NCBI GenBank assembly: GCA_038057125.1
Contig: JBBUDU010000002.1
Location: forward strand, 85,240-149,239
Direction of reading: 5' to 3'
Length of the DNA stretch: 64,000 nucleotides
From: Patescibacteria group bacterium
GTDB lineage: Bacteria > Patescibacteriota > Minisyncoccia > Phycocordibacterales > UBA1550
In this document: piece by piece, positions 1 through 64,000 of the stretch
How positions within the stretch are numbered: the stretch's first letter is position 1
How the letters are laid out: every line of letters begins with the position of its first letter
The notes under the pieces: generated by a model
What the model was told of the DNA's origin: nothing
Seen by the model: only the letters and a program-made list of their open reading frames with translations
Database searches by the model: none
Translations under genes and position numbers: made by a program

Positions 1-109
1 CTGCAAAGAAAGCAACATAAATAATCATTTCCACAAGAGTAAACCCGCTAAAATTTTTCTTTGAAAAATTTTGACGGGTAAACCCAGTTTGTTTTTGTTT
101 GCCATTCAT
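1..109 (-). CDS. prepilin-type N-terminal domain (pilin-like) protein, first 36 codons only; continues past window start
   Basis: Own translation of minus strand from ATG at 109-107: MNGKQKQTGFTRQNFSKKNFSGFTLVEMIIYVAFFA. It has a G/FTLVE class-III signal motif (Glu+5) followed by a hydrophobic helix. The ATG lies 2 nt after the stop of the 112-600 gene. Confidence 0.6.
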   Translation of the reverse strand, partial: MNGKQKQTGFTRQNFSKKNFSGFTLVEMIIYVAFFA

Positions 110-111
110 AC

Positions 112-600
112 TCAGTTTCCAAATAAGTTCAAAATGTACGTCTGTATTGATCGCGTTGTCGTACCAACGACAGGGCTCCACCATGACACAAACACATTAA
201 CTAGCTTAGTCTCAGGATCATACGTTCCCGATGTAGCAATATCATTATTTAAATCGCGCTTAACGTCTGAAATGGTGAACCCGCGCTCAAACTTTCCGTC
301 GACAAGTGTTACAGCTGTTGTCCTTTCCCAGTTTGTACCGTTCCATAAAAAATAGTAAGTGGTTGTTGTAGATAGGCTAAAAATGTTGCTTGTATAGTTA
401 GTGTCGCGAAAAATCTTTACCACCTCAATACCTTCTTCAAGGAGGTAATCTCCTTGAATTGCCGACCCCGTTACGTTACTTGCGCGAAGTGTCGCCTGAA
501 AAAAAGTTGAAATACCCAAAAGAGATACAGACAGTACTGCTGAAGCAACAACAACTTCAACAAGACCGAAACCACGTGTGTAATATTGATTTTTTTTCAT
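112..600 (-). CDS. pilin-like protein with prepilin-type signal
   Basis: N-terminus MKKNQYYTRG/FGLVEVVVASAVL has Gly-1, Phe+1, Glu+5 and a hydrophobic helix. It sits in an operon with pilC and two other pilin-like genes. Confidence 0.75.
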   Translation of the reverse strand: MKKNQYYTRGFGLVEVVVASAVLSVSLLGISTFFQATLRASNVTGSAIQGDYLLEEGIEVVKIFRDTNYTSNIFSLSTTTTYYFLWNGTNWERTTAVTLVDGKFERGFTISDVKRDLNNDIATSGTYDPETKLVNVFVSWWSPVVGTTTRSIQTYILNLFGN

Positions 601-606
601 TTGTTA

Positions 607-1071
607 TTAATTAATTGTAGCAACCCCCGTCTGGAGTATCAATACTGTGGTACTTGCGGTCGTCCCCGTGACCAAAAGTGTCGTCGTTGCATTTTGAGTC
701 GTCGCACCGGTTATTTTTTGAAAAACAACTTCAGAGCCGCCGCCGTTTATCGTTGTAGTTGCTATGGTAAGAGAGAGATCAAAAATGTGTTCTTCGTTTG
801 TTGTCGAGGTCGCCACATAAGTCGTCCCCTGAAACAACACTATTTTCCCGGACTCAAAATATACACCGAATTGATTGTCGTTTTTTGATGAAACAGACAG
901 GAGACGTGCGCGGTTGATAGTCGTCAACAGTTCTTGTGTTTCCGTGTTTAAAATACTTTTTTGTCGGAAGGTTACGAACGAAGGGATTATGGTTGCAAGA
1001 AGAATACCCAAAATTGAAATTACGATGACTATCTCGAGGGCGGTAAAACCAGAACGGGTGAAATATTTCAT
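607..1071 (-). CDS. pilin/pseudopilin-like protein with prepilin-type signal
   Basis: N-terminus MKYFTRSG/FTALEIVIVISILGILLA is the classic prepilin cleavage/methylation motif. The start lies 1 nt from the pilC stop. Confidence 0.8.
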   Translation of the reverse strand: MKYFTRSGFTALEIVIVISILGILLATIIPSFVTFRQKSILNTETQELLTTINRARLLSVSSKNDNQFGVYFESGKIVLFQGTTYVATSTTNEEHIFDLSLTIATTTINGGGSEVVFQKITGATTQNATTTLLVTGTTASTTVLILQTGVATIN

Positions 1072-1072
1072 A

Positions 1073-2287
1073 TTAGATATTACTCATCACGCTATACATC
1101 GGCGAAATCATCGAGATTGCAAAAAATCCAACCGATACGCCAATGACCACCATAAGAACAGGTTCTATAATCGTCGACATATTTTTTGTTGCCTCATCAA
1201 CTTCGTTCTCGTAAAAGAGCGCGACATTGAGAAGCATTGCGGAAAGCTTTCCCGTCTCCTCTCCCACTTCAACCATATCGCCTACTAAAATTGGATAAAT
1301 ATCATTACCCGCAAAAACCGACGAAAGCGGAATACCTTTTTGAACACGCTCGCCCGCAAGAATCATCAAGTCCTTGTAGTACGAATTCTGGAGAACATCT
1401 TTTGTAATGTTGATTGCCGCGACCATATCGACGCCTGATGAAAGGAGCGACGAAAGCGTGCGGGTTGTGCGTGCCGCATTCGACTGACGCACAAGGTTTC
1501 CAACAATCGGCAATCGAAAAGATATTGTCTCAAATGCGCGCTTTCCTTTCTTTGTTCTGAGTATCATAATGATAGCCGTCACGGATCCAAAAACAGCGAG
1601 GGCTACCAACAAAAAGTTGTTCGACAAAGTATCGGATATCCAAATGATAACTTTTGTGCTCGTAGGAAGCTCGGTATTAAGGTCTTTGAATGTCGCGGCA
1701 AGAGTGGGGACCACGAAAATAAACATGAGCACCGCGATAATGAGAAGCGTTACGATAACAACCGCCGGATAAATCATAGCACCCTTAATCTTTTTTTTCA
1801 GCAAATAGCTTTTTTCAAGCTGATCGCCTACAACCAAAAGTGAGTCGGAAAGTCCGCCCGACTCTTCTCCTGCACGCACCATGGAAATAAAAATTGGTGA
1901 GAAAACTTTTGGGAACTTTGCCATTCCCGCCGAGAGCGTGGACCCGCGGCTGATTTCACTTACCAAGGTTTCAATAGTTTTTTTAAACGCAAGGTTTTTT
2001 GTTTGCCGACCCAAAATAGAAAGACCGCGAGAAAGGGAGAGTCCGGCTTTCATTATCGCGCTCAAGTTGTGCGCAAGTACAATGAGCTCTTGCATCTTTA
2101 CGCGTGAAAACATCGCGTTTATAGAATCCATGCTGAGTGTGAACCCGCTACTCATCTCCTCGACAGACACGACAGATTTACCGCTACTTCGCAAGTCTGA
2201 TGCAACGGCAAAACGATCCGCGGCTTCCATCTCGCCCGCGGTCTCTTCTCCCGACAGCTCCCGCACTCTGTATTTAAATTTTGGCAT
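1073..2287 (-). CDS. pilC: type IV pilus assembly platform protein PilC (GspF family)
   Basis: 404 aa with an internally duplicated GspF-type domain; the signature occurs twice (RAGEESGGL and EVGEETGKL). Three TM helices. Followed by pilin genes. Confidence 0.9.
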   Translation of the reverse strand: MPKFKYRVRELSGEETAGEMEAADRFAVASDLRSSGKSVVSVEEMSSGFTLSMDSINAMFSRVKMQELIVLAHNLSAIMKAGLSLSRGLSILGRQTKNLAFKKTIETLVSEISRGSTLSAGMAKFPKVFSPIFISMVRAGEESGGLSDSLLVVGDQLEKSYLLKKKIKGAMIYPAVVIVTLLIIAVLMFIFVVPTLAATFKDLNTELPTSTKVIIWISDTLSNNFLLVALAVFGSVTAIIMILRTKKGKRAFETISFRLPIVGNLVRQSNAARTTRTLSSLLSSGVDMVAAINITKDVLQNSYYKDLMILAGERVQKGIPLSSVFAGNDIYPILVGDMVEVGEETGKLSAMLLNVALFYENEVDEATKNMSTIIEPVLMVVIGVSVGFFAISMISPMYSVMSNI

Positions 2288-2332
2288 TGATTATATACTC
2301 TACAGTATATCAAAGTTTATTATTTTTCATTA
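2262..2332. repeat. 71-bp perfect direct repeat, copy 1 (last codons of paralog + 32-nt spacer + first 9 codons of pilC)
   Basis: Identical base for base to 3631-3701. Contains the inverted repeat ATATACT-CTAC-AGTATAT and TATAAT 2 nt upstream of the ATG (minus strand). Confidence 0.95.
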
Positions 2333-3405
2333 GTTTTATAGATTTTCTTCTCCCCACTCGGCAGTTCATACTGCAGTTCGGTATCGGAGAGCCACTCGGG
2401 TTTAAACCAGAATATAGGTTCATTTGTTGTTTCTATGAGTTTTTTTTCTTTTGTAAAAAGGTTATAGAGATAGAGAATTGATTTTTTGCCTTCCCGCTTA
2501 TGTTGTTCTTTTAATTCTTGGTCGAATTCAACATCTCCTGTCCAAACCTGTCCTGGCTGAATTGGGAGATAACCGGTATTAACATTGAGCGGAGAACCAC
2601 CCATAGCGCCGTTCGGCGCTTCAAATATCTCAGCTTTCCAATTTTGAGTATCTATCCTGAAGTAGCCGTTAACATAGGCGCCGTCAAAAATATCACCCCA
2701 GAAGTATCTGCTGTCATCTGTCCACGTATCAAAACCGAAACTTCCTGCCATATTTGGATATTGATCAAAGGTTGATTTTGCCGACAAAACAAAGACGTCT
2801 TTCAGGGTTTTGAGGTCTTTGATGATGAGTGCGTAGTCATCCTGACCGAGGTAACCTTTCTCGAGGGCGATATATTGTTCAAGCGGGGAGACGCGGAAGG
2901 TGGGGGAATAGTTATTGTTATTAAGATTATCTTCTTTTCCAAAATCAAACAAAACCATCAATAATTTCCCTCCTTCATTATTATAACCGTACTGCCACAA
3001 TTCGCCTCTATAATTTGGTAATGGTAATCCTTTTCCGTTATCATAATTAAAATCTTGAATAAAATAAACACCACATTTATGTAATTCCATAGGGTACGCA
3101 GAATCTCGAACATTATTAATTCGAAAGCTCTTAATTGCCACTCCTGTGTTTCTATTTTTTACAAAAATCAGCGGAGACCTTTCTTTAGGCTGAGTAATCT
3201 CTGGGAACAAGCTCGCACGATCATAATCGGCTATTTCATTTTCTTCTAGACATCCGTTTGGTGATAATTCCTTTTGTGTAACTTGCGTTTGATTGTTGTT
3301 TGCTTGACTAGCTGGTTTTTTTGAAAAGACAGAATAAATAACGCTTGCACCAATAACAAACAGAGCGACAACAAGAATACTCAAGATTGTAGTTTTTCTG
3401 CTCAT
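2320..3405 (-). CDS. membrane-anchored hypothetical protein, paralog A
   Basis: 361 aa with an N-terminal TM anchor. Full-length similarity to the 3689-4762 product, with shared blocks FRVSP.EQYIAL.KGY, IIKD.KTLKDVFVL and WLSDTELQYELP.GEKKIYK.NEK. Confidence 0.7.
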   Translation of the reverse strand: MSRKTTILSILVVALFVIGASVIYSVFSKKPASQANNNQTQVTQKELSPNGCLEENEIADYDRASLFPEITQPKERSPLIFVKNRNTGVAIKSFRINNVRDSAYPMELHKCGVYFIQDFNYDNGKGLPLPNYRGELWQYGYNNEGGKLLMVLFDFGKEDNLNNNNYSPTFRVSPLEQYIALEKGYLGQDDYALIIKDLKTLKDVFVLSAKSTFDQYPNMAGSFGFDTWTDDSRYFWGDIFDGAYVNGYFRIDTQNWKAEIFEAPNGAMGGSPLNVNTGYLPIQPGQVWTGDVEFDQELKEQHKREGKKSILYLYNLFTKEKKLIETTNEPIFWFKPEWLSDTELQYELPSGEKKIYKTNEK

Positions 3406-3410
3406 GGTAG

Positions 3411-3656
3411 TTAATATTCAAACCCAAGCACTCCCGATTTTGTAGTCAGTTTAACAATCACCAGTCCGGAAAGTGTTTGCTTGGTTTCCTCCTCGCCATT
3501 CTTTTTAACTTTTATTTCCGTTTCATTCTTCTCGCGACTATACTTTGCTTTGATTTCAAAAGCCTCTTTGCTTTCAATTTTCTGCTCCAATTCTTTAATT
3601 TCGCCTTCGGTTTCATCTCCAGACAATTCGCGCACTCTGTATTTAAATTTTGGCAT
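3411..3656 (-). CDS. 81-aa chimeric ORF (duplicated PilC N-terminus fused to a copy of the C-terminal module of the 1036-aa protein)
   Basis: The first 13 aa, MPKFKYRVRELSG, equal the PilC start. The remainder aligns to the last ~68 aa of the 5490-8600 product (KELEQK; LSGLVIVKLTTKSGVLGFEY vs FTGLRILKLMTDKGNLTVEY). Confidence 0.4.
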   Translation of the reverse strand: MPKFKYRVRELSGDETEGEIKELEQKIESKEAFEIKAKYSREKNETEIKVKKNGEEETKQTLSGLVIVKLTTKSGVLGFEY

Positions 3657-3701
3657 TGATTATATACTCTACAGTATATCAAAGTTTATTATTTTTCATT
3701 A
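3631..3701. repeat. 71-bp perfect direct repeat, copy 2
   Basis: Identical to 2262-2332. Identity decays gradually on both sides. Confidence 0.95.
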
Positions 3702-4762
3702 ATTTTGTATATCTTCTTTTCCCCAGTCGGCAACTCGTATTGAAGTTCAGTATCGGATAGCCAATAGGGTCGGAAATAATAAGTAGGGTCAGTGGTTGTG
3801 GCGATAAGATATTTCTTTTTTGTAAATAGGTTGTAAATGTAAAAAGAGGAGATTTGCCCAGTTTGTATTGCTTCTTTTTGAATTTGCTGGTCAATTTCCA
3901 CAACTCCAGACCAAGGAGCAACATCTTCCCCATAAGTTAACATCCCATTGTTTATGTTAAGCGCATCGCCACCCATTGTCATTTTGGGCGCAGGAAGCAC
4001 CTCGTATGTCCAATCTATTGTATTGATACGAACGAATCCATATACCTCGGCACCAATGAACATATTGACCCAAAGATATTTACCGTCGGAAGTCCAACCA
4101 CCAGGATTAAAACCAATATCACCCGCTACCTCGGGATTCTTTTTTGTTACGTCTGTAATCGGTAATACAAAAACATCTTTCAGCGTCTTGATGTCCTTGA
4201 TGACGATGGAATGATCATCTCTGCCTCCATATCCTTTTATGAGAGCGATATATTGTTCAAAGGGGGAGACACGAAAACTACCAGTATAGTATGAAATAAA
4301 TTCTTTTGGTTTCTCTGCCATCAAAATAATAGGTTCCCCATTCCCAGAATAATTATATTTCCACAGCTCTTCTTTATATCCTACATCGTGCTTTCCTTTT
4401 TTGGGATCATAATTAAATATCCTAACCACATAAATATTACATTTAAATAGCTGCAGAGTGAAAAGTCCGGTAGAATTGCCACTTATCTGAAAATTACGCC
4501 TTTCCAAATTAGTTATTTTATCTTTTACAAAAATTGTTACGGGGGATGTTGCAAAATATCCCATATTCCCCTTTCCACGAAGTGCCGAATTTTCACCTAT
4601 TTCGTCATCCATTAAGCAAGCATCATCTATCGACCTGCTGTCCACGATGAACTCCTGCACCACTGGTGTAATCTTCCTAATACCCCAAACATAATACCCG
4701 CCCACAACAAAAGCAATGATGGCGAGGAGTACGATAATAAAAACATATTTACCAAATTTCAT
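3689..4762 (-). CDS. membrane-anchored hypothetical protein, paralog B
   Basis: 357 aa with an N-terminal TM anchor (VFIIVLLAIIAFVVGGYYVW). Paralog of the 2320-3405 product. Confidence 0.7.
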   Translation of the reverse strand: MKFGKYVFIIVLLAIIAFVVGGYYVWGIRKITPVVQEFIVDSRSIDDACLMDDEIGENSALRGKGNMGYFATSPVTIFVKDKITNLERRNFQISGNSTGLFTLQLFKCNIYVVRIFNYDPKKGKHDVGYKEELWKYNYSGNGEPIILMAEKPKEFISYYTGSFRVSPFEQYIALIKGYGGRDDHSIVIKDIKTLKDVFVLPITDVTKKNPEVAGDIGFNPGGWTSDGKYLWVNMFIGAEVYGFVRINTIDWTYEVLPAPKMTMGGDALNINNGMLTYGEDVAPWSGVVEIDQQIQKEAIQTGQISSFYIYNLFTKKKYLIATTTDPTYYFRPYWLSDTELQYELPTGEKKIYKINEK

Positions 4763-4763
4763 A

Positions 4764-4892
4764 TTAATAATCTATTGTTTGCGTATTGTTTGCACTTGGT
4801 TTTTGTGGAAACTGCTTACGCAGGTATACCACTGCGCCGGTGGTGAATAGAGCAAGGATGATAAGCGACGCGATGATGGTTTTCTTGGTCAT
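4764..4892 (-). CDS. possible 42-aa single-TM peptide
   Basis: Own translation: MTKKTIIASLIILALFTTGAVVYLRKQFPQKPSANNTQTIDY. Its ATG overlaps the upstream stop (ATGA) and it fills an otherwise empty gap in the operon. It is below the ORF-track size cut-off. Confidence 0.35.
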   Translation of the reverse strand: MTKKTIIASLIILALFTTGAVVYLRKQFPQKPSANNTQTIDY

Positions 4893-5485
4893 TTGGTAAA
4901 TTTAAAGGTGGAGAGAATACTCTTTAATCCTACCTCGTGCTGACCTTCTACGCCAAACAAAACAATAAATTCATGCAACGGGAAAAAAACGTCTACCATT
5001 TTCATCCCTTCAAAATCATAGCGATATTGAGTTCCAGTAATATTATCAATCATAATTTCAGACTTTTTAGCGTTCAATCTTTGCATATTGATTAGGTAGT
5101 ATTTTAAAAAATCCTGGGGCTGAGTAACTATACTAATAGAATCTTGCTGATTTGTATTTTCCCCATCAATCTTCATTACCGTCGTGTTAAATTTATTAGA
5201 TGGATCTGTGGATACATTCTCTTCCCACTCCCACCCCTCCGGATACCAGAACTCAAAACCAAACTCTTCATTGCGATAGAGTTTCATACCAGGATGATTC
5301 TTGCTCGTTTGCGGTTGTGTTGTTGACGAAGAAATGCTGGTCGTGCTTAGTGCTTGTGTAGAGGTCGCAACAATAACTCCGATGTTGTTGAGATAATTTG
5401 TCTGTTGATATCGATACACAATTCCTATTATCGTTAGCGTGCCGACCAATATCACTACCACCGCGATGATTATTTTCTTTTTCAT
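4889..5485 (-). CDS. membrane-anchored hypothetical protein
   Basis: The track ORF starts at a TTG (5500). The ATG at 5485 gives MKKKIIIAVVVILVG, a TM anchor followed by a Ser/Thr linker and a globular domain (FGFEFWYPEGW). Confidence 0.6.
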   Translation of the reverse strand: MKKKIIIAVVVILVGTLTIIGIVYRYQQTNYLNNIGVIVATSTQALSTTSISSSTTQPQTSKNHPGMKLYRNEEFGFEFWYPEGWEWEENVSTDPSNKFNTTVMKIDGENTNQQDSISIVTQPQDFLKYYLINMQRLNAKKSEIMIDNITGTQYRYDFEGMKMVDVFFPLHEFIVLFGVEGQHEVGLKSILSTFKFTK

Positions 5486-5489
5486 GGTG

Positions 5490-8400
5490 CTAATATTCAA
5501 CAGTTAAGTTTCCCTTGTCCGTCATCAGCTTCAGAATCCTCAATCCTGTAAAAGTTTCTTTGACTCCGCTGGTGTCGTCATCTTCATTGTTATCATTGTT
5601 CCCTTTGATTTTCTTTTTAATTTTTGTGGTGTTTTTCTTCGCATCATAGTGTGCCTCAATTTTTAGGGTACCCACCGTCGTTTTTTGTTCAAGTTCTTTG
5701 AGGTTTCCCGACTTATCCACAGACCATTCGTATTTTAGTGTAGTTTTAGGAATTGTGCTCGTTAATACACCGTTATAGACAAGTCCACCCAGCTCCAGTT
5801 TAATTTCTTTTTTCCCTTGCTTATATTTACTGAAAATGATTTGAAGGGTATTGTCTGATTTGTCGGCAACAATCGTGCTCGTGGCAGTGGTTGAGACCAT
5901 GGTGGCGGAAAGATTGTCGGTGCCGATGATATTCAATTTTTGCGTAACTACATCAAAGGTTAGGGTCGCCTCGGGAGGCGTGGTGTCAAGGGTGATGGAA
6001 TTGTCGGCTCCAACAACGACACCGTATCCACCGGTAACTGGTATTTGACTCAATGGAACATTTTGCGCCAGCGGGATAGTAGTACTACCGGCAGTGAAAT
6101 CAAGGGAGTAGGTTTGGTCGGGAGTTGTACTTGCCATCGGAGAAATCTGTATACGGTAGGTGCCTTGTTTGAGGACGGGAGAGTAGGCAACATCCTCGGG
6201 GTAGCCCTGTGGGTCTATGTCTATCGTAGTATACATAAGATCACCGGATGACCGAATGTATTCTTCGTCGGTTGAAACGCCGGCAGTATCAGAAACACTA
6301 TTACCATCTGGGTCGGTAACAGAAAGGTGTATTGGTGAATGCTTGGTAATAGCCATGGCGATAGTGGCATTTTTGGGACGACCAAAGGCGACAAAACCTG
6401 AAACTTGTTTGTATGAATTTTTTAACTTGCCTTCAATTTTTTTACCTGGTTTTGGTGCGCTAACTACATCAAAGCCCCCGCTCTCACCAACATACATAGC
6501 CTCATGGTCAATACGCCCATTTCCATCCCAATCAAAAAATAACAAATCCCCAGGCTGCAAATCTGACTCTGCTACTGGCTGTACATTGTTGTAATATTGA
6601 TCATTCGCACTTTCATATTTAATAAAATTAGAGACAAAGTTTTTATGTGGATTATTTGATCGATTGTATGACCATCCAATTAAACCGGAACAATCAACAC
6701 CATCCCCTATCCCAAAATCTCCCTTCCCTGGCGCCTTGGCATCAGGATTCCAGTATTTGTAATTTGTCTTTACGGTATTAGTGTCAGTAAAAAGTCTGTT
6801 TGCAAAATCCCACCCTTTACCACCCCAAAGATAGTTCTGGTTTAACAACTCCTTTGCCAAGTCCGCTGCTTTTATATTTAAAGGTACCTTCACCTCAAAA
6901 TCTACATTCCCCACCACACCAAACTCCTGCCACGCACTCGTATTCCCCTTGTCGTCCACCGCTCGCGCGCGCCAGTGATACGCACCTTCAGGAATAGAAT
7001 TTTCTGTGGTGGTGGCAATACCTCCAGAAACAACGAAACTGCTTTCTAAAAGATTTGTTCCATCAAACAGTTGGCTTGATTCTTTTAATTCTACTTGGAG
7101 CTTAATGTGGTCATTGTCGATGTCGGAGAGAGTTGCTTCAAAAACAACTCTTTGTTCGGCAGTCATTACTCCTTCATTAATTGTAGTTACGCCGTCCGAT
7201 TTAAATTGCAAAATATTTGAAATTGTCGGTGGTTGATTGACGGGAACCTTCCACCCATCCTGTGTTATCCACGGCAAATTATCCTGGTCGCCGTAGAAAA
7301 CATACGGTGAATCACAGAAGTTGTCACTGTTTGCATCATTGCAACCCTCGACTGGCGTATCGTAATCGCTCCAATAGTTGCCACTGACTGGAGAAACAAG
7401 ATTGAATATGTTGCCACTGCCACCACTAACATAAGTCTGCGTGGAGTTATTGATAAAATTGTTATTATAGATTTGATTACCACTGGAATAATAGAAATGG
7501 ATTCCATAGTAATTATTTGACACAGTATTGCTGGTTATGGTGTTGCCACTGGAATAGGAAAGATAGGTTCCTAAATAATTATTAGATGTAGTGTTGTTGG
7601 TCAGGGTGTTATTATTACTGAAATAGTATAATTCAATTCCGGAAACATTATTTGATACATTGTTGTTGGTCAGCATATTGCCCATGGAAGAGTAGAAAAG
7701 TAGAATTCCTCTGCTGTTATTATTTAACGAAGTATTACTGGTCAGTGTGTTGCCACTGGAAGAGTAGAGGAAGATTCCGATGTTATTATTTGATAGGGTA
7801 GTGTTACTAGTCAGTGTGTTTCCAGTGGAAGATTCAAGGTAGATTCCATGGTAATTATTTGATAAAATGTTGTTGGCTATGGTATTCTTACTCGAAAAGT
7901 AAAGATAGATTCCGAATGAAAATTTTTTAATAATGAAGTTTCTGACAGTAACGCCAGTTCTTCCGTAAAGATAGACACCGGTTCCAGTATTGCTTCCTGT
8001 CAGAGTGTGGCCGTTGCCATCTAAGGTTACACTATCACTATCTATCTGAATGGTCTCGGTTAAATCTATATTAAGTGTGCAGGTTTTAGTAGTGATATCC
8101 CAATTACCGATGAGGTAACAATCGCCGCCAGTGGTGTCGTCTTTGATAAACTTGGTGCTGTGGCGTGGCTGGATGAAAATTACATGATTGGTTGATATAT
8201 CTTGTGTATATGAATATGCTCCACTACCGTCCGATTTGAATTCGGTTAGATTATGATAATTATCCTCATATCTATAGTATATGGTGCTTGGTTGGAAACC
8301 ATGAAGGGTTATTTGGGTTGAGGTGGAGGAAGTTGAAAAAGTGGGTGGCCATATCATCATAGTTACCATCTCGGGGACTGATTCCAGTTTTAATTTGACG

Positions 8401-8600
8401 GATTCAGTGCTGTCTAAAGTAATATTAAGGTAGCTACTATCGGTAATAGAAAAACTTGTACCAATACCTTCTGTTGTGCCTGCTGGAGTAAGTACGAACG
8501 AAGGAGGTATAACTTGTGCAGAGGCAGTATTGGCAATCAAAAAAACAGAAGAAACGACAAATAAAAATGAGGTTAGTGCGAAATCGCGCAAGGAAATCAT
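5490..8600 (-). CDS. large exported protein: parallel beta-helix repeats + NlpC/P60-type cell-wall peptidase domain
   Basis: 1036 aa.
- N-terminal signal-like segment ending ANTASAQ.
- About 10 tandem ~22-aa Asn/Ser-rich units (N.L..N..GI.L..SS.N).
- Papain-like NlpC/P60 signature DCSGLIGWSY ... GRIDHEAMYVG.
- Ig-like C-terminal part. Confidence 0.85.
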   Translation of the reverse strand: MISLRDFALTSFLFVVSSVFLIANTASAQVIPPSFVLTPAGTTEGIGTSFSITDSSYLNITLDSTESVKLKLESVPEMVTMMIWPPTFSTSSTSTQITLHGFQPSTIYYRYEDNYHNLTEFKSDGSGAYSYTQDISTNHVIFIQPRHSTKFIKDDTTGGDCYLIGNWDITTKTCTLNIDLTETIQIDSDSVTLDGNGHTLTGSNTGTGVYLYGRTGVTVRNFIIKKFSFGIYLYFSSKNTIANNILSNNYHGIYLESSTGNTLTSNTTLSNNNIGIFLYSSSGNTLTSNTSLNNNSRGILLFYSSMGNMLTNNNVSNNVSGIELYYFSNNNTLTNNTTSNNYLGTYLSYSSGNTITSNTVSNNYYGIHFYYSSGNQIYNNNFINNSTQTYVSGGSGNIFNLVSPVSGNYWSDYDTPVEGCNDANSDNFCDSPYVFYGDQDNLPWITQDGWKVPVNQPPTISNILQFKSDGVTTINEGVMTAEQRVVFEATLSDIDNDHIKLQVELKESSQLFDGTNLLESSFVVSGGIATTTENSIPEGAYHWRARAVDDKGNTSAWQEFGVVGNVDFEVKVPLNIKAADLAKELLNQNYLWGGKGWDFANRLFTDTNTVKTNYKYWNPDAKAPGKGDFGIGDGVDCSGLIGWSYNRSNNPHKNFVSNFIKYESANDQYYNNVQPVAESDLQPGDLLFFDWDGNGRIDHEAMYVGESGGFDVVSAPKPGKKIEGKLKNSYKQVSGFVAFGRPKNATIAMAITKHSPIHLSVTDPDGNSVSDTAGVSTDEEYIRSSGDLMYTTIDIDPQGYPEDVAYSPVLKQGTYRIQISPMASTTPDQTYSLDFTAGSTTIPLAQNVPLSQIPVTGGYGVVVGADNSITLDTTPPEATLTFDVVTQKLNIIGTDNLSATMVSTTATSTIVADKSDNTLQIIFSKYKQGKKEIKLELGGLVYNGVLTSTIPKTTLKYEWSVDKSGNLKELEQKTTVGTLKIEAHYDAKKNTTKIKKKIKGNNDNNEDDDTSGVKETFTGLRILKLMTDKGNLTVEY

Positions 8601-8797
8601 ATGCCGTAACTCTAGGTAAAAAGTGGAGTGGTGTCAAGTGCAAAAAGAAACAATGAACAACTAATTATTTGCATCTAAACCCCTCGACTTTTTAATCAGC
8701 TGACGGGTCACCAGAGCCGTGTCTTGGGCACTGGGCTTGGACATAAACACCTTGAAGACTTCCAACTCGTTTTATTCCCACTATCTGACCGCCAATA

Positions 8798-8861
8798 TAA
8801 AATAAATATCCTGCATAATAAGTTCACGACCGTGAACTTATTATGCAGGATATTTATTTTA
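8798..8861 (-). terminator. 31-bp-arm perfect palindrome downstream of pilB
   Basis: Arms 8798-8828 and 8831-8861 pair at every position (checked base by base), with a 2-nt centre. AT-rich and followed by a T-run on the minus strand. Confidence 0.6.
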
Positions 8862-8989
8862 CTCCAACACATGATCAGCCACATGCCTCGTATACAAGGC
8901 ACAAATATCAAGTTTTCTTGAGGCGTACTTTTCGTACTGTGAAAGGAAACTTTATATTTGTAACAAAGTAGACGTGGATGTGTGACGGA

Positions 8990-10738
8990 TCATTCTGACA
9001 CCACACGCAATACTTCTTCTATTGTTGTCATTCCTTGCACTGACTTCAATATACCGTCTTCGAGCATCGTACTCATCCCTTCTTTTTTTGCATGCTCTTC
9101 AATGGCGACTGGAGTTTCTCCTTTCATGATGAGGTCGCGGATAGTAGGAGACATTTTCAAAACCTCGTGAATGCCCACACGGCCTTTGTAGCCGTCCTCC
9201 GACTCTTCTGATTTTTTGGGACGATAAAACGGAATATCTTTCCATGTTGCATTTGGCGCAACGATGTTTTCTTCTTTCAAAACTTTCATCACGCGGTCAA
9301 GGTCAACAGATTTTTTAAGCGCATCGACTTCGGCGGGACTAAGGAAATATTTTTCTTTTGAGGAGGCTAGTCGGCGCACAAGACGCTGTGCGATGATAAC
9401 ATTTACCGTTGAAACAATGAGGAACGGCTCGATATCCATATCGAGAAGACGTGGCATTGTGGCGGCGGCTGAGTTTGTGTGGAGCGTTGAAAGCACGAGG
9501 TGCCCCGTGAGCGCTGCATTCACCGCAAGCGACGCCGTTTCATTGTCACGAATTTCACCTACCATAATGATGTCCGGATCCTGACGAACGAGAGAGCGAA
9601 GACCGGAGGCAAAAGTGAGTCCTATCTCCGTCTTTACCTGCGTTTGATTTACGCGGGTCATTTGGTATTCAATCGGGTCTTCAATGGTGGAAATATTCAC
9701 ATCGGGCTCGTTTAAAATGTCCAAAATAGTATAGAGCGTTGTCGATTTACCGGACCCTGTCGGCCCCGTGGTGAGAATCATTCCCACGCGCTGTTTTGTG
9801 GCTGCATAAATACGCTCGAGCCCGGCGCCGTGAAAACCAAGACCCTCGAGAGTAAAACCAGAAACCGATTCACGCAAAAGACGCATAACCGTCTTCTCTC
9901 CGTAGTAGACAGGAAGAGTAGACACACGAAATGCAACTTTCTCTCCAGCCGATTCTATTTTGAAACGCCCGTCTTGCGGAAGACGCTTTTCATCGAGCTT
10001 CAAACTTGCAAGCACTTTAATGCGCGCGACAATTCCCGGAGCCGCGGTTTTTGGCAGAACCATCGCATCATGCAAAAGCCCGTCGATGCGATACCTTATG
10101 ACTACTTGCGAGTCCATCGGCTCAATATGAATATCTGACGCGCCCTGAATGATTGCGTGGTTGAGCAGAGTGTCCACTATCTTTACCACTGGCAAATCCT
10201 CGGCGAGTTTTTTCAAGTCCTCTTCGCTTTGCGCTTCATCGCCTTCCGCGACCATCTTGAGCGCGCTCGCCTCTTTTTCAATGATGTCACCAAACTCCGC
10301 CTTAAGACTCTTCTGATACTGGAGAAGCATTCCTTTAATAGATTCTTTGTCGGTGAGGCGTGGGAGAATCTTTAGTCCAACTTTCTTTTTGACGAACTCA
10401 ATAGCGCCGAGGTCGTCCGTGTCGAGCATCGCAACTTCAAGAGCGGAAGGTGTCTTCTTAAATGCGACAATATTGTGCTTGCGGGCGATCGGCTCCGGAA
10501 TAAGCGAGAGGATTTCAAAATCAATTTTCTGTCCTTTCAAATTTACAAAAGGAATACCGAGGATATATGCTTCCGTGCGACTGAGGTCGTCTTCGGAAAG
10601 TTTTCCTTCAGAAACGAGGATGTCCCCAAGGTACATCTTCTTTTCGACGGCACGCTTCTCGGCGTTTTCAAGCTCTGTGCGCGGTACGAGCCCCGAGTCG
10701 ATGATGAAATCCTTGAGCTGTTGATTGTTAACGGTCAT
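8990..10738 (-). CDS. pilB: type IV pilus assembly ATPase PilB (GspE family)
   Basis: 582 aa with Walker A GPTGSGKST, IIMVGEIRD, and His box LTGHLVLSTLHT. N-terminal GspE-N type domain. Confidence 0.92.
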   Translation of the reverse strand: MTVNNQQLKDFIIDSGLVPRTELENAEKRAVEKKMYLGDILVSEGKLSEDDLSRTEAYILGIPFVNLKGQKIDFEILSLIPEPIARKHNIVAFKKTPSALEVAMLDTDDLGAIEFVKKKVGLKILPRLTDKESIKGMLLQYQKSLKAEFGDIIEKEASALKMVAEGDEAQSEEDLKKLAEDLPVVKIVDTLLNHAIIQGASDIHIEPMDSQVVIRYRIDGLLHDAMVLPKTAAPGIVARIKVLASLKLDEKRLPQDGRFKIESAGEKVAFRVSTLPVYYGEKTVMRLLRESVSGFTLEGLGFHGAGLERIYAATKQRVGMILTTGPTGSGKSTTLYTILDILNEPDVNISTIEDPIEYQMTRVNQTQVKTEIGLTFASGLRSLVRQDPDIIMVGEIRDNETASLAVNAALTGHLVLSTLHTNSAAATMPRLLDMDIEPFLIVSTVNVIIAQRLVRRLASSKEKYFLSPAEVDALKKSVDLDRVMKVLKEENIVAPNATWKDIPFYRPKKSEESEDGYKGRVGIHEVLKMSPTIRDLIMKGETPVAIEEHAKKEGMSTMLEDGILKSVQGMTTIEEVLRVVSE

Positions 10739-10845
10739 CTGTTTCTATAGTATACCTCCACACCTACTTTTCGCATAGTGTTTTTGTTGTGTCTTTCAAG
10801 TAAAAACTTAGATTAGTTTTTTAAATAGATTTTTCAGTGAGCACA

Positions 10846-10873
10846 TTGACATATGCACAGGCTTTGATATAAT
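10846..10873 (+). promoter_or_regulatory. sigma70-like promoter upstream of nusA
   Basis: TTGACA (10846-10851), 16-nt spacer, TATAAT (10868-10873). Confidence 0.5.
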
Positions 10874-10936
10874 GACCTGGTTAATGTCCGTCTCGAAAAC
10901 GGGCAATTTTTATTAAAAATTTCCGGAAAATCAACC

Positions 10937-12145
10937 ATGTTAGACCTAAAAACAATGGGGTCGGCGCTTGAACAGCTTGAGGTGGAGCGCGGTATCCCTC
11001 GTGCGAAAATTATTGAGGCTATCGAGCAAGCGCTTGCGGCCGCGTATAAAAAAGACTTCGGCAAGAAGGGGCAAATTGTCCGCGCGGTTTTTGATATAAA
11101 TTCCGGAAAAACCGAATTTATTCAGGTAAAAATTGTCGTTGATGAAAATGCCGTGCGCATGCCCGAGGATACAGACGAAGACGCCGATGCAAAAGAGGTG
11201 GCACTAAATAAAGGCCTAGCCGAAGGCGAGGAAATTTCACTCCGTCGTTTTAGCCCTGAGCACGATATCCTACTTAGAGACGCACAGCGCATCAAGCGCG
11301 ATGCTATTTCCGGTGATGAAGTAATATTTCCTCTTGAGGCGCATGACGACTACGGTCGCATCGCCGCACAAACAGCAAAGCAGGTAATAATCCAGAGAAT
11401 TCGTGAAGCGGAAAAAGTTGCTATTATCAGCGAATACGGCACAAAACAGGGGGACATTGTCCATGGTACTGTCCAAAGAATGGAGCGTGGCAACATCTTT
11501 GTTGATCTTGGAAAAACAACCGGCCTCCTTGCCTATGAGGACCAGATTCCGAGCGAGCGATACAAACAAGGAGAGCGTGTAAGTGCGTACCTATACAAAG
11601 TTGAAGAGACTCCTCGAGGAATCGATGTGCGCCTTTCCCGTTCGCACCCAAAGATGATCGAAAAACTATTCGCACAAGAGGCTCCAGAAGTTGCAGTGGG
11701 CACGGTACAGATAAAAGCAGTAGCACGCGAAGCAGGATCACGCGCAAAAGTTGCGGTGACTTCCAGTGATACTCATGTTGACCCTATCGGCTCATGCGTG
11801 GGTCAACGCGGTGTGCGTGTTTCAACGGTTATGAACGAGCTCGGCGGTGAAAAAATCGACCTTATCTTGTGGTCAGAGGATGCAAAAAAGTTCATCCAAG
11901 ACGCGCTTTCGCCAGCACAGGTACAGTCTGTGGTGCTTGACGATGAAAAACACCAAGCGACGGTTACCGTATCTGCAGACCAGCAATCACTCGCTATTGG
12001 TCGCGGAGGACAAAATGTGCGCCTTGCCGCAAAGCTCACCGGATGGAAACTCGATATTGTGGGCGCAGCAGGCGAAGTAGTTGCCGAAGCTGAAGCTGAA
12101 GCCCCAAAGGAAGCAGCTTCTGAAGCTCCTACTGTTGCTCTATAA
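10937..12145 (+). CDS. nusA: transcription termination/antitermination factor NusA
   Basis: 402 aa with an S1 domain (GDIVHGTVQRMERGNIFVDLG) and two KH motifs (GSCVGQRGVRV, AIGRGGQNVRLA). Confidence 0.92.
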   Translation: MLDLKTMGSALEQLEVERGIPRAKIIEAIEQALAAAYKKDFGKKGQIVRAVFDINSGKTEFIQVKIVVDENAVRMPEDTDEDADAKEVALNKGLAEGEEISLRRFSPEHDILLRDAQRIKRDAISGDEVIFPLEAHDDYGRIAAQTAKQVIIQRIREAEKVAIISEYGTKQGDIVHGTVQRMERGNIFVDLGKTTGLLAYEDQIPSERYKQGERVSAYLYKVEETPRGIDVRLSRSHPKMIEKLFAQEAPEVAVGTVQIKAVAREAGSRAKVAVTSSDTHVDPIGSCVGQRGVRVSTVMNELGGEKIDLILWSEDAKKFIQDALSPAQVQSVVLDDEKHQATVTVSADQQSLAIGRGGQNVRLAAKLTGWKLDIVGAAGEVVAEAEAEAPKEAASEAPTVAL

Positions 12146-12173
12146 TTACTCCACTTAATTTTTTCAAACCACT

Positions 12174-12710
12174 ATGAAAATGAATCTCTGGCACGATGTT
12201 TCACTTGGTGAGAACGCTCCAAAAGAAATCAACGTAATTGTTGAAATCCCAAGGGGCTCGAAAAACAAGTACGAAATCAACAAGGAAACAGGGCTTATTG
12301 CGCTCGACCGCGCGCTTCATACGGCGCAGGACTATCCATTTGACTATGGATTCGTCCCACAGACTTTATGGGACGACGGCGATGCACTGGATGTGGTACT
12401 GCTAACCACTTACCCATTGTTCCCCGGTATACTCGTTGACGCTCGCCCTGTTGCCATTATGCACATGACCGACTCCGGCGAAAGTGACGACAAGGTGATT
12501 GCGGTGCCTATGAATGATCCGCGTTGGGACGATGTAAAAGACTTGGAAGATATAAACAAACATACTATCAAAGAAATGGAGCATTTTTTTACCACCTACA
12601 AAAAGATTCAAAAGAAAGTAGTTGAAGTATCTGGGTTTGAAGGGCGTGACGCAGCCTACAGTGCAGTCACAAAGAGTGTCGAATTATACAAAAAGAAGTT
12701 TGATAGATAA
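12174..12710 (+). CDS. ppa: inorganic pyrophosphatase (family I)
   Basis: 178 aa; DYPFDYGFVPQT...DGDALDVVLL signature. Confidence 0.92.
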   Translation: MKMNLWHDVSLGENAPKEINVIVEIPRGSKNKYEINKETGLIALDRALHTAQDYPFDYGFVPQTLWDDGDALDVVLLTTYPLFPGILVDARPVAIMHMTDSGESDDKVIAVPMNDPRWDDVKDLEDINKHTIKEMEHFFTTYKKIQKKVVEVSGFEGRDAAYSAVTKSVELYKKKFDR

Positions 12711-12720
12711 AAAATAGCAC

Positions 12721-12756
12721 AAAAGCCCCATTGTTCGGCTGAACAATGGGGCTTTT
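12721..12756 (+). terminator. rho-independent terminator after ppa
   Basis: AAAAGCCCCATTGTTC / GAACAATGGGGCTTTT 16-bp stem, 4-nt loop, T-run. Confidence 0.75.
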
Positions 12757-12957
12757 GTAATACTCACACTTATCCACCGTCTTCTGTTGTAGGTGATTAA
12801 GATATCTTATATACTATTATATGTATAAGAGAGAGATTATTAGAATTGATTACTAGTTTAAAATATAACTGGGTACAATATTTCGACGGCATTCGGACGC
12901 TGTGAATGAGATTACTCACCCACGCGCTCCTCACTTGTCGAAATAATAACGAAACAT

Positions 12958-13719
12958 ATGAAAAAAAATATCAGTATTGCCCTCGTTGCTCTTTTCGCGC
13001 TCGGAGGGATCACAGCAAGTGCGCAAACGACAGGTGCAACAGGCACAACCAACACGGACGCCACAGTAGTGACACCTCGCGACCGAGCATCAGGCCTGCC
13101 AACAGGAAAAAGACAGCATAAGCCACTCTCTGTCACCAATGAAGAGCGTGAGAGAAGGAACGCTTCGTCAACAGTGCGCAGAGAGTTTCGTGATGAAAGA
13201 AAAGGCAATCGCGAGGAAATGGAAGCTCGCGCAAAGGCTCTCCGCGCATCAACCACAGCGGCACGAGCAAACATTAAAGACGAACAGCGCAAAAAACGCC
13301 TCGAGCAAGCGAGCAAGAAAATGGAGATAATAAGCAAGCGTATGCACGGAGCAATAGAGCGTGTGCAGAAACTTTCTGACCGTGTTTCTGAAAGACTTAC
13401 AAAACTTGAAGCAGCGGGCGTTAATGTAGCTGTTTCTCGCGGGCACCTTGCAGAAGCCAAAGCAAAACTCGATGAAGCACGCACAAAAGCTGCTGCCGTA
13501 AAGCTCCTGCTTGAGACCGCACTTTCAAATGCGACAGCAAGCACATCCACAAGCACGGCACCCAAAAACATAGTAAAGGGTATGCAAGATGCCGTTAAAG
13601 ATACAGTAAAAACGATTCAGGAAGCGCATCGCCATGTTGCCCTTGCTATCTCGTCGGTAAAACCAGGACAAAATAAGCCGCGCCCAGCTACAACAACGAG
13701 CGCAACAACTACTCAATAA
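12958..13719 (+). CDS. secreted Arg/Lys/Glu-rich coiled-coil hypothetical protein
   Basis: Signal peptide MKKNISIALVALFALGGITASAQ. Preferred over the antisense 219-aa ORF, which has an odd S/A/R composition. Confidence 0.6.
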   Translation: MKKNISIALVALFALGGITASAQTTGATGTTNTDATVVTPRDRASGLPTGKRQHKPLSVTNEERERRNASSTVRREFRDERKGNREEMEARAKALRASTTAARANIKDEQRKKRLEQASKKMEIISKRMHGAIERVQKLSDRVSERLTKLEAAGVNVAVSRGHLAEAKAKLDEARTKAAAVKLLLETALSNATASTSTSTAPKNIVKGMQDAVKDTVKTIQEAHRHVALAISSVKPGQNKPRPATTTSATTTQ

Positions 13720-13740
13720 TTTTAATCTCACCACACAACT

Positions 13741-14037
13741 ATGGAACAGAACATGAACATGGGCACCCAAATGCCTGAAAAAAAACCAGTTGGGGCGACA
13801 GTAGGAATCATTCTTATTGTGCTTGTCCTCGCTTTCGGCGCATACTACTTCCTTAAGCAGGTTCCAGCACCGACAACAGAAGCTGGAACTCCGACCAGCG
13901 CCGAAGTACAGGCAGACCAAGTAATCTCTTCTCTCTCGACTCAAGGAACATCAACAGATCTTGCTGACATCCAAAAAGACCTCGATTCAACAAACTTCTC
14001 GGGTATCGATGCAGGGTTAAGCGATATCATAATCTAA
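13741..14037 (+). CDS. small single-TM hypothetical protein
   Basis: 98 aa with TM GATVGIILIVLVLAFGAYYF; followed by a strong terminator. Confidence 0.5.
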   Translation: MEQNMNMGTQMPEKKPVGATVGIILIVLVLAFGAYYFLKQVPAPTTEAGTPTSAEVQADQVISSLSTQGTSTDLADIQKDLDSTNFSGIDAGLSDIII

Positions 14038-14056
14038 TAATCTCTCACTTTATCTC

Positions 14057-14107
14057 AAAAAAACCCGCTGAGCACCAGAATGGTGCTCAGCGGGTTTTTT
14101 CTTTTTT
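14057..14107 (+). terminator. rho-independent terminator
   Basis: ACCCGCTGAGCACCA / TGGTGCTCAGCGGGT stem followed by TTTTTTCTTTTTT. Confidence 0.8.
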
Positions 14108-14148
14108 GTTTCTTGCCAAGTTTGAACGAAAAGTATATATTACGGCTC

Positions 14149-15165
14149 ATGACCGATATCAAAACAACACTTAAAAATACTTCCGAGGTTGAAATTGAAA
14201 TCCTCTGTGAAGTCCCGACGGATGTGTTTGAAAAAGAGCGCCCAATTGCACTTAAAAAAATTAGCGAAGAGGTTTCTTTGCCGGGCTTTCGCAAGGGGCA
14301 CGTTCCGGAAGCAATGCTTATTCAAAAGTTTGGTGAAGCGCTCATTCTTAATGAGATGGCTAACCTTGCAATGGACAGGGCTTATCCGGAGATTTTGAAT
14401 CGACACAAGGTTCATGCCATTGCTATGCCGCAAGTCGCGATAAAAAAACTTGCAAAAAGCAATCCATTCGAGTTCGCCCTTACTTTTCAAATAATGCCCG
14501 AGATAAAACTACCAGACTACAAAAAGATTGCAAAAGAAGTAATGTCTGTAGACGAAAAGACGGAAGCGACCGACGAGGAAGTTACAAAAGCGGAAAATGA
14601 ACTCATCAAACAATTTGCAACCAAGAACGCAGAAGGGAGGGAGGTTCTCCCAGAGATAAACGACGAGCTCGCGCAAAAATTCGGACCATTTGAAAATGTA
14701 GCCGCGTTCCGAGCGAAAGTTCGCGAATCAATTGCGCATGAAAAAACAAACCGTGGGCGTGAGAAAAAGCGAATGCAAACAATGGAAAAAATTGCTGAGG
14801 GTATTACAGCAAAACTTCCGAAGGTGCTCATTGATGGAGAACTCGAGCGAATGATTGGGCAGTTTCGCCACGATGTCGAGCAAATGGGTATGAAATTTGA
14901 AGACTACCTCGCCACGACAAAAAAGAGTGTCGAGGAAATGCGTAAAGAGTGGACATCTGATGCAGAGAAACGCGCCAAGGTACAAATTGCACTTAATGAA
15001 ATCTCGCTTCTAGAAAAAATAGATGTCCCAAAGGAAGACCTAGACCGCGAATCAAAATTCTTTATGGAAAAATATAAAGACGCAGAGCCGGGCCGTGTAC
15101 GTATGCACCTAGAAATGATGCTCACCAATGAAAAAGTCTTCCAGTTCCTGGAGTCACAGAAGTAA
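14149..15165 (+). CDS. tig: trigger factor-like chaperone lacking the PPIase domain
   Basis: Ribosome-binding N-domain motif PGFRKGHVP plus a C-terminal arm domain. Start moved to the in-frame ATG at 14149 because the track start overlaps the upstream terminator. 338 aa. Confidence 0.8.
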   Translation: MTDIKTTLKNTSEVEIEILCEVPTDVFEKERPIALKKISEEVSLPGFRKGHVPEAMLIQKFGEALILNEMANLAMDRAYPEILNRHKVHAIAMPQVAIKKLAKSNPFEFALTFQIMPEIKLPDYKKIAKEVMSVDEKTEATDEEVTKAENELIKQFATKNAEGREVLPEINDELAQKFGPFENVAAFRAKVRESIAHEKTNRGREKKRMQTMEKIAEGITAKLPKVLIDGELERMIGQFRHDVEQMGMKFEDYLATTKKSVEEMRKEWTSDAEKRAKVQIALNEISLLEKIDVPKEDLDRESKFFMEKYKDAEPGRVRMHLEMMLTNEKVFQFLESQK

Positions 15166-15211
15166 CTTACTCAAAACTTGCATACATAAATAAGTGTGGT
15201 ACTATCTGCCT

Positions 15212-15808
15212 ATGTCATACTTAATCCCAACTGTTATTGAAAAAACATCATCAGGCGAACGAGCCTACGATATTTATTCACGCCTACTCAAAGAGCGCAT
15301 CATTTTTCTGTCGGGTGCTATTGATGACAATGTTGCAAACATTACCATAGCCCAGCTCCTCTTTCTTGAATCCGAAGACCCAAAGAAAGACATTTATTTG
15401 TATGTAAACTCACCTGGTGGTTCAGTATCTGCAGGACTTGCGCTCTATGACACTATGCAACATATTAAGCCAGATGTTTCTACAATTTGCGTTGGCATCG
15501 CCGCGTCTATGGGCGCTGTACTCCTCTCCGCAGGAGCAAAAGGGAAACGCTTCATTCTTCCTAATGCAGAAGTGATGATTCACCAGCCCCTCGGTGGTAC
15601 AGAAGGACAGGCATCCGATATTGCAATCACCGCAAAACACATTTTGAAAATAAAAGAATCCTTAAACAAAATACTTGCCAAAAACACCGGCAGGCCTCTG
15701 TCGCAAATAGAAAAGGATACCGATCGCGACTTCTTTATGTCAGCCGATGAAGCAAAAAAGTACGGTATTATAGACGAAATCTACAAGCCGAAGAATCCAC
15801 GCGCGTAG
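15212..15808 (+). CDS. clpP: ATP-dependent Clp protease proteolytic subunit
   Basis: [24 protein letters not shown] (Ser), MIHQPLGG (His). Start set at the ATG at 15212. Confidence 0.92.
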
Positions 15809-15815
15809 GCAACAC

Positions 15816-15885
15816 TCGAGCCAAAACAAAAACACAGCAATAGTGTGCTATAGCACACTATTGCTGTGTTTTTGTTTTGGCTCGA
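15816..15885 (+). terminator. 70-bp perfect palindrome (35-bp arms) centred on GCTATAGC, after clpP
   Basis: TCGAGCCAAAACAAAAACACAGCAATAGTGTGCTA | TAGCACACTATTGCTGTGTTTTTGTTTTGGCTCGA. Confidence 0.7.
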
Positions 15886-16031
15886 CAATCACCAGAAACC
15901 AAGGTAATATGAAAGTGTACCCATTTGTAATTTAAATTGACACTTTTATTAGCAGTTTGGCATTAATCGCTCGCAGATCTGGAGAAAACGACTGATTTTT
16001 CAGTAATTTCAAGGCTTGGCGAGTAATAACT

Positions 16032-17564
16032 ATGGACATTAACATTGCACTCACGCTCGGCGGCGTGATGGCAATTCTGGTCGGTGCGACACTTGGCTAT
16101 CTTTTGCGCTGGTTTATCGCAATCAGCAAACGCGGATCAGTCGAAATTGAAGTAAAACAAGTCTTACTTTCCGCAAAAGAAGAGGCCCAAAAAATTACTG
16201 AAGAAGCCGACCGAAGAGCCGAAGTATACGGGCGCGAACTCCATGAAGAAGAGCGCGAACAATCTGAGCGCTTCAAAAAAACCGAGGAGCGCCTCATCAA
16301 AAAAGAGGGATTCCTCGACAAGCGTCAGGAAGATATTGACAAGGAGACAGCGCATATAAAAGAGAGGGATGATGAAATCAGGCTCATCCGTGAAAAAACC
16401 AACAAAGAGAAAGAGTTTGCGCACAAAGAGCTCGAGCGTATTGCGCGACTGAGTGCTATGGACGCAGTAGAGGAGCTCATCAAGCGCGCCGAGAAGCTTT
16501 ACGAAGAGGATATTTCGGTTCGAATAAAAAAAATTGAAACAGGTGGAGAAGAGAGGCTCGCACAAAAAGCGCGGGACATTCTCGCCACTTCGATTCAACG
16601 CCTTGCTACGTCAACAGCATCAGAAATGATGGCAACATCTGTCTCCATTGCTTCAGACGAAATAAAGGGGAAAATTATTGGTAAAGAAGGCAGAAATATC
16701 AGAGCTTTTGAGCGTGCAGCTGGCGTAGAGGTTATTGTTGACGATACTCCTGGTTCGATTCTCATCTCATCGTTTGACCCTATTCGGCGACAAGTTGCGC
16801 GTGTTGCGCTTGAGGAGCTCATCGCTGATGGGCGCATTCAACCTGCAAGAATCGAGGAAACGGTAGAAAAAGCGCGAGGAGAAATAAACAAAATAACGAA
16901 AGAACGAGGGGAGCAGGCGGCATACGAATGCGGTGTGTTCAACCTTGACCCGCGTATCATTGCAATCCTCGGGCGCCTCCATTTCCGCACGAGTTATGGG
17001 CAAAACGTACTCCAGCATTCGATTGAAATGGCGCATATTTCGGGAATAATCGCCGAGGAGCTTGGAGCAAATGTTGCTGTCGCGAAAGCTGGAGCGCTCC
17101 TTCACGACCTTGGGAAAGCGGTTGATCACGAAGTACAGGGTACCCATGTTGAAATTGGTCGTAGGATCCTGCAAAAGTTTGGCGTAGATACACGCATCAT
17201 TCAAGCAATGCAATCACATCACGAGGAATACCCTTATGAAACAATTGAATCAATTATTGTACAGACCGCTGACTCGATTTCTGGTGGCCGGCCGGGGGCT
17301 CGCCGTGATTCTGCGGAAAATTATATAGACCGCCTCAAGGACCTAGAAGCGATAGCAAAATCCTTCCCTGCCGTCGAAAAAACCTATGCAATTCAAGCCG
17401 GAAGAGAGCTTCGTGTATTTGTGAAGCCTGAAGAAATCACAGACATTGAAGCAAAGAAACTTGCGCGCGACATTGCAATGCGTGTTGAAAAGGAACTTAA
17501 ATATCCGGGTGAAATAAAAGTAGCGGTCATTCGCGAGTCACGGGCGATTGAGTACGCAAGATAG
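16032..17564 (+). CDS. rny: ribonuclease Y
   Basis: 510 aa with an N-terminal TM, coiled coil, KH motif (IGKEGRNIRAFE) and HD domain (LLHDLGK). Confidence 0.92.
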   Translation: MDINIALTLGGVMAILVGATLGYLLRWFIAISKRGSVEIEVKQVLLSAKEEAQKITEEADRRAEVYGRELHEEEREQSERFKKTEERLIKKEGFLDKRQEDIDKETAHIKERDDEIRLIREKTNKEKEFAHKELERIARLSAMDAVEELIKRAEKLYEEDISVRIKKIETGGEERLAQKARDILATSIQRLATSTASEMMATSVSIASDEIKGKIIGKEGRNIRAFERAAGVEVIVDDTPGSILISSFDPIRRQVARVALEELIADGRIQPARIEETVEKARGEINKITKERGEQAAYECGVFNLDPRIIAILGRLHFRTSYGQNVLQHSIEMAHISGIIAEELGANVAVAKAGALLHDLGKAVDHEVQGTHVEIGRRILQKFGVDTRIIQAMQSHHEEYPYETIESIIVQTADSISGGRPGARRDSAENYIDRLKDLEAIAKSFPAVEKTYAIQAGRELRVFVKPEEITDIEAKKLARDIAMRVEKELKYPGEIKVAVIRESRAIEYAR

Positions 17565-17623
17565 AATAAAATTACGAAACAATTTTCGAATCTTGACAAT
17601 ATTCCCAAAAATCCTTGCGCCTA

Positions 17624-17652
17624 TTGCGTAAAAAAACCTGTGGGGGTATACT
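17624..17652 (+). promoter_or_regulatory. candidate promoter of hup (TTGCGT-N17-TATACT, G5 run abutting the -10)
   Basis: TTGCGT at 17624-17629, a 17-nt spacer ending GGGGG, TATACT at 17647-17652. Same architecture as at 43857-43885. Confidence 0.4.
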
Positions 17653-17748
17653 TGTCTGCAAGGGAGCTTGGGTACACCTTTGCGCCCGAGTAACTCACTG
17701 AAGTTTTAGTATTACAAGAATTAAAAGAGGCGTTAATAAAATATCATT

Positions 17749-18021
17749 ATGAACAAAGCAGCTATCGCTGAAATTATTCACGAGAAGATGGGAGGGACCA
17801 AAGTATCTGCAGAGCAGACACTTGACGCAATCCTTGAAGGGATGGTAAGCACCTTGAAGAAAGGTGGAGAAGTGTCAATCGCAGGACTCGGTATCTTTTC
17901 TACAAAGGCTCGCGCAGCCCGCACAGCGCGTAACCCAAAAACTGGTGAGGCTATTCAAGTAAAAGCAACAACAGTTCCAAAGTTTCGTGCCGCAAAGGCG
18001 CTCAAGGACGCAGTGAAGTAA
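17749..18021 (+). CDS. hup: DNA-binding protein HU
   Basis: 90 aa HU/IHF fold sequence (GLGIFSTKARAARTARNPKTGE). Confidence 0.9.
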   Translation: MNKAAIAEIIHEKMGGTKVSAEQTLDAILEGMVSTLKKGGEVSIAGLGIFSTKARAARTARNPKTGEAIQVKATTVPKFRAAKALKDAVK

Positions 18022-18039
18022 AGACTGCTACTCCAAAAG

Positions 18040-18075
18040 AAAACCGAGCCTCCTATGGAGGCTCGGTTTTCTTTT
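18040..18075 (+). terminator. rho-independent terminator after hup
   Basis: AAAACCGAGCCTCC-TAT-GGAGGCTCGGTTTT followed by CTTTT. Confidence 0.8.
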
Positions 18076-18078
18076 GGG

Positions 18079-18235
18079 TGCGGGATGGGCTCTCGGTCAC
18101 GAGTTACTAAGTGTGCTCGTGTGAGTACACACTGCGCGCACTAAGTACTCTCGACCCCGCCTCACTGTCGCAGAGCGACATGTTCCGGCTTTCGATTCTC
18201 CACGCAAGGCGCGCAGGCGTCTTGCTCATCCCGCA
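18079..18235. other. tRNA-end-bounded structured element, Gly locus unit A (157 nt)
   Basis: - Starts TGCGGGATGGG, the same as the 3' end of the tRNA-Gly(UCC) gene in plus coordinates.
- Ends ATCCCGCA, the inverted complement of that start.
- First 81 nt are identical to unit B.
- Contains a long imperfect hairpin and the blocks TCGGTCACGA, TCTCGACCCCG and CTTTCGATT. Confidence 0.6.
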
Positions 18236-18237
18236 CA

Positions 18238-18279
18238 ATGTAAAAATCCCCAGACCGAAACGGTTGGGGATTTTTACAT
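18238..18279. terminator. 15-bp-stem hairpin separating units A and B
   Basis: ATGTAAAAATCCCCA / TGGGGATTTTTACAT, symmetric with A/T runs on both sides. Confidence 0.55.
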
Positions 18280-18281
18280 TG

Positions 18282-18418
18282 TGCGGGATGGGCTCTCGGT
18301 CACGAGTTACTAAGTGTGCTCGTGTGAGTACACACTGCGCGCACTAAGTACTCTCGACCCCGGCTCGCCTCTTCGCTACGCTCAGTATGGCTCCGCCTTT
18401 CGATTCTCCCATCCCGCT
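18282..18418. other. tRNA-end-bounded structured element, Gly locus unit B (137 nt)
   Basis: The 5' GCGGGATGGG pairs with the 3' CCCATCCCGC. The right end TTCGATTCTCCCATCCCGC is an inverted copy of the tRNA-Gly(UCC) T-loop, T-stem and acceptor 3' strand. Confidence 0.6.
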
Positions 18419-18430
18419 ACAAAATGCAAC

Positions 18431-18456
18431 AACGCCGAAGTTTTCACTTCGGCGTT
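18431..18456 (-). terminator. hairpin immediately 3' of tRNA-Gly(UCC)
   Basis: AACGCCGAAGT / ACTTCGGCGTT stem. Confidence 0.5.
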
Positions 18457-18465
18457 GGCATTTTG

Positions 18466-18536
18466 TGCGGGATGGGAGAATCGAACTCCCGCCAAGAGTT
18501 TGGAAAACTCCTATTCTACCATTAAACTAATCCCGC
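18466..18536 (-). tRNA. tRNA-Gly (anticodon UCC)
   Basis: Hand-folded 71 nt: acceptor GCGGGAT/ATCCCGC, D arm GTTT-AATGGTA-GAAT, anticodon arm GGAGT-TTTCCAA-ACTCT, T arm GGGAG-TTCGATT-CTCCC. CCA is not encoded. Confidence 0.9.
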
Positions 18537-18636
18537 GATTAAAACCTCTCAAGACAATAGCAAAAGCACAGATGTTTCGCAAATATGTCCCCAAAACATC
18601 TGTACTACTACATACTACGACTGAAAGCCTGCCACT

Positions 18637-19521
18637 CTACCCAACAATCGATCGCACCTTCGTCACGATCTCGTCAAGCGTGAAGTTTGCCTTTACCATA
18701 AAGTCTTTTGCTCCAAGCGCCATTGCTTTATCGAGGTCTTCTTTCTGACCAAGGTTGCTCAAAATAACAACGGGAACGTCCATAATCTTTGGATCTGCTT
18801 TAATCCGCGCAAGAATTTCAAATCCATCTGTGCCGGGTAAAATAAGGTCACAGAGAATCATATTTGGCTTACGCTCAGACAAAATTGCAAACGCCGCCAC
18901 TGCGTCAATTGCGTTTTGAACATCAAACCCCTCACTCGCAAGCTTGCGCACCAAAAGCTCGCGCAAAAATTTGTCATCCTCAATAACAAGGATAAACTTT
19001 TTTTTGCCACCAGTTGATGGTGTTGTAACATCTGTCACGCCTTGCGACATTTTATAGACTGGGGCCTCTGCCACGGCTTCTGAAACCCCTGAGCTGTTTA
19101 CATTTTGTGTGCGCACACCCCATTCCCCTCTAGGAGCCGCGGCAACTCCTCCGAGTACGCGCTCTACTTTTTCAAGGACTTCGTTTGGGTCAAACACTGC
19201 TTTGATCAAAAATTCTCGCGCGCCAAGCTCTTGTGCTCGCTTTATCTCCACTGGTTGACCGGAATTTGAAATAATAATAACTGGAATATCGCGAAGTGTT
19301 GGATCTGCATGTATCTCTTCCAATACCTCAATACCACCCTTGCGCGGCATAAGGATATCCAAGAGCACGCAATCAGGCCTGACGGCGCGAATCTTTTCTA
19401 TGGCGACAATACCGTCCTCTGCTATGTCCACAACATAACCGCTCTTTTCAAGTTTTTGTGCAAGGACATCACGGAGTACCGCGTCGTCTTCCACAATGAT
19501 AATTCTTTTTTTCTCTTCCAT
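18637..19521 (-). CDS. response regulator with two receiver domains and no output domain
   Basis: Two REC modules (IIIVEDDAVLRD...VLLDILMPRKGG and ILVIEDDKFLRE...ILCDLILPGTDG). Confidence 0.85.
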   Translation of the reverse strand: MEEKKRIIIVEDDAVLRDVLAQKLEKSGYVVDIAEDGIVAIEKIRAVRPDCVLLDILMPRKGGIEVLEEIHADPTLRDIPVIIISNSGQPVEIKRAQELGAREFLIKAVFDPNEVLEKVERVLGGVAAAPRGEWGVRTQNVNSSGVSEAVAEAPVYKMSQGVTDVTTPSTGGKKKFILVIEDDKFLRELLVRKLASEGFDVQNAIDAVAAFAILSERKPNMILCDLILPGTDGFEILARIKADPKIMDVPVVILSNLGQKEDLDKAMALGAKDFMVKANFTLDEIVTKVRSIVG

Positions 19522-19612
19522 GATGATTCTGTGTTATTGAGGGTACTATTATTATAGTATAAAATTGATGTCTACGCTATCAAATTAACCTTCTGTATTA
19601 CTCCTGATCGCA

Positions 19613-21517
19613 TCATATGTTCTCTTTTTCTACCGCTTTTACCAACTCTCTTGGTAAAAGTTTTGCGATGACCGGAACCACAATAGTAAACGTTGTGCCT
19701 CCCCCCTCCACTGAATCAACCCAAATTTGCCCACCGTGTCTCATAATGATACTTTTCACGATAAACAAACCGAGTCCGGAGCCATCTGTTTGCAAGTGAA
19801 TAACGTTTGAGGCACGGAAGAATTTTGAAAACAGTTTCGCTATGTCTGCCTTTGGAATACCGACTCCGGAGTCGCTTACTTTCACTTCTACGAAGTCCCC
19901 TTTCTTTTCAACAGCTATCGTAACTTTCCCACCGGGCAATGTGTACTTCATCGCATTGTCAACGATGTTTTGAAAAGCAATAAGAAGTTTCTCGGGATCG
20001 AATGAAAAGTTATGAATATCTCCTGCGTGATTCACAAACTGTACTTCAACATTGCGCTCCTTTGAAGGGAGCTCTGTGTTTTCAACGAGGGTATTCAAGA
20101 GCTTCATAAAATCATTCTCTTCAAAATTATAACCAAACATTCCATTCTCAATACGCGAAACATTCAAGAGGTCGTTCACCAACTGAATCATTTTTTCGTT
20201 CGTCTCATACCCGCGCTTTAGCATCCCCTTTTGGTCATCATTTATTGCACCCAAATCCCCGTCGAGCAGAAGCTTGAGCACCCATTTTACGCCAGAAAGC
20301 GGCGTGCGGAGCTGATGCGCAGCTATGGAAATAAAATCAGACTTCAGTCTGTCAATCTCGCCCAAGTTTACCACCATCGAGTTGAACACATCTCCAAACT
20401 GCCCAATCTCATCGTTTGAGGTATGTTCTACTTTTTGACTAAGGTCTCCATCCGCAATCTTTCGCGCAACAAATGAATATCGTCGAATAGGCCCCACTAC
20501 TTGTCGTTCAAGGATTATCGAGAGCACAATCACGAGTATAGATGTAAAGACAACGCCGACACCGAGCAACCGGACACGAAATCCGCTGACACGGTTCTCA
20601 TAAGCGCTCTTCAATAAATGAGACTCCGACACGCCGACGATGCGAGAACCTTTTGCATTTTCAATCTTTATTGGTTTCACATACACGACAACCTCGTGTC
20701 CTTCGTGAATGCGTTCGTATTGCATGCTTTCTTTCGCTCCGGTCGCTATGTCGCGACGCGCTTGTATTTGTTCTTGGGTATCATTATCAAATTTTCTTGC
20801 GCCTTGTCCCATGTTTGCGAGAACATTAAGACTCGTATCGAGGACGACAAAATCGTGAAAAAACCCAAATTCGTCAGTTTTATTTATTTTCCCAAGCTGA
20901 GAAGCATCGTCAATAATTTTTTGCAGATACTGTGATCCGTCCTCAATTGCAATGTTTATTGCTCGTGTACTTTGCTCGACACTGGCTGAAGCAAGGTCTA
21001 GTAAACGTCTTGCCTCCAAAACGTCTTGCGAACTCTTAGACCTAGTCTTTACCTCTGTTTCAATAATATTAATAATATTATTATTGCCATCAAAAACTGG
21101 TGCGTAATGTTCAATCCTGTAATAATTTTCGTTTGTATTTGTTTTTGAAACAACCGCCTTGTTTTTAACAACCTCATTAATGGCCGCAAGTTTTGCCGCT
21201 ATGTCTTGCGGTGCGTCGCTTGAACGGGTTGTGGCAACATCAACTCCCTTTGTATCCAAAACTTCTATGTAGTTTACTCCGGAGATACGGCTTGCAAGTG
21301 TGTCTACAATCTCTTGAAGCGATCCCTTCTGTGCCGAAATCTGCGTAAACATACGTTCTACGTCTTTACGAACCAAATCTGTAACAGTACTGGTGTTGTT
21401 GATAACTTCGGTTTTTATATTTTTTGACTCAATTGTATCAATGATCCAAAATCCAAGAGTAAGAATGGTAACGACGACCACAACGAGCACAAGATTTATT
21501 TTTGTACCAAGCTTCAT
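19613..21517 (-). CDS. sensor histidine kinase (TM-sensor-TM-HAMP-HisKA-HATPase)
   Basis: HAMP (IADGDLSQKVEHTSNDEIGQF), H-box SIAAHQLRTPL, ATP-binding DSGVGIP / GSGLGLFIVKSI. Confidence 0.88.
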   Translation of the reverse strand: MKLGTKINLVLVVVVVTILTLGFWIIDTIESKNIKTEVINNTSTVTDLVRKDVERMFTQISAQKGSLQEIVDTLASRISGVNYIEVLDTKGVDVATTRSSDAPQDIAAKLAAINEVVKNKAVVSKTNTNENYYRIEHYAPVFDGNNNIINIIETEVKTRSKSSQDVLEARRLLDLASASVEQSTRAINIAIEDGSQYLQKIIDDASQLGKINKTDEFGFFHDFVVLDTSLNVLANMGQGARKFDNDTQEQIQARRDIATGAKESMQYERIHEGHEVVVYVKPIKIENAKGSRIVGVSESHLLKSAYENRVSGFRVRLLGVGVVFTSILVIVLSIILERQVVGPIRRYSFVARKIADGDLSQKVEHTSNDEIGQFGDVFNSMVVNLGEIDRLKSDFISIAAHQLRTPLSGVKWVLKLLLDGDLGAINDDQKGMLKRGYETNEKMIQLVNDLLNVSRIENGMFGYNFEENDFMKLLNTLVENTELPSKERNVEVQFVNHAGDIHNFSFDPEKLLIAFQNIVDNAMKYTLPGGKVTIAVEKKGDFVEVKVSDSGVGIPKADIAKLFSKFFRASNVIHLQTDGSGLGLFIVKSIIMRHGGQIWVDSVEGGGTTFTIVVPVIAKLLPRELVKAVEKENI

Positions 21518-21576
21518 ATTACTTTACAGTATACACCACTAATGGAGAAAAATGATTGGTGACATGTGGAGAATTG

Positions 21577-21668
21577 TGCCCTCATGAGGAGTCTGCCAAG
21601 CGCTCGCTCGACCCGTTTTGTTAAACGGGTAAACCCGAGCTCACTTTCGACTCCTCGTTCGCGCTACA
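21577..21668. other. degenerate tRNA-end-derived element next to tRNA-Arg(CCG)
   Basis: Starts with a 17-nt copy (TGCCCTCATGAGGAGTC) of the tRNA-Arg(CCG) 3' end. Contains GCGCTCGCTCGACCC, a hairpin ACCCGTTT-TGTT-AAACGGGT, and an inverted T-loop copy TTTCGACTCCTC. There is no closing acceptor complement. Confidence 0.45.
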
Positions 21669-21712
21669 AAAACATACTCCAAAAATGCTTCGCATTTGTT
21701 TCGTTCTTTTTG

Positions 21713-21784
21713 TGCCCTCATGAGGAGTCGAACCTCAATTACAAGCTTCGGAAGCTTGTGTCCTATCCGTTGAACGATAAGGGC
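21713..21784 (-). tRNA. tRNA-Arg (anticodon CCG)
   Basis: Hand-folded 72 nt: acceptor GCCCTTA/TGAGGGC, anticodon arm CAAGC-TTCCGAA-GCTTG, T arm TGAGG-TTCGACT-CCTCA. Confidence 0.88.
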
Positions 21785-21835
21785 TTTTTGGTACTGTGGT
21801 CCGTTGTACCACGAGCGCAGGTTTGGAAAAGTAGA

Positions 21836-22915
21836 CTAATTAATCTCAATGTCGATATGCCGCACCGTGGGTATTTCTTTTTTAATCCGCGCCTCAAGCT
21901 CGTCGATGCGCGTACCGATAACGCGCGGCACACGATCGGTAAACTCCACGCAAAAGCGCACAAACTCCTGATAGTCCTCTTTTGCGATTTCATAATCCTC
22001 TTTTAGCATTACACCATTTGAAACTTCTCGAAAAAGAGCCGAGCCATTTATCTCCACCTCGCACTTTGCTCGATATTTTCCAAGCTCCACGACAGATGAT
22101 TTAAAATCGTACACACGCTCAATCATTGGGTCAGATACGAGCATTTCAATAATACGATCTTTCACTTCTTCAGGAATTGATTTCTCCACTAAAAAACGTT
22201 TATTTTTTAATATCAAAACTACCGCGACCCAAGCCAAAAGCCCGCCGATAACAATAGAACCCATTGCGTCCCAAACAGGGTTGCCGGTAACGTACGAGAG
22301 TCCGACAGAAACAGTGGCGACAAAAATGCCAAATACAGCAACACCATCTTCATACACAACAGCAAGAACCGTCGGGTCGCCATCGCGAAGCGTGTCGCCA
22401 AGCGTTGTCCCGTCCCCTCTCTGGCTCCGCAATTCACGAAATGCAATCAAAAATGTAATAAGCTCAACAATAAACGAAATTGCAAGAATAAAAAATATTA
22501 TCGGTTCAAACACAAGCTCACTTGGACTAAAGAGTGTTGAAACACCGTGGTATATAGTAATACCGGCGCCTACAAAGAAAACTCCGCAGGCTGAAATAAG
22601 CGCCCAAAAGAAACGTTCTAGTCCGTATCCATAAGAAGAGTCCTCGTCTGGAGCACGACGGCTCTTCACAATACCAACCATCAGAAGCGCTTGATTGGCC
22701 GTGTCTGCAAAACTATGCACGGCCTCAGAAAAAAGAGAGCTCGACCCTGAGATGGCAAAACCAATGGTTTTAAGGATCGTAATAACAAAATTACCCAAAA
22801 GTGCCGCAATAACTGAAACAAAGCCGGGCTCACGTCTGTGGATAACTGACGATTTACCAAATTTCATGGCTTGGCCATGAATTATTCCACTATTAAGTTT
22901 TTCTTTTTTCTTCAT
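21836..22915 (-). CDS. cation diffusion facilitator (CDF) family transporter
   Basis: 359 aa with six TM helices, a HSFADTANQ motif in TM2, and a C-terminal cytoplasmic domain. Confidence 0.85.
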   Translation of the reverse strand: MKKKEKLNSGIIHGQAMKFGKSSVIHRREPGFVSVIAALLGNFVITILKTIGFAISGSSSLFSEAVHSFADTANQALLMVGIVKSRRAPDEDSSYGYGLERFFWALISACGVFFVGAGITIYHGVSTLFSPSELVFEPIIFFILAISFIVELITFLIAFRELRSQRGDGTTLGDTLRDGDPTVLAVVYEDGVAVFGIFVATVSVGLSYVTGNPVWDAMGSIVIGGLLAWVAVVLILKNKRFLVEKSIPEEVKDRIIEMLVSDPMIERVYDFKSSVVELGKYRAKCEVEINGSALFREVSNGVMLKEDYEIAKEDYQEFVRFCVEFTDRVPRVIGTRIDELEARIKKEIPTVRHIDIEIN

Positions 22916-22950
22916 ACATCGCTCTTACGAGCTCTTCCGGTTAAAGCCCT

Positions 22951-23123
22951 TGTCGGGGTGCCCTATGTCCAAGACAAGATTCTACTGAATCTGAATCCCC
23001 GCCTGCCACCGCCCAAAGTTACATAAGTAAAATACAACACCGCCATTTATATTCCAACTGTTTGTAGTATTGAAACTAACCCAATTTGCGGTTAGGCTTT
23101 GGCGGGCAGGGAACTCGGCCTAT
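22951..23123 (-). pseudogene. tRNA-Pro 3'-part pseudo-copy interrupted in the T-loop
   Basis: TGTCGGGGTGCC (22951-22962) and GAACTCGGCCTAT (23111-23123) are exact copies of 23259-23270 and 23278-23290. They are separated by 148 nt instead of 7 nt. Confidence 0.55.
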
Positions 23124-23260
23124 TTTGACGAGAGAGGAGCGTGTGGAAGTGTACCCACTTACACAACGTCCGAGCGATGTTAAAATATTGTACCCGTTAT
23201 ATCTAAATTTCTTATGGAAATTTCCACGGAAGCATCCAATGCTTCCGATTAAAAACTGTG

Positions 23261-23331
23261 TCGGGGTGCCGAGAATCGAACTCGGCCTATCTGCTCCCAA
23301 AGCAGACGTACTACCGATATACTACACCCCG
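23261..23331 (-). tRNA. tRNA-Pro (anticodon UGG)
   Basis: Hand-folded 71 nt: acceptor CGGGGTG/CACCCCG, anticodon arm TCTGC-TTTGGGA-GCAGA, T arm CCGAG-TTCGATT-CTCGG. Confidence 0.88.
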
Positions 23332-23344
23332 ACACAATTTTTAA

Positions 23345-23460
23345 TCCCAAAGCAGACGTACTACCGATATATAACTGAATACAATATATTCTGCGCTCGC
23401 TCGGAAATTAAAACTTGCTAGTTTTATTTCGCTCACTCGCTTGAATATACTACACCCCGA
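23345..23460 (-). pseudogene. tRNA-Pro 5'-half pseudo-copy with a 73-nt insertion in the D-loop
   Basis: A 27-nt exact copy (23345-23371 = 23295-23321) and a 16-nt exact copy (23445-23460 = 23317-23332). ATATA is present on both sides of the insert but only once in the intact gene. Confidence 0.6.
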
Positions 23461-23508
23461 TTTAAACTGTAAGTCATATCTTTAGTCTCGCGTGAAACCG
23501 TTACGGAA

Positions 23509-23991
23509 CTATAGCACGATATTATCTAAAAATCTAATGCGCGCTCGTCGATTTTTTGCGTCAATCTCCACCGTAATAGCATCAAAAATCCATTCAGGCT
23601 CCCCTTTTGGGTACTTTTCAAGCAAGTAAACTTGAATTGTCCGTGCCAGTCTCTTCAGTTTATGCTGGTGAATGTTATCTTCTGGTCGATAACTGTCCGT
23701 TACTGAATTAGCAAATTCTGAGTCAGCAGACTTCACGCCTGGGGCGCAGACCCTTGGGCGCAGGGAAACATTCACCTTATTACATAGGTCCGACCTATGT
23801 AAATTTTCACGTGAAACACTTTTTACCTCAATAAAATGGAGGATTTTACCTTTTTTGGCAATAATATCGATTTCCCCACATTTTTTAAGATAATTTTGCC
23901 CAATTACTAAAAACCCCTTATTTTGTAAGTATTTTACGGCAATATCCTCCCCCAAACGCCCTATTTTCTGCTTTTCTGTAGGTTCAGCCAT
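23509..23991 (-). CDS. yraN: YraN-family (UPF0102) endonuclease-like protein with ~35-aa internal extra segment
   Basis: GRLGEDIAVKYL...CGEIDIIAKKGKILHFIEVKS ... FDAITVEID. The track start is a TTG; the ATG at 23991 is preferred. Confidence 0.75.
   Translation of the reverse strand: MAEPTEKQKIGRLGEDIAVKYLQNKGFLVIGQNYLKKCGEIDIIAKKGKILHFIEVKSVSRENLHRSDLCNKVNVSLRPRVCAPGVKSADSEFANSVTDSYRPEDNIHQHKLKRLARTIQVYLLEKYPKGEPEWIFDAITVEIDAKNRRARIRFLDNIVL
23803..23818. promoter_or_regulatory. parS-like site (14/16 to TGTTTCACGTGAAACA) inside yraN
   Basis: ATTTTCACGTGAAACA; its palindromic core encodes VSRE in the yraN frame. Confidence 0.4.
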
Positions 23992-24038
23992 TACTACACA
24001 ATTATACCCAATGTTCAATGATTAACATAAAAAGAGTG

Positions 24039-24054
24039 TATTTCACGTGAAACA
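24039..24054. promoter_or_regulatory. parS-like site (15/16 to consensus)
   Basis: TATTTCACGTGAAACA, intergenic, upstream of yraN. Confidence 0.6.
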
Positions 24055-24359
24055 CCTCGTTTTTAGACTATATTTAGGTCGAAAACAAGCATTTTTCTAA
24101 AAACTCCATATTTATCAAGGGTTTCTTGGGTTTTAGGTGACAATTTTCCAATGTCTTGAATCTTAGTCTACTGGCTTTTTATGTCCTTTATCAACAGTAT
24201 CCACATAGTTATCCACAGTTTTGAGCTTTTTTCCCCATATTTTCCCGCTTCTGACCGTTGACAGGCTGTGTCAGAATAGTGGTTTTTGTGAAAAATGTCC
24301 TTTACAAAAAACTTATTGTACTGGTGCGGCTCTCGATAACGAACAATTGATTTTTTATT

Positions 24360-24433
24360 TGGTGCGGGTACGGAGAATCGAACTCCGATCTCGTCCTTGG
24401 CAAGGACGCGTTCTACCACTAAACCATACCCGC
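24360..24433 (-). tRNA. tRNA-Gly (anticodon GCC), CCA encoded
   Basis: Hand-folded: acceptor GCGGGTA/TACCCGC, anticodon arm CGTCC-TTGCCAA-GGACG, T arm CGGAG-TTCGATT-CTCCG, 3' ACCA. Confidence 0.9.
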
Positions 24434-24477
24434 AAACTTTCTCAACCATTATACATTTTTTTTATCTTTTTGGAAGA

Positions 24478-24618
24478 GCGCCCGGAGGGATCGGTCACGA
24501 ATATTTTTCTTGTCGTCACAAGAAAAATTTCTCGACCCCGACTCGCCCGTTTTTTCTGCTGAAAAAACATGGCTCCGTCTTTCGATTTACTCACGCGAGC
24601 TTTGCTCGCTCGGGCGCA
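24478..24618. other. tRNA-end-bounded structured element, Arg(UCG) locus (141 nt)
   Basis: The 5' GCGCCCG... pairs with ...CGGGCGC at the 3' end; these are direct and inverted copies of the tRNA-Arg(UCG) 3' end. It shares the blocks TCGGTCACGA, TCTCGACCCCG, CTCGCC, ATGGCTCCG and CTTTCGATT with Gly unit B. The hairpins between the blocks differ in sequence. Confidence 0.6.
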
Positions 24619-24620
24619 GA

Positions 24621-24654
24621 AATAATAAAAACCCCATCAGGGGTTTTTATTATT
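24621..24654 (-). terminator. hairpin between tRNA-Arg(UCG) and the element
   Basis: AATAATAAAAACCCC-ATCA-GGGGTTTTTATTATT. Confidence 0.6.
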
Positions 24655-24656
24655 TG

Positions 24657-24729
24657 TGCGCCCGGAGGGAATCGAACCCCCAACCCCTTGGTTCGAAGCC
24701 AAGTACTCTATCCGTTGAGCTACGGGCGC
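24657..24729 (-). tRNA. tRNA-Arg (anticodon UCG)
   Basis: Hand-folded 73 nt: acceptor GCGCCCG/CGGGCGC, anticodon arm CTTGG-CTTCGAA-CCAAG, T arm GGGGG-TTCGATT-CCCTC. Confidence 0.9.
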
Positions 24730-24818
24730 AAAAATTTGACAGGTTTCTCGTGAAACCTACACAGAGAGCATACCGCAAATTGGTAAAAAAGCCAAAAATA
24801 CACTAGACTATAACCTAT

Positions 24819-26309
24819 ATGATAGGCGCTTCAATAAAAACGAATATCTCGTACAAAATCCCTAAAGAAGTTTCACATGTAACCGAAACCTTGCGAAATG
24901 CAGGGTTTGAGGCGTATCTTGTGGGTGGATGCGTGCGCGACATCTTGCAGGAAATCAAGCCAAAAGACTGGGACGCAACAACAAACGCAACACCGGAACA
25001 AATCCAAGCCCTTTTTGAAAATTCTTTTTACGAAAACGATTACGGAACAGTTGGTATAGTAAATGAAACAGATGATGAAACACTTAAGGTTGTTGAAGTA
25101 ACTCCGTACCGAAGCGAAGGCGCATACACTGACAAGCGACGCCCGGATAGCGTTTCGTTTCACGGGAAACTAGACGAGGATCTAAAACGTCGCGATTTCA
25201 CAATTAACGCAATAGCGTATGATGAATCTAAAGGACATCTAACGGACATGTTTGGTGGTATAAAGGACATAAAGGACAAAGTCTTAAGGACAGTAGGGGA
25301 TCCAAGAGAACGCTTCAACGAAGATGCCCTCCGTGTCCTTCGCGCCGTGCGCCTTGCTACCGATCTTGGTTTCACGATTGAGATAGAGACTCAAAATGCA
25401 CTCACTGAAAAAGCTTCAGACCTGAAACATGTCTCTATGGAGCGTATTCGTGATGAATTCACCAAAATGGTAATGACAAAAAATCCAATGGTTGGCATTG
25501 TAATGTGCCAGAAACTTGGCATCCTTAAATATATTGCGCCGGATATCGAACGTGGGATTGGCATTGAGCAAAATGGCGACCATATTTACACCGTATGGGA
25601 ACACAACCTCCGCGCGCTCCAGCACTCGGCAGACCGTGGATGGCCGCTCCATGTACGACTCGGAGCGCTCTTTCATGATGTTTCAAAACCGGAAACACGA
25701 CGCTGGTCTCCCGAAAAAGACGACTGGACCTTTTATGGTCACGACGTAGTTGGCGGACGTGTTGCAAAAAAAGCTCTGGAAAATTTAAAATATCCTAAAA
25801 AAATCGTTGAGGTTGTGTCCGCGCTTGTGCGTTATCATTTGTTTTTCTCTGATATCGAAAAAATTACGCTTTCTGCGGTACGTCGTATTGTAAAAAACGT
25901 CGGACCTGACAATGTTTGGGACTTGATGAAAGTTCGAGCGTGCGACCGTATCGGCATGGGTCGTCCAAAAGAAGCGCCGTATCGTTTGCGTAAATATGAA
26001 TCAATGATTGATGAGGCGATGCGCGCGCCGGTGTCTGTGGGAATGCTCAAAATTGACGGGCAAAAAATAATGGAAGTTACCCATGAAACACCGGGGCCAA
26101 AACTCGGTTTTATCCTCCACGCGCTCCTCGAAGAAGTGCTTGATGACCCGGAGCGCAACACGGAAGTTTTTCTCGTGAAACGAACACTCGAACTCGCAAA
26201 ACTTCCGATTGATGAATTAAAAAAACTGGGGGAGGAAGGTAAGGAGAAAAAAGAAGAGGAAGAGGAAAAAGAGCTCGCTGTGATTCGCAAGCGTCATGGA
26301 GTAAAGTAA
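24819..26309 (+). CDS. cca: CCA-adding enzyme / poly(A) polymerase family nucleotidyltransferase with HD domain
   Basis: LVGGCVRD, RRDFTINA, HD motif FHDVSKP. Lys/Glu-rich C-terminal tail. Confidence 0.88.
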   Translation: MIGASIKTNISYKIPKEVSHVTETLRNAGFEAYLVGGCVRDILQEIKPKDWDATTNATPEQIQALFENSFYENDYGTVGIVNETDDETLKVVEVTPYRSEGAYTDKRRPDSVSFHGKLDEDLKRRDFTINAIAYDESKGHLTDMFGGIKDIKDKVLRTVGDPRERFNEDALRVLRAVRLATDLGFTIEIETQNALTEKASDLKHVSMERIRDEFTKMVMTKNPMVGIVMCQKLGILKYIAPDIERGIGIEQNGDHIYTVWEHNLRALQHSADRGWPLHVRLGALFHDVSKPETRRWSPEKDDWTFYGHDVVGGRVAKKALENLKYPKKIVEVVSALVRYHLFFSDIEKITLSAVRRIVKNVGPDNVWDLMKVRACDRIGMGRPKEAPYRLRKYESMIDEAMRAPVSVGMLKIDGQKIMEVTHETPGPKLGFILHALLEEVLDDPERNTEVFLVKRTLELAKLPIDELKKLGEEGKEKKEEEEEKELAVIRKRHGVK

Positions 26310-26368
26310 AATAAAAATAAAGGACCGACCTTAAGAATTAAAAAAGGTCGGTCCTTTATTTTTATTTT
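26308..26368. terminator. bidirectional terminator between convergent cca and xth
   Basis: 23-bp perfect arms AAAATAAAAATAAAGGACCGACC / GGTCGGTCCTTTATTTTTATTTT. Confidence 0.75.
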
Positions 26369-27129
26369 AACTCTAGCACAATAGGGCAGTGGTCGGAGCC
26401 GAGAAAATCGCTCATGATGGTGACTTTTTTTACGCGAGGAAGGAGATCAGAGCTAATAAAAAAATAATCAATACGCCAGCCGACATTGCGATCGCGAGCA
26501 GAAGACTTTATATCCCAATATGTGTACGCATCGCGAACGTGTGGATGCAAGTGGCGATAAATGTCCATGTAGCCGTGATAGATAAGCTCATCGATCCACG
26601 CACGTTCTTCAGGCAAGAAACCGGTGCTTTTTTCATTTTCTTTTGGGCGGGCGAGGTCGACTGCTTCGTGTGCAGTATTCACATCGCCACATATGATAAT
26701 CTTTTTGCCACGCTTTCGAAGTTTTTCTATAAACTTCAAAAAATGGTCATAAAATTCAAGTTTGTACTTTAAGCGCTCTGGCCCGCCGCCCCCGTTTGGG
26801 AAATAGCAATTCAAAAGGACAAAGTCGGGATAATAAAGGACAATGAGTCGACCCTCTTGGTCCATGTCCTTTACACCCATTCCTTCCTCAACCTTTTCGG
26901 GTTTTGTTTTTGTGTACACCGCTACCCCGCTATATCCTTTGCGCTTTTTTGAATGTGAAAAATATGCGTGGTAGCCTCTTGGCGTGCGCACTTCTTCCGT
27001 AAGTTGTTCTGCCTCTACTTTTGTTTCCTGAAAACACAGGATGTCAAAATCTTTTTTAATGATGTCAGCAAAATTGCCCTTCTTGTGAATCGCGCGCAGT
27101 CCATTCACATTCCAAGAAATAAGTTTCAT
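26362..27129 (-). CDS. xth: exodeoxyribonuclease III
   Basis: MKLISWNVNGLRA ... SDHCPIVLEL. Confidence 0.92.
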   Translation of the reverse strand: MKLISWNVNGLRAIHKKGNFADIIKKDFDILCFQETKVEAEQLTEEVRTPRGYHAYFSHSKKRKGYSGVAVYTKTKPEKVEEGMGVKDMDQEGRLIVLYYPDFVLLNCYFPNGGGGPERLKYKLEFYDHFLKFIEKLRKRGKKIIICGDVNTAHEAVDLARPKENEKSTGFLPEERAWIDELIYHGYMDIYRHLHPHVRDAYTYWDIKSSARDRNVGWRIDYFFISSDLLPRVKKVTIMSDFLGSDHCPIVLELK

Positions 27130-27216
27130 GGCAATAGTATAGCCGATGGTTGTGCATTTTACGAATGCGGTCTACACTTACATCAGAGTCGTCACCACTT
27201 GATAAGGAGGTGCTCC

Positions 27217-27441
27217 ATGAGTACTTTTGACTCCCAAAAAGAAGACGTGCAGTACCTGATACTGCGGCAACGTTTTGAAAGTTTACAAACAATGGTAGTT
27301 AGTCGACGAAACACAATCCTTGCTTTGAAGACAGACATTAAAATAACAACCCAGAGGTTGAACCAAGAAGAGGCGAGTCTTACAAAAAACGAAATGGAGC
27401 TAAAACGTTTGCGCGCCCTGCTTCATCCTGACGAACAATAG
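27217..27441 (+). CDS. 74-aa coiled-coil hypothetical protein
   Basis: The ATG at 27217 is preceded by AAGGAGGTG. The longer track ORF (26968) overlaps xth antisense and is unlikely. Confidence 0.45.
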   Translation: MSTFDSQKEDVQYLILRQRFESLQTMVVSRRNTILALKTDIKITTQRLNQEEASLTKNEMELKRLRALLHPDEQ

Positions 27442-27492
27442 TTTCCAAACGAACCAAACACGCCATAATCTAATTATTTGGCGTGTTTTCTT

Positions 27493-27561
27493 TTATTGAC
27501 GACGTAGTGCGAGAAAGACATGAAAGTAAACTTTCATGTCTTCGAGCCGAGGAGTTAATAA
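27493..27561. repeat. conserved hairpin motif, copy 1
   Basis: TTATTGAC-GACGTAGTGCGAG-[13-bp hairpin]-CGAGCCGAGGA-GTTAATAA. It aligns with 30903-30965, with fully compensated stems. Confidence 0.55.
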
Positions 27562-27569
27562 AGTACTCT

Positions 27570-28505
27570 TTACCTCCCTTTACCATGAAACTTTTTATGC
27601 ACATTACGAAGCTCACTATCGGTGATGTGGGTATAAATTTGCGTTGTGGAAATGCTTGAATGACCGAGCATCATTTGCACCGAGCGAATATCCGCGCCAT
27701 TGAAAAGCAAGTCAGTTGCAAAACTGTGACGCAAAATGTGAGGTGTAACCTTATCCATAATGCCGGCTTTTGCGGCGTAGAATTTTACCATACGTTCTAC
27801 CGAGCGAGGACTGAGACGAAGTGAACCGTCATCGCGACCACGCTTCATTTCACTCACAAAGAGCGCATCATCCATGTCGGTTCTCTTTTTTAAGTATGCG
27901 TTAATTGCTTTCTTTGCTACGTCTGCAATAAACACAACGCGTACTTTTTCACCCTTACCGCGCACAGATATTTCGTCGCGGCTTAGGTCAATGTCACGTC
28001 CGAGCGCGCACAATTCTGAAAGACGAAGCCCTGTGGAAAAGAAAAGTTCGAGGATTGCTTTATCGCGAAGCTCTTTTATATCGTCGCCATTGGGCGCATC
28101 GAGAAGTCGTCTCAAATCCTCTCCAGTCAGAAGGTCAATCGTACGCTCGGCAACTTTTGCGAGTTCAATTTTTTCCGGAGCATAAGACTCAATTCCACGC
28201 TTGCGCAAATACTTCAAAAAACTTCGAATGGCGATGAGATAATAATTTTGTGTTTTCTTTTTGAGTGTTTCATGGCGACCTTCACGAACGCCTGCGTCTT
28301 GGCGGTTAAGCCACAATCTAAAAGAGCGTATGACATCGTCTGTAATATCACTTGGCTTTTTTGCGCCGCTTGCCATAAAAAAGCGAACGAGGTATCGTTC
28401 ATAGTTCTCAATGGTTTTTAAACTCCGCCCGCGCTCGATTTCCAAATATTCTAAATATTGTCGTGCGAGTGTGCCAAGGGGAGAGGATGGAATATTGTGC
28501 GACAT
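27570..28505 (-). CDS. tyrosine recombinase, XerC/XerD-like
   Basis: HILRHSFATDLL, LGHSSISTTQIYTH. The ATG at 28505 is preferred over the GTG at 28523. Confidence 0.85.
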   Translation of the reverse strand: MSHNIPSSPLGTLARQYLEYLEIERGRSLKTIENYERYLVRFFMASGAKKPSDITDDVIRSFRLWLNRQDAGVREGRHETLKKKTQNYYLIAIRSFLKYLRKRGIESYAPEKIELAKVAERTIDLLTGEDLRRLLDAPNGDDIKELRDKAILELFFSTGLRLSELCALGRDIDLSRDEISVRGKGEKVRVVFIADVAKKAINAYLKKRTDMDDALFVSEMKRGRDDGSLRLSPRSVERMVKFYAAKAGIMDKVTPHILRHSFATDLLFNGADIRSVQMMLGHSSISTTQIYTHITDSELRNVHKKFHGKGR

Positions 28506-28568
28506 GTAAATACAGTATACCACCGTAGACTACTAGCAAAAACGTTTCATCTACGCTAGAATCTTCTT

Positions 28569-28865
28569 ATGGCTAAATTAGACAACTATATCTTGGTCAC
28601 TGGATCGCGCAATTTAAATGATGACGCTAGTGGCTCTGACGAAAAGGCAATCGAGGACGATTCCGCATCGCTTCTTGTTCTAGAGGGGCAAGGAATATCA
28701 ATCCTTGAAGACGGGAATAGTCCGCGTGAGGACCGTAGTCCAAAAGAGCACGACAATGTTGGTTCGTCAGCAAACTTGGAGCCTCGCGACCAGATATCGC
28801 GCGAGCTTATGGATCAGGGCGGTATAGAAATTATCTCAAGTGATGAAGAAGAGTCATTTTTGTAG
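28569..28865 (+). CDS. acidic hypothetical protein
   Basis: 98-aa ORF filling the intergenic space; no recognisable motif. Confidence 0.4.
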   Translation: MAKLDNYILVTGSRNLNDDASGSDEKAIEDDSASLLVLEGQGISILEDGNSPREDRSPKEHDNVGSSANLEPRDQISRELMDQGGIEIISSDEEESFL

Positions 28866-28904
28866 ACGGTATAATACCACGCGAATCCGGCGCGTTATAT
28901 TTTC

Positions 28905-30317
28905 ATGATTGCAACATTTGTACTTATCTATATGTTGATGATGGTACCAATCGGTATCTACGCGTCACGCAGGGTAAAGTCCTCCGCGGACTACGCTGTT
29001 TCCGGTCGCAACTTGCCTTTTTCTTTAGCGATGGCAACCGTGTTTGCGACATGGTTTGGATCAGAAACATTTTTAGGAGCAGGATCGCGCATGGCGGAAG
29101 GTGGATTTTTATCCGTCATTCAAGATCCATTCGGGGCTAGCGTCTGTCTCATACTCGTCGGTTTCTTTTTTGCAAAAAAACTTTACGCGCGCCAAAACCT
29201 TACAATCGGAGATTATTTTCACGAACGATACAACAAAATAGTTGCAACACTACTATCAGTTGCAATCATTCTTACTTATTTTGGTTGGGTTGCCGCACAA
29301 TTTGTAGCATTTGGCGTCATCCTAAACATGCTTCTTGGTATCCCCACAATAACCGGAATAATTTTTGGGGCAATTGTCGTTGTTATATACACATATGTCG
29401 GCGGTATGTGGTCTGTGTCCATCACCGACGCCGTGCAAATGAGCGTCATTGTAGTCGGCCTCATTGTTATTTTGGTCGAAGTCCTCTGGCAAAATGGTGG
29501 TATTGGGACGATCATCGAAAATACGCCATCTGACTTTTTCAGACTTACGCCGGCAGATGCAACCACAAAAGACTGGCTCGCATGGGTAGCCGCGTGGGTT
29601 ACTATAGGACTAGGCTCTATCCCACAGCAGGATGTATACCAACGCGTGATGTCTGCAAAGTCTGCAACAATCGCAAAGTGGGCATCCATATCGGCAGGAT
29701 TTATGTATTTTACAATTGCACTCATTCCTCTTACTCTAGGACTCATCGCGCGCGCAAAATACCCGGAGCTTGTTATTAGCGACCCACAACAACTTCTTCC
29801 AACGCTTATTCTCGGCAACGCAAGCGCTATCACTCAAATCTTTTTCTTTGGCGCGCTTCTGTCGGCTATAATGAGTACCGCGTCCGGTGCGATCCTTGCG
29901 CCCGCAACACTCCTAGGAGAAAATATTATAAAGCCATTCTTTGCCAAAATTACGGACAAAACTCGGCTAGCAATCATGCGCTTTGCGGTTATTATTATTG
30001 CTTTGTGCGCGCTATTGCTCGCTTTAGCACAAGGAAGTATCTACGAGCTCATAATCGGAGCATACTCAATCACGCTTGTTTCAGCGTTCGTGCCACTCGT
30101 AATGGGGCTCTACACCACCAAGGCAAACAGTCTTGGCGCACTTCTTGCTATCATTTTTGGGGCCATTGGTTGGCAGTTTACAGAACTCTACGTCATTGAC
30201 CCAACTATCCCGCCAATTCTTGTTGGTCTTGGTTTAAGTTTTCTTGGAATGATTATCGGGATATTTACATGGGACAAAATCTATAAAATACGAGAAATCT
30301 TCACAAAAACGGCTTAA
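28905..30317 (+). CDS. sodium:solute symporter (SSF) family transporter
   Basis: 470 aa with ~13 TM helices; GRNLPFSLAMATVFATWFGSETFLGAGS. Confidence 0.85.
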   Translation: MIATFVLIYMLMMVPIGIYASRRVKSSADYAVSGRNLPFSLAMATVFATWFGSETFLGAGSRMAEGGFLSVIQDPFGASVCLILVGFFFAKKLYARQNLTIGDYFHERYNKIVATLLSVAIILTYFGWVAAQFVAFGVILNMLLGIPTITGIIFGAIVVVIYTYVGGMWSVSITDAVQMSVIVVGLIVILVEVLWQNGGIGTIIENTPSDFFRLTPADATTKDWLAWVAAWVTIGLGSIPQQDVYQRVMSAKSATIAKWASISAGFMYFTIALIPLTLGLIARAKYPELVISDPQQLLPTLILGNASAITQIFFFGALLSAIMSTASGAILAPATLLGENIIKPFFAKITDKTRLAIMRFAVIIIALCALLLALAQGSIYELIIGAYSITLVSAFVPLVMGLYTTKANSLGALLAIIFGAIGWQFTELYVIDPTIPPILVGLGLSFLGMIIGIFTWDKIYKIREIFTKTA

Positions 30318-30521
30318 AATCGAGGCAAAGGGGGTATGGTGGCATGACTTGCCCCAACACCTATCCTCATATCGCTTTTGTTCTGCCTCCTTAAAAACAA
30401 ATAGGCTTTGTGGAACCAGCAGTGTAGATACTCCCCTTAGATACTATTCCCAAAAGCAGAACAATGCGAGGAAAGGTGTACGGGCTTGCATTTTATGGCT
30501 GGATATGCTAAAGTACTAACA

Positions 30522-30785
30522 ATGATTACGACAAAGCAGAAACAGACTATTATCAAGAAAGCGCAGATTCATGCGACTGATACTGGCTCGCCTGAGGCTC
30601 AGGTTGCCCTTCTTTCGAAGAGTATTGACGAACTCGCTACCCACCTGAAGAAAAACCACAAGGATAATCACTCCAGACGCGGGCTTCTCCAGATGGTCGC
30701 AGATCGTCGCACGCACCTAAACTATCTCAAGCGCAAAAACAAAAGCCGCTACGAGTCGTTGGTCAAAAAAATCGGGCTAAAATAA
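30522..30785 (+). CDS. rpsO: 30S ribosomal protein S15
   Basis: TGSPEAQVALLS...HLKKNHKDNHSRRGLLQMV; start at the ATG at 30522. Confidence 0.92.
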   Translation: MITTKQKQTIIKKAQIHATDTGSPEAQVALLSKSIDELATHLKKNHKDNHSRRGLLQMVADRRTHLNYLKRKNKSRYESLVKKIGLK

Positions 30786-30786
30786 A

Positions 30787-30823
30787 AATAAGAAACTCCG
30801 CTCTGCGGAGTTTCTTATTTTTG
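30787..30823 (+). terminator. rho-independent terminator after rpsO
   Basis: AATAAGAAACTCCGC-TCT-GCGGAGTTTCTTATT followed by TTTG. Confidence 0.8.
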
Positions 30824-30902
30824 AAACTTCATGAGATACTATGAGTAGTTTCTTGTAATCATTTTTAATAACTTTCGCGCGCTTCGTGCGCGCACATTTT
30901 CA

Positions 30903-30965
30903 TTAGCGACGTAGAGCGAGCAGGATGCAAAAGTAATCTTTTGCATCCTCGAGCCGAGAAGCTAA
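30903..30965. repeat. conserved hairpin motif, copy 2
   Basis: TTAGC-GACGTAGAGCGAG-[12-bp hairpin]-CGAGCCGAGAA-GCTAA. It ends 18 nt before the NYN gene ATG and is preceded by the GC hairpin GCGCGC-TTCGT-GCGCGC. Confidence 0.55.
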
Positions 30966-30982
30966 TATAGTAACCTATATAT

Positions 30983-31573
30983 ATGGCAATCATTAAACAA
31001 AAAGAACAACGCGTTGCAATGTTCATTGACGCACAAAACCTTTACCACAGCGCTCGCAATCTCTATGGGGCAAAAGTAAATTTCGGCGCTGTCCTCAAAG
31101 AAGCGGTGGCAGGCAGGCACCTCGTGCGAGCTATCGCGTACGTAATCACCACCGAGGGTGAAGAAGAAAAAAGTTTCTTTGAAGCCCTCAACAATCTCGG
31201 TATTGAAACAAAAACAAAAGACCTCCAAATATTTTTTGGCGGAGCAAAGAAAGCCGACTGGGATGTCGGTCTCGCGGTTGACGCAATCCGCCTTGGGTCA
31301 AAGGTTGACGCCGTAGTGCTCGCGTCCGGCGATGGCGACTTTGTCCCTCTCGTTGAATACTTAAAGTTCATGGGAACGCAGGTCGAAGTTATCACCTTTG
31401 GACGCTCTGCCTCGGGGAAACTTCGTGAAGTGGCCGATGATTTTGTAGACATGTGCGATGATCAGCGCAAATACCTTCTCGGTTCTCGAGGTGGAAATAT
31501 TGGTGGTGGAAATCCTCGCCGTAGCGCACACAGGCAGCCGCTAGTCCGTCGCAAGGAAAACCCGAAAGAGTAA
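30983..31573 (+). CDS. NYN-domain (LabA-like) protein
   Basis: MFIDAQNLYHSA ... VLASGDGDFVPLVEYLK. Confidence 0.8.
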   Translation: MAIIKQKEQRVAMFIDAQNLYHSARNLYGAKVNFGAVLKEAVAGRHLVRAIAYVITTEGEEEKSFFEALNNLGIETKTKDLQIFFGGAKKADWDVGLAVDAIRLGSKVDAVVLASGDGDFVPLVEYLKFMGTQVEVITFGRSASGKLREVADDFVDMCDDQRKYLLGSRGGNIGGGNPRRSAHRQPLVRRKENPKE

Positions 31574-31616
31574 TTTGATTGCGGGAATCGTTAATTGTGG
31601 GTGATATAAATTAATA

Positions 31617-32621
31617 ATGGAACCAAAAGTACCTAATAAAAAACTTGAACCGAGCGTCTACAGCGGAAACCCTGGCACCACAGAGGCAAAGAACGGGGAT
31701 TTTTCTCCGCGCTTTATTCGCACAATGAAGATAGACGTGGCGGAAGCAATAAAAAAACAGAACGAAACATCTGTCTCGATCGCAATTGCCCAAGAAAAAC
31801 AGGTAGCGAAATCACGCGCGGACGATCTCGCATCACGACGCATGCAAGGCGAAGACGCTACTCCGGCGCCAAAAAAAATTGGGCGTGTGGTCATTGTGCT
31901 AGCCATCCTGCTTATCGTCTTCTTGTCTGTATTGGCGTATATGTTTATTTTGCCAAAAATTAGCGCAATACGAATACCGGGCATCCAACTCCCATCCTTT
32001 GAAAAATCTACGAGTACAAATGTTCTGCCAATAACAAAGGCAACGGAAACGCTTGCGCCATCAATTATTCCCGCGCAGTCCGAGAAACGTTTCAATATAG
32101 GGGAGGGTACACTAGCGCAAATAGTTGCTATAAACATAGAAAAACGCGCAAAGGGAATTTCAGCGGGGTCCATTAAAAATTTATACTTCACTGATAATAA
32201 AGACGGCGTTGCTGTTCCGCTGACCACGAATCGCCTGTTTGCATTTGTGGGCATTCAAATCCCCGACATCCTCGCGCGTTCACTTGAAAAACAGTTTATG
32301 ACAGGGTTCTTTGGAGAGAGAAACGGTGTGGCAACACCATTTCTCATACTAAAAGTTTCCGACAAGAACACAGGGATTGCCGGAATGCTTGAATGGGAGT
32401 CAAGTATCTCAGGATTTTTTGATACTATCTTTGGAACAAATATTGGAAGTGGCGCAAATATAAAGTTTCGTGACGTTGTTGTGTTCGGCAAAGATGCGCG
32501 TTTATTCGACACTTCTTCCGGCACGAAAATTATGTACTCATTTGCGAACCAAAACACAATCGTGATTGCGGGAAGCCAGAGCGCGCTCGAGGCATTGATT
32601 CCTCTTGCCACAAAAAACTAG
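31617..32621 (+). CDS. membrane-anchored hypothetical protein
   Basis: 334 aa with a single TM (VVIVLAILLIVFLSVLAYMFIL). Confidence 0.6.
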   Translation: MEPKVPNKKLEPSVYSGNPGTTEAKNGDFSPRFIRTMKIDVAEAIKKQNETSVSIAIAQEKQVAKSRADDLASRRMQGEDATPAPKKIGRVVIVLAILLIVFLSVLAYMFILPKISAIRIPGIQLPSFEKSTSTNVLPITKATETLAPSIIPAQSEKRFNIGEGTLAQIVAINIEKRAKGISAGSIKNLYFTDNKDGVAVPLTTNRLFAFVGIQIPDILARSLEKQFMTGFFGERNGVATPFLILKVSDKNTGIAGMLEWESSISGFFDTIFGTNIGSGANIKFRDVVVFGKDARLFDTSSGTKIMYSFANQNTIVIAGSQSALEALIPLATKN

Positions 32622-32631
32622 ACAGGTTACA

Positions 32632-33000
32632 ATGCTCGATATGACAAACATTTCTGAACTAAAAAATATGCTTCTCGAGGAAAAAGCCCGTCTTACAGGC
32701 GAGCTTTCCGGAGTAGGGCACAAGAATCCCGACATCCCAGGAGATTGGGAGCCGTCTGCTCCAAACTTGAACAATCCTGCCGCTGATCCAAACGATGTTG
32801 CCGACAGCATTGAAGCGTTTGAGGGAAACGCCGCGATAGAAGTAGAGCTTGAGGCTCGCCTTCTTGAAGTAGACACAGCGCTTGCACGCATTGAAGCTGG
32901 AACATACGGCACTTGCCACATTTGTGGTGCCGCCATCGAGGATGCGCGTCTTCACGCAAACCCTGCCGCCCCAACATGCATCGCACATCGCGAAGGGTAG
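32632..33000 (+). CDS. DksA/TraR-type zinc-finger protein
   Basis: Coiled-coil N-part plus CHICGAAI...TCIAH (CxxC-N17-CxxH). The ATG at 32632 is preferred. Confidence 0.7.
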   Translation: MLDMTNISELKNMLLEEKARLTGELSGVGHKNPDIPGDWEPSAPNLNNPAADPNDVADSIEAFEGNAAIEVELEARLLEVDTALARIEAGTYGTCHICGAAIEDARLHANPAAPTCIAHREG

Positions 33001-33023
33001 GTTAGCTCCACGCGAGGACGACC

Positions 33024-34565
33024 ATGCAATTTTCAAAACTATTTTCCGCTCAAGTAGTCGGGCTCGTTGCTCATATTGTTGACGTAGAGGTGGATCTCTC
33101 CAAAGGGCTCCACGCTTTTTCTTTGGTGGGATTACCGAGCGCATCGGTCGACGAATCACTCGACCGTGTCAGCTCTGCGATAAAAAACTCCGGTTTCACT
33201 TCACCGAAACAGAAAAATCAAAAAGTTGTTATATCGCTCGCTCCAGCGGAACTCAAAAAAGAAGGTTCGCATTATGACCTTTGTATTTCACTCGCATACT
33301 TGTTCGCATCAGGAGAAACAACATTTGAACCGAACGGGAAACTGTTTCTTGGAGAGCTTTCTTTGGATGGAGCCCTGCGCCCGATTCACGGTGCGCTACT
33401 CATAACAAGTGCCGCAAAAAACGCCGGTTTCACAGAAGTGTTTTTACCAAATGCAAACGCAGAGGAGGCTGCGCTCGTGGAGGGAATTACCATTTACGGT
33501 GTGCGCAATCTTTCTGAAGTACTGCACCATCTCGATAAAAATAAAAAGTTTACACTTACGAAAAGCGTGCGTGATATTTCCCGACTTGGTATGGAACCAG
33601 CTGGTTCGAAAATGATGGTTGACCTTTCCCACATCAAAGGACAAGAGTTTGCAAAACGCGCACTCGAAATTGCCGCCGCAGGAAATCACAATCTCGCAAT
33701 GTGGGGACCTCCGGGTACCGGAAAAACAATGCTTGCGCAGGCGTTTTCACATCTTCTCCCTGATTTACAAAACGACCATTCGCTTGAGGTTACCGGAATT
33801 CATTCCGTAGCGGGGACTTTGCGCGAAACTATTATGACACGCCCGCCTCTTCGCGCGCCACACCACACAGCATCATATCCTGCAGTCATCGGCGGAGGAA
33901 CAATACCAAAACCCGGAGAGATTACGCTTGCACACAGAGGCGTACTGTTCCTTGATGAGTTCCCAGAGTTCGACCGTCGTGTTATCGAGTCTTTGCGTGA
34001 ACCGCTCGAGGAAGGACACATACGCATTACCCGCGCAAAGGGGCACGACACTTTTCCAGCGCGTTTTATTTTACTTGCCGCAATGAATCCATGTCCGTGC
34101 GGAAAATACGGAAGCGAAGAAAGGTGTGTTTGTATGCCCGGCACTCTTGCATCGTATACACGAAAAATTTCGGGCCCCATTGTCGACCGCATCGAGCTTT
34201 GGGTCAAAGTTGCGCATATGAGTCATGACAAACTTTCTGAAGCAAAGAAAGGCGAGTCAACGGAAGTTGTGCGTAAACGCATTGAAAACGCGCGTAATGT
34301 ACAAAAGGCGCGCTTCTCAAACCACGCGCGCAAAATTACCACCAACAGCGAAATGCGCGCAGATGATATTGAAACTTTCATAAACCTCGCACCAAAACTT
34401 CGCACGCTTTTCAACACATCCGCTGAACGCTTGAAACTTTCCCCGCGTGCGCATCACAAGACGATAAAAGTCGCGCGCACCATCGCCGACCTTGCTTCAT
34501 CAGACGACATTTGCGAGGAGCATTTACTTGAAGCGCTTGCGTATCGCCCGACGGAGTTGAAGTAA
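33024..34565 (+). CDS. comM: Mg-chelatase-like ATPase YifB/ComM
   Basis: Lon-like N-domain, Walker A GPPGTGKT, VLFLDEFPEF, zinc motif CPCGKYG..C.C. Confidence 0.9.
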   Translation: MQFSKLFSAQVVGLVAHIVDVEVDLSKGLHAFSLVGLPSASVDESLDRVSSAIKNSGFTSPKQKNQKVVISLAPAELKKEGSHYDLCISLAYLFASGETTFEPNGKLFLGELSLDGALRPIHGALLITSAAKNAGFTEVFLPNANAEEAALVEGITIYGVRNLSEVLHHLDKNKKFTLTKSVRDISRLGMEPAGSKMMVDLSHIKGQEFAKRALEIAAAGNHNLAMWGPPGTGKTMLAQAFSHLLPDLQNDHSLEVTGIHSVAGTLRETIMTRPPLRAPHHTASYPAVIGGGTIPKPGEITLAHRGVLFLDEFPEFDRRVIESLREPLEEGHIRITRAKGHDTFPARFILLAAMNPCPCGKYGSEERCVCMPGTLASYTRKISGPIVDRIELWVKVAHMSHDKLSEAKKGESTEVVRKRIENARNVQKARFSNHARKITTNSEMRADDIETFINLAPKLRTLFNTSAERLKLSPRAHHKTIKVARTIADLASSDDICEEHLLEALAYRPTELK

Positions 34566-34627
34566 GGAACAAAAAAATCCTAACAATTATTTGCTATAGC
34601 AAATAATTGTTAGGATTTTTTTGTTCC
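34566..34627. terminator. 62-bp perfect palindrome centred on GCTATAGC between convergent genes
   Basis: GGAACAAAAAAATCCTAACAATTATTTGCTA | TAGCAAATAATTGTTAGGATTTTTTTGTTCC. Confidence 0.75.
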
Positions 34628-34649
34628 TGCTACTCAATATTCCAGTATC

Positions 34650-35903
34650 CTAAAACGGATTCTTCGCCCCGCGGACTTCAAAGTGAAGATGGTACCCTGT
34701 TGACCTGCCTGTATTGCCGACCTCTCCTATCCACTGACCTTTATCGACACGCACACCAACTTGGGTATACACAGAGCTCAGGTGTCCATACAAAGTCTGT
34801 GTGCCGTTTGGATGCTCAATGACAATATAATTGCCGTAACCTCCAAAACATGAGCGACCGCAAGATGCTGATTTAAATCGGCTCACGATTACCGTACCTT
34901 CAGCCGCTGCATACACTGGTGTTCCTGCTGGCGCGCCATAGTCTACTCCATTATATCCGTGAATGTTCTGTGTTTTGCGCCCACTTGGTACGGGGTGCGT
35001 ATAGTACCCATCGTATGATGGATATGAAGAAATGGTGCGAGAACGACTCGTACTCCTAACTCCTGACGATGAAACCACTACTTCTTTTCCATCAGGAATA
35101 ATGACGACATCTCCAACAGAGAGCTTTTGATCTGCTGTCATGTTGTTGAACTCAAGAATCTCACTAAGGTCTCCCTTGTATTTCTTTGCGATACCTTGAA
35201 GAGTGTCTCCTTTTTTCACAATATATTGTACGCCGTCAATAGGCAATATTACTAAGTGTTGTCCGTCGCGAAGACTTGTGCCTCGTGTAATATCATTTGC
35301 CCAAAGAATAGTGTCCACCGTAACATTAAACATTTTAGCAATCTGGGCAATCGTGTCTCCAGAACGAACAACATAAAGGCTTACTTTTCCTTGGTGGTCG
35401 TTTGAAACAATGTCCGCCCAAGTACCGGAGGGACCAACCTCGGCAGAAAACGCTTTGTCGTCCATTGTAATGTCGCCACCTCCTATCGCCGAGCTTGGAT
35501 CAAAATTGACTGCGCTCTCCAAAAAAGCGATACTCTGCGAGTTTTGGGGTTCTGAACGAACTGAAGAAACTGCGACATTGTTCGACTTGACTGATAATCC
35601 GAAATAAGCGCGAGCATAGACTGAATCTAGCGGAGCACCGAGCCCAAACAGGACAAAAGCAAAAAAGAACCCGGCGCTTGAAAACCCGCCAAAAGTCGCC
35701 CACCACGACTTTTTACGGGTGAACCTTGAAAAATATGAGTATTTCGCCCGACCTGCTTTCGTTTGCCCTCGGTCGAGGTCCTGAAGTTGTGTAGAAATAG
35801 GTCTATAGGATATGTATCGTTCTGCCTTGCTGTCTGGACGGGAAGTTCTCTCTTTTCTGTGAACCTGGGGCCAATCCCCAAAGTCTCTTAAATGGTAGCA
35901 CAA
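34650..35903 (-). CDS. LysM-domain M23 family metallopeptidase
   Basis: Two LysM repeats (YVVRSGDTIAQIAKMF, YIVKKGDTLQGIAKKY). M23 motifs HGYNGVDYGA and GNTGRSTGYHLHFE. The start (TTG) is uncertain. Confidence 0.85.
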   Translation of the reverse strand: MCYHLRDFGDWPQVHRKERTSRPDSKAERYISYRPISTQLQDLDRGQTKAGRAKYSYFSRFTRKKSWWATFGGFSSAGFFFAFVLFGLGAPLDSVYARAYFGLSVKSNNVAVSSVRSEPQNSQSIAFLESAVNFDPSSAIGGGDITMDDKAFSAEVGPSGTWADIVSNDHQGKVSLYVVRSGDTIAQIAKMFNVTVDTILWANDITRGTSLRDGQHLVILPIDGVQYIVKKGDTLQGIAKKYKGDLSEILEFNNMTADQKLSVGDVVIIPDGKEVVVSSSGVRSTSRSRTISSYPSYDGYYTHPVPSGRKTQNIHGYNGVDYGAPAGTPVYAAAEGTVIVSRFKSASCGRSCFGGYGNYIVIEHPNGTQTLYGHLSSVYTQVGVRVDKGQWIGEVGNTGRSTGYHLHFEVRGAKNPF

Positions 35904-35954
35904 AGGGGGGTCATCCGGTAGGGCAGTGTGGAAATACTGTGGATAACAAAAACA

Positions 35955-35983
35955 TTGACTTTTGTGTGTAAATTTGGTATAAT
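35955..35983 (+). promoter_or_regulatory. strong sigma70-like promoter with extended -10
   Basis: TTGACT (35955-60), 17-nt spacer ending TGG, TATAAT (35978-83). Confidence 0.6.
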
Positions 35984-36046
35984 TTTAAGACATCAATACT
36001 ATTAATTGTACGAAAATAAAAAAATGTGCGATAATTCAAAGCAACT

Positions 36047-38386
36047 ATGGAAAAACTCGAGAAACAAGCAGATGATGCACTACTAATCAAAGAATTTAGG
36101 CAATTACTTGGGACATCTCCAGAAGAAGCAAGCGCGGAAACCTTGGTTGGGCAGTTTACCCAAATTGAAGACAGTAGCATTCGAGGAGGCAGGGGGGGAA
36201 AGGGAAAGCCAAATGAAATCAGGAAGTCCGTAGATGAAGCCCGCAGAGAAGCGGTTCGTATCGACCACGATCTTACAAGACTAAAAAACGACAAGGAAGC
36301 GCTTCTGTTTATTGTTGCTGATTTGCGTGTCAAGGAAAGGCAAATGGTAGACAAAAAACTTACTAAAGAAACAGACTATTTCCGCGAGGAGATTGCCAAG
36401 GCGCTAAAAAAGCTCGAAGAGATTAACGGCGTGATCCCTGAAGCAAATATTTCTGAAGACCACAAAAAGGTTCAAAAAATCATAAGTGAGTGGAGCAGTG
36501 GAAAACGGGACTGGAGAAAGGAAAATGAGCAGTTCAAAGAAGCGGAAAAGAAACTGGAAAAAAATCCCGATGACCGTCGCGCGCAAGGTGACGCAAACCG
36601 AGCCCGTGCAGAGATGAAGGCAACTGGTGATGGTCTAGAAAGAGTCGCCAACGATGCAAAGGTTATTGAGGAAAATGAAGCCGCGACTCCAGCGCAAAAC
36701 GAAAGTGTTTTATATACACACGAACAGGCAGTCCTAGACCGCAAAGAATGGGAAAAGCGTCACAAAACAGAACAAGAGGAAGCGGTGCTTGAGGCTGTAC
36801 CTGTAGTGGAGCAAGTAGAAGTAGTCCCTTTAGCCGTACCTATACAAGAAGACTCTGTTCATACAGAGGCTCTCCAAGCTCTACAAGAAGAAATAGTGGA
36901 GGAATCCGTAAACCCTGTGCAACTTTCTCCGGAAGTTGAAGCAAGTCTATCTCCGGAACAATCAGCTCTAATCAAAAGATGCCGATACGGTCTGTCAGTA
37001 GCCGAGAGGGAGGTGAGGACGCGTGCAGAAAGGGCGAGTGCCGTTGATGCCGTCCGTAAAGTTGGTGAAGTTTATAATAAAATTCCTCGTCATTATAAAT
37101 GGCTATTCGCTGGAGGATTGCTTGTTTCCGGCGCTGGAGCAGTGGCTCTTGGAGCAACTTTCGCTGTTGGAGCGACTGGAACTCTTGCTGTTGTGATGCG
37201 CGGACTCGGTGGTGCAGGGCTTTTTGTTACATTTGAAAAAATGCTGAAGGGCGCCGAAGAAAAAAAGACTGGCTTACCGCGCTCAAAGAATGCGGAGCTT
37301 CGCCACACAGCAGAAGCAAGCGCTCTTGCCATTATTATCGGAGCGCTTCTTCCAAACATGATCCACGACACCGTGCTTGCTAGCGGCATCCCAGATGCTA
37401 TCAGTGAGTATTTTAATTCCACAGAAGATGTAGCGCCTCCAACTCAACCATTAATTGAAGAAATCCCTGAGGTTTCACCGAGCGAATACACTGGCGTGGC
37501 GGAAGCCGGAGATTCAAGGTGGAGCCTAGCGGAACGAGCGCTAACGGAAGGTCCATACAAGGATCAGTTTAATCAAATAACATCAAGGGGGCAAAGAATG
37601 TACATTATTGATTCAATAAAAGACAGACTTGTCGCAGGAATGACGGAGGGAGAGGCAGACACTTTAAGCATCGGTGATAAAATTGATTTCAAGGAAATTT
37701 TTAATGACAAGGAATTTATGGACAATGCTTTTGCTGGCGCACAAGGACTAAACCCGGAAGAAGCAACAAGTATTCATAATGATGGCGAGGCGCTAGGTAT
37801 CCCAGAAGTTGGCTTGACGCCAGTTGAAACTTTGGTGAGCACTCAAGAAAACATAACGTCACCAGAAAATAACGAAGATATGGCCTCTGGGCAAGGTCAG
37901 CCGCTTCTTACGGAGTTTACACCGCCGGAAAACGAAGTGACCTATGCTTCTGGGGAAACAGTTTCCTTTACGCCGGAAATTACCGACACAAATGCCGCGC
38001 CGGAAACAAATATCATGCCGCAAGAAATTTTACCGAACTCTTCGCAAGGAATCCTGATGGAGGGGCAGGAAACGACGAATAATCCGCAAGCAATCTCGCT
38101 TGCTAAAAAACAGGTTCACGATATCATAGAAAGTATATGGGGCAAAAAGGGTGGGTGGTTTGGCATCGGTTCATCAGACGGAATGGAAGTCTTTAGCAAC
38201 TTTAGCGACAAAACCGTCGAAGAAGTTATGAAGATGGACGCAACCAGCACAAATAAAGAAGTGCAGGACTTGCTAGGCCAAGCTTACGAACAAACACGAG
38301 TTAAGTCAGTACATGGAGAAAAAGTAATGAACTACTTAAACCGCGCTACCGCAGTCGGCATTGATAGGTTTCTAGAAAACAAGTAA
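36047..38386 (+). CDS. large hypothetical protein (coiled coil, central Gly/Ala-rich TM pair, acidic C-terminal region)
   Basis: 779-aa uninterrupted ORF. TM segments LFAGGLLVSGAGAVALGATFAVGATGTLAVV and ASALAIIIGALLPNMI. Confidence 0.65.
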   Translation: MEKLEKQADDALLIKEFRQLLGTSPEEASAETLVGQFTQIEDSSIRGGRGGKGKPNEIRKSVDEARREAVRIDHDLTRLKNDKEALLFIVADLRVKERQMVDKKLTKETDYFREEIAKALKKLEEINGVIPEANISEDHKKVQKIISEWSSGKRDWRKENEQFKEAEKKLEKNPDDRRAQGDANRARAEMKATGDGLERVANDAKVIEENEAATPAQNESVLYTHEQAVLDRKEWEKRHKTEQEEAVLEAVPVVEQVEVVPLAVPIQEDSVHTEALQALQEEIVEESVNPVQLSPEVEASLSPEQSALIKRCRYGLSVAEREVRTRAERASAVDAVRKVGEVYNKIPRHYKWLFAGGLLVSGAGAVALGATFAVGATGTLAVVMRGLGGAGLFVTFEKMLKGAEEKKTGLPRSKNAELRHTAEASALAIIIGALLPNMIHDTVLASGIPDAISEYFNSTEDVAPPTQPLIEEIPEVSPSEYTGVAEAGDSRWSLAERALTEGPYKDQFNQITSRGQRMYIIDSIKDRLVAGMTEGEADTLSIGDKIDFKEIFNDKEFMDNAFAGAQGLNPEEATSIHNDGEALGIPEVGLTPVETLVSTQENITSPENNEDMASGQGQPLLTEFTPPENEVTYASGETVSFTPEITDTNAAPETNIMPQEILPNSSQGILMEGQETTNNPQAISLAKKQVHDIIESIWGKKGGWFGIGSSDGMEVFSNFSDKTVEEVMKMDATSTNKEVQDLLGQAYEQTRVKSVHGEKVMNYLNRATAVGIDRFLENK

Positions 38387-38396
38387 TATTACCACT

Positions 38397-38705
38397 ATGA
38401 ACAATCAAGAACTTCGTGAAATTTTAATAAAAGAACTCGGTATCGGTGGTCTGCCGGAAGAGGCGCAGGACGAAATCGTTAGTAAACTCAGCGAAATTAT
38501 CTTGAAATCGCTTACCGTTGCCATATTTGAAAAACTTCCCGACAATGCGAGGGCAGAGTTTGAACAGATTGGCGCAAAAGGTGACCATGCTTTAATTCAG
38601 GAATTTCTTGAAAGAAACATACCAAATCTACACGCACTCATGGAAGAAGAGGTAAAGAAAACACTGCAAAATTTTGCAGCAAACGAAGAGAAGAAGAACG
38701 GATAA
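38397..38705 (+). CDS. small hypothetical protein
   Basis: 102 aa, begins 10 nt after the upstream stop. Confidence 0.5.
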   Translation: MNNQELREILIKELGIGGLPEEAQDEIVSKLSEIILKSLTVAIFEKLPDNARAEFEQIGAKGDHALIQEFLERNIPNLHALMEEEVKKTLQNFAANEEKKNG

Positions 38706-38783
38706 AATGTATGTAAGGACAACGGGGGCGCAATCGCGTAGCGACTGCGCCCCCGTTCCACATTTCTGTGCTAAAGTGTCTCG

Positions 38784-40781
38784 ATGGAACATCTCAAGCA
38801 CCTCAATGAAAAACAAAAGGAAGCGGCTCTTCACAAAGAAGGACCGATTCTCATAATCGCTGGCGCAGGTACCGGAAAAACAAGCACGCTCACACACCGA
38901 ATCCTGCATATTATTAAAGAAGGTGTCCCGCCAAGCGAGATTCTTGCAATCACATTTACAAACAAAGCCTCAAAGGAAATGCAGGAACGCGTGAACGAGC
39001 TTCTTTTAAAACACGGCTTCGATGTCGGTATTCGCTACGGCCTGCCCGCCACTGCCTATCGCTCAAAAGAAGAAGTAGGGCGATGGCAGGCTGGTGATTC
39101 GCGTCCTTTTATTGGCACATTCCACTCGCTCGGTGTTCACATTCTCCGCGCACATGCGCAGATTTTCGGTCTTACGAAACATTTTACTATCGTCGACAAA
39201 AATGGCGCAAGTTCACTTATTAAAGAAGCGGTGAAGGAGCAGGGTATTGATTCAAAACAATTTTCACCAGACCGAATCGCTGGTGTCATCTCACGCCAAA
39301 AAGGCGCGCTCATTACACTTAATCAATATAAAAGTGATGTCGGAAATGCATATTTTCCAATGATTGTTTCGGCAGTATGGGAAAGGTATGAAAAACTTTT
39401 GGCGCGCGAAAGGGCGCTAGACTTTGACGATCTTATTTTAAAAACGGTTATCCTTTTGCGCGACCATCCTGAAATACGCGAGGAATACCAAAGACGCTGG
39501 AAATATATTCACATAGATGAGTACCAAGACACCAACACTGTGCAGTACGAAATGGCGCGCTTGCTTGCGGGTGCAAAAATGAATATATGCGCGGTGGGAG
39601 ACGGTGACCAAAACATTTACAGTTGGCGTGGCGCAAACCTGCAAAACATTTTGAATTTTGAAAAAGACTATGCGGGCGCGCAAACAATTCTTCTAGAGGA
39701 AAATTACCGTTCAACGCAAACAATTCTTGCCGCCGCAAACGACGTCATTAAAAAAAATACGGTACGAAAAGAAAAAAATCTTTACACGAGAAACGCCGAA
39801 GGAGATAAAATTTCTCTTATCGAAAGTTACGATGAAGGCGGGGAAGCGCGCACTATAGGAGAAAAAATTAAAAATCTTATTGATAGCGGGACTAACCCAG
39901 AAAATATTGCGGTGCTATATCGTGCAAACTTTCAGTCGCGCGCGCTCGAGGAAGCGTTCCTTATCATGGAAATCCCTTATCAAGTCCTCGGTGTGCGTTT
40001 TTTCGAACGAAAAGAAGTAAAGGACATTCTCTCCTTCATTCGCGCGGCGCTAAACCCCGAAAGTCTATCGGACATTAAGCGCATCATCGACTCGCCACCC
40101 AGAGGAATCGGCAAAGCGACACTTGTGAAAATGTTTGCAAAAGACGAAGCGAGCCTGACTCCCGCTGCGCAAAAACGCGTGAATGAATTCTGGGTACTCC
40201 TCGCTTCTATCCAAGAGTACGCACTTGTAGAAAAAACTTCAAAGCTCATTAAATTTGTTTCAGAAAAATCAGGAATTGAAGCGTCGCTTAAAACAGGGAC
40301 CGATGAAGACAATGACCGTCTAGAAAATATCCACGAGCTCGTGACCCTTGCGACCAAGTATGACATTCTGCCTCCCGAAGAAGCAGTTGAAAAACTTTTA
40401 GGTGACGCGGCGCTTGCGAGCGACCAAGACTCAATGATTAAAAGCTCGCGCGCTGTAAAACTCATGACCGTCCACGCGGCAAAAGGGCTTGAGTTCCCTT
40501 ATGTATTTGTCACGGGGCTTGAGCAAGACCTTTTTCCTCATAAACGAATGAGTTCGGGGACTGTATCAAAAGAAGACAGTGAGGAGGAGCGCAGACTTTT
40601 CTACGTCGCCATCACGCGCGCAAAGAAGAAACTTTATCTCTCATATGCATCCGTGCGCACGATTTTCGGACAGCGTCAGGTCAATGCGCCATCAGAGTTT
40701 CTCTCCGACATCGACGACGCCTACACCGAACGCGAAGTTGTAGACAACGACAGCGAACCAATAGTACGGATAGATTGGTAG
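38784..40781 (+). CDS. pcrA: UvrD/PcrA-type DNA helicase
   Basis: AGAGTGKT, DEYQDTN, ENYRST, VHAAKGLEF, YVAITRAK. Confidence 0.92.
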   Translation: MEHLKHLNEKQKEAALHKEGPILIIAGAGTGKTSTLTHRILHIIKEGVPPSEILAITFTNKASKEMQERVNELLLKHGFDVGIRYGLPATAYRSKEEVGRWQAGDSRPFIGTFHSLGVHILRAHAQIFGLTKHFTIVDKNGASSLIKEAVKEQGIDSKQFSPDRIAGVISRQKGALITLNQYKSDVGNAYFPMIVSAVWERYEKLLARERALDFDDLILKTVILLRDHPEIREEYQRRWKYIHIDEYQDTNTVQYEMARLLAGAKMNICAVGDGDQNIYSWRGANLQNILNFEKDYAGAQTILLEENYRSTQTILAAANDVIKKNTVRKEKNLYTRNAEGDKISLIESYDEGGEARTIGEKIKNLIDSGTNPENIAVLYRANFQSRALEEAFLIMEIPYQVLGVRFFERKEVKDILSFIRAALNPESLSDIKRIIDSPPRGIGKATLVKMFAKDEASLTPAAQKRVNEFWVLLASIQEYALVEKTSKLIKFVSEKSGIEASLKTGTDEDNDRLENIHELVTLATKYDILPPEEAVEKLLGDAALASDQDSMIKSSRAVKLMTVHAAKGLEFPYVFVTGLEQDLFPHKRMSSGTVSKEDSEEERRLFYVAITRAKKKLYLSYASVRTIFGQRQVNAPSEFLSDIDDAYTEREVVDNDSEPIVRIDW

Positions 40782-40842
40782 TGTGCGAAGACATAAGACA
40801 TATGTTCAACATATCCCGCAAAGTGGTTCCAAACTATTGAAC

Positions 40843-40902
40843 CATTACTGAGCATTACACAACACTGTATAACGCTGTATGACATTGTATAACATTATAT
40901 AA
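40843..40902. repeat. six phased 10-bp degenerate repeats (CAnTGTATAA)
   Basis: cattactgag / cattacacaa / cactgtataa / cgctgtatga / cattgtataa / cattatataa. Confidence 0.7.
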
Positions 40903-40903
40903 C

Positions 40904-40943
40904 AACAGAGCAATAGTATGCTATAGCATACTATTGCTCTGTT
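40904..40943 (+). terminator. 40-bp perfect palindrome centred on GCTATAGC
   Basis: AACAGAGCAATAGTATGCTA | TAGCATACTATTGCTCTGTT. Confidence 0.6.
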
Positions 40944-40968
40944 ATGCAAAACACTCTATACTGTTGTT

Positions 40969-41562
40969 ATGATAAAAAATACTAAATCACGAAAAAAGGG
41001 TGGGTCAGGACAAAAACGCCGTAGCGCCATGCAAAAGAAAATTCTTCTTCTTCTATATGGTGGACTAGCTCTCGGTCTAACCAGAAATCCAAATCAGTAT
41101 TTCAGGATCGTACGCGAGATAAACCGAGAGTGGGATGACATAAGCCGCAATTCACTTAACCGCGCGATTCGAACTCTCTATGAATCAAAGCTGGTTTCGG
41201 TTAAAGACAATCGAGACGGAACATCTACTCTCGTACTATCCAAAGAAGGGGAGCGCCTCAGTCTTACTTATGATATTGAAAACATAGGAATACAAACCCC
41301 CGCACAATGGGACGGTAAATGGCGCATTGTCATGTTCGATATCCCAGAACCTCTTAAGCGCACTCGCGAGACCATCCGCATGCACTTCAAAAACATGGGG
41401 TTCTACGAATTTCAAAAATCTGTTTTTGTGCATCCATACCCATGCGCAAAAGAAATCGAATACCTCATGGAATTCTATCAAGCACGGCGGTTTGTACGTT
41501 TCATCGTTGCAAAAGAAGTAGATAACGCTCTTGAGCTTAAACGGCACTTTCATCTTGTCTAA
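40969..41562 (+). CDS. PaaX-like regulator (winged-helix N-part + Cas2/PaaX_C-like fold)
   Basis: WRIVMFDIPEPLKRTRETIRMHFKNMGFYEFQKSVFVHP resembles the Cas2/PaaX C-domain beta-alpha-beta signature. Call made from memory of the family. Confidence 0.6.
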   Translation: MIKNTKSRKKGGSGQKRRSAMQKKILLLLYGGLALGLTRNPNQYFRIVREINREWDDISRNSLNRAIRTLYESKLVSVKDNRDGTSTLVLSKEGERLSLTYDIENIGIQTPAQWDGKWRIVMFDIPEPLKRTRETIRMHFKNMGFYEFQKSVFVHPYPCAKEIEYLMEFYQARRFVRFIVAKEVDNALELKRHFHLV

Positions 41563-41573
41563 GTGTTCCATGC

Positions 41574-41617
41574 ATAACCGAGCAATAACATGCTATAGCA
41601 TGTTATTGCTCGGTTAT
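41574..41617 (+). terminator. 44-bp perfect palindrome centred on GCTATAGC
   Basis: ATAACCGAGCAATAACATGCTA | TAGCATGTTATTGCTCGGTTAT. Confidence 0.6.
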
Positions 41618-41661
41618 TGTTTCTGTTGCTGTTCTTGCAGAGTAGTTGGTATACTTGGTTT

Positions 41662-42459
41662 ATGATTCACGCGAAAAAATCACTCGGGCAGAATTTTTTG
41701 AATTCGAAAGCGGTCGCACGTGACATCGTGCGTGAGGCCAATCTTTCACCATCCGACACGGTGCTAGAAATAGGCCCCGGAAAAGGTTTCTTGACGTCAG
41801 AGCTCCTAGCCTCTGGCGCGCACATTATTGCAGTCGAGATGGACAGTCGAATGATTCCGATTCTTCAAGAGAAGTTCGCCGAGGAAATAAATAAAAACAA
41901 ATTCACGCTTATCCATGGCGATATTTTAAAAGAACTCGTGAAAAACACGATAGGGCTTCCAGAGAAGTACAAACTCATTGCGAACATTCCTTATTACCTG
42001 ACGGGACAAATAATACGAACATTCCTCGAAACAAGTTTACAGCCGGAGCGAATGGTTATTATGGTACAAAAAGAAGTCGCAACACGCATCGTGGCGCGCG
42101 ATAAAAAAGAAAGCATTCTCTCCATCGCCGTAAAAGTATATGGCACGCCAAAGCTTATAAAAAAAGTTCCTGCGCGTTACTTTACCCCTGCTCCAAAAGT
42201 TGACTCGGCAATTCTATCTATTGGAAATATTTCTCACAAAAACTTTCCAAGTCAGGTTTCCGAAAAAGTTTTTTTTGAAATCGTACGAGCCGGATTTGCA
42301 CACAAGAGAAAAATTCTTGCAGGAAATCTGAAAGAAATTCTTGGTGAAAAAACGCTTTATATTCTAAAGGAAACTGGAATCAAAGAAAACACTCGCGCAG
42401 AAAATCTCTCCCTTGACCAGTGGCTTGTCATCACATCGAAGTACCTACACTATCAATAA
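41662..42459 (+). CDS. rsmA: 16S rRNA dimethyladenosine transferase
   Basis: KKSLGQNFL, VLEIGPGKG. The ATG at 41662 is preferred because the track start lies inside the palindrome. Confidence 0.9.
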   Translation: MIHAKKSLGQNFLNSKAVARDIVREANLSPSDTVLEIGPGKGFLTSELLASGAHIIAVEMDSRMIPILQEKFAEEINKNKFTLIHGDILKELVKNTIGLPEKYKLIANIPYYLTGQIIRTFLETSLQPERMVIMVQKEVATRIVARDKKESILSIAVKVYGTPKLIKKVPARYFTPAPKVDSAILSIGNISHKNFPSQVSEKVFFEIVRAGFAHKRKILAGNLKEILGEKTLYILKETGIKENTRAENLSLDQWLVITSKYLHYQ

Positions 42460-42814
42460 TCCCGTCAGGACTGACGAACTGAATACAATCAGGTCCAGAA
42501 ATTTCCAGACAAACACCACCTGTGGTGTACGTTCCTAATGTCCAAGATCCAGTGCTAAATAAATTATAATGTTCATAAATAGTAGTTGTCGGCTCCCACA
42601 TAAAAACGCCGGGTGTTGGAGTTCCCACGACGATGGCAATATTATCACTACAGGTACAGGTTATTACATCTTCTATTTGCCCGCCAAAACCCAACAGGGC
42701 TTTGCTTGGTGTGGCCTTTATACTAAAAGAAGTAACGATCAGTAACAAGACAAAGCCGGTGCCAAACAACACTTTATATTTTTTTAGATAATGAAGAAAT
42801 TTCATATATTTCAT
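42431..42814 (-). CDS. small exported Cys-containing hypothetical protein
   Basis: 127 aa with an N-terminal TM/signal. Its 3' end overlaps the rsmA 3' end by 29 nt. Confidence 0.5.
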   Translation of the reverse strand: MKYMKFLHYLKKYKVLFGTGFVLLLIVTSFSIKATPSKALLGFGGQIEDVITCTCSDNIAIVVGTPTPGVFMWEPTTTIYEHYNLFSTGSWTLGTYTTGGVCLEISGPDCIQFVSPDGIIDSVGTSM

Positions 42815-42856
42815 TCTTTCATATTAATGCTGGCACCGCAACCACACATGGATAAT

Positions 42857-43828
42857 TTAAATTTCTAAGGTGTAGCTCTTTGCATTGCTAACGCCATTTT
42901 CATTTATTACATAAGCGCGCACCGGCAATGAAATCTTTCGCGTGCGCGCAAGAGAAGAGGTGCTTGCCTTTAAGATGTTTACTGGAACAGAAAACGAAAG
43001 TGTGGTGCCGTCTACGGACGAAACGTCATTGATAATTCCCGCGCCATAACGTATGGTATTACCGCTAGGAAGAAAGCCTGTACCTTTGATTGTTGCGCTT
43101 CCTCCTCGCATCACACGTTCCGGAGTAATACTTTCTATTTTGGGCTCTTGTGTCACACCGTCCGTCACAACAAAAAACTGTTTTTTATCACTCTCACCGC
43201 GAGCATTTTTTACAGAAATAGAGTAATTTCCTTTTGGAATTACTGGGATCTTGAACGTGATGGACCGACTGTTCCACGATACCGCTTTTTCGACAGCGTG
43301 GGTATCCCCAAAATAAATAGTGTTATCCGTGGCAGTGAAACCAACACCGGATAGAGTGATTATCGTACCGGGTTTTCCAGAATACACAGAGGGGAACATC
43401 AAAATTACTTTTCCTTTTTCGACAGGAAGTGCGGGAGTAGTGGTAGCTTTTTTCGGTGTCGTCACCACAGGCACTGGCGCGATACTTGCAAGCGAATTTA
43501 CTTTCGCGCGCGTCTTTTCACCAAAAAATCCTGTACCGTTCGTTAATCCAATAGGCGCAAGTATTTCCGCGCGATATTTTTCTTGAAATTTTATAACCGC
43601 CCTTTTTGTTGCGTTGCCAAAGTAATCAGTTTCATTTCCGGGAGACCCTGCTCCGGCATCGGCAATGCGAGTTTCGGCATCAGTGTTGAGAAACTTTTGA
43701 AGCCCTGTTACATCATCTCCGCGCATCCCCGAAAAAAGAGTGCGCGTAAAAATATCAGACGAAGCAAGTGCTAGTGGTGGAATCGCACATACACAGACAA
43801 ACAAAAGTATACGTAGCTTAGTATTCAT
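42857..43828 (-). CDS. exported protein with peptidoglycan-binding domain and IPT/TIG-like repeats
   Basis: Signal peptide, PG_binding_1-like LQKFLN...YFGNATKRAVIKFQEKY, and two Ig-like repeats (ITLSGVGF, ATIKGTGF). Confidence 0.7.
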   Translation of the reverse strand: MNTKLRILLFVCVCAIPPLALASSDIFTRTLFSGMRGDDVTGLQKFLNTDAETRIADAGAGSPGNETDYFGNATKRAVIKFQEKYRAEILAPIGLTNGTGFFGEKTRAKVNSLASIAPVPVVTTPKKATTTPALPVEKGKVILMFPSVYSGKPGTIITLSGVGFTATDNTIYFGDTHAVEKAVSWNSRSITFKIPVIPKGNYSISVKNARGESDKKQFFVVTDGVTQEPKIESITPERVMRGGSATIKGTGFLPSGNTIRYGAGIINDVSSVDGTTLSFSVPVNILKASTSSLARTRKISLPVRAYVINENGVSNAKSYTLEI

Positions 43829-43856
43829 GAATAAATGTTACCACACGGACTATCCA

Positions 43857-43885
43857 TTGCATAACTAAATGAGCGGGGGTATACT
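43857..43885 (+). promoter_or_regulatory. candidate promoter giving a leaderless mRNA for the 43892 gene
   Basis: TTGCAT (43857-62), a 17-nt spacer ending GGGGG, TATACT (43880-85). The ATG at 43892 is exactly 7 nt after the -10 hexamer, and there is no SD sequence. Confidence 0.45.
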
Positions 43886-43891
43886 TAAAAG

Positions 43892-45541
43892 ATGGACAAT
43901 ATTAGAAATATCATACAGGGTGTTTTGCAAGACGAAAAAAAGAAGAAAATTTTAATTATTGGAATCGCCATATTTTTACTTATTATTGGTACTATATTTT
44001 TCTTAACAAGAAATTCAAACGGTCCACAGGATGATAGTCAGCTTTTATCAGACATTGCCGGATTGGCGCCAAGGGACACACTTTTAAACAGGAACTTTCA
44101 GCTGTCACCCACCATCGAGCTGTCTGCGGAACCAGCAGCCATCGCCCCAGGACAGACATCAAAAATTTCATGGGTCTCTTCCAACGCAACAAATTGCGTT
44201 GATGGAAACGGTGACACCATAAACCTAGAAGGAGACCGTTCCGTTTCACCCACGGAACCCTACACTTTTGAAGTTAGTTGCGTTGGCCCAAAAGGAACTG
44301 AAATACAGTCAATAACCGTGATTGTGACAACAGCGCCAATCATCAACCTGGTCGCAACGCCAAAATCAGTTATTCCCGGAGCACAATCATTAATATCGTG
44401 GAACACAGTTAACGCAGACAGATGTGTTGACAGTGCCAGCAGTACTTTGCGTTTAAGCGGCAGTATGTTTGTCTCACCTAAAAAGCCCTACACCTTTAGC
44501 ATGAGTTGTGTTGGGCCAAAGGGCACATCGGTAAAATCAGTCACGGTCACTATAGCGGCGGCACCGCCAAAATACGTCAAGAAGCCGACCTCTCCTTCAA
44601 GGGGAAGCACGCCGGTGTATGACACACCTACAATAATAGTAGGACCCCCAGACCTTGAGGATCCTCCAACTCCCGCAGGAAAAGCAAAGATTACCTTGTC
44701 CGCAAGCCCGCTAAGGGTCAAGTACGGGGAACCATCTGTTATCTCATGGCAAACAGAAGGTGCGACAAACTGCACAGGAACAACCCCGACCGGTCTTGAA
44801 ATGTTCAACCCAGACACTAACGAAAGTATTATCCTGCAACCAGGATACCCGCCAATACCTCTTCCTGAAAATGGGAAAATGTCTATCCGTGTTTTGGGTG
44901 ACAAAACTATCGCCACACTTACTGTTAAATGTTTTGGCGCTGACGGTACTATAACGGAACGCTCAATAACGGTTAGAAGCGATCCGCGCATACCGGGTGC
45001 GTGTGAAGGCACTATTCGCCCAACGTTCACAAGTTTTTCTGCACTTCCCACAGTTGTAGAGAATCCAGGAGACCCATCTGTTGTGACATGGAATAGTAAA
45101 TGCGCAACAAGCTGTGTCGCCACCGTTGTTCCTAATGGGGACCTTATTACTTACCCCGACACAAGCACAATACCTGACTATGTTGAGGGTCAAGATTACA
45201 ATAAATATACCCCAACGAACGGCATACCAAATTTAGCGGTAAACACGACCGGTGGTATACGTATCCGCCCAGGAGCTGGAGACAAAAAACCTTCTATAAT
45301 AGACAGGCTATGTGCTATTGGAGATTACTGCACGTCATCATCAAAGTCGACCGCCTCCGTTACTGTCAAGTGCACCAATGTCAACACTGGGTTCTCAATA
45401 ACAAAATCAGTGACCGTGGGCATAACGCCGAAAAAAGGTAAGTGTAAAAACTTTTTCTGTAAGCTATACGCAGCGGTGCTTACGGTAGCTGCTATAACCA
45501 CAGTACCGGGTGTGGCACCAGCAGCACAACAGTCGCTTTAA
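43892..45541 (+). CDS. membrane-anchored protein with repeated Ig-like modules
   Basis: 549 aa with an N-terminal TM and at least four ~75-aa repeats of the pattern L.A.P..I.PG..S.ISW...NA..C. Confidence 0.65.
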   Translation: MDNIRNIIQGVLQDEKKKKILIIGIAIFLLIIGTIFFLTRNSNGPQDDSQLLSDIAGLAPRDTLLNRNFQLSPTIELSAEPAAIAPGQTSKISWVSSNATNCVDGNGDTINLEGDRSVSPTEPYTFEVSCVGPKGTEIQSITVIVTTAPIINLVATPKSVIPGAQSLISWNTVNADRCVDSASSTLRLSGSMFVSPKKPYTFSMSCVGPKGTSVKSVTVTIAAAPPKYVKKPTSPSRGSTPVYDTPTIIVGPPDLEDPPTPAGKAKITLSASPLRVKYGEPSVISWQTEGATNCTGTTPTGLEMFNPDTNESIILQPGYPPIPLPENGKMSIRVLGDKTIATLTVKCFGADGTITERSITVRSDPRIPGACEGTIRPTFTSFSALPTVVENPGDPSVVTWNSKCATSCVATVVPNGDLITYPDTSTIPDYVEGQDYNKYTPTNGIPNLAVNTTGGIRIRPGAGDKKPSIIDRLCAIGDYCTSSSKSTASVTVKCTNVNTGFSITKSVTVGITPKKGKCKNFFCKLYAAVLTVAAITTVPGVAPAAQQSL

Positions 45542-45587
45542 GGTAGGGTACTGTCTCCTATACTTACTGCTTAGCTCTATTTAGATT

Positions 45588-45630
45588 AAAATACCGCCAC
45601 GACTTTCATTCAAGTCGTGGCGGTATTTTT
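45588..45630 (+). terminator. rho-independent terminator
   Basis: AAAATACCGCCACGACTT / AAGTCGTGGCGGTATTTT 18-bp stem, followed by a T-run. Confidence 0.8.
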
Positions 45631-45697
45631 ATAAGCAAGAAAATTGACTATGCAAAAAGTATGCGTGGGGGTATAATGCATATGAGGAAAGCGCGTT

Positions 45698-46495
45698 ATG
45701 GATCGGCGATTTAAAAAAATTTTTTCTGTCCTGTTCGCGCTCCTCATTGGGATTGGTGTTGTTTTCTTTGCGTGGAAAAGCGGGACAGTAACATACACGG
45801 GAAATGTGCCAAGCGACAACTCATGGAAGGACACTTTGAACGTTGTTCCTCAGGTTGATTCCTTGAAAACCTTAATTGCTTCTCAAGAAAGCTTTGTGGG
45901 AAGTGACGCAACGACCACAGTAGACATCGTTGCGCGCAACCTGCTTACAAGCTATGCTCTCGCGCAAAGAAACAACCTGTCCACGACGACACTTCGAGAC
46001 AATGACATCGAGGCAATAGCAGAGGAGGCTGTCAGTAAAATAGCACTACCTCAGGCAACACAGTTTACAATAAAAAATCTTAACATTTCAAGCGACAACA
46101 GCCCTTCCGCGATTGACGCGTACATGAAAGAACTTGGCACTGCTGTTAAGACATTCGCATCGTCCCAAACACAAAGCGACACAGATGTTGCGTTTGCAAT
46201 ACCGAAGACGGGCGACGACACAAAAAGGTTTCTAGGTATCGCGAGGAATATTTCCAACTACGAAAAACTTATAAGGGGGCTACTCACCATAAAAACCCCT
46301 TCCGTCGTCACACAACCGCACCTGCACCTTGTACAAAAATATGCAAATATCCAAGCGAGGATAAAACCAATGGCGGACATTTTCACGGACCCACTCCGTG
46401 GACTCGCAGCCCTTGCGGAGTACAGGGGAGAAATCGCGGGTTTCAACATTATTGCGGAGGAATACACGGATTACATTTCTAGACACCAGCAGTAA
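45698..46495 (+). CDS. membrane-anchored hypothetical protein (first gene of T4SS-like cluster)
   Basis: 265 aa with TM IFSVLFALLIGIGVVFFAW. Confidence 0.55.
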   Translation: MDRRFKKIFSVLFALLIGIGVVFFAWKSGTVTYTGNVPSDNSWKDTLNVVPQVDSLKTLIASQESFVGSDATTTVDIVARNLLTSYALAQRNNLSTTTLRDNDIEAIAEEAVSKIALPQATQFTIKNLNISSDNSPSAIDAYMKELGTAVKTFASSQTQSDTDVAFAIPKTGDDTKRFLGIARNISNYEKLIRGLLTIKTPSVVTQPHLHLVQKYANIQARIKPMADIFTDPLRGLAALAEYRGEIAGFNIIAEEYTDYISRHQQ

Positions 46496-46496
46496 C

Positions 46497-48023
46497 ATGA
46501 ATCACTATTTAAAAATATCAAAGATACTAATCATAGCACTGATTATTGTTCCTCTTTTTTCTGCGAGAGTTGCGTACGCAGACGACCATGACTCCAAGGA
46601 AATAGCCGGATGCGTAGTGACGGGGGTTGTCGCTTCATATGCCGTGAGCACAGTCGCCGAATACTTTCCCAGCAGCAGCGCAACACAAAGAAAGGTTGCA
46701 CGGAAGACGGATGAAACCGCAACCACACGCACGGAAACGCAGGCCGACACGGCAAAAACAGAGTCAACTTCGGTAGCTGTACCAATCACTGATGCAGTTT
46801 CTAATGTTTACTTGGGCACAATCGACGGTGTTACCGCCGCCAGCGCCTCGTTTCAAGACGTTGGAAAAATGAATCTTGATGCATTTGCTTACAAAGTTGC
46901 CCAATGCATACTTTCTCAGTTGACCAATAACATCGTAAGTTGGATCAAGGGCGGCTTCAACGGTAGCCCAAAGTTTGCTGTTGACACGCGCAGACTTTTT
47001 GAAGACATAGCAGAGGGAGTTTCCGCAGACTTTGTAAGACAAGTAAAAGGCCTTGGGGTCTGTAAATTCACGCCAACCTTTGTAGACGATCTTACAAACT
47101 CTATAGACCGCTCCAATAAGAGCAAAAGACAGCTACCAATTAAATGTCCTTTCCCTGAGCAGGTTGTAAAAGCTTCGCAATTTTATAATGACTTCAGCAC
47201 ATACGGGTGGAAGGGAATGCGAATGGCCCTCGAAGACGGAGGCAATCCGTTTAGTGTTAATGTTATCACGAGCCAAGAACTTGCGAGCCGCCAAGCGGAA
47301 GCCAAGACTGCTGAAGATCAAAAGAAGAGCTGGTCAGGCGGATTTGCCGATATTATAGACACAGAAAACTGCGCATTCCCTAGCGATGTTTATGATGCAA
47401 TGCAAGAACCCGACATCTCTTCTCAGCAAAGGGCTCATTACGAAAGAACTTATTGCCCAACAACTACTCCTGGGAAGCTCGTGGGGGACCAGCTCACGAA
47501 AACCATTGGCGCCGAGCAAGATCGCCTCGGCCTTGCGGACAATATGAACAAAATTATTTCAGCGCTTATCGGACAGCTTACCAAAGAATCCATAAAGGGT
47601 ATCTTTAAAGCGGTAAACAATGCCGACGGAGGTGGTGGAAGTGGGGGGGGTGGTACTGGTGGTGGAGGCGGAAGTGGAGGTGGTGGTACTGGAGGAGGGG
47701 GAGGAACTGCTGTTCCGTATGTTTCCACAAGCGTAAGCGGTGTAGCACGAAACGGAGTAGTGCTAAACGCGCACATCAGTCCCACGACTCTGTCCGGTAC
47801 TACATGGTTTGAGTGGAGCACATCGCAAGACCTCCTCATACAGTCCCAAGGAACAATCACGCCGTCACAGTCCTACGGAGTTAGTCCGGCACTGGCAACT
47901 TACAGTTACCAGCTTGACGGGCTTACTCGCGGGGCTACATATTACTTCCGCGCAACAGGAAGAACCTCACAAAAGGTCGTCTGGTACAGCGCTCCGCAAG
48001 CCTTTTCTACTCTTACACGCTAA
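46497..48023 (+). CDS. exported hypothetical protein with 26-aa Gly linker
   Basis: The ATG at 46497 lies 1 nt after the upstream stop. Signal peptide IIALIIVPLFSARVAYA. GGGGSGGGGTGGGGGSGGGGTGGGGG linker followed by a C-terminal beta-rich domain. Confidence 0.6.
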   Translation: MNHYLKISKILIIALIIVPLFSARVAYADDHDSKEIAGCVVTGVVASYAVSTVAEYFPSSSATQRKVARKTDETATTRTETQADTAKTESTSVAVPITDAVSNVYLGTIDGVTAASASFQDVGKMNLDAFAYKVAQCILSQLTNNIVSWIKGGFNGSPKFAVDTRRLFEDIAEGVSADFVRQVKGLGVCKFTPTFVDDLTNSIDRSNKSKRQLPIKCPFPEQVVKASQFYNDFSTYGWKGMRMALEDGGNPFSVNVITSQELASRQAEAKTAEDQKKSWSGGFADIIDTENCAFPSDVYDAMQEPDISSQQRAHYERTYCPTTTPGKLVGDQLTKTIGAEQDRLGLADNMNKIISALIGQLTKESIKGIFKAVNNADGGGGSGGGGTGGGGGSGGGGTGGGGGTAVPYVSTSVSGVARNGVVLNAHISPTTLSGTTWFEWSTSQDLLIQSQGTITPSQSYGVSPALATYSYQLDGLTRGATYYFRATGRTSQKVVWYSAPQAFSTLTR

Positions 48024-48026
48024 CAA

Positions 48027-50015
48027 ATGACTAAACTCTTCCAAAAAAGAACCTTGTTCGTCTCAATCCTCTTCGGCCTTATTTTATTCTTTGGCGGAAT
48101 GTCGACGGTAGCTGTAGCCCAAGAAAATGAAACTCCTCCTTCGGATTCTACAGAACGCACTACTGATGAAGAAGACAAGATTTATAAACAGCTTAATTGT
48201 TTATCCCTAGGAATACCACCTGAACTCAATATTGCCGATTGTGGCGCTGTGATAGTTTATTATGTCATATATAGACCAGCGGCACTTTTTCTGGCAGGCA
48301 CTGGCTACATTTTTGACGTAGCACTTTCGCTCAGTACAGACAACAGCAAAAAAATGGTTACTCCGGATTTTATCGGTTCCTCGTGGACTGTCGTACGCGA
48401 TTTCTCTAATATGCTTTTTATTTTCGTACTTCTTTACACAGGAATAATGACCATGTTTGGCGCTGCCGACTGGAGAAAAGTGGTCCTTCAGGTGGTCATC
48501 GTCGCCCTCCTTATCAATTTCAGTCTTTTCTTTACAAAGGTCGTCATTGACGCGGGGAACATTCTTGCTGTGGGTATCAGGAGCAGTATCAGTCCGGGTC
48601 AAAGTATTTCGGAAGGCCTCGCCAGTGCCTTTCAACCACAACAATTCCTCATCACGGCGGGAGAGAAAGTCGACGCGGGAACCTCAATCATTATATTCCT
48701 CGTTGCTGCCGTCGTTAGCGGATTCGCAGGTTATTATTTTTTCAAAGCGGCCTTGCTTTTCATGGGGCGGCTCATTGCTTTTTGGGGACTTATGATCATA
48801 TCTCCGTTTGCTTTTATTTCTATCACTCTGCCTAAAGCTAATATTTTTGACAAATGGCTTAGCACTCTCCTTAGTCAAGCATTCGTTGCACCCGTATTCC
48901 TGTTTTTTATTTATCTCATTATGCAGGCCATATCAGCTGGAAATGGGATACTTGGAAGTTTTGATAGAGATGGTGATTGGTTTGACAAGCTTATCGGCCC
49001 TGTCATTGTTGCAACACTCCTTGTCCTTGCGCTCAAAAAAGTGCTTAACATTGCAGAAAATATGGCTGGCGAATTTGGCAAGGCTGGTTCAAGCTTTGTA
49101 AGCGGAGCGCTTGGAGTTGCAGCTGGGGTAGCGATGGGTGGTACAGGCCTTGTGGGACGCGCAGTAGGAGGGCGCCTCGCGCAAAGAATCCAAGAAAGCG
49201 GAACATTCCAAAAAATGGCGACAGGGGAAAATGCGCTTGGGAGGTTTGCAGGTCGCCAAGGAATTGCCTTGACTGACAAGGCGCGCACTGGTACGTGGGA
49301 CGCCAGAGGACTGGGCCTTGTGCAAAAAGGGGCGCAGGCGGCCGGAATTAAAATAGAGAAGCCTGGGGAAAGCGTGAAGGGTGGTTTTGAAGGAGCTATG
49401 AAGAGGCAAGAAAAACAAACAATGGATGAGGTGAAGAAATATAAAGTAACCGAACAAGAAAAAGCAAAAGTTGAAGGATACGCACCAAAAGAAAAAGCGA
49501 AGGAGGCAAAAGAAGCGGTGGCGACAAGCGGGAAGAGGGTCGCAGAAGCTACTCAAAAAATGAATGACGCGCAAACTGCGCATGACACAATGCGTAATTC
49601 CGGGAAGCTTGATCCGAATATGTCTAAATTTCTTGATGCAGCCAAAAAAGAAAAAGCTGCCGCAGATGAAGCTCTTGCAAAGGCAGAGGAGGTGTCTAAA
49701 AAAATCGAGGATGCCAGTGACACCATAGAAAAGGAAAATCAACGCCGTAGAAGGAAATATGCAGAACATCTCCAGAGCAAGGTTCGAACAGGGATAGTAC
49801 TTGCAACAGGAAACTTGGCATACAGTCACGACCAAGCCAATCGCAGCGCAGACAAAATTCTAAAGAACACCATTGAGAAACAATTGGAGGAGGAAAAGGA
49901 AAAAAAGAAGGAAGACCGCGCCGAGAAGTTTGAGAAGATTATGGATAAAGATGAAGGAAAAGGGGTTGAAAAAGAGGCAAAGAAGGCAAAAACAGAAGAT
50001 GAAAAACCTCATTAA
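48027..50015 (+). CDS. polytopic membrane protein, VirB6/TrbL-like, with Lys/Glu-rich C-terminal tail
   Basis: 662 aa with a signal-like N-terminus and at least 6 TM helices in aa 60-400, then a ~230-aa charged coiled-coil tail. Its position in the cluster with VirB4 supports the call. Confidence 0.65.
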   Translation: MTKLFQKRTLFVSILFGLILFFGGMSTVAVAQENETPPSDSTERTTDEEDKIYKQLNCLSLGIPPELNIADCGAVIVYYVIYRPAALFLAGTGYIFDVALSLSTDNSKKMVTPDFIGSSWTVVRDFSNMLFIFVLLYTGIMTMFGAADWRKVVLQVVIVALLINFSLFFTKVVIDAGNILAVGIRSSISPGQSISEGLASAFQPQQFLITAGEKVDAGTSIIIFLVAAVVSGFAGYYFFKAALLFMGRLIAFWGLMIISPFAFISITLPKANIFDKWLSTLLSQAFVAPVFLFFIYLIMQAISAGNGILGSFDRDGDWFDKLIGPVIVATLLVLALKKVLNIAENMAGEFGKAGSSFVSGALGVAAGVAMGGTGLVGRAVGGRLAQRIQESGTFQKMATGENALGRFAGRQGIALTDKARTGTWDARGLGLVQKGAQAAGIKIEKPGESVKGGFEGAMKRQEKQTMDEVKKYKVTEQEKAKVEGYAPKEKAKEAKEAVATSGKRVAEATQKMNDAQTAHDTMRNSGKLDPNMSKFLDAAKKEKAAADEALAKAEEVSKKIEDASDTIEKENQRRRRKYAEHLQSKVRTGIVLATGNLAYSHDQANRSADKILKNTIEKQLEEEKEKKKEDRAEKFEKIMDKDEGKGVEKEAKKAKTEDEKPH

Positions 50016-50024
50016 AACAAACTA

Positions 50025-50756
50025 ATGGACAACGAAACAGAAAAAATTATTAAGGAGCAGGCAAGGAAACTTCCAGCAGAAGTTATTGCATTTCTTTTGT
50101 CCTCAAACTGGAGCGAAAGCCTTGATGAAATAAGCTCTATCTACAACTTCTCAGATGAAGAGCGTTTTGTTTTCAAGCACGAAGTGGTCCTTGTTTTAAC
50201 AGGGCTTACATACCCCGACGAACTCCTAGAAATGCTCGTAGAGCGAGTGCCGACAAAACGAAACACTGTCCTTGAGTCCGTTGTTGCCGATGTGGAAAAG
50301 AAAATTTTTGCACCTATACGTCCCGCTCTCGTTGATTTTTTTGACAGGGAGGCGGAGGCATATGAGAAAGAGACTAGAAGTGAGGCGCCTGTGGCAACAG
50401 AAGCCCCGATAGAAAAATTAGCTCCTACGGCTCACATGTGGGAAAAAATATCAGGTGCAGTTCCAGAAAATCTTCCTATTTTGGAATCGATGAAACCACT
50501 CATGCCGCCTATCCCGCCAAAAACACCGAACTCAGAGGCTAGGCCTATGGCTGTGGGTGAAGTGCCCGCACATCCGTTTGAAGAAAAGATGAAGAAAGTT
50601 TTTACCGCGGGACAACAATCAACGGGCGACCTCGTTATTAAGTCAGAACCCGCATCCGCACCTTTGTCAGTTGTTCCCCCTGTTCCCATTGTCCAAAATG
50701 TCCCCATTGCTCCGAGTACATATCGCGCGGACCCATACCGCGAAGCGATTGAGTAA
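50025..50756 (+). CDS. hypothetical protein (Pro-rich C-terminus)
   Basis: 243-aa ORF, co-directional with the cluster. Confidence 0.5.
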   Translation: MDNETEKIIKEQARKLPAEVIAFLLSSNWSESLDEISSIYNFSDEERFVFKHEVVLVLTGLTYPDELLEMLVERVPTKRNTVLESVVADVEKKIFAPIRPALVDFFDREAEAYEKETRSEAPVATEAPIEKLAPTAHMWEKISGAVPENLPILESMKPLMPPIPPKTPNSEARPMAVGEVPAHPFEEKMKKVFTAGQQSTGDLVIKSEPASAPLSVVPPVPIVQNVPIAPSTYRADPYREAIE

Positions 50757-50770
50757 TATATCTTCGCAAA

Positions 50771-50811
50771 ACTACGGGCGGTTTTGTTTGAAAAACAAAA
50801 CCGCCCGTAGT
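50771..50811 (+). terminator. terminator-like hairpin inside the T4SS-like cluster
   Basis: ACTACGGGCGGTTTTGTTT-GAA-AAACAAAACCGCCCGTAGT, 19-bp stem. Confidence 0.65.
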
Positions 50812-50836
50812 CAATTGTGCCATCGCTGTGTATAAT
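50808..50836 (+). promoter_or_regulatory. candidate promoter giving a leaderless mRNA for the PrgI-like gene
   Basis: TAGTCA-N17-TATAAT (50831-36). The ATG at 50843 is exactly 7 nt after the -10. Confidence 0.4.
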
Positions 50837-50842
50837 GTATGT

Positions 50843-51292
50843 ATGCAGTTTCACATTCCTCAATACATCGACATCGAGGATAAACTTTTTGGACCGCTTA
50901 CTCTGAAGCAGGCTATCTATGTGGCTGGCGGAGCAGGTGGAATCTATTTGGTGTGGCGACTCGTTCCATACATTTTTATCTCTGCGCCCATTATTGCGGG
51001 AATTGCGGGGCTCACGTGGGCGCTCGCGTTCTTTCCAAAAGAAAAGCTCGGGAAACCATTTATTGAAATCCTAGAGGCCGGTTTCAATTATATGAGGCGT
51101 GACAAACTCTACACGTGGAAAAAAACAACAAAGGAAGCCACCGCAGGGAAAGAAGAGAGGTTTATTTCTTCACTTCCAGCTTCTACCCCCATCATACCTT
51201 CCGGCAAGCTGTCTAGCGCTTCATTCAACCTCGATGTTCGCGGTGCCCCAAAGGTCAAAGAAGAAAAAGAGCTTGGTAACAAGCCCCTATAA
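50843..51292 (+). CDS. PrgI-family / VirB3-like small membrane protein
   Basis: MQFHIPQYIDIEDKLFGPLTLKQAIYVAGGAGGIYLVW plus a second TM. It lies immediately upstream of the VirB4-like genes. Confidence 0.65.
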   Translation: MQFHIPQYIDIEDKLFGPLTLKQAIYVAGGAGGIYLVWRLVPYIFISAPIIAGIAGLTWALAFFPKEKLGKPFIEILEAGFNYMRRDKLYTWKKTTKEATAGKEERFISSLPASTPIIPSGKLSSASFNLDVRGAPKVKEEKELGNKPL

Positions 51293-51300
51293 ACCAAACT

Positions 51301-51960
51301 ATGGCAGTCAAATCAAAAGCAGCGCAAGATTTTGTCCCCGTCAAAGAAATCCGTGACGGTGTGGTGATATTAAGAGATGGCACCATCCGCATGCTTCTTA
51401 TGGCGTCATCGGTCAACCTTGCGCTCAAATCTTCGGACGAACAAAAGGGGGTTTTGATGCAATTTCAAAGTTTTCTAAACTCGCTTGAGTTTTCAACACA
51501 AATTTTTATCCAGTCACGCCGTCTTGATATACGTCCGTACCTCATACTCCTCGAGGGGCGCCTCAAAGAAGAAGTGAACGACCTTTTGAAGATTCAGATT
51601 CGCGAGTATATGGGTTTCGTAAAAACAATAGCGCAGTCGACGAATATCATGAGCAAGCTTTTTGTTATAGTCGTTCCGTATGCACCGCCGAAGTCTGTCA
51701 CCGCAAGCACGCAGTCGTCTGGTGGTGTCCTATCGAAACTTTTTGGTAAAAAGGAGGCGACAAGTGCGGCGCCATCGCAGAGCGCCATCGAAGCATTTGA
51801 AGAAGCGCGAACACAGCTTGAGCAACGCGCGGGGATTATAAGCCAAGGGCTCTCCCGCACGGGGGTGCGCGTAATACCGCTCGGCACCGAAGAGCTCACT
51901 GAGCTGTATCACCGCCTATTCAACCCTGGAGAAGCGGAAAAGAAGGTCGATGTAAGATAA
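51301..51960 (+). CDS. VirB4-type protein, N-terminal portion as a separate ORF
   Basis: QDFVPVKEIRDGVVILRDGTIRMLLMASSVNLALKSSDEQ resembles the N-terminal entry of Gram-positive VirB4 homologs (from memory). Its stop is 14 nt before the next ATG, in a different frame. Confidence 0.5.
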   Translation: MAVKSKAAQDFVPVKEIRDGVVILRDGTIRMLLMASSVNLALKSSDEQKGVLMQFQSFLNSLEFSTQIFIQSRRLDIRPYLILLEGRLKEEVNDLLKIQIREYMGFVKTIAQSTNIMSKLFVIVVPYAPPKSVTASTQSSGGVLSKLFGKKEATSAAPSQSAIEAFEEARTQLEQRAGIISQGLSRTGVRVIPLGTEELTELYHRLFNPGEAEKKVDVR

Positions 51961-51974
51961 TAAATACAAAAATA

Positions 51975-53810
51975 ATGATTAATTTTTTTGGAAAAACAAA
52001 AGATACTGGTATGGAAGCGACAGACAACACTGTCCCTGTCCTCCCGCAAGACCTATACAGCGACACTGGGCTCAACTTGGCTGATGTTATCGCACCATCT
52101 GCGGTAAAAGTAAGTTCTAAGGAGCTTATTTTGGGAGAAAAAATTGTACGGTCATTTTTTATCACATCGTATCCGAGCGTTGTTTCTGACAATTGGCTTT
52201 CTCCACTCATAAACCTCGACAAAGTTTTTGACATTGCAATCTACATTCACCCTGTCGATACTGCGGCGATAATGAAAAAGTTTGAGAAAAAAGTTGCCGA
52301 AGTGCAAAGCCAAATAAGTGTGCGTGAGAGCAAGGGCTTTGTGCGCGACCCGATGCTTGAGTCCGCATACCGCGACCTCGAGGAGCTTCGCGACCGCCTC
52401 CAGCAAGCGCAAGAAAAAATGTTTGATGTCGGACTCTATCTCTCTCTTTACGCCGATACAGAGGAAGAACTCAATCATGCCGAGGCGGAAATCAAATCGA
52501 TGCTTGAATCACGCCTCATATATATCCGCCCAGCTCTTTTTCAACAAGAAGAGGCGTTCCAGAGCATCATCCCCGTTAACGACGACAAAATTGCCGTCAC
52601 AAAAAAAATTAACTCTGAACCACTCTCGAGCTTTTTCCCTTTTGTGTCATTCGACCTCACTTCCGACAAAGGCATTCTTTATGGAATGAACCGCCACAAC
52701 TCATCGCTTGTGCTTTTTGATAGGTTCTCTCTCGAGAATTACAATTCCATTACCTTTGCAAAATCCGGCTCCGGTAAATCATTTTTTACAAAACTTGAAA
52801 TCCTCCGCTCGCTCATGTTTGATATCGATGTTATCGTCATCGACCCCGAGCGCGAGTACGAGGCAATGGCAGAAGCTGTGGGGGGGCGCTACTTCAACAT
52901 ATCGCTCAATTCCGAGCACCACATAAATCCGTTTGACCTGCCAACGCCACGCGAAGACGAATCGCCGTCCGATGTCCTACGCGCCAACATTATTTCGCTA
53001 GTTGGGCTTTTCCGCATCATGCTTTCCGGCCTTACCGCCGAAGAAGACGCTCTCGTAGACCGCGCAATAGCCGAAACATACGCACTAAAGGACATAACGC
53101 CTGACTCGGATTTTTCCGCCATCGAACCACCGCTTCTTTCTGACTTTGAAATGGTATTGTCGGGAATGGAGGGGGCGGAGGGAATACTCACCAAACTTAC
53201 AAAGTACACGCGTGGATCATGGTCGGGCTTCATCAATCAACCATCAAATGTAGACATCAACCGAAAATTTATTGTCTTTTCTGTTCGCGACATGGAAGAC
53301 GACCTAAAGCCTGTTGCAATGTATCTCGTTACGCACTTTATCTGGAATGCTATTCGTCGCACACTAAAAAAGCGCCTCCTTGTCGTGGATGAAGCGTGGT
53401 GGATGATGAAATCCGAAGACACAGCCGCCTTTCTCTACGCACTCGCAAAGCGCGGACGTAAATACTATTTGGGTATTGCAACAATCACTCAAGACGTAAA
53501 TGACTTTTTGAAATCGCCATATGGTTTACCCATTATGACCAACTCGTCTATTCAAGTTCTCCTCAAGCAGTCGCCGACATCAATTGATGCAGTACGAAAA
53601 GCCTTCAACCTGACCGATGAAGAAAAGTTCCTCCTACTTGAGTCAGGGGTAGGGGAAGGTATCTTTTTTGCGGGAATGAAGCATGTGGCTATTCGCTCCA
53701 TTGCATCGTATACCGAGGAGCAGATTATCACCTCGGACCCGGGGCAGATTCTCGCTATCAAAAAGGCCAAGCGAGAGCTTGCCGATGCGGAAGGCGCCCC
53801 GGCGGTGTAG
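51975..53810 (+). CDS. virB4: VirB4/TraC-type T4SS ATPase
   Basis: 611 aa with Walker A FAKSGSGKSFF and Walker B LLVVDEAWWMM. N-domain pattern YPSVVSDNWLSPLIN. Confidence 0.88.
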   Translation: MINFFGKTKDTGMEATDNTVPVLPQDLYSDTGLNLADVIAPSAVKVSSKELILGEKIVRSFFITSYPSVVSDNWLSPLINLDKVFDIAIYIHPVDTAAIMKKFEKKVAEVQSQISVRESKGFVRDPMLESAYRDLEELRDRLQQAQEKMFDVGLYLSLYADTEEELNHAEAEIKSMLESRLIYIRPALFQQEEAFQSIIPVNDDKIAVTKKINSEPLSSFFPFVSFDLTSDKGILYGMNRHNSSLVLFDRFSLENYNSITFAKSGSGKSFFTKLEILRSLMFDIDVIVIDPEREYEAMAEAVGGRYFNISLNSEHHINPFDLPTPREDESPSDVLRANIISLVGLFRIMLSGLTAEEDALVDRAIAETYALKDITPDSDFSAIEPPLLSDFEMVLSGMEGAEGILTKLTKYTRGSWSGFINQPSNVDINRKFIVFSVRDMEDDLKPVAMYLVTHFIWNAIRRTLKKRLLVVDEAWWMMKSEDTAAFLYALAKRGRKYYLGIATITQDVNDFLKSPYGLPIMTNSSIQVLLKQSPTSIDAVRKAFNLTDEEKFLLLESGVGEGIFFAGMKHVAIRSIASYTEEQIITSDPGQILAIKKAKRELADAEGAPAV

Positions 53811-53902
53811 GGTTTTACAAAGACAACCATTTGAAATTTAAAAGTGTGAGACTTTGTGAAACAGTTGTGGTACAGAGCCTCATTTCACGCTATACTATTA
53901 TT

Positions 53903-55027
53903 ATGTATCCTTTGCGTTTTATCGCATTAAGTTTCTTTGTTGCCGTACCTCTTTTTGTGTTTGCGCAAACAACGACAGAGGCTGAGCAACCAACACGAAC
54001 AGACGAGTTGCTTAGGCAACAAATAGACGAGCTCACTACGAGCCGACTAAACATTATTCCTAAAATAGAAGACATTAGGTCAATCGCCATTCGTGATCTT
54101 TTGGACGTAAAAATCATTCCGTCAAACCCTGGCCCAAACGAAACGGTGCGCATTACGATAGAGAGCTATCTTTCCAATATGAACAAAGCGACGATATCAT
54201 GGTCTCTTAATGGCATTGTCGCAATGCAGGGCATCGGAAAAACATCATTTAGTTTTAAAAACGGCGCTGCCGGAAAAACTACGTCTCTTGTTGTTTCGAT
54301 TTTAACAAACGACGGAGAGAGGGTTGTTAAAGAGTTTTCGTGGACTCCTGTTGGAATTACGCTTCTCTGGGAAGCAGGCACTTACACGCCACCGTTTTAC
54401 AGAGGAAAGGCGCTACTCTCGCCACAAGCGCAAGTAAAAATGACTGCAATCCCCGATAACACCGGAACAAGAAACGCACTCAGCGCGGGAAATCTCGTAT
54501 ATGTCTGGGAAAGAAACGGGGCTGTCATATCAGATGCTTCCGGTTATGGGAAAAATTCTTTTTCATTTGTCGGACCAAAACCATATGATGAAACGAATGT
54601 TAAAGTTCGAACGTCCTCAATAGACAATACCGTAAACTCTGAGTCGCGCGTATACCTTCCACTTTCCAACCCGCTTATCTTGTTTTATGAAAAGGACCCG
54701 CTCCTTGGTGTCTGGTATAATAAACCATTAGACACTGAGGCAATGTTAAAGAAAAAAGAGCTCTCTATCAGCGCAGAGCCGTATTTCTTTTCAGGCGAAG
54801 CGCGGGTTGGCGAAAATGCATCGACACTTAAATATATTTGGTCAGTCAATGGAAATGAAGTGCAAAATTATGGCCGCACCATCACGCTTAGAAATGACAC
54901 GGGTGCCAAAGGCAAATCTCTCGTGTCGCTTACGATGCGCGGAGTCTCCAAAACATTCCAATCCGCAAACCGGAATCTCCGAGTCAACTTTACAGAAAAC
55001 GATTCGGATTCGCGTCCAACATTTTAA
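53903..55027 (+). CDS. exported hypothetical protein
   Basis: The ATG at 53903 gives the signal peptide MYPLRFIALSFFVAVPLFVFAQ. Confidence 0.55.
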   Translation: MYPLRFIALSFFVAVPLFVFAQTTTEAEQPTRTDELLRQQIDELTTSRLNIIPKIEDIRSIAIRDLLDVKIIPSNPGPNETVRITIESYLSNMNKATISWSLNGIVAMQGIGKTSFSFKNGAAGKTTSLVVSILTNDGERVVKEFSWTPVGITLLWEAGTYTPPFYRGKALLSPQAQVKMTAIPDNTGTRNALSAGNLVYVWERNGAVISDASGYGKNSFSFVGPKPYDETNVKVRTSSIDNTVNSESRVYLPLSNPLILFYEKDPLLGVWYNKPLDTEAMLKKKELSISAEPYFFSGEARVGENASTLKYIWSVNGNEVQNYGRTITLRNDTGAKGKSLVSLTMRGVSKTFQSANRNLRVNFTENDSDSRPTF

Positions 55028-55033
55028 ATTAAT

Positions 55034-55468
55034 ATGAAACATCTTCCAACAATCTTTGCTTTCACTCTCATCTCTCTTGGTACAGGAGTGCTCGTCGCGC
55101 ATGCGCAAGGTTATGTTCCGCTCGCGCCTCTCCCAGGCACATTTTCATCATCAGGGGGCACAAAGAGCGCAAACATCGGCGGATACCTCTCGGGGATGCT
55201 CAAGCTTCTAATCGCCCTCGGCGGAGCACTGGCGATCCTTATGGCCATTATTGGTGGCACACAATACGTTGCAGCAGGGATTTCTCCCGACGCCAAGAGT
55301 AGCGCAAAGGCGCGCATCGCAAACGCATTCATCGGTCTTGCGCTTATTCTTTCTTCCTATCTAATCCTAAATTCCATCAACCCAAAGCTTGTGGCGTTTG
55401 ATTTGTCGCTTAAAACGGTGTCCAACCCGCAAAAGACTCCATCGGCAGGTGCCGGAGGTGCCCAATAG
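55034..55468 (+). CDS. T4SS pilin-like protein (TrbC/VirB2-like topology)
   Basis: 144 aa with a signal peptide ending AHAQ, a conserved PLAPLPG, and two hydrophobic helices (LIALGGALAILMAIIGG; FIGLALILSSYLIL). Confidence 0.7.
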   Translation: MKHLPTIFAFTLISLGTGVLVAHAQGYVPLAPLPGTFSSSGGTKSANIGGYLSGMLKLLIALGGALAILMAIIGGTQYVAAGISPDAKSSAKARIANAFIGLALILSSYLILNSINPKLVAFDLSLKTVSNPQKTPSAGAGGAQ

Positions 55469-55489
55469 TGAAATTAATCACAATTAAAA

Positions 55490-56875
55490 ATGACTAGTCG
55501 AAAAATCATCATCATATCAGTTCTCATCCTAGGCGCAATCCTTGGTGGAGCGTACTGGTATTTCTCAAATAGAGTAGCCGGACCACCAGGTATTGGAGAA
55601 AAGTTCCCTGGCGAAAGCAGAACGAGTACTGGAAAGCCAAAGCCCGCAGTGACGGCAGAGGAGGATATCGATACCACGCCGGTGTTCACACCTGGGTCTG
55701 GAGCAACCCTCCCACGTCTGTATGAGCTTCATAAACTTCCTGTCGCAGGTGCCGGCTTCATAGAAACGAAGAACAAAAAAAATGTTACTACGGGAATTGC
55801 GGCTCGCTACATTGAGCGTGGCTTGGGTTATGTTTTTGAAACATCGCTTTCAACATTGGCTTCGTCGCGCATCGTCAACGAAACACGGCCTCGCATCTCG
55901 GAAGCGCTTTGGGGCAACAATAGCAAGAGTGTCGTTATACGGTCAATTGACGAGAAGGATGGGAACATGATAAAAACACAAATCTTAAATATTGGCGCGC
56001 CAATAATTTCTTTTGCGAAAAGCACTACGACAGAAACCACGCAAAGTAGTTTCTTGAAAACTGAAGTAATCTTCCTCCCCAACTCCATCCCATTCGCGGC
56101 AACATCCGAGGACAGCGCGGACAAGCTCTTTTACCTTGAAAACAACTCTGATGGGTCAGTGGGATCTGTTTCAACATTCAAAAATTCCGGTGTTTCAAAA
56201 ATCTTTACCTCCTCATTTACAGAATGGCTCCCTCAGTTCGTAAATGAAAGACTTGTAACCATAAACACAAAACCTTCGGCGAAAGTAGCTGGACATTTAT
56301 TCTTTGTTGACACAAAAACAAAGTCAGTCACAAAAATCCTTGGAAACATAAATGGCCTCACCACACAGACAAGCCGTGACGGAAAGTTTGTCCTTTACTC
56401 AGAAACCAAAAGTGGTCGTCCGGAACTTTCAGTACACGACATCGCAAAAAACACGCCGCGCTCCCTCTCTCTCCAGACACTGCCGGAAAAATGCGCGTGG
56501 GGACGCAAAAATTTGTCTCTGGTGTACTGCGCAGTACCTCAAGCTATGCCTTCGGCAGACTACCCCGACAAATGGTACCAAGGAATTGTCTCTTTCTCAG
56601 ATGATGTGTGGGAAATCAACACCACGACTCTAATCAGTCGAAAAATAATGTCACCAAAAGAACTCGGAGTATCCACCCTCGACATTATAAATCCGACACT
56701 CTCATCGGATGATGGATACCTGCTCTTTGTGAACAAAGTCTCCGGAACACCGTGGGTATACCGTATTACCGAAGCCATTCCTGTAAAAGCGGTTACTTCG
56801 GTCTCAACCGCCACAACAACAAAAACAGTGGTGCCACCGTCTGCGGTAACCCCTGACATGAAGAAGCTTAGGTAA
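55490..56875 (+). CDS. membrane-anchored hypothetical protein (beta-rich ectodomain)
   Basis: 461 aa with N-terminal TM IIIISVLILGAILGGAYWYF. Confidence 0.55.
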   Translation: MTSRKIIIISVLILGAILGGAYWYFSNRVAGPPGIGEKFPGESRTSTGKPKPAVTAEEDIDTTPVFTPGSGATLPRLYELHKLPVAGAGFIETKNKKNVTTGIAARYIERGLGYVFETSLSTLASSRIVNETRPRISEALWGNNSKSVVIRSIDEKDGNMIKTQILNIGAPIISFAKSTTTETTQSSFLKTEVIFLPNSIPFAATSEDSADKLFYLENNSDGSVGSVSTFKNSGVSKIFTSSFTEWLPQFVNERLVTINTKPSAKVAGHLFFVDTKTKSVTKILGNINGLTTQTSRDGKFVLYSETKSGRPELSVHDIAKNTPRSLSLQTLPEKCAWGRKNLSLVYCAVPQAMPSADYPDKWYQGIVSFSDDVWEINTTTLISRKIMSPKELGVSTLDIINPTLSSDDGYLLFVNKVSGTPWVYRITEAIPVKAVTSVSTATTTKTVVPPSAVTPDMKKLR

Positions 56876-56876
56876 T

Positions 56877-56940
56877 GCAAAAGACAAGAGAAAATGCCGA
56901 GCACCAGTACTGGTGCTCGGCATTTTCTCTTGTCTTTTGC
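56877..56940. terminator. 64-bp perfect palindrome between convergent genes
   Basis: GCAAAAGACAAGAGAAAATGCCGAGCACCAGT | ACTGGTGCTCGGCATTTTCTCTTGTCTTTTGC. Confidence 0.75.
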
Positions 56941-56947
56941 TAAGGCC

Positions 56948-57676
56948 CTAAGCCTTAATCTCCTTCGCCTTACGCGCCACATAAAGCTCGTGCCCGATAG
57001 AAAACAGGTTGCTTGTGGTCCAATAGAGCGCCACCGCCGCAGAGATGGAGTAAGAAATACCAAAGACAATGACCGGTAGCATGTATCGCATTTGGACATT
57101 AAAACTCCTTGCAAAGTCGTCTTTAAATGATGGCTTTGCGCCTTTTTCAGCCGGTGCCATCGCTGGAATAGAAAGCTTGATTTGATAATACTGGGTAATA
57201 GCCGCGAGGAGCGCGAGGATGATACTTTTTTTTGAGAGCATTATGCCCAAAAACATCATGCTAACAACAGAGGGGAGCTGTACAAAAGAATATAGGTGCT
57301 CGGCATTAAGGTTGGGGAGGCCCTTGAAGAACACAAAGTAAAGCGCAAAAATAATCGGCAACTGCACCAAAACAAGAAGGCATCCCGAAAATGGATTTAT
57401 TCCGTGTTCCTTATAGAGCTCCATCGTTTTACGAGCCTGCTCTTTTTTGTCATCTTTGTGTTTTTCTTTGAGTTTTTCAAGGTCTGGAGCGAGAGAGCGC
57501 ATCTTTGCCTGAGACACCACAGACTTGTGCGAGAGGGGGAGGAGCACTGTGCGCACGACCACAGTAAGAAGGATGATGGCTATTCCAACATTCGCGCCCG
57601 GAACAGCCGAGAGTATAAAAACAAGGGTATTATAAAGCGGTTGATAAAAAACTGTTCCAAAAAATCCTTGTTCCAT
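56948..57676 (-). CDS. yidC: membrane protein insertase YidC (short form)
   Basis: 242 aa, polytopic. Lies in the conserved rpmH-rnpA-yidD-yidC order. Confidence 0.88.
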   Translation of the reverse strand: MEQGFFGTVFYQPLYNTLVFILSAVPGANVGIAIILLTVVVRTVLLPLSHKSVVSQAKMRSLAPDLEKLKEKHKDDKKEQARKTMELYKEHGINPFSGCLLVLVQLPIIFALYFVFFKGLPNLNAEHLYSFVQLPSVVSMMFLGIMLSKKSIILALLAAITQYYQIKLSIPAMAPAEKGAKPSFKDDFARSFNVQMRYMLPVIVFGISYSISAAVALYWTTSNLFSIGHELYVARKAKEIKA

Positions 57677-57729
57677 TTCGCCAGTCTACATTAAATCAGG
57701 GTTTTTAGGAAGCACTACTCTATGTAAAT

Positions 57730-57960
57730 CTACAAAAGTGGGTCAATGTGATCCTTTTGCCATGGATGACAACGAAGGATTCTTCGGAAACCCAGGAAAA
57801 GTCCTTTAAATGCGCCGTACCTTAGAACTGCTTCTTTGGTGTATTCCGAGCAAGTTGGATAAAAAACACAAGTTGTGCCTTTTTTGAGCGAAAAAACACC
57901 GGTGTCCAAAGAAAGAAACTTTTGATAGAAATTTATAAAGGAAATAATGACTTTTCGCAT
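57730..57960 (-). CDS. yidD: membrane protein insertion efficiency factor YidD
   Basis: CVFYPTCSEYTKEAV motif. Confidence 0.88.
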   Translation of the reverse strand: MRKVIISFINFYQKFLSLDTGVFSLKKGTTCVFYPTCSEYTKEAVLRYGAFKGLFLGFRRILRCHPWQKDHIDPLL

Positions 57961-57963
57961 AAT

Positions 57964-58299
57964 TTAAATGATTAGCTTTTCCTTGCGTAACACAGACTCA
58001 ATCTCAGTTTTTAAATATGAGAAATCGACTGTTGCCGTTTCTTTTTTAGGGTAAAATACCAAAAATCCTTGCTGTGTAAAGCTTTTTAGGTTTGGATGGA
58101 GGATCTCATAAAATCTTCGGCGAATGAGGTTGCGGGTGACCGCTGTTTTTGCGGTTTTTTTCGAAACCACGATTGCGACACGCAATTCCCCTTCATTTTT
58201 ATAAAACGTGCCGGAAAATAGTGGCGAGAAAACACGTAATCCCTGCCTTTTGGGGGCAGGGAAGGCTTGTTTGGATATTCGGTTCTTACGAGGAAGCAT
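57964..58299 (-). CDS. rnpA: ribonuclease P protein component
   Basis: 111 aa, basic; positioned between rpmH and yidD. Confidence 0.85.
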   Translation of the reverse strand: MLPRKNRISKQAFPAPKRQGLRVFSPLFSGTFYKNEGELRVAIVVSKKTAKTAVTRNLIRRRFYEILHPNLKSFTQQGFLVFYPKKETATVDFSYLKTEIESVLRKEKLII

Positions 58300-58317
58300 A
58301 AATAAGCTCCCAAAGGG

Positions 58318-58455
58318 CTAAACCGTTGTTAGGCGCTTGCGGCCTTTTTGGCGTCGCGCTTTCAGGACGTTGCGACCACTCTTGGTTGCCGAACGAACAA
58401 GGAATCCATGCGTAGTTGCGCGCTTTTTCTTCTTTGGCTGGTATGTTTGTGACAT
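58318..58455 (-). CDS. rpmH: 50S ribosomal protein L34
   Basis: Own translation: [45 protein letters not shown]. Below the track size cut-off. Confidence 0.9.
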
Positions 58456-58601
58456 AATTTCTTACTCTACACTATAATTCCCAAAAAATCTAGTCCCTTG
58501 CCCACCCAACTTTTCAGTATTGTAATGATCAATAAGCTTTCCAAAACAGGACTCTTTGTCATACAATACCCTAGTTAATAGGTAAAAAGTTGGGTGGGTA
58601 A

Positions 58602-58621
58602 ATATCCACAAGTTATCCACA
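58602..58621 (+). promoter_or_regulatory. two tandem DnaA boxes upstream of dnaA
   Basis: ATATCCACA (58602-10, 8/9) and TTATCCACA (58613-21, 9/9). Confidence 0.6.
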
Positions 58622-58652
58622 CCCTATTCACCGACTCGTCCACCTTGCCTCT

Positions 58653-58681
58653 TTCACTATTTGTTTGACTAAGAATATAAT
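58653..58681 (+). promoter_or_regulatory. candidate dnaA promoter
   Basis: TTCACT-N17-TATAAT (58676-81). Confidence 0.4.
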
Positions 58682-58705
58682 AGGGAAACGGGAATAAACA
58701 CTCTT

Positions 58706-60064
58706 ATGATAAACAACGCGCAACTTTGGGAAAAAACACTGTTCGATCTTGAGGGAGAACTTTCCCGAGCAAATTTCAGTACATGGTTTAAAAATACCGC
58801 AATATTAAAACAAGATGACGGAATGATTATTGTTGGTGTTCCAAATGAGTTTGTAAAAGATTGGCTTCAAAATAAATTTCATAAAACAATACTGCGTTCT
58901 CTTCGTAACCTCTCCGAAAACATACGCAGTGTAGAATATTCAGTTTGCAAAATAGAAGAACCTAAAACAGAAAAGAGGGTGGTGGAACAAATAAAATTTC
59001 CGCAAGGTGCCGAGCTACCATTGGAAAATCTTTATATTAATAAAGAAGATGGGCTAAACCCCCGCTACACATTTAATAATTTTATTATTGGTGCTTTCAA
59101 CGAGCTCGCATATGCCGCATCGCAAGCAATCCTAAAAAAGGTCGGCACCAATGTATACAACCCGCTATTTATATATGGGAACACTGGTCTCGGAAAAACG
59201 CATCTTATTCAAGCAATCGGAAATGAGGTTAAGAAACATTATCCGAACAAGCGCGTTTTTTACACAACCTCTGAAAAGTTCTCTGTTGATTACATAAACT
59301 CTGTTGGGCAAGGTTCAAAAGCGATGGCTATTTTCAAGAATAAATATCGTGTATATGACCTCCTTATTATGGACGACATTCAGTTTTTGTCGAACAAAGA
59401 AAAAACACAAGAGGAGCTTTTTCACATCTTCAACGAGCTCTATCACAACAATAAACAAATTATTTTCTCGTCCGACAAGCATCCAAACTACATCCCCGCT
59501 CTTGAGGCTCGCCTTAAATCGCGTTTTAGTGCGGGAATGATTGTGGACATTCAAGAGCCGGAGTACGAATCCCGTCTCGCAATTTTGCGCGCAAAAGCAG
59601 AAACTCAAAAGTTTTTCCCTCCGGAAGAAGTTATCGAATACCTTGCTTCTTCCGTGCAAGGGAACATTAGGGAGCTTGAGGGTCTTTTAAATGGGATCAT
59701 TTGTCAATCACAGATTAAAAATAGGAACCTTACATTGAATGAAATAAAGCCATTCATTAAAAACACCGCAAAACCCAAAAAACTCTTATCGGTAAAGGAA
59801 ATAGTGAAGGTTGTGTGTGATTTTTACAGCATTGAGGAGTCATTTGTGTATGAAAAAACAAGAAGGAAGGAGATATTGAAACCGCGGCAAATAGCGATGT
59901 TTATTCTTCGTGAAGACTTCAATATCTCTTATCCAACGATTGGTCAAAAGCTTGGTGGTCGAGACCATACCACTGTAATGCATTCTTGTGAAAAAATAAA
60001 AATTGATATCAAAAACGACCTCTCTCTTATGCAGGAGGTTGACCAAATACGAGCGATGTTTTAA
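58706..60064 (+). CDS. dnaA: chromosomal replication initiator protein DnaA
   Basis: 452 aa with GNTGLGKTHL, LLIMDDIQFL, and domain IV RQIAMFILRE...GGRDHTTVMH. Confidence 0.95.
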   Translation: MINNAQLWEKTLFDLEGELSRANFSTWFKNTAILKQDDGMIIVGVPNEFVKDWLQNKFHKTILRSLRNLSENIRSVEYSVCKIEEPKTEKRVVEQIKFPQGAELPLENLYINKEDGLNPRYTFNNFIIGAFNELAYAASQAILKKVGTNVYNPLFIYGNTGLGKTHLIQAIGNEVKKHYPNKRVFYTTSEKFSVDYINSVGQGSKAMAIFKNKYRVYDLLIMDDIQFLSNKEKTQEELFHIFNELYHNNKQIIFSSDKHPNYIPALEARLKSRFSAGMIVDIQEPEYESRLAILRAKAETQKFFPPEEVIEYLASSVQGNIRELEGLLNGIICQSQIKNRNLTLNEIKPFIKNTAKPKKLLSVKEIVKVVCDFYSIEESFVYEKTRRKEILKPRQIAMFILREDFNISYPTIGQKLGGRDHTTVMHSCEKIKIDIKNDLSLMQEVDQIRAMF

Positions 60065-60316
60065 TTATATACGTTATCTTGTTAAATTAGTGTTGATAAG
60101 TAAAAATGTTTATGTGTATAACTATAAAAAAATAATTAGTAAACCTTTATGAATAAATTTTATAAACAAATTAACAGTAATTATCCACATAAACCTATTT
60201 TTATAAATACCAATTAATACATACAACAAAAGCGTATTAATGACTTATCCACTTATCAACATATATAATAGTAATAATAAGTATTTATATATAAAATATT
60301 AAATACAATAAATAAT
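60065..60316. promoter_or_regulatory. candidate oriC (DnaA-box cluster + AT-rich unwinding region)
   Basis: - Boxes: 60091-99 (reverse TTATCAACA), 60113-21 (reverse TTATACACA), 60181-89 (TTATCCACA, perfect), 60245-53 (TTATCCACT), 60253-61 (TTATCAACA).
- The stretch 60262-60316 is almost pure A/T. Confidence 0.7.
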
Positions 60317-61417
60317 ATGAATTTTACCTGTAATAGAGATAGTATACAAAAATGTGTAATGAGTGCTGATAGGGTAACTGGAAAAAATTTATCATTACCA
60401 ATTCTTAATTCCGTATTTTTAGAAACAAATAAAAAATCATTAATTATTAGGGCTACAAACCTTGAAGTTGGTGTAGAATTCCAAATTCCAGCGGAAATTA
60501 AATCAGAAGGAAGTACTGCAATACCAGGATCTCTTTTTTATAATATACTCGCGAGTCTTCCTGATGAAGAAAATATAACCATTTCAGTTTCAAATAATGT
60601 TTGTAAAATAATAACAAAAACAAAAAATATAACTATCAAAGGTTTTATTCCTGATGATTTTCCAACAATACCAATTATTACAGAAGGGGAAAGTTTAACA
60701 ATATCATCACAAAATTTTATTCATGGAGCCAAATCGGTTTTAATGAGCGCGGCAATATCCGACATTAAACCAGAAATTTCAAGTGTTTATATATATCAAA
60801 ACGGAAAATCATTAGTATTTGTGGCCACAGATTCGTTTAGATTGGCGGAGAAAAAAATAAACTACACGGGAGAACCATTTTCACATGGTGTAATTGTTCC
60901 AATAAAAAACATTATTGAAATAATAAAAATTTTTGAGTCAGTAAATGAAAATATTTTATTTAAAATAACAAAAACACAAATTTCATGCGTTAGTAAGTCT
61001 GTATATGTAACATCAAGGGTTATTCAAGGTGTATATCCGGATTATGAGCAGATTTTACCAAAAAACAGCACAACGGAGGTTATTATTTTAAAACAAGACC
61101 TTATTAACACACTTAAATTATCAACACTTTTTTCCGACAAGTTCAATAAAATCCAATTCATCGTCGACCCTGCGCAAAAAAAATGTTTAATTACCACAAA
61201 AAATTCCGACATCGGTGAAACAGAAGCAAGTCTTACGGCAACAATATCCGGAGAGCCGATAGAGATTTCATTAAATGGAAAGCATTTATTCGATTGTTTA
61301 AATGCAATAACGGAAGACAGTATCACGATTCAATGTAGTGGGGCAAGTAAACCGGCAGTAATTCGTGGTGTAGGGGATAAATCGTTTACATACCTAACGA
61401 TGCCGCTTACGCGCTAG
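60317..61417 (+). CDS. dnaN: DNA polymerase III beta sliding clamp
   Basis: 366 aa with three-domain clamp length and the position after dnaA; LEVGVEF, ATDSFRLAE. Confidence 0.92.
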   Translation: MNFTCNRDSIQKCVMSADRVTGKNLSLPILNSVFLETNKKSLIIRATNLEVGVEFQIPAEIKSEGSTAIPGSLFYNILASLPDEENITISVSNNVCKIITKTKNITIKGFIPDDFPTIPIITEGESLTISSQNFIHGAKSVLMSAAISDIKPEISSVYIYQNGKSLVFVATDSFRLAEKKINYTGEPFSHGVIVPIKNIIEIIKIFESVNENILFKITKTQISCVSKSVYVTSRVIQGVYPDYEQILPKNSTTEVIILKQDLINTLKLSTLFSDKFNKIQFIVDPAQKKCLITTKNSDIGETEASLTATISGEPIEISLNGKHLFDCLNAITEDSITIQCSGASKPAVIRGVGDKSFTYLTMPLTR

Positions 61418-61430
61418 TAACAAACCCACA

Positions 61431-61685
61431 ATGCTCCAGTTAAACCAACTTCTTGAACGGTTTAAAAACCTTACAAATAGTGAAAAAGTAAAAAAACAGT
61501 TGATCGTTGAGGTTTTGGTAAACAACAAAATCCCCGCTAGTGTAAGCCAAGTATCCCTGTCAAAAAACACACTATTTATAAAAACTCAACCAATCATAAA
61601 AACAGAGGTACTTCTCAAAAAAGAAATAATACTTAAACAAATACAAAAAATCCCCGGATTATCTATCGTTTCAAATATTCAATAA
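61431..61685 (+). CDS. DUF721/DciA-like small protein (tentative)
   Basis: 84 aa, immediately after dnaN, where DUF721 genes commonly sit. Sequence support is weak. Confidence 0.45.
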   Translation: MLQLNQLLERFKNLTNSEKVKKQLIVEVLVNNKIPASVSQVSLSKNTLFIKTQPIIKTEVLLKKEIILKQIQKIPGLSIVSNIQ

Positions 61686-61704
61686 GTAGTGGGTCAAGCA
61701 ATAC

Positions 61705-64000
61705 CTACTCCACTCGCAATTGCGCCGAATAAACTCCTTTATTTAAAATCGAATCGTAGGCGATAGCGGTAATCGTATTTAAGGTTGAAATGGAAGCAAC
61801 ACCCCTTGGGTTGAAAGAAAAAATAAATGGCGCTGCAGTTCTTTTACCAACAAGTTCGTCGTTTACAAAAAACTCAACACTGCTGATGGGGTATCTGCTT
61901 GAGACAGAAACTGTCGCAGTCATGTTCTCGTCCGCCGAGTGTGTTGAAACGAAGTCAATTCCGGAAACAGAAACAACAGGAATAGACTCTGGTGTACGAC
62001 TGGTGTCATACCCAGTAGGAATACCGCTACGGTCGCCCTCACGGATGTTTTGAGAGAGAACCCACTCACGCACCGGTATCTCCCAAAGATTGTACTGAGA
62101 ATCGTTTTGGGGGGTTGCTGGCGGTAGTCCTCGGGGATCTTCCTTTCTGACCCAATGAAGAATATTATGCACTTCTGGCACAACCACAACACCCTTCATT
62201 TCGACGGGAGTTAACGGTGTTGCAAGCCCACCAGAAGACTTGTCAATAATATATTTTTCACCACCTTGCCATACGCCCTGAAGTGGAGCAGGAAGAACAG
62301 TCAAGTCTTCTTTTTCCGGAACAATAAAACGCTCAGACGGAATAAGTTTCATTGCCTCTTCCATAAACGCTCGCCAAACAGGGGTAATAATGAATCCGGC
62401 AGTATTTTTGTGCATAGGTGAGTTGTTGTTATTGCCGGCCCACATGCCAACCACGATATTAGGCGTATATCCTATTGTCCACACATCACGGTAATCGTTT
62501 GTTGTACCGGTTTTTACAGCCACGTCTTTGCCTGGGAAATGAAGGGCGGAGTTGACGCCGAACATCGGAGTCCTCGCCGCATTATCTGAAAGAATGTTAG
62601 TTATTTTCCGCGCAACTTCAACAGGGATGACTTCCTCGCTCGACTCTTTAAACTCCTCGATAAGGTTTCCATCCTTGTCTTCAACACGGAGAATTGTTTC
62701 TGTTTTGTTGCGCACACCGTCGTTTGCGAAAACACTGTATGCTCCAGTAATTTCAAGAAGTGAAACTTCGCCTCCGCCGAGGACAAGCGTGAGCCCGTAT
62801 TGTGCCGGATTGGTCAAGCTCGTAATACCCATCCGCTTAACGGTATTCAAAGAGTCCTGTATACCTGCAAGGTAAAGTGTTTTAACCGACGGAACATTGA
62901 GCGACTGCGCGAGAGAGCTCCGGAGAGAAACCGGCCCGCGATATTTACCATCATAGTTTTCCGGCACGTAGCAGTCTTCCGGCTTTATGTTTGGGGAAAA
63001 CGGAATACCTTTTGCGTCGCAGTTTGTACTGAAGTTTGTTCGAAGGTCAAAAAGGACAGTTTCCGGTGTGTACCCCTTCATAAACGCAGTCGCGTACACA
63101 AATGGTTTAAAGGTAGAGCCGGGCTGACGGTTTGGCGCAAGGGAAACATTGAAGTTACCTTCATTTTTCATGTCAAAATAGTTTCGCGAGCCGACCATGG
63201 CTAGCAATTGTCCGTTTTTTGGGCTGATGGCGACAAGCCCCATATTCTTTGCCTCAAAATTCTTTTCCATGCTTGGTCCAAAACGGTCAACTGCCTCCTC
63301 CGCCTTTTTTTGGAGCTCATAGTCGAGTGTGGTGATGACCTTGTAGCCATTTTCCTCGACAGCGCGCTCCCCGTATTTTTCAACAAGTTGCTCCTTGACC
63401 CAGATGACAAAATGCGGCGCCTTAACACCCTTTGATTCTCGTGGCAGGAATTCAACTTTTTCCATGCGGGTGGCTTCGTACTCAGCGGTGGCAATAAGGC
63501 CGAGCTCGTGCATACGACGCAATACAAGATTTTTTCGATCATCAAGTTTATCGCGGTTGTTGCCATAAGGGGAAAAGTAGGTAGGAGCGTTGGGGATTGA
63601 CGCTAGGTAGGCAGATTGCGCAAGCGTTAAGTCTTTTGCGGTCTTTCCAAAAAAAGTAAAACTTGCCTCGCCAATACCATAGATACTTCCACCGTACGGT
63701 ATCTCATTTAAGTAAAGCGTAAGAATCTCGTCTTTTGTAAATGCTTGTTCAAGCCTGAAAGACAGAATAATTTCTTTTAGCTTGCGAGTGATGAGTTTCT
63801 CGTCGGTAAGAAGCGTTTTCTTTATTACCTGTTGTGTGATCGTGGATCCACCACCACGTGTTCCACCGTATAGTACTGCACGCGCAATACCGCGAATACT
63901 AATACCGCCATGTTTGTAAAACTCAAAGTCCTCAATCGCAATTACCGCATTTTTAAGTGATTGCGGTATCGCGTCAAAAGGAACAATTGTACGTTTTACA
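61705..64000 (-). CDS. class A penicillin-binding protein (PBP1A-type), N-terminus beyond window end
   Basis: The reading frame stays open upstream of the track Met (63522) to the window edge. Own translation there gives the GT51 motifs EDFEFYKHGG and GGSTITQQ. Transpeptidase motifs STFK, SLN and KTGTT are present. Confidence 0.9.
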   Translation of the reverse strand, partial: VKRTIVPFDAIPQSLKNAVIAIEDFEFYKHGGISIRGIARAVLYGGTRGGGSTITQQVIKKTLLTDEKLITRKLKEIILSFRLEQAFTKDEILTLYLNEIPYGGSIYGIGEASFTFFGKTAKDLTLAQSAYLASIPNAPTYFSPYGNNRDKLDDRKNLVLRRMHELGLIATAEYEATRMEKVEFLPRESKGVKAPHFVIWVKEQLVEKYGERAVEENGYKVITTLDYELQKKAEEAVDRFGPSMEKNFEAKNMGLVAISPKNGQLLAMVGSRNYFDMKNEGNFNVSLAPNRQPGSTFKPFVYATAFMKGYTPETVLFDLRTNFSTNCDAKGIPFSPNIKPEDCYVPENYDGKYRGPVSLRSSLAQSLNVPSVKTLYLAGIQDSLNTVKRMGITSLTNPAQYGLTLVLGGGEVSLLEITGAYSVFANDGVRNKTETILRVEDKDGNLIEEFKESSEEVIPVEVARKITNILSDNAARTPMFGVNSALHFPGKDVAVKTGTTNDYRDVWTIGYTPNIVVGMWAGNNNNSPMHKNTAGFIITPVWRAFMEEAMKLIPSERFIVPEKEDLTVLPAPLQGVWQGGEKYIIDKSSGGLATPLTPVEMKGVVVVPEVHNILHWVRKEDPRGLPPATPQNDSQYNLWEIPVREWVLSQNIREGDRSGIPTGYDTSRTPESIPVVSVSGIDFVSTHSADENMTATVSVSSRYPISSVEFFVNDELVGKRTAAPFIFSFNPRGVASISTLNTITAIAYDSILNKGVYSAQLRVE

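Follow-up and report, generated by a model that had tools for sequence, protein, structure and literature searches.

The locus lies within a type IV pilus operon on the minus strand of a 64,000-nucleotide stretch of DNA from a groundwater Patescibacteria genome, referred to here as the window. The operon genes pilB and pilC are separated by an insertion that carries a cluster of surface-protein genes and both copies of a short direct repeat. The genes, in the order in which they are read, are as follows.

8990..10738, minus strand: pilB, encoding an ATPase; in relatives whose contig reaches upstream it is usually found directly before pilC.
2288..8984, minus strand: lineage-specific insertion between pilB and pilC, holding both repeat copies and delimited by comparison with a sister species.
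5490..8600, minus strand: big, encoding a 1036-aa beta-helix (NosD-like) and NlpC/P60 protein, with its own promoter-like site at 8609-8637.
4889..5500, minus strand: gene for a 203-aa anchored protein (198 aa from ATG), weakly PsbP-like, of a family that often adjoins par genes.
4764..4892, minus strand: 42-aa ORF, by protein and DNA alignment an apparent relic of an A-type par N-terminus and a further recombination scar.
3689..4762, minus strand: parB, 357 aa, of the same family as parA and placed by the tree as a Minisyncoccia-type allele.
3411..3656, minus strand: orf81, 81 aa, aligned as a chimera of pilC codons 1-16, a join at codons 17-20 and an A-type big-protein C-terminal half-domain.
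2320..3405, minus strand: parA, 361 aa, with an N-terminal membrane anchor and a beta-propeller (AlphaFold model), placed by the tree as a Yonathbacteria-type allele.
1073..2287, minus strand: pilC, 404 aa, T2SSF family, identified by Pfam and orthologues.

The limits of the insertion are given by the sister species L122 (PilC 88%), in which pilB and pilC are adjacent, the outer synteny is identical and the whole block is absent. Going along the window, homology to L122 is lost at 8984 and regained at the ATG of pilC (2287). The two genes are also adjacent in most of the 80 metagenome loci with a contig that extends upstream of pilC. The block is missing from this closest sampled sister species and from every other pilC locus examined, and the insertion is young. 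A test for a hybrid backbone, in which the closest relatives of PilB and PilC were compared, gave no clear discordance. A gene with a Competence domain is found nearby in the sister species.

The par proteins match no Pfam family. The AlphaFold model of the parA product has a pLDDT of 84.8, and its structural matches are only generic beta-propellers, at TM-scores of about 0.4. Each par copy is a full ORF that has in front of it either a start or an upstream ORF to which it is coupled, and the pairing of big followed by par is kept in most of 27 Patescibacteria genome loci. The original prediction placed the two par genes at 50-60 percent similarity and took the second unit to be a copy of the resident big and parB, and neither statement agrees with what we find. 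The two proteins are 39% identical. The closest relative of parA is a Yonathbacteria gene (L008, 71% aa) and that of parB a Minisyncoccia gene (L024, 76%), which belong to different clades; the big-derived part of orf81 likewise has its closest relatives elsewhere. By these comparisons parA and parB are evidently not sister copies. The 42-aa ORF aligns with the parA N-terminus at 46% identity over 41 aa (E 2e-8), and two further genes from a second strain (par3 and A' of strain H52) are mosaics that resemble parA and parB in parts, par3 being another scar.

The repeat and the elements within or next to it are listed below.

2262..2332, minus strand: repeat copy R_A, in which the end of parA (three codons and stop) is followed by a 32-nt spacer and by the initial 26 nt of pilC; identical to 3631-3701.
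3631..3701, minus strand: repeat copy R_B, in which the end of parB is followed by that same spacer (32 nt) and by the initial 26 nt of orf81; identical to 2262-2332.
2304..2312, minus strand: extended -10-like box TGATATACT of copy A, 16 nt before the pilC ATG; a motif with putative promoter activity.
3673..3681, minus strand: the same motif, TGATATACT, in copy B, 16 nt before the orf81 ATG.
2293..2310 (copy A) and 3662-3679 (copy B), no strand assigned: 18-bp palindrome ATATACT-GTAG-AGTATAT overlapping the -10 box, a candidate operator by its sequence.
3597..3608, minus strand: join point of the chimera, orf81 codons 17-20 (GAA GGC GAA ATT), set by the limits of nucleotide homology.

A perfect 71-bp repeat that joins a par 3' end, a 32-nt spacer and a pilC start had been proposed here, and both its length and its layout are as described. 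The longest exact match between the copies is exactly 71 nt (2262-2332 and 3631-3701), which makes it the longest exact direct repeat within the window, and no piece of it of at least 12 nt occurs again in the 64 kb. Both copies have the minus strand as coding strand and the same orientation, and they lie one unit length apart (1369 nt), the unit being composed of orf81, parA and the spacer. Each copy contains 1 nt and the three final codons of a par gene together with its stop (..T AAT GAA AAA TAA), 32 nt between that stop and the pilC ATG, and the pilC start (ATG CCA AAA TTT AAA TAC AGA GTG CG). The junction was sampled in two near-clonal strains, H41 and H52, and all four copies are identical. 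Among about 120 fetched loci, including other tandem par arrays and pilC loci, junction repeats of this kind were confined to this lineage.

The chimeric nature of orf81, also proposed earlier, was confirmed by alignment. Residues 1-16 match PilC, and from residue 18 onward it can be aligned with the last 79 aa of the 1036-aa protein (40% identity, E 1e-4). At the nucleotide level, pilC-like sequence ends at around codons 16-19 and homology to the A-type big gene of strain H52 begins at position 3605. The join coincides with a microhomology, where pilC reads GCG GGC GAG ATG and the A-type big gene reads ACG GGC GAA ATC. The big-derived part is far closer to the C-terminus of the Yonathbacteria L008 big protein (E 3e-28) than to the big protein of its own genome, and is 82.7% identical to the H52-strain big over 375 nt. 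The reading frame of orf81 is intact in both strains, and 5 nt separate its stop codon from the ATG of parA. No Pfam family matches orf81; with modest confidence, we suggest that it retains about six of the ten strands of the big C-terminal beta domain. A search with orf81 for other chimeric pilC-start ORFs returned only the cluster of this species and three big C-terminal ORFs that are not chimeric. Standalone small ORFs made of the big C-terminal domain do occur after par genes in other lineages, and orf81 might therefore have a function as a protein.

The edges of the repeat are sharp. Flanking similarity had been described as decaying smoothly and used as evidence for duplication, and such a gradient is absent: identity falls abruptly to the family background on both sides. 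On the par side, 20 of the 35 degenerate codons that encode identical residues differ between the copies, compared with 0/10 inside the repeat, and synonymous differences are seen in each of codons 9-12 on the pilC side. Over the 60 nt that lead up to the repeat, A and B are 80% identical; B and the Yonathbacteria gene are also 80% identical there, and the Yonathbacteria and Minisyncoccia genes 77%. The 80% flank identity reads as family-level conservation of the C-terminal motif WLSDTELQYELPxGEKK. The 32-nt spacer is lineage-specific and resembles neither what separates pilB from pilC in the sister species nor the 3' flanks of other par genes; a search for its origin in the par 3' flanks of other genomes gave a weak resemblance in L024 only. 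Both copies also share the codon AGA (Arg) at position 7, where Arg is found in none of 20 pilC orthologues. Because this codon is specific to the lineage, the identity of the copies would reflect recent shared ancestry, reached through unequal recombination or short gene conversion, and selection on a signal does not by itself appear to explain it. An island of identity with a shared derived codon is the pattern of a conversion tract. Of conversion and selection, which had been offered as alternatives, conversion is viable and selection alone unlikely, given the shared AGA and the diverged upstream regions of orthologues.

Comparison of the two strains captures exchange at the locus. Four large H41 contigs have the same structure, as do several H52 assemblies made independently, an NCBI MAG among them; together they represent two wells. 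Both repeat copies are present and identical in the H52 contigs L003 and L035. Re-sequencing that exposed an assembly duplication had been named as a possible refutation, and this reproduction indicates that the repeat is not an artefact. H41 and H52 have no differences over 4738-3551 and 2340-2055, and a single imported tract, 3474..2341, extends from orf81 codon 61 to 9 nt before R_A. In H52, parA is replaced by a different allele. Cassette replacement between near-identical strains is directly observed. The remaining differences are clustered in short patches of roughly 20-70 nt.

The spacer contains a plausible entry point for transcription. Its box has the TGnTAnnnT form of an extended -10 promoter, 16 nt upstream of the ATG. 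The pattern TGNTATAMT has seven matches in the window compared with 3.0 expected, and four of the five outside the repeat lie just upstream of genes. In relatives, TGnTATACT or GATAAT is found 10-16 nt upstream of the pilC start. Compared with the 6-11 nt by which TATACT precedes the ATG of many genes, the junction box is farther away, at 16 nt. A sigma-70 consensus scan did not flag the junction, nor was a -35 hexamer reported at 16-18 nt spacing. The putative promoter is read from the extended -10 motif only. Extended -10 promoters can work without a -35 element. The palindrome has no other perfect copy in the window, and its matches with up to two mismatches outside the repeat are at chance level. 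The predicted RNA fold of the junction is no better than those of shuffled sequences (z 0.39), and no Rfam family was found in 2000-4000.

The palindrome, a TATAAT 2 nt before the ATG and a junction that lacks a Shine-Dalgarno sequence had all been noted earlier, and each observation is accurate. The missing Shine-Dalgarno sequence is, however, a genome-wide trait rather than a peculiarity of the junction, since such motifs precede 5 of 53 ORFs. A leaderless mRNA would be expected to have its -10 element about 6-8 nt upstream of the start, whereas TATACT lies 16 nt and TATAAT 2 nt from the ATG; the predicted transcript leader is about 9 nt. A small literature check for leaderless translation in CPR found nothing specific. 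Intergenic gaps in the cluster are at most 6 nt, with four exceptions: the two 32-nt repeat spacers, one gap before big that contains the promoter-like site, and a 134-nt gap before a TIM gene. The repeat probably provides the second cassette with its own promoter and start. Shine-Dalgarno sequences are nearly absent, and each gene of the cluster either closely follows a -10 box or starts no more than 6 nt from the stop before it. On these grounds orf81 most likely serves as a leader, translated so as to bring ribosomes to parA, rather than as a folded protein.

On the account that we favour, a hypervariable cassette locus has the repeat as its constant junction, and this junction was copied by non-allelic recombination. 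Taken as a whole, we consider this account evenly poised between right and wrong. In one Yonathbacteria-like lineage, a hypervariable surface-protein cassette locus would have entered the type IV pilus operon, with a constant junction formed by the par stop, the lineage-specific spacer with its promoter-like box, and the codon-conserved first 26 nt of pilC. Microhomology-mediated non-allelic recombination would have joined pilC at around codon 17-19 to an A-type big C-terminal domain, linking a bigB..parB-junction-pilC' haplotype to a bigA-parA-junction-pilC haplotype. The outcome would be a second cassette, composed of a big C-terminus and a beta-propeller, stacked in front of pilC. The junction copies would be identical by recent ancestry and their flanking sequences would be different alleles. 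Outside DNA would keep replacing alleles up to the point where donor homology ends, which may be the par stop codon and, in the other direction, the conserved 5' end of pilC. The copied junction would act as the transcription and translation entry point for the second cassette. The repeat, the chimera with its join, the separate ancestry of the two units, the insertion as compared with the sister species, the cassette swap between strains, the scarcity of Shine-Dalgarno sites and the gene spacing are all seen in the sequences; we infer that the promoter is active, that translation is coupled, and how many recombination events there were and in what order. No sampled haplotype has bigA-parA directly before pilC, so the two-haplotype origin is a reconstruction. 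A constant backbone common to two divergent haplotypes that were then joined is a viable reading.

The main alternative is an old in-situ tandem duplication of a unit comprising the big C-terminus, par and the pilC start, followed by recent short-tract conversion of the 71 bp only. We regard it as possible, if on balance unlikely. A tandem duplication would fit both the architecture and the period of 1369 nt, and conversion would account for an identity island with saturated flanks and a shared derived AGA codon. Recombination patches of 20-70 nt are common between the two strains, so tracts of such size do occur in the population. Across the pilC-derived codons 9-19 of orf81, 9 of 33 nt differ from the resident pilC, which is many for a close haplotype and would equally fit an older in-situ duplication with conversion. 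Against this, neither parA and parB nor orf81 and the resident big C-terminus are closest relatives, and extra cassette replacements would be needed anyway. The absence of the insertion from the sister species also leaves little time for in-situ divergence to 39% identity, and the flanks offer only about 80% identity for the initiation of conversion. The duplication that was originally predicted is correct in part: the pilC start has been copied before a big C-terminus and a par gene with a fitting period, but the second unit is not a diverged resident copy. Direct copies one unit apart, and a join between the 5' end of the downstream gene and the 3' part of the gene that opens the unit, are as expected of duplication. 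The units are not each other's closest relatives, and their similarity drops abruptly on both sides instead of being uniform or gradually falling.

A third reading is that the locus is an active switch, in which the 71-mers delete or amplify orf81-parA, or anchor programmed swaps, to give phase or antigenic variation of pilus-associated surface proteins. The cassette by which the near-identical strains differ does lie between direct repeats, the locus contains several truncated or mosaic copies, and it is part of a type IV pilus operon. Cultivated Patescibacteria are described as living attached to other microbes, and their type IV pili as predicted to mediate host contact, which has been tested in Saccharibacteria (PMC11623550). 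We nonetheless consider a switch very unlikely. None of the contigs carrying parB, orf81 or PilC is a deletion or amplification variant, whether with parB joined directly to pilC or with more than two copies. The strain swap ends outside the repeat and resembles an ordinary homologous import, no recombinase gene was found among the window-cluster proteins scanned against Pfam, and the copies are complete ORFs rather than silent cassettes.

Purifying selection on a nucleotide signal might instead have frozen all 71 positions since an old duplication. Codons 2-8 of pilC are indeed conserved as codons among 20 orthologues (81% same codon compared with 44% for codons 9-30, p 1e-11), the -10-like box recurs before pilC in relatives, and the palindrome overlaps it. 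Outside the box, however, even orthologues with 79-88% PilC identity have upstream regions that bear no relation to the spacer, so function does not need the exact sequence. With flanks as diverged as these, 32 non-coding nucleotides would all stay unchanged with a probability of 8e-4 if a per-site difference of 20% is assumed and of 1e-5 if it is 30%; at the 57% found for synonymous codons the value is far lower still. With neither an RNA family match nor a significant RNA fold to add to these figures, we judge such freezing highly improbable. That an assembler created the repeat or the tandem order is scarcely credible: Logan-source contigs do break inside the repeat, which we read as the expected behaviour of a short-k-mer assembler, but each copy has unique flanks only 71 nt apart that allow only one linear path through the two copies, and the same order recurs in the H41, H52 and NCBI MAG assemblies.

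On the favoured account of a copied constant junction, this is an ordinary, known kind of event in an interesting hypervariable locus. A surface-protein module, composed of a beta-helix and a membrane-anchored beta-propeller, has been inserted recently between pilB and pilC and has been reshuffled between near-clonal strains of one aquifer. The 71-bp repeat may serve as a compact marker of cassette stacking and of the supply of expression signals in a genome that seemingly does without Shine-Dalgarno-based initiation. For annotation, short chimeric ORFs of this sort need not be functionless relics, and paralogs in tandem need not be in-situ duplicates. We find it doubtful, though worth stating, that the junction is the constant anchor of a modular diversification system by which Patescibacteria of this group stack and swap surface cassettes in the pilus operon using DNA taken up from relatives, and express each stacked cassette from a copied pilC promoter and start through a short chimeric leader. 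If so, the module ends (the big and par C-terminal motifs) and the junction would be recombination sites built into the system, with strain-specific host attachment as the trait under diversifying selection.

Several known systems share features with this locus. Tandem and segmental duplications in bacteria generate chimeric ORFs at their join points and can capture promoters, and the joins lie at microhomologies. The same-orientation direct repeats with a period of one unit length and the fusion of gene 5' and 3' parts at a microhomology are of this type, as is a copied, here putative, promoter with a start codon that would drive the second unit. Unlike in a simple duplication, the units are divergent alleles of different clades, identity is limited to the 71-bp junction, and the event took place inside a recently inserted, recombination-scarred block. 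In naturally transformable bacteria, homology-facilitated illegitimate recombination uses homology at one end and a microhomology of 3-10 nt at the other. This may have been the mechanism here: the microhomology join GGCGA(R)AT adjoins a long homologous backbone on the pilB side, patchy imports are present in the population, and the locus is a pilus operon.

The Neisseria pilE/pilS system produces antigenic variation by gene conversion. It too involves a type IV pilus-associated locus with variable cassettes between short constant anchors and with truncated copies, and constant anchors with exchange between near-identical strains are found here as well (tract 3474..2341, H41/H52). The variable genes of our locus, in contrast, encode beta-propeller and beta-helix surface proteins and not pilin. 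The arrangement also differs from one expressed locus with promoterless partial silent copies, in that the copies are complete ORFs with starts, and no intragenomic switching was observed. Short tracts can also evolve in concert between paralogues, for example in tufA/tufB. As in that pair, an island of perfect identity lies between otherwise diverged copies; unlike in tufA/tufB, the island is 71 bp long, mostly non-coding, and ends exactly where the sequence turns lineage-specific. Finally, mycobacteria use leaderless or short-leader mRNAs and stop-start coupling (PMC3898074, PMC4633059). The leader at our junction differs from a leaderless mRNA in being, as predicted from sequence, about 9 nt and not zero, and the locus resembles the mycobacterial systems in its -10 boxes a few nucleotides before starts, its near absence of Shine-Dalgarno sequences and its tight gene spacing.

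All genes of the region, from pilB through the pseudopilins, are carried on the minus strand and are listed below. The window sequence is identical to contig Hain_H41_01um_R3_17 (305,862 bp), and the nearest named relatives of its genome are Candidatus Yonathbacteria.

Genes of the pilus locus
10738-8990, minus: pilB, ATPase
8600-5490, minus: big, 1036 aa, beta-helix (NosD-like) and NlpC/P60
5500-4889, minus: 203-aa protein, membrane-anchored
4892-4764, minus: 42-aa ORF, relic of an A-type par N-terminus
4762-3689, minus: parB, 357 aa
3656-3411, minus: orf81, 81 aa, chimeric
3405-2320, minus: parA, 361 aa
2287-1073, minus: pilC, 404 aa
1071-607 and 600-112, minus: two pseudopilins

The par proteins are beta-propellers with a membrane anchor, and those of the window are without any covering Pfam family. 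The gap between pilB and big contains an inverted repeat (8798-8861) whose 31-nt arms match perfectly around a 2-nt loop; it reads as a bidirectional terminator and is followed by a promoter-like site, TTGACA-17-TAGAGT, at 8637-8609.

Segments 2262-2332 (before pilC) and 3631-3701 (before orf81) match exactly over 71 nt and no further, as the original prediction held, and 12-mers of the repeat do not recur elsewhere in the window. Read on the coding strand, the repeat comprises the end of a par gene (T AAT GAA AAA TAA), the 32-nt spacer (TAAACTTTGATATACTGTAGAGTATATAATCA) and the start of pilC (ATG CCA AAA TTT AAA TAC AGA GTG CG). The junction palindrome, the TATAAT 2 nt 5' of the ATG and the missing SD sequence were likewise described correctly. 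The smooth decay of flanking similarity is not; codon and identity comparisons show an abrupt loss. Across the 56 codons that lead up to the repeat, 20 of the 35 same-residue codons are spelled differently in parA and parB, compared with 0 of 10 inside it, where the 32 non-coding bases are also unchanged. Beyond the repeat on the pilC side, every one of codons 9-12 has synonymous differences. In the 60 nt directly before the repeat parA and parB are 80% identical; parB and a Yonathbacteria gene give the same value (80%), Yonathbacteria and Minisyncoccia 77%. The flank similarity therefore reflects a conserved C-terminal motif of the par family and is no residue of duplication.

The reading we favour is that non-allelic recombination joined two haplotypes; the repeat would be the backbone common to both, and its flanks exchangeable cassettes. 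The main rival has an older duplication, with the 71 bp converted afterwards. Codon 7 is AGA (Arg) in both copies, and none of 20 orthologues has Arg there; the copies' common ancestry is therefore more recent than that of their flanks. Constraint accounts for part of the coding end: across 20 orthologues, codon identity is kept in 81% of cases at pilC codons 2-8 but in 44% at codons 9-30. It does not account for the spacer; the upstream regions of pilC orthologues have only a -10-like box in common. An assembly artefact is excluded for practical purposes because the same structure recurs in four large contigs from H41 and in several independent assemblies of the near-identical strain from well H52.

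The two units are not sister copies. parA and parB share 39% identity, below the roughly 50-60 percent first estimated, and a neighbour-joining tree places them in different clades, parB beside a Minisyncoccia MAG gene (76%) and parA beside a Yonathbacteria gene (71%). orf81 is indeed a pilC start joined to a homologue of the big C-terminus: residues 1-16 are PilC-like and the rest is big-type. From codon 18 (window 3605) its DNA is 82.7% identical to a stretch of the H52 strain that takes in the C-terminus of an A-type big gene and the 5' end of the par gene belonging to it. At the join both parents have (C)G GGC GA(R) AT in common, and over about 20 residues the big-type segment resembles the N-terminus of PilC by chance. 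orf81 is far closer to the big C-terminus of Yonathbacteria (E 3e-28) than to the big protein encoded in its own genome (only E 1e-4); its predicted structure (pLDDT 67) retains about 6 of the 10 strands in an all-beta domain. Of the proposed ancestral tandem unit, the second junction before a big-type C-terminus and par stands, but the tree and these E-values argue against sister units.

The scar sits in a locus more dynamic than originally supposed, with recombination visible between strains. Over 4738-3551 and 2340-2055 the H52 strain matches the window without a difference; one differing tract runs from 3474 (orf81 codon 61) to 2341, 9 nt before the pilC-side copy, in which another allele replaces parA; the remaining differences are short clusters, for example at pilC codons 178-184. 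The ATG of the replacement allele is one base out of frame at an A7 run (ATGATAATAGAAAAAAACAG; L003:1365-1400) seen in 6 of 6 H52 contigs (L003, L035, L036, L037, L006, L038), which makes it a pseudogene or else a start prone to slippage. As a further scar, the H52 strain carries an extra big'-par3 module and, after it, a 124-aa ORF left over from the resident big gene; the last 82 codons of this ORF are almost the same as the C-terminus of the window's big. Over its last 455 codons the big' gene does not match the window's big in nucleotide sequence, and par3 is a mosaic (both L036:1-1919, L120). Just upstream of parB, the 42-aa ORF is 46% identical to the parA N-terminus (E 2e-8) and is another scar, a relic of an A-type par protein's N-terminal membrane anchor; its stop overlaps the parB start (TAATATG).

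The block between pilB and pilC is a recent insertion. Where the contig extends far enough upstream, most of the 80 metagenome loci with relatives of PilC have the order pilB-pilC-pseudopilins. The closest sister species, GCA_016215205.1 (PilC 88%), shares the outer synteny, from nusA to recJ, but has pilC directly after pilB; homology to the window breaks off at 8984 and picks up again exactly at the pilC ATG, and its pilB-pilC spacer is unrelated to the repeat's 32-nt spacer. Elsewhere in the window, two 86-nt direct repeats, 99% identical (18078-18163 and 18281-18366), adjoin tRNA-Gly(tcc), each closing with a copy of its 3' end (CCCATCCCGCAC) with hairpins around; they may be relics of integrations there. 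A 27-nt exact direct repeat (23295-23321 and 23345-23371), one copy inside tRNA-Pro(tgg) (23260-23331), looks like a duplicated attachment site.

SD-like motifs are present before only 5 of the 53 long ORFs in the window, and the genome has hardly any of them. A TATACT or TATAAT box stands 6-11 nt before the ATG of many genes, which suggests leaderless or very short-leader mRNAs. TGNTATAMT occurs at 7 sites against 3.0 expected, and 4 of the 5 outside the repeat precede genes. Same-strand gaps in the cluster are at most 6 nt save four: the two 32-nt repeat spacers, the promoter-bearing gap before big and a 134-nt gap before the TIM gene. From motif enrichment, box spacing and the few large gaps, we infer that the copied junction probably supplies a promoter and start. 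orf81, whose stop lies 5 nt before parA, probably passes ribosomes on to it.

In a conserved module found across Patescibacteria (L008, L009, L012, L016, L019, L023-L027 and other loci), a par gene comes directly after a big gene, and the pair is often trailed by a small ORF of the big C-terminal domain or a member of the 203-aa family. The pairs form tandem arrays in L026 and L013 and are fused into one protein in L011. In the Minisyncoccia MAG (L024:3937-7936) the module lies between two pseudopilin genes, not pilB and pilC. Its point of entry into the pilus operon differs between lineages. Two pilC relatives (L044:5220-6369, L045:5229-5754) have 27-37-nt exact repeats near the starts of successive pseudopilin genes, which may be a further case of identical 5' ends in neighbouring paralogues. 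That the 71-bp repeat is real, and a recombination scar of a known kind, is well supported.

What the first reader, a model, noticed from the sequence alone, without database searches (positions are those of the whole stretch)
5490..8600. 1036-aa exported beta-helix protein carrying an NlpC/P60 peptidase
The protein combines several parts:
- a signal-like N-terminus,
- roughly ten Asn/Ser-rich ~22-aa repeats typical of right-handed parallel beta-helices (adhesin/lyase-like),
- Ig-like regions,
- a papain-like NlpC/P60 catalytic pair (DCSGL...H-EAMYVG).

A cell-wall hydrolase embedded in an adhesin-like scaffold, encoded inside a pilus operon, is a plausible tool for attacking or remodelling a host or partner cell wall. 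Its C-terminal module (...GLRILKLMTDKGNLTVEY) is duplicated in the 81-aa ORF, which hints at a sorting or anchoring signal.
Basis: partly seen in the sequence, partly recalled or inferred. Interest (0 to 1): 0.55.

Follow-up and report, generated by a model that had tools for sequence, protein, structure and literature searches.

The report
Exported beta-helix cell-wall peptidase, Patescibacteria
An ultrasmall (Patescibacteria) bacterium encodes, between its pilus motor genes, a large exported protein that carries a peptidoglycan-cutting NlpC/P60 peptidase on a rigid beta-helix stalk; the peptidase almost always comes with a membrane-anchored partner gene and ends in an undescribed tail domain shared by hundreds of other exported enzymes, so it is a candidate tool for working on a host cell wall.

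Summary
ORF 5490-8600 (minus strand) encodes a 1036-aa protein identical to NCBI MEK7148449.1, annotated only as "NosD domain-containing protein" from a Patescibacteria MAG.

Domain order: Sec signal peptide; beta-sandwich; right-handed beta-helix of about 10 coils with no conserved charged residues; Ig-like domain; NlpC/P60 peptidase (Cys637 and His699 invariant and aligned to known catalytic residues); beta-sandwich; 165-aa C-terminal module.

New findings:
- The Ig-P60-beta-sandwich core is widespread in Patescibacteria. A membrane-anchored PsbP_2-like gene follows it in 15 of 16 evaluable species-representative loci.
- Type IV pilus genes lie within 10 kb in about half of evaluable loci, often in the order pilB, P60 gene, PsbP-like gene, then pilT/pilC.
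- The C-terminal module has 614 representative clusters. It is terminal in nearly all listed long hits, mostly on LCAT-type lipases, and no Pfam model matched it.
- The 81-aa ORF is a recombination scar: the pilC start fused to the 3' end of a lost NosD-C39 paralog.

Whether the enzyme cuts host wall or the cell's own wall is unresolved; I favour host wall (0.45). I rate it a new variant of a known kind, of moderate interest.

The parts
8517..8600 (-). Sec-type signal peptide (aa 1-28, predicted cleavage after TASA)
   Evidence: The only hydrophobic windows in the protein; modelled as a helix at residues 4-19 followed by disorder; AxA-Q/E site conserved in homologs. No signal-peptide predictor was available.
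8151..8483 (-). N-terminal beta-sandwich domain (aa 40-150), conserved with the beta-helix scaffold
   Evidence: pLDDT 84-93; consensus GTHFEITDSxYLN...YYKYQDDYHNLTEF in 21 homologs; tblastn hits in the scaffold loci L001-L009, L012, L014 and L026.
7245..8150 (-). Right-handed parallel beta-helix (aa 151-452) with N-cap and C-cap, two conserved Cys pairs (C161/C174, C420/C429) and an Asn ladder
   Evidence: Pfam NosD 3.8e-37 and Beta_helix 1.4e-27, TIGR03804 7e-31; pLDDT above 90; Foldseek matches to glucanases, phage tailspikes and NosD; only G, N, T, F, I and Y residues are conserved within the coils.
6906..7238 (-). Ig-like domain (aa 455-565), present in only a subset of the beta-helix homologs but usual in front of the P60 domain elsewhere
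   Evidence: Big_13 7.9e-4, sub-threshold; pLDDT about 80; found in front of the P60 domain in 12 of the 18 GTDB loci L010-L027.
6366..6899 (-). NlpC/P60 (MEROPS C40) peptidase domain (aa 568-745); Cys637 codon 6690-6692, His699 codon 6504-6506, third triad position Ser714
   Evidence: PF00877 35.9 bits against a cut-off of 23; profile against PDB 1e-8 to 1e-3 to 14 NlpC/P60 structures with Cys and His aligned; C637 and H699 invariant in 21 of 21 homologs; position 714 is S7/N7/E5/Q2.
5991..6365 (-). Beta-sandwich domain (aa 746-870) that always accompanies this P60 domain
   Evidence: Follows the P60 domain in 25 of the 29 GTDB loci L010-L038; two of the four without a hit end at or just past the P60 match. 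pLDDT 55-80. A related segment precedes the C-terminal module in lipases (consensus).
5493..5987 (-). 165-aa C-terminal module (aa 872-1036) ending ...GLRILKLMTDKGNLTVEY
   Evidence: 614 representative clusters at E <= 1e-3 and 178 at <= 1e-10; at the extreme C-terminus in nearly all listed long hits. Cargo census: LCAT 34 of 42, Beta_helix 9, C39_2 3. No Pfam or NCBIfam model hit it. pLDDT below 45.
4889..5500 (-). Partner gene: membrane-anchored PsbP_2-like protein (203 aa from the TTG start; probable ATG at 5485). It overlaps or abuts the stop codon of the peptidase gene.
   Evidence: N-terminal hydrophobic anchor. PF18933 matched by 11 of 14 family members, best 1.5e-8. A homolog lies directly downstream of the P60 gene in 15 of 16 evaluable GTDB loci and in L001 and L003-L006. 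Fused to the enzyme in P0012.
3689..4762 (-). Membrane-anchored beta-propeller protein (357 aa), paralog of the gene at 2320-3405
   Evidence: 39% identical to the 361-aa paralog (P0332). No Pfam hit. N-terminal hydrophobic anchor.
3411..3656 (-). 81-aa chimeric ORF: a copy of the pilC start (first 20 aa) fused to the last ~61 aa of a C-terminal module from a lost NosD-C39 paralog
   Evidence: DNA repeat 2224-2466 against 3593-3835 at 80%, with a 75-nt core at 100%. 53% identical (5e-18) to the C-terminus of the L007 589-aa ORF, and closely similar to the C-terminus of the L009 NosD-C39 protein. NCBI calls it a hypothetical protein, MEK7148445.1.
2320..3405 (-). Membrane-anchored beta-propeller protein (361 aa)
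   Evidence: AlphaFold2 pLDDT 89 with a TM helix at residues 3-28. Foldseek matches TolB and prolyl-oligopeptidase propellers at about 1e-6. 69% identical to P0239, which follows a NosD-C39 gene in L009.
8798..8861 (.). Perfect 31-nt inverted repeat (terminator-like hairpin) between pilB and the peptidase gene
8609..8637 (-). Promoter-like site TTGACA-17-TAGAGT, ending 8 nt before the ATG
   Evidence: This is a consensus match only.
8990..10738 (-). PilB-type assembly ATPase (context)
   Evidence: T2SSE 4.9e-123 and MshEN 1.4e-11.
112..2287 (-). PilC platform protein (1073-2287) and two pseudopilins (607-1071, 112-600) (context)
   Evidence: T2SSF 5.1e-50; N_methyl 4.6e-4 and 1.3e-4.

Best explanation
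What it is (shown by the data): a Sec-exported modular enzyme. A conserved N-terminal beta-sandwich and a beta-helix of about 10 coils form a stalk. No charged residue is conserved in the coils, so I infer the stalk is rigid and non-catalytic, or glycan-binding. The stalk carries an Ig-like domain, a canonical (non-permuted) NlpC/P60 cysteine peptidase, a beta-sandwich and a 165-aa C-terminal module.

How it most likely works (inferred):
1. After export the protein stays at the cell surface, held by its C-terminal module. The membrane-anchored beta-propeller proteins encoded next to it may be the docking partners.
2. The stalk holds the P60 domain away from the producer's own wall.
3. Cys637 and His699 cleave peptidoglycan stem peptides of the host or partner cell at the contact site made by the type IV pili, with which the gene is co-located and probably co-expressed.
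4. The tightly coupled, membrane-anchored PsbP_2-like partner keeps the enzyme from damaging the producer's own peptidoglycan (an immunity or regulator role).

The same stalk and the same C-terminal module also carry LCAT-type lipases and C39-like peptidases in other Patescibacteria. I read the protein as one member of a family of exported enzymes that degrade cell envelopes.
For: - Domains and catalytic residues.
- Export: N-terminal signal conserved in homologs.
- Non-catalytic helix: only G, N, T, F, I and Y residues are conserved in the coils.
- Shared stalk with other envelope-degrading enzymes (C39_2, LCAT, M23, PGAP1).
- Shared C-terminal module, mainly on lipases, including one Tle3-like hit.
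- P60 and PsbP_2-like gene pair in 15 of 16 evaluable GTDB loci plus L001 and L003-L006; two tandem pairs in L029.
- Pilus genes within 10 kb in 7 of 14 evaluable loci, with a recurring order pilB, P60, PsbP, then pilT/pilC. The two other-enzyme scaffold loci examined with wide flanks (L007, L008) have no pilus genes.
- Loci are dynamic, with tandem duplications and decayed paralogs, as is typical of interaction or conflict genes.
- The organism has a PBP transpeptidase, so it probably has its own peptidoglycan to protect.
- Cultivated Patescibacteria are epibionts that use type IV pili to bind hosts (PMC12206443, PMC11880426).
Against: - No activity, localisation or expression data exist.
- The target wall (host or self) is not addressed by any result here.
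- The near-universal P60 and PsbP_2 pairing fits a housekeeping autolysin with a regulator just as well.
- Half of the loci have no pilus genes nearby.
- The third catalytic position is Ser here, which is unusual for the family.
- The P60 domain and the C-terminal module are poorly modelled (pLDDT 45-70 and below 45).
- Adjacency of the C-terminal module to a propeller gene is not conserved at P0121, P0123 or L008.
- The P0012 fusion of enzyme and partner is odd for an immunity protein.
- The closest solved relatives include hydrolases of conjugation machines, which act on the producer's own wall.
Confidence: 0.45

Rival explanations
1. Self-directed wall hydrolase. The enzyme cuts the producer's own peptidoglycan. 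It would either open gaps for the type IV pilus machine to cross the monoderm wall (like the dedicated hydrolases of conjugation and secretion machines) or act as the growth and division endopeptidase (like CwlO/LytE, RipC or MepS). The PsbP_2-like membrane protein would be its regulator or activator.
For: - The gene lies between pilB and pilC here and in L006, L010 and L026.
- The P60 and PsbP_2 pair is almost universal in the retrieved Patescibacteria loci, as expected for a core function.
- The nearest solved structures include Tn916-type conjugation hydrolases, MepS/Spr, CwlO and RipC.
- The organism probably makes peptidoglycan (PBP).
- The enzyme-partner fusion P0012 fits a regulator better than an inhibitor.
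Against: - A stalk of about 550 residues and adhesin-like alternative scaffolds (Laminin_G_3, VWA, FG-GAP, fn3) are unusual for housekeeping autolysins.
- The same stalk and C-terminal tail carry lipases, which cannot serve wall growth.
- Half of the loci lack pilus genes.
- The loci show duplication and decay typical of fast-evolving genes.
- From my own knowledge, dedicated NlpC/P60 hydrolases are not a known part of monoderm type IV pilus operons. This was not tested here.
Confidence: 0.33
2. Scavenging enzyme or adhesin. The protein is released or displayed to harvest peptides from free peptidoglycan debris. Alternatively the P60 domain is a weak or inactive binding module, so that the whole protein is mainly an adhesin.
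For: - Patescibacteria have limited biosynthetic capacity (abstracts of PMC12102498 and PMC11665869).
- Ser sits at the third triad position.
- The stalk resembles carbohydrate-binding beta-helix proteins.
Against: - Cys637, His699 and the surrounding motifs are invariant in 21 of 21 homologs, which argues for retained catalysis.
- A tightly coupled partner gene is not expected for a simple scavenger or adhesin.
Confidence: 0.12
3. Lipid-targeting NlpC/P60. The domain acts as a phospholipase or acyltransferase on membranes rather than on peptidoglycan, like the recently described lipid-targeting NlpC/P60 toxins.
For: - Such enzymes exist (PMC11996579 and PMC12994826, seen).
- The C-terminal module and the stalk are mostly attached to lipases.
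Against: - All profile matches are to canonical peptidoglycan endopeptidases, with the YLxGGKGWD...DCSGL...DH motifs in the non-permuted order.
- NCBIfam's weak hits are to RipC and RipB.
Confidence: 0.05

Closest known systems
NlpC/P60 (MEROPS C40) peptidoglycan DL-endopeptidases: RipC/RipA, CwlO/LytE, MepS/Spr, YkfC, Tn916 Orf14-type hydrolases
   Same: - The Pfam model scores above its gathering cut-off.
- The catalytic Cys (DCSGL) and His (DHxAMYVG) align.
- The order is non-permuted.
- The protein is exported.
   Different: - There is a ~35-residue insert between the conserved YLxGGKGWD motif and the catalytic Cys, and another insert before the His strand.
- The third triad residue is S, N, E or Q rather than His.
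- The domain is always followed by a specific beta-sandwich and usually preceded by an Ig-like domain.
- Here it is mounted on a ~550-residue beta-helix stalk and ends in an undescribed 165-aa module.
T6SS amidase effector and immunity pairs (Tae/Tai, Tse1/Tsi1, Ssp/Rap)
   Same: An NlpC/P60-fold wall hydrolase is encoded directly next to a small extracytoplasmic partner protein, and the pairing is conserved across species (PMC3695027, PMC3852654).
   Different: - There is no T6SS and no trafficking domain; export is by Sec.
- The partner is a membrane-anchored PsbP_2-like protein, unrelated to the Tai families.
- Inhibition has not been shown.
- The enzyme is ten times larger than a Tae effector.
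Phage tailspike or depolymerase beta-helix proteins and CASH/NosD-type beta-helix surface proteins
   Same: Right-handed three-stranded beta-helix with an Asn ladder; Foldseek matches at E 1e-10 to 1e-4; profile hits to NosD and Beta_helix.
   Different: - No acidic or basic residues are conserved in the coils, so no lyase or hydrolase site is evident.
- It is not a true NosD: TIGR04247 scores 79 bits against a cut-off of 300.
- Trimerisation was not examined.
Secreted factors encoded in type IV pilus operons (TcpF of Vibrio cholerae, CofJ of ETEC). This comparison comes from my own knowledge, not from a tool result.
   Same: A non-pilin exported protein encoded among the pilus biogenesis genes.
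   Different: - No sequence relation.
- The pilus linkage holds in only about half of the loci.
- The organism is probably monoderm, so no outer-membrane secretion step is needed.
C-terminal sorting or anchoring domains (T9SS CTD, LPXTG sortase signals, SLH)
   Same: The 165-aa module is located at the extreme C-terminus of nearly all listed long hits and sits on many unrelated exported enzymes.
   Different: - There is no LPXTG motif and no hydrophobic or charged tail.
- No Pfam model matched it.
- At 165 residues it is much longer than a signal peptide-type tag.
- Patescibacteria are not known to have a T9SS (my own knowledge).

Membership tests
NlpC/P60 (Pfam PF00877, MEROPS C40) | Profile match above the curated threshold | tested here: met
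   35.9 bits against a cut-off of 23, E 7.8e-9, residues 632-707. A family profile hits 14 NlpC/P60 PDB sequences, best 1.1e-8.
NlpC/P60 (Pfam PF00877, MEROPS C40) | Catalytic Cys at the start of a helix, in a D/xCSG motif | tested here: met
   Cys637 in GVDCSGL aligns with FDCSGL of RipC (8idc), 7cfl, 9ubf, 4fdy and 6biq. It is invariant in 21 of 21 homologs.
NlpC/P60 (Pfam PF00877, MEROPS C40) | Catalytic His on the following beta-strand (HxxxYxG) | tested here: met
   His699 in DHEAMYVG aligns with SHVGIYIG and THVGIYVG. It is invariant in 21 of 21 homologs.
NlpC/P60 (Pfam PF00877, MEROPS C40) | Third polar triad residue (His, Asn, Gln, Glu or Asp) about 12 residues after the catalytic His | tested here: inconclusive
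   The position aligned with the His of MIHSP in 3h41 is Ser714 here. The column is S7/N7/E5/Q2 in homologs. The neighbouring Asp711 is conserved in 19 of 21. The model is too poor in this region to decide.
NlpC/P60 (Pfam PF00877, MEROPS C40) | Peptidoglycan stem-peptide hydrolysis | not testable with these tools
   Needs an enzyme assay on sacculi or muropeptides.
Right-handed parallel beta-helix repeat proteins (PF13229, PF05048, TIGR03804) | Profile matches and a three-stranded coil fold | tested here: met
   E 1.4e-27, 3.8e-37 and 7.2e-31. About 10 coils with pLDDT above 90. Foldseek matches beta-helix enzymes and NosD 7osf.
NosD proper (nitrous oxide reductase maturation, TIGR04247) | Score at or above the family cut-off, and nos operon context | tested here: not met
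   79.4 bits against a cut-off of 300. The context is pilus genes, not nosZDFYL. The public name "NosD domain-containing" describes only the fold.
Type IV pilus components (pilins or pseudopilins) | Class III (prepilin) signal with an N-methylation motif | tested here: not met
   There is no N_methyl hit for this protein, whereas the two downstream pseudopilins have one. The N-terminus is a Sec type I-like signal.
Effector-immunity pair (Tae/Tai-like logic) | Conserved adjacent gene for a small extracytoplasmic partner | tested here: met
   A PsbP_2-like gene with an N-terminal membrane anchor lies directly downstream in 15 of 16 evaluable GTDB loci and in L001 and L003-L006.
Effector-immunity pair (Tae/Tai-like logic) | The partner binds and inhibits the enzyme | not testable with these tools
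   No complex prediction or assay was available. The enzyme-partner fusion in P0012 argues weakly against simple inhibition.
Polymorphic toxin loci with orphan C-terminal cassettes (CDI/Rhs-like) | Variable C-terminal toxin domain after a conserved trafficking region, followed by cognate immunity genes and orphan CT-immunity modules | tested here: inconclusive
   3' fragments lie next to propeller genes in the window, L007 and L009. However, the C-terminal module is the conserved part and the enzyme is the variable part, which is the reverse of the CDI/Rhs layout. The fragments are explained by paralog decay, shown by the reciprocal remnants in the window and L009.
Sortase (LPXTG) or other classical C-terminal sorting signals | LPXTG-like motif followed by a hydrophobic stretch and a basic tail | tested here: not met
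   No LPx[TSA][GASN] motif is present. The last 40 residues have a mean hydropathy of -0.99 and contain no hydrophobic window.

The most novel reading that the evidence does not exclude
The 165-aa C-terminal module is a new, Patescibacteria-wide surface-retention or sorting domain for exported enzymes that degrade cell envelopes (lipases, C39-like peptidases and NlpC/P60 peptidases). The membrane-anchored beta-propeller proteins would be its docking partners. The P60 and PsbP_2-like pair would be a Sec-dependent effector-immunity module that epibionts use, together with type IV pili, to open the host cell wall. If so, this locus is part of the long-sought machinery by which ultrasmall bacteria breach and feed on their hosts.
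Probability: 0.2. Interest if true: 0.8.

Novelty: new variant of a known kind. Interest (0 to 1): 0.5.

Why it matters
How Patescibacteria (CPR) epibionts get through a host's cell wall and obtain lipids, amino acids and nucleotides is an open question. Type IV pili are known to mediate attachment (PMC12206443, PMC11880426), but the enzymes that act on the host envelope are not defined.

This analysis delimits three things that could be tested:
- a conserved Ig-P60-beta-sandwich peptidase cassette with an obligate PsbP_2-like partner;
- its recurrent placement between pilB and pilC;
- a C-terminal module, which no Pfam model matched, that links it to hundreds of exported lipase and peptidase clusters.

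These are concrete candidates for biochemical assays and for genetics in cultivable Patescibacteria. If the self-directed reading is right instead, the cassette would be the main wall endopeptidase of a large, poorly understood bacterial radiation, with a new type of regulator. That would be useful to know but less surprising.

Tried and rejected
1. The full-length AlphaFold2 model, built from a 21-sequence alignment, was good for the stalk and the Ig-like domain but poor for the P60 domain (pLDDT 45-70) and the C-terminal module (below 45). No structural statement about the active site or the tail fold is possible.

2. The fold search of that model returned only generic beta-helix enzymes.

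3. I tested the idea that the C-terminal module and the beta-propeller gene form an obligate pair. The adjacency holds in the window, L007 and L009. It fails at P0121, P0123, L008 and L001, so I keep it only as a possibility.

4. I considered an orphan-cassette (CDI/Rhs-like) reading of the 81-aa ORF. I rejected it as the primary explanation for two reasons. The window and L009 carry reciprocal remnants of each other's full-length paralogs. The layout is also inverted relative to polymorphic toxins.

5. The 81-aa ORF as evidence for a sorting signal is rejected. Its first 20 codons and upstream spacer are a copy of the pilC start.

6. A sortase or LPXTG signal, a prepilin signal and true NosD membership were each tested and not met.

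7. A profile of the PsbP-like partner found no solved structure.

8. Five literature searches and two paper look-ups found no description of this family, of the P60 and PsbP_2 pairing or of the C-terminal module.

9. Contigs for P0121 and P0123 had no DNA available. Their ~200-aa downstream genes could not be confirmed as PsbP-like.

Full report
**1. The observation**

ORF 5490-8600 on the minus strand encodes 1036 aa. It is identical to NCBI MEK7148449.1, [quoted passage not shown], on a 306-kb contig. More than 1,100 proteins match it at E <= 1e-5, so it is a real gene.

- **Signal peptide.** The N-terminus is Sec-type. The only hydrophobic windows in the protein start at residues 4-13, followed by TASA|Q. 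Homologs conserve the AxA-Q/E site.
- **Beta-helix.** Pfam NosD 3.8e-37, Beta_helix 1.4e-27 and TIGR03804 7e-31. The underlying DNA repeats have a 66-69 nt period. AlphaFold2 gives about 10 coils with pLDDT above 90.
- **Ig-like domain.** Residues 455-565; Big_13 is sub-threshold and pLDDT is about 80.
- **NlpC/P60 domain.** It scores above Pfam's cut-off, 35.9 bits against 23.

The window is chromosomal. dnaA and dnaN lie at 58.7-61.4 kb, and a PBP transpeptidase is also encoded, so the organism probably makes its own peptidoglycan.

**2. Anatomy**

From 21 homologs with the same architecture, the structure model and the residue counts, the parts are:

| Residues | Part |
|---|---|
| 1-28 | signal peptide |
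| 40-150 | conserved beta-sandwich |
| 151-452 | beta-helix with N-cap and C-cap |
| 455-565 | Ig-like domain, present in only some beta-helix homologs |
| 568-745 | NlpC/P60 domain |
| 746-870 | beta-sandwich |
| 872-1036 | C-terminal module |

The caps of the beta-helix each hold a conserved Cys pair (C161/C174 and C420/C429) and clusters of conserved Asp. Inside the coils only G, N, T, F, I and Y are conserved. With no conserved acid or base there, I infer a structural or binding stalk rather than a lyase or hydrolase. The fold search returned generic beta-helix enzymes, phage tailspikes and NosD. The protein is not a true NosD: TIGR04247 scores 79 bits against a cut-off of 300.

**3. The peptidase**

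Cys637 (GVDCSGL) and His699 (DHEAMYVG) align with the catalytic residues of RipC, YkfC-type, Tn916-type, CwlO and MepS enzymes. Both are invariant in 21 of 21 homologs. The order is Cys before His, the canonical P60 arrangement.

The third triad position, which aligns with the His of MIHSP in 3h41, is Ser714 here. The column reads S7/N7/E5/Q2 across homologs. All of these are polar, but Ser is unusual, so this feature is inconclusive.

The subfamily also differs from canonical P60 domains in two ways visible in the sequence. It has an invariant YLxGGKGWD motif, and about 35 residues separate that motif from the catalytic Cys.

**4. What travels with what**

- **The core cassette.** A search with the C-terminal half alone showed that the P60 plus beta-sandwich cassette sits behind many different N-terminal scaffolds in Patescibacteria: beta-helix, Laminin_G_3, VWA, FG-GAP, fn3 or none. 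In 18 close species-representative loci (L010-L027), only 3 have the beta-helix. Twelve of the 18 have the Ig-like domain in front.
- **The stalk.** The beta-helix stalk in turn carries other enzymes in other proteins: Peptidase_C39_2, LCAT/PGAP1 lipases, M23 and metallophosphatase.
- **The C-terminal module.** It has 614 representative clusters at E <= 1e-3 and 178 at <= 1e-10. In nearly all the listed long proteins it occupies the extreme C-terminus. Of 42 long carriers, 34 are LCAT-type lipases, 9 have a beta-helix and 3 have C39-like peptidases. No Pfam or NCBIfam model hit it. It has no LPXTG motif and no hydrophobic tail.

**5. Neighbours**

- **PsbP_2-like partner.** The gene directly downstream (4889-5500) abuts or overlaps the stop codon of the peptidase gene. 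It encodes an N-terminally membrane-anchored PsbP_2-like protein; 11 of 14 family members hit PF18933, best 1.5e-8. A homolog lies directly downstream of the P60 gene in 15 of 16 evaluable GTDB loci and in L001 and L003-L006. L029 has two tandem enzyme-partner pairs. In P0012 the partner is fused to the enzyme. This is the tightest association found.
- **Beta-propeller proteins.** The 357-aa and 361-aa proteins are specific to Patescibacteria and are membrane-anchored beta-propellers. The model has pLDDT 89, with TolB and prolyl-oligopeptidase propeller matches at about 1e-6. They follow beta-helix scaffold genes in the window, in L007 (twice) and in L009. By matching contig lengths they also appear to share contigs with five further scaffold genes. 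They are absent at L008, L001, P0121 and P0123.
- **Pilus genes.** PilB, PilC or PilT homologs lie within 10 kb in the window, L001, L005, L006, L010, L013 and L026. They are absent from L003, L004, L016, L017, L021, L023 and L024, which have wide flanks. The order pilB, P60, PsbP, then pilT/pilC recurs in the window, L006, L010 and L026. Two scaffold proteins with other enzymes, examined with wide flanks, are not in pilus loci. If pilus loci cover a few per cent of a ~1-Mb genome, which is my assumption, then 7 of 14 is far above chance. The linkage is still not obligatory.
- **Transcription signals.** In the window, a 20-bp-stem hairpin with a T-rich tail (8806-8853) and a TTGACA-17-TAGAGT site just before the ATG lie between pilB and the peptidase gene. 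This suggests the gene starts its own transcription unit, which may run on into pilC. These are consensus matches only.

**6. The 81-aa ORF**

The first 20 codons, the 32-nt spacer in front of them and the last ~147 nt of the preceding propeller gene are a copy of the corresponding segment around the pilC start. Identity is 80% over 243 nt, with a 75-nt core at 100%.

The remaining ~61 residues are 53% identical (5e-18) to the C-terminus of a 5'-truncated scaffold-C39 gene in L007. They are also closely similar to the C-terminus of the full NosD-C39 protein of L009. The propeller downstream of that L009 gene is 69% identical to the window's 361-aa protein.

Conversely, L009 carries an orphan 109-aa ORF that matches the window protein's own C-terminus (tblastn 1e-42).

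So the two genomes each hold a remnant of the paralog that the other keeps intact. The 81-aa ORF is a recombination scar. The junction lies at the FKY tripeptide, which the pilC N-terminus and the C-terminal module share. A related strain keeps the ORF open at 93% identity, but that does not show function.

**7. Mechanism**

*Shown:* an exported modular protein with an intact NlpC/P60 Cys/His pair on a beta-helix stalk; a conserved membrane-anchored partner; recurrent pilus linkage; and a shared C-terminal tail.

*Inferred (confidence 0.45):* the enzyme is held at the cell surface and cleaves stem peptides of a host or partner wall at pilus-mediated contacts. The PsbP_2-like protein protects or regulates the producer's side. 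The supports for this are:
- the stalk and the tail are shared with lipases and other envelope-degrading enzymes;
- the alternative scaffolds are adhesin-like;
- the loci are dynamic and duplication-prone;
- cultivated Patescibacteria live as epibionts that depend on pili to bind hosts (PMC12206443, PMC11880426).

*Main rival (0.33):* a self-directed hydrolase, for pilus passage through the wall or for wall growth, with the partner as its regulator. The supports are the near-universal pairing, the position between pilB and pilC, and the similarity to conjugation-machine hydrolases and housekeeping endopeptidases.

*Minor rivals:* a scavenging enzyme or adhesin (0.12), and a lipid-targeting NlpC/P60 (0.05).

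**8. Comparison and novelty**

The catalytic domain is a member of NlpC/P60, with the third triad residue unresolved. The stalk is a member of the parallel beta-helix repeat proteins and is not a NosD.

The pairing with an extracytoplasmic partner works like Tae/Tai effector-immunity pairs, but there is no homology and no T6SS.

The library searches found no paper describing this architecture, the P60 and PsbP_2 pairing or the C-terminal module. Public annotation stops at "NosD domain-containing" and "hypothetical".

I rate it a new variant of a known kind, with moderate interest (0.5). The more novel reading is a Patescibacteria-wide tail domain and a Sec-dependent effector-immunity module for breaching host walls. 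I give that a probability of about 0.2; it would be of high interest if true.

Noticed in passing
window 8798-8861: A perfect 31-nt inverted repeat with a 2-nt loop lies in the 389-nt gap between pilB and the peptidase gene. It scores as a terminator-like hairpin on both strands.
   Followed up: partly
window 2262-2336 and 3631-3705: These two 75-nt segments are 100% identical. Each covers the last codons of a propeller gene, a 32-nt spacer, the ATG and the first 8 codons (of pilC in one copy and of the 81-aa ORF in the other). The flanking sequence is only 73-80% identical. This indicates recent gene conversion or strong constraint on the spacer and start region.
   Followed up: partly
L009 11067-11396 (P0376); L007 12407-14176 and 15207-15992: 3'-terminal fragments of scaffold-enzyme genes, consisting of the C-terminal module with or without upstream domains, persist as open ORFs next to beta-propeller genes in three independent loci. 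About a quarter of the best 150 hits to the module are short ORFs. Paralog decay explains their origin. It does not explain why they recur.
   Followed up: partly
homologs P0012 and P0010 (alignment A1): P0012 carries the PsbP_2-like partner as a C-terminal extension of the NosD-P60 protein. P0010 ends in the C-terminus of the beta-propeller family. These could be real gene fusions or assembly artefacts on short contigs.
   Followed up: no
L029 1959-5829; L024 6252-14236: L029, a MAG labelled Saccharibacteria, has two tandem P60-beta-sandwich plus PsbP-like pairs. L024 has duplicated Ig-like, beta-sandwich, PsbP-like and propeller sets.
   Followed up: no
window 58706-63522: dnaA (58706-60064) and dnaN (60317-61417) lie here, and GC falls to 0.32 at 60-62 kb, so this is probably the replication origin region. 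A PBP transpeptidase is encoded at 61705-63522 on the minus strand.
   Followed up: partly
window 51975-53810: This ORF encodes a TraG/VirB4-like P-loop ATPase (PF19044, 2e-25), probably part of the monoderm-type type IV secretion system described for Patescibacteria (PMC12102498).
   Followed up: no
window 36047-38386 and 48027-50015: Two large ORFs (779 aa and 662 aa) have no Pfam hit at E <= 1e-5.
   Followed up: no
window 18466-24729: Five tRNA genes lie on the minus strand within about 6 kb.
   Followed up: no

Follow-up and report, generated by a model that had tools for sequence, protein, structure and literature searches.

Integrative elements of tRNA and tmRNA genes, which depend on phage-type tyrosine integrases and the T-loop sublocation, enter at the 3' end of the gene, leave it intact and produce a direct repeat that extends from the T-loop as far as the 3' end. 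The elements described here, found behind tRNA genes in a 64-kb window (the whole stretch of DNA analyzed), share these traits. However, they measure only 90-200 nt, contain neither integrase nor cargo, and add an inverted copy of the target as well as a conserved folded core. A single core family also serves at least 19 tRNA types and rplB. MITEs and other intergenic repeats (Correia/CREE, RUP, BOX, ERIC, REP/BIME) are likewise small, non-coding, non-autonomous, multi-copy and polymorphic in their presence, with terminal inverted repeats, a position downstream of genes and hairpins formed in transcripts. In the present elements, though, the terminal inverted repeats are copied from the host gene and are different at each locus, the targets are almost exclusively stable-RNA genes, and the core displays RNA-style covariation. 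To our knowledge these elements have no parent insertion sequence.

Integron attC sites and elements of the CTX-phage type that use XerCD would be expected to give the same order of target, hairpin, inverted copy, payload and target copy. They resemble the present elements also in their tandem, cassette-like, structure-rich arrays and strand-specific fold, and a host tyrosine recombinase could act in trans. On the other hand, no attI or dif-like site and no cassette ORFs were identified here, and the hairpin stem copies the local target and not a fixed site. Group IIC introns also insert just past a hairpin or terminator at gene ends without harming the host gene, but the present elements are five to ten times smaller and have no group II domains, reverse transcriptase or matching Rfam family. 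In tRNA punctuation of the mitochondrial type, plant mitochondrial t-elements and mascRNA-type mimics, an acceptor-stem-like helix beside genes could attract RNase P or RNase Z, as it could here; the mimicry of the present elements is not general, however, since the frames behind rplB and the short frames deviate from it, and it has no compensatory upkeep. In retron ncRNAs (msr-msd) the a1/a2 inverted repeats similarly close a short structured part, and a long hairpin whose distal stem varies comes next. Here the closing repeats are host-derived, no reverse transcriptase gene lies beside any copy examined, and Rfam gives no retron match.

tRNA genes and elements of the window

The window contains five tRNA genes, on which ARAGORN and Rfam agree (tRNA-Arg(UCG) scores 70.3 bits in Rfam), and none in the remaining 57 kb. 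The initial annotation described the region as co-directional, and this was borne out for the five tRNA genes and the four conserved protein modules (Pfam), all on the minus strand:

17749-18021, plus strand, HU gene, one boundary of the region
18466-18536, minus strand, tRNA-Gly(UCC), host gene of elements 3 and 4
18637-19521, minus strand, tandem-receiver response regulator, one conserved module with the kinase
19613-21517, minus strand, histidine kinase (HAMP-HisKA-HATPase)
21713-21784, minus strand, tRNA-Arg(CCG), host gene of element 2
21836-22915, minus strand, CDF (cation-diffusion-facilitator) transporter
23261-23331, minus strand, tRNA-Pro(UGG), intact
23509-24018, minus strand, YraN/UPF0102 gene
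24363-24433, minus strand, tRNA-Gly(GCC), with an encoded CCA, unlike the other four
24657-24729, minus strand, tRNA-Arg(UCG), host gene of element 1
24819-26309, plus strand, CCA-adding enzyme gene, the other boundary
27570-28523, XerC-like gene, 2.8 kb from the region

An element unit is non-coding, about 90-200 nt long, and begins immediately past the last base of the tRNA. Its first part is a hairpin with an A-tract, a stem and a T-tract, followed by an inverted copy of the final 8-20 nt of the upstream gene (the anti-tail), which behind tRNAs extends from the T-loop as far as the discriminator. Some units have, between the acceptor-like and T-stem-like segments, a further hairpin of 25 nt with a CUGC loop (P2). 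Next comes the conserved core, made up of hairpin P3, which has a GGA/GA internal loop, and the long hairpin P4, and a direct copy of the same upstream gene end (the tail copy) completes the unit. In the window the following were found, with scores from the covariance model of the core family, R1:

24617-24656, minus strand, hairpin T1 after tRNA-Arg(UCG): A-tract, CCCC/GGGG stem, T-tract
24477-24617, minus strand, element behind tRNA-Arg(UCG), 45.8 bits, E about 1e-10: acceptor-strand copy 24611-24617, P2 24593-24610, T-loop/T-stem complement 24581-24592, core (P3 and P4) 24494-24580, direct copy of the tRNA 3' end 24477-24493
24315-24343, minus strand, 29-nt element 3'-end remnant TTCGTTATCGAGAGCCGCACCAGTACAAT of the repeat family behind tRNA-Gly(GCC)
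22951-23459, minus strand, tRNA-Pro complex: intact tRNA with partial copies on both sides
21574-21712, minus strand, hairpin (21665-21712) and divergent short element behind tRNA-Arg(CCG): anti-tail 21646-21664, core 21594-21645, tRNA 3'-end copy 21574-21593
18281-18465, minus strand, hairpin T1 (18418-18465) and element E1 behind tRNA-Gly(UCC), 83.2 bits: perfect 19-nt anti-tail 18399-18417, core 18299-18398, tail copy 18281-18298
18078-18281, minus strand, hairpin T2 (18235-18281) and element E2, 79.8 bits: anti-tail 18227-18234, P2 18202-18226, T-part 18191-18201, core 18096-18190, tail copy 18078-18095
18033-18077, strand not assigned, perfect hairpin with 21-bp arms (100% complementary), common to the tRNA/element array and the convergent HU gene

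The core motifs are confined to these sites across the whole 64 kb, and R1 finds three copies in the region (Arg-UCG, E1 and E2) and none elsewhere in the window; the Arg(UCG) copy was absent from the R1 seed. The tRNA-derived sequence noted earlier behind the tRNAs is real and well beyond chance, as both direct and inverted repeats show. Inverted repeats with arms of 25-32 nt link the tRNA 3' ends to the start of the element that follows. Behind tRNA-Arg(UCG) the tRNA 3' end, hairpin T1 and anti-tail make up such a repeat with 25-nt arms (96% complementary), and the element has a tail copy of 12 nt and a fold of -64.4 kcal/mol (z = -7.0). E1 forms an inverted repeat with tRNA-Gly(UCC), folds with z = -7.2 and is also present in sister strains, while E2 has an inverted repeat with 29-nt arms (97%) and shares with E1 a direct repeat of 86 nt at 99% identity (18078-18163 and 18281-18366). 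The short element behind tRNA-Arg(CCG) repeats the tRNA 3' end perfectly (20/20 nt, 136 nt downstream of the original) and folds with z = -5.4, and it gives no R1 match at E<=1. The hairpin at 18033-18077 is probably a native bidirectional terminator; equivalents are found at empty sites in loci L006, L132, and L147.

Distribution of the family and origin of the frame

The family is widespread in Paceibacteria and lies almost always behind tRNA or tmRNA genes. R1 found 103 matches in related DNA totaling 587 kb, 94 of them linked to a tRNA or tmRNA gene (67 directly behind one, 17 as tandem copies and 10 with a tRNA within 450 nt), and one extra copy lies behind a tmRNA that ARAGORN missed. 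A pattern search gave a similar picture, with a same-strand tRNA or tmRNA upstream of 110 of 129 matches. At least 120 genome stretches carry the family, nearly all of them named as Patescibacteria-type MAGs, some labeled only 'bacterium' and one Patiriisocius; it was not found in viral contigs. The elements have no match in Rfam even at E<=10, and no paper describing them was found in the literature.

The frame of an element is copied from whichever gene lies upstream. In the tail copy the longest match reaches 22 nt and its median is 10 nt, compared with 5 in controls, and the anti-tail follows the T-loop variants of its tRNA. Two copies lie behind rplB, and their frames copy the 3' end of rplB and not a tRNA. 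Since the same core is framed there by rplB sequence, the likeness to an acceptor stem or tRNA is a by-product. Decay of the direct copy is suggested by the cases of disagreement between tail copy and tRNA: the anti-tail is then complementary to the tRNA alone in 75 cases and to the tail copy alone in three, in a test that found the anti-tail by its match to the tRNA and so has some bias toward the tRNA. The direct copy could be either a true target duplication or carried by the element. The first hairpin may be native or element-borne. In the short-anti-tail type, with a frame of only 5-8 bp, it is clearly element-borne, but one empty site carries a hairpin similar to it.

The core itself has a conserved fold that forms in the single strand of tRNA sense. 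In the alignment 97.4% of cells are paired, against 84.9% in shuffles and 17-42% when the pairing is slid. Double-sided changes are seen at 16 of 16 pairs, and covariation is found also at pairs that the alignment parsing does not impose. A G.U pair is retained in 96 of 105 sequences and is strand-specific. For two R1 copies that were folded the sense strand is better than the antisense by 8-10 kcal/mol, and for the short Arg(CCG) copy by 3 kcal/mol. The internal loops are conserved in sequence and tandem-GA hairpin tips recur. Such a core could serve a mobilizing enzyme as recognition structure, or it could act as an RNA in its own right.

Mobility of the elements

With a probability of roughly 0.55, we regard these as small, non-coding and non-autonomous mobile elements situated directly 3' of tRNA genes in a vertically inherited region. 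Their occupancy of tRNA slots is patchy among relatives, and empty sites exist: loci L133 and L154 have the identical tRNA-Arg(CCG) allele without an element, while the Gly(GCC) slot holds full copies (R1 matches) in L005, L134, and L148, and only the remnant in the window. A nearly 100% identical unit of about 200 nt lies behind tRNA-Gly(UCC) and tRNA-Gly(GCC) of different genomes, the identity beginning exactly at the tRNA 3' end and the tail copies being locus-specific. A core and its nearest relative have the same tRNA anticodon in only 7 of 79 cases; a Tyr and a Gly core are 87% identical in the model alignment, each with its local frame. Chimeras and mosaics are seen in L021, L141, and in E1/E2 of the window. 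Strains with 99.1% identity are distinguished at the Gly-UCC slot by precisely one unit of 203 nt (E2), for which a deletion between the 86-nt repeats is as good a reading as a gain. By these comparisons, units are gained, lost and shifted between tRNA slots and genomes, and are reshuffled by recombination. Similarity between copies is 0.56 within one genome and 0.53 between genomes and there is thus no sign of a recent burst, within-genome copies being no more alike than the others.

Recombination would insert the units at the 3' end of stable-RNA genes that are highly expressed, with the recombining enzyme supplied in trans. The substrate may be a folded single-stranded circle whose stem recombines with the matching duplex, as for CTX phage and XerCD or integron attC; this is proposed because it yields the order gene end, hairpin, inverted copy, core and direct copy. 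Hairpin-templated correction might then keep the inverted copy matched to the host gene, the direct copy would be left to decay, and unequal recombination between direct copies would produce tandem arrays. No mobilizing enzyme was identified, the sole recombinase gene nearby being the conserved XerC-like gene, which has no specific link to the elements, and no circular or excised form was seen. Neither integrase nor cargo lies between the repeats of any pair examined, and no full-length version in which core and frame enclose an integrase gene with cargo was seen in 155 loci.

It is conceivable, but rather unlikely, that the elements are functional small-RNA genes read through from the strong tRNA promoter and mobile only secondarily. 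Maturation would then rely on RNase P, RNase Z and the CCA-adding enzyme, since the acceptor and T stems of the neighboring tRNA recur in the closing stem. The strong covariation, the strand-specific G.U pair, and the conserved loops and tips of the core would all suit this, as would the adjacent gene for the CCA-adding enzyme, the lack of a recent burst, and the optional P2, which occupies exactly the place from which the D and anticodon arms emerge in a tRNA. The Arg-UCG slot is filled in 5/5 of the genomes first compared, and constant filling of such slots would suit a retained function as well. However, the closing helix shows no compensatory maintenance (the 75 against three cases above), the rplB copies close with rplB sequence and not with a tRNA-like stem, and the short-anti-tail type has a frame of no more than 5-8 bp. 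Further, a hairpin with a T-run separates tRNA and element, no promoter-like box precedes the elements, and the same slot is empty in many relatives and differs between strains.

Gene order in the surrounding region

More than 30 related Paceibacteria loci (L005-L008 and 27 metagenome loci, with regulator identity down to 56-59%) agree in their genes, in the five tRNA slots and in having XerC as a neighbor. The conserved order is RNase Y, HU, regulator, kinase, CDF, YraN, CCA enzyme, Exo/endo-phosphatase, XerC and S15. The initial annotation had proposed a synteny comparison for variably present modules; the gene order proved constant, and it is the elements that are absent from some relatives. 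Its hotspot at tRNA 3' ends thus holds for insertion of 90-200-nt elements and fails for the protein modules. By this comparison the 6.7-kb region is an old, vertically inherited housekeeping stretch of ordinary gene order, interspersed with five tRNA genes.

Another proposal, that the tRNAs and tRNA-like elements are RNase P/Z cleavage points which separate protein modules in long precursors, is improbable. The region is co-directional throughout, the long-anti-tail elements have acceptor-like stems, and only short gaps without an obvious promoter separate CDF from tRNA-Arg(CCG) (52 nt) and the regulator from tRNA-Gly(UCC) (100 nt); co-transcription of a tRNA with a neighboring gene is, however, ordinary in bacteria and needs no special element. 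Against it, -10-like boxes stand ahead of tRNA-Gly(GCC) (an extended one, TGTATAAT), YraN, the kinase and the regulator, and the tRNAs are trailed by hairpins with T-runs. Relatives keep the genes and tRNAs without the elements, whose tRNA likeness moreover comes with copying of the upstream gene end and is not maintained by compensatory changes.

It is more doubtful still that the elements are decayed attL/attR scars of integrase islands or prophages that once occupied the tRNA T-loop region and were later deleted. A known integrase sublocation in tRNA and tmRNA genes, from T-loop to 3' end, is indeed what the direct repeat covers, and tmRNA genes are targeted too. Scars in more than 100 genomes and at 19 tRNA types would not, however, have in common a conserved, covarying core of about 100 nt, an inverted target copy is not expected in them, and the repeat pairs are empty of integrase and cargo. 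It is hardly credible that a site-specific recombinase, for instance the XerC-like protein, took up YraN, CDF and the two-component pair at tRNA 3' ends, in spite of the direct repeats of these ends, a tyrosine recombinase gene where the initial annotation had placed it, and extra genes in a few relatives (EamA and PAS/FAD genes in L008, small ORFs in L005), because the four modules and five slots keep their order and orientation in relatives, the direct repeats flank only the small elements and never protein genes, and XerC, which is no island marker, adjoins the Exo/endo-phosphatase and S15 genes in every relative.

The fragments reported around tRNA-Pro are confirmed: its 5' part is repeated upstream and its 3' part downstream, and small inserts break up both copies. 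The upstream copy comprises positions 1-15 (23445-23459) and 12-37 (23345-23370) with about 70 nt inserted between them; the downstream copy, positions 44-56 (23111-23123) and 62-73 (22951-22962), is divided by an insert (22997-23110) that has terminal inverted repeats. The leader of the intact gene (23332-23344) pairs with its trailer (23247-23260). The probable start of YraN is the ATG at 23991, and alignment with four orthologues reveals an in-frame insert of 19 aa at 23707-23763.

Gene order of the tRNA cluster

Five tRNA genes, on which ARAGORN and Rfam agree, are found within 18.4-24.8 kb, all on the minus strand, and neither finds a tRNA gene in the remainder of the 64-kb window. The protein modules that the initial annotation placed among them were all recovered by Pfam, and its "elements", non-coding units of 90-200 nt lying 3' of the tRNA genes, are real repeats beyond chance, as located by a repeat finder.

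17749-18021, plus strand: HU, bordering gene (Pfam)
18078-18281, minus strand: second element behind tRNA-Gly(UCC), a 203-nt unit
18281-18465, minus strand: first element behind tRNA-Gly(UCC)
18.4-24.8 kb, minus strand: tRNA-Gly(UCC), tRNA-Arg(CCG), tRNA-Pro(UGG), tRNA-Gly(GCC) and tRNA-Arg(UCG) (ARAGORN, Rfam)
Protein modules: YraN/UPF0102; CDF transporter; HAMP-HisKA-HATPase kinase; regulator with two receiver domains (Pfam)
24819-26309, plus strand: CCA-adding enzyme with HD domain, bordering gene (Pfam)
27570-28523: XerC-like gene (Pfam)

According to the repeat finder the two Gly-UCC elements share an 86-nt repeat of 99% identity, the 3' end of tRNA-Arg(CCG) has a perfect 20-nt copy 136 nt downstream, and inverted repeats with arms of 25-32 nt link each tRNA 3' end with the beginning of the next element. 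The gene of the CCA-adding enzyme is divergent from the tRNA cluster. CCA is encoded in tRNA-Gly(GCC) only; it is absent from the other four tRNAs and from every tail copy, as the direct copy of the upstream gene end within an element is called here.

The window lies on a contig of 306 kb that was obtained from the 0.1-µm fraction of Hainich groundwater, and homologues of its CCA enzyme bear the names Paceibacterota, Yonathbacteria and Nomurabacteria. Four relatives with CCA-enzyme identities of 79-88% (L005-L008; L numbers denote loci of relatives or metagenomes fetched for comparison) share the order RNase Y, HU, regulator, kinase, CDF, YraN, CCA enzyme, Exo/endo-phosphatase, XerC, S15 and NYN, and their five tRNAs are identical in kind and slot to those of the window. 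A further 27 loci, of 56-83% identity, came from scanning metagenomes with the regulator protein and show this picture unchanged except for a few local rearrangements. It had been suggested that the protein modules were cargo captured at tRNA 3' ends. However, YraN, CDF and the kinase-regulator pair occur in the same order in L005-L008 and the metagenome loci, and no variability of the modules between the conserved tRNAs was found. The modules are therefore ancestral rather than captured, and XerC, which lies outside the repeats and is conserved in every relative, is a conserved neighbour. For the capture idea this is the refuting result that the initial annotation itself had set out. Neither an integrase gene nor cargo is present between the direct repeats, which enclose only 90-200 nt of non-coding DNA.

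The tRNA genes themselves vary at some slots. The tRNA-Arg(CCG) of the window (21713-21784) and that of L007 (6831-6903) have an identical 41-nt interior of D-arm and anticodon-arm, but their acceptor stems and T arms differ at most positions. At the Arg-UCG slot two very different types of tRNA-Arg(UCG) are found among relatives, one with long-anti-tail elements and the other with short-anti-tail elements (see below for the anti-tail).

Anatomy of the elements and the core family

Each unit starts directly 3' of the tRNA and has five parts, read here on the minus strand:

Part 1: hairpin with A-tract and T-tract flanks
Part 2: anti-tail, reverse-complementary to the tRNA stretch that runs from position 54 in the T-loop to the discriminator
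Part 3: junction, AAUCGAA-AG
Part 4: core of about 100 nt with two hairpins, P3 and P4
Part 5: tail copy, a direct repeat of the tRNA stretch that begins at about position 56 and ends at the discriminator

The anti-tail of two window copies is split by P2, a 25-nt hairpin placed exactly between its acceptor-like and T-stem-like parts. P3 is a G-R-C/G-Y-C helix around a GGA/GA internal loop, and P4 has a distal stem that varies freely and a conserved base, in which GGUCGNGAGUACUUAG pairs with CUUAGUAACUCGUGACC; a G.U, a U.U and a bulged A are part of this pairing. In the tRNA sense the window copies have fold z-scores of -7.0, -7.2 and -5.4. The sense fold beats the antisense fold by 8-10 kcal/mol in two copies matched by R1, a covariance model of the core, and by 3 kcal/mol in the short Arg-CCG copy, which has the same frame of anti-tail and tail copy as the others and a shorter, divergent core. 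The elements have no match in Rfam 15, where only the five tRNAs reach the gathering score, and nothing meaningful over them appears at E<=10 in 17500-25000.

A hairpin with a C-CUGC-G loop recurs in L007, L008, L036, L048, L050, L062, L076, L152 and as P2 of the window (24593-24610 and 18202-18226); it is in some copies the first hairpin after the tRNA and in others lies inside the anti-tail. The first hairpin of other copies often has a UGCGAAAGCA apex, and the two hairpin types look like interchangeable modules.

The longest match between a tail copy and its own tRNA has a median of 10 nt and reaches 22 nt, against 5 nt in mismatched controls. The direct copies are 12-20 nt long in the window and about 5 to 22 nt across the family, the inverted repeats formed by anti-tail and tail are 5-20 nt, and the anti-tail follows T-loop variants, e.g., TTCGAGT, TTCAATT, and TTCAAAT. 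In two genomes the core is found behind rplB, the gene of ribosomal protein L2 (Pfam). For these the inverted copy complements the end of rplB, both its last codons and its stop codon, and in one of the two cases a direct copy of that end is also present. The likeness to tRNA therefore arises secondarily, from the copying of any gene end that happens to lie upstream. The mimic of acceptor stem and T-stem is not constant, as it is lacking in the rplB-framed and short-frame copies. When drift has made the tail copy differ from the tRNA, the anti-tail pairs with the tRNA alone 75 times and with the tail copy alone 3 times, by a method leaning somewhat toward the tRNA. The closing helix of the element is therefore not kept by compensation; what is kept intact is a long inverted repeat with the host gene. 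A retroviral-style primer-binding site was rejected, as the inverted copy fits the genomic trailer without the added CCA and mature tRNA is therefore not the template. A tmRNA-like or Y-RNA-like mimic was dropped in view of the rplB cases.

The core pattern occurs in at least 120 stretches among species-representative genomes and was not found in the viral collection. Nearly all of the stretches listed bear the names of Patescibacteria-type MAGs, some are named "bacterium" only, and one has a Flavobacteriaceae name. A same-strand tRNA or tmRNA, of 19 tRNA types, lies just upstream in 110 of the 129 matches listed. R1, which was built from a seed of 97 cores, finds exactly three copies in the window, two behind Gly-UCC and one behind Arg-UCG, and nothing elsewhere in its 64 kb; the Arg-UCG copy is outside the seed yet is matched with an E of about 1e-10. 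The 587 kb of related loci contain 103 non-overlapping copies, 67 directly behind a tRNA or tmRNA, 17 in tandem behind another copy, and 10 with a tRNA within 450 nt. One seeming orphan sits behind a tmRNA overlooked by ARAGORN.

The core helices are backed by compensatory changes and are strand-specific, as in a structured RNA or a single-stranded DNA element. They are paired in 97.4% of cells, compared to 84.9% in shuffles and 17-42% with partners slid, and the observed values were matched in 0/500 shuffles. Double-sided changes are found in 16 of 16 pairs and 96 of 105 sequences retain the G.U, counts that are somewhat inflated by fitting the alignment to the model; pairs outside those imposed by parsing also covary.

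The same frame also encloses a second core family, which is about 150 nt long and unrelated to the first (...GGGGGTCGGGGAA...GAAACCGTGGGTTTC...GAGATAGCGAAGCGTC). This family is found at the Gly-UCC slot of L129-L131, L141 (second copy), L148 (first copy) and L153, and at the Arg-CCG slot of L007/L143; its anti-tail ends in AATCGAAC, and the tail copy then starts at the 3' strand of the T-stem. Five element copies are found in L020 (JBLHQB010000003.1), labelled Patiriisocius sp., a Flavobacteriaceae genus; L020 is probably a mis-binned Patescibacteria contig. A Paceibacteria locus fetched for its element, L109, also contains a LOOT RNA (RF03000, 53.1 bits) at 850-971 on the plus strand.

Mobility and possible mechanism

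The elements are mobile, as both filled and empty sites are found in close relatives and near-identical copies occupy non-orthologous sites. Among relatives the five slots are patchily filled. Some have at the Gly-UCC slot nothing but the tRNA, a bidirectional terminator and HU, while others have one or two elements, including the second core family, and the tRNA-Arg(CCG) allele of the window occurs without any element in L133/L154. L007 and L152 have, behind tRNA-Gly(UCC), a unit of ~200 nt that is nearly 100% identical to one behind the tRNA-Gly(GCC) of L005. The identity begins exactly past the last base of the tRNA; the tRNA bodies differ, and at the far end each locus has its own tail copy. 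In the model alignment a core linked to Tyr and another linked to Gly share 87% identity, and each frame fits its own tRNA. The nearest relative of a core has the same tRNA anticodon in 7 of 79 cases, where ~4 are expected by chance. Ancient slot-specific co-evolution was rejected because the nearest cores lie at different tRNAs. Copies from one genome resemble each other no more closely than copies from different genomes do, which counts against a recent burst and also against within-genome homogenisation.

Only the first Gly-UCC element is present in three contigs whose identity to the window is 99.1% over ~5 kb, while the window has in addition the 203-nt unit. Unequal recombination with an L008-like allele could have added this unit, or it could have been lost elsewhere between the 86-nt repeats. 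An assembly artefact was dismissed for the tandem pair, since its junction has only 14 nt in common with the tRNA context, which would be too little for an assembler to join without reads. A search for further strain variants through the exact YraN protein returned the same contig only. Frequent recombination among copies is pointed to by mosaics: L021 combines a tmRNA anti-tail with a tRNA-Gly tail, and L141 has two different cores, around which gene end, hairpin and anti-tail occur in duplicate. Arrays of elements are found in the window, L141, L148 and L057. Independent assemblies of the same population (L159 and L160, at contig ends, and L002) stop inside the repeated element of the Gly-UCC slot.

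We hypothesise that insertion takes place by folded-strand recombination. The stem of a folded single-stranded circle would recombine with a matching duplex and leave gene end, hairpin, inverted copy, core, and gene-end copy. The order target, hairpin, inverted copy, payload and target copy fits the anatomy of all window copies. Recombination of a folded strand in this way is known from CTX phage, with XerCD, and from integron cassettes, with attC. The inverted copy would be kept perfect by hairpin-templated (quasipalindrome) correction, which is a known mutational process. A transposase making a long staggered cut would be an alternative route. No enzyme, circle or excision product was observed. 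The core may be the recognition structure of a mobilising enzyme, or equally an RNA with its own activity. It may instead be a functional small RNA.

The most far-reaching reading, to which we give about three chances in ten, is that the elements represent a hitherto unrecognised class of mobile element: a geneless folded core of ~100 nt would integrate exactly at the 3' ends of highly expressed stable-RNA genes, in the form of a folded single strand, by way of an RNA intermediate, or by an activity of the core, and would rewrite its terminal repeats from each target. If so, a single lineage of cores could spread to all tRNA genes, the tmRNA gene and even rplB, leaving them undamaged. The core might then be a new ribozyme, or the fold by which a putative mobilising enzyme of these ultra-small bacteria recognises it.

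The tRNAs and the elements had also been proposed to punctuate long transcripts for RNase P/Z processing. Consensus scans and inspection gave -10-like boxes before tRNA-Gly(GCC) (TGTATAAT), the kinase (TGTATACT) and the regulator, a TATAAT ahead of the YraN ATG at 23991, and hairpins with T-runs after the tRNAs, all of them pattern matches only. Taken together, such putative promoters and terminators, the rplB-framed copies and the patchy occurrence of the elements speak against a dedicated role in punctuation. A cis-regulatory leader does not fit, as downstream neighbours vary and may be convergent (HU). Classical Campbell integration with an element-borne att was rejected because tail copies left of the shared overlap are locus-specific where the element is identical. 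A guide RNA of IS200/IS605-type or TnpB would hit the intact upstream tRNA too, and such a gene is absent nearby. Known ribozymes and RNA families were dismissed for lack of an Rfam match and, by eye, a junction unlike hammerhead, twister and HDV.

Each of the nearest known systems shares features with the elements yet fails at least one defining feature. The tRNA/tmRNA-targeting integrative elements also have a direct repeat of the tRNA 3' part, but their integrase and cargo are absent here. MITEs are likewise small, non-coding and multi-copy with terminal inverted repeats; however, these are constant and owned by the element, and the target duplication is short and of fixed length, while here the repeats follow the local tRNA or rplB and the direct copy varies in length. 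The attC and CTX-phage-XerCD systems are alike in product order and arrays; a dedicated or host tyrosine recombinase acting on the folded strand, with a circular single-stranded intermediate, is putative here. Class C group II introns are six-domain ribozymes that may encode a reverse transcriptase, in contrast to a two-hairpin core of ~100 nt without Rfam match. Retrons have an adjacent reverse transcriptase gene, whereas the flanks here are HU, regulator, kinase, CDF, YraN and CCA enzyme, as in relatives. In t-elements, tRNA-like processing signals, the mimic is constant, while here it varies and the closing helix lacks compensatory upkeep. The literature search found no description of the element family, and terminal repeats copied from a host gene in both orientations were not found in Rfam or the searched literature. 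We class the family among small non-autonomous mobile elements that target tRNA 3' ends; their mechanism has a real chance of being new in kind.

Paceibacteria and other candidate-phyla-radiation bacteria have tiny genomes thought to be poor in mobile DNA. Here one structured family holds a large share of the sampled tRNA/tmRNA 3' flanks in more than 100 species-level genomes, and if it moves by hairpin-mediated recombination or is ribozyme-driven, this would be a new route for a minimal parasite to retarget itself. In practice, the elements break metagenome assemblies at tRNA loci (L159, L160), their tRNA-like fragments can mislead annotation, and they are usable as strain-level markers.

The tRNA-Pro nest and inserts near yraN

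At 22951-23459 an intact tRNA-Pro(UGG) is nested between copies of tRNA-Pro positions 1-~38 and ~41-73, an arrangement also found in L007, L008, L129, L133, L134, L138, L139, L145 and L153. The anticodon loop of the upstream copy is GUGGGGU, Pro(GGG)-like, in most relatives. Leader and trailer pair over ~13 bp, and the outer anticodon stem covaries with the inner (UCUGC/UUAGA vs. CUUGC/UUAAG in L145). The nest is either a fossil of integration in an anticodon loop or an outer tRNA with a whole tRNA in its "intron", and is odd enough to be worth a separate study.

An insert of ~114 nt (22997-23110) with terminal inverted repeats CCTGCCCGCCAAAG ... CTTTGGGCGGTGGCAGG lies in the T-loop of the downstream tRNA-Pro 3' copy, right behind GAGTTC, and L138 has a similar insert in the same place (~1780-1900). 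The YraN of the window contains an in-frame insert of 19 amino acids (23707-23763, LRPRVCAPGVKSADSEFAN) that is absent from four orthologues. Exact copies of a 16-mer from it, GAATTTGCTAATTCAG, occur in 11 further related loci, often adjoining elements or lying in the gap from yraN to tRNA-Pro, and the insert looks like a small repeat placed in coding sequence with the frame unbroken.
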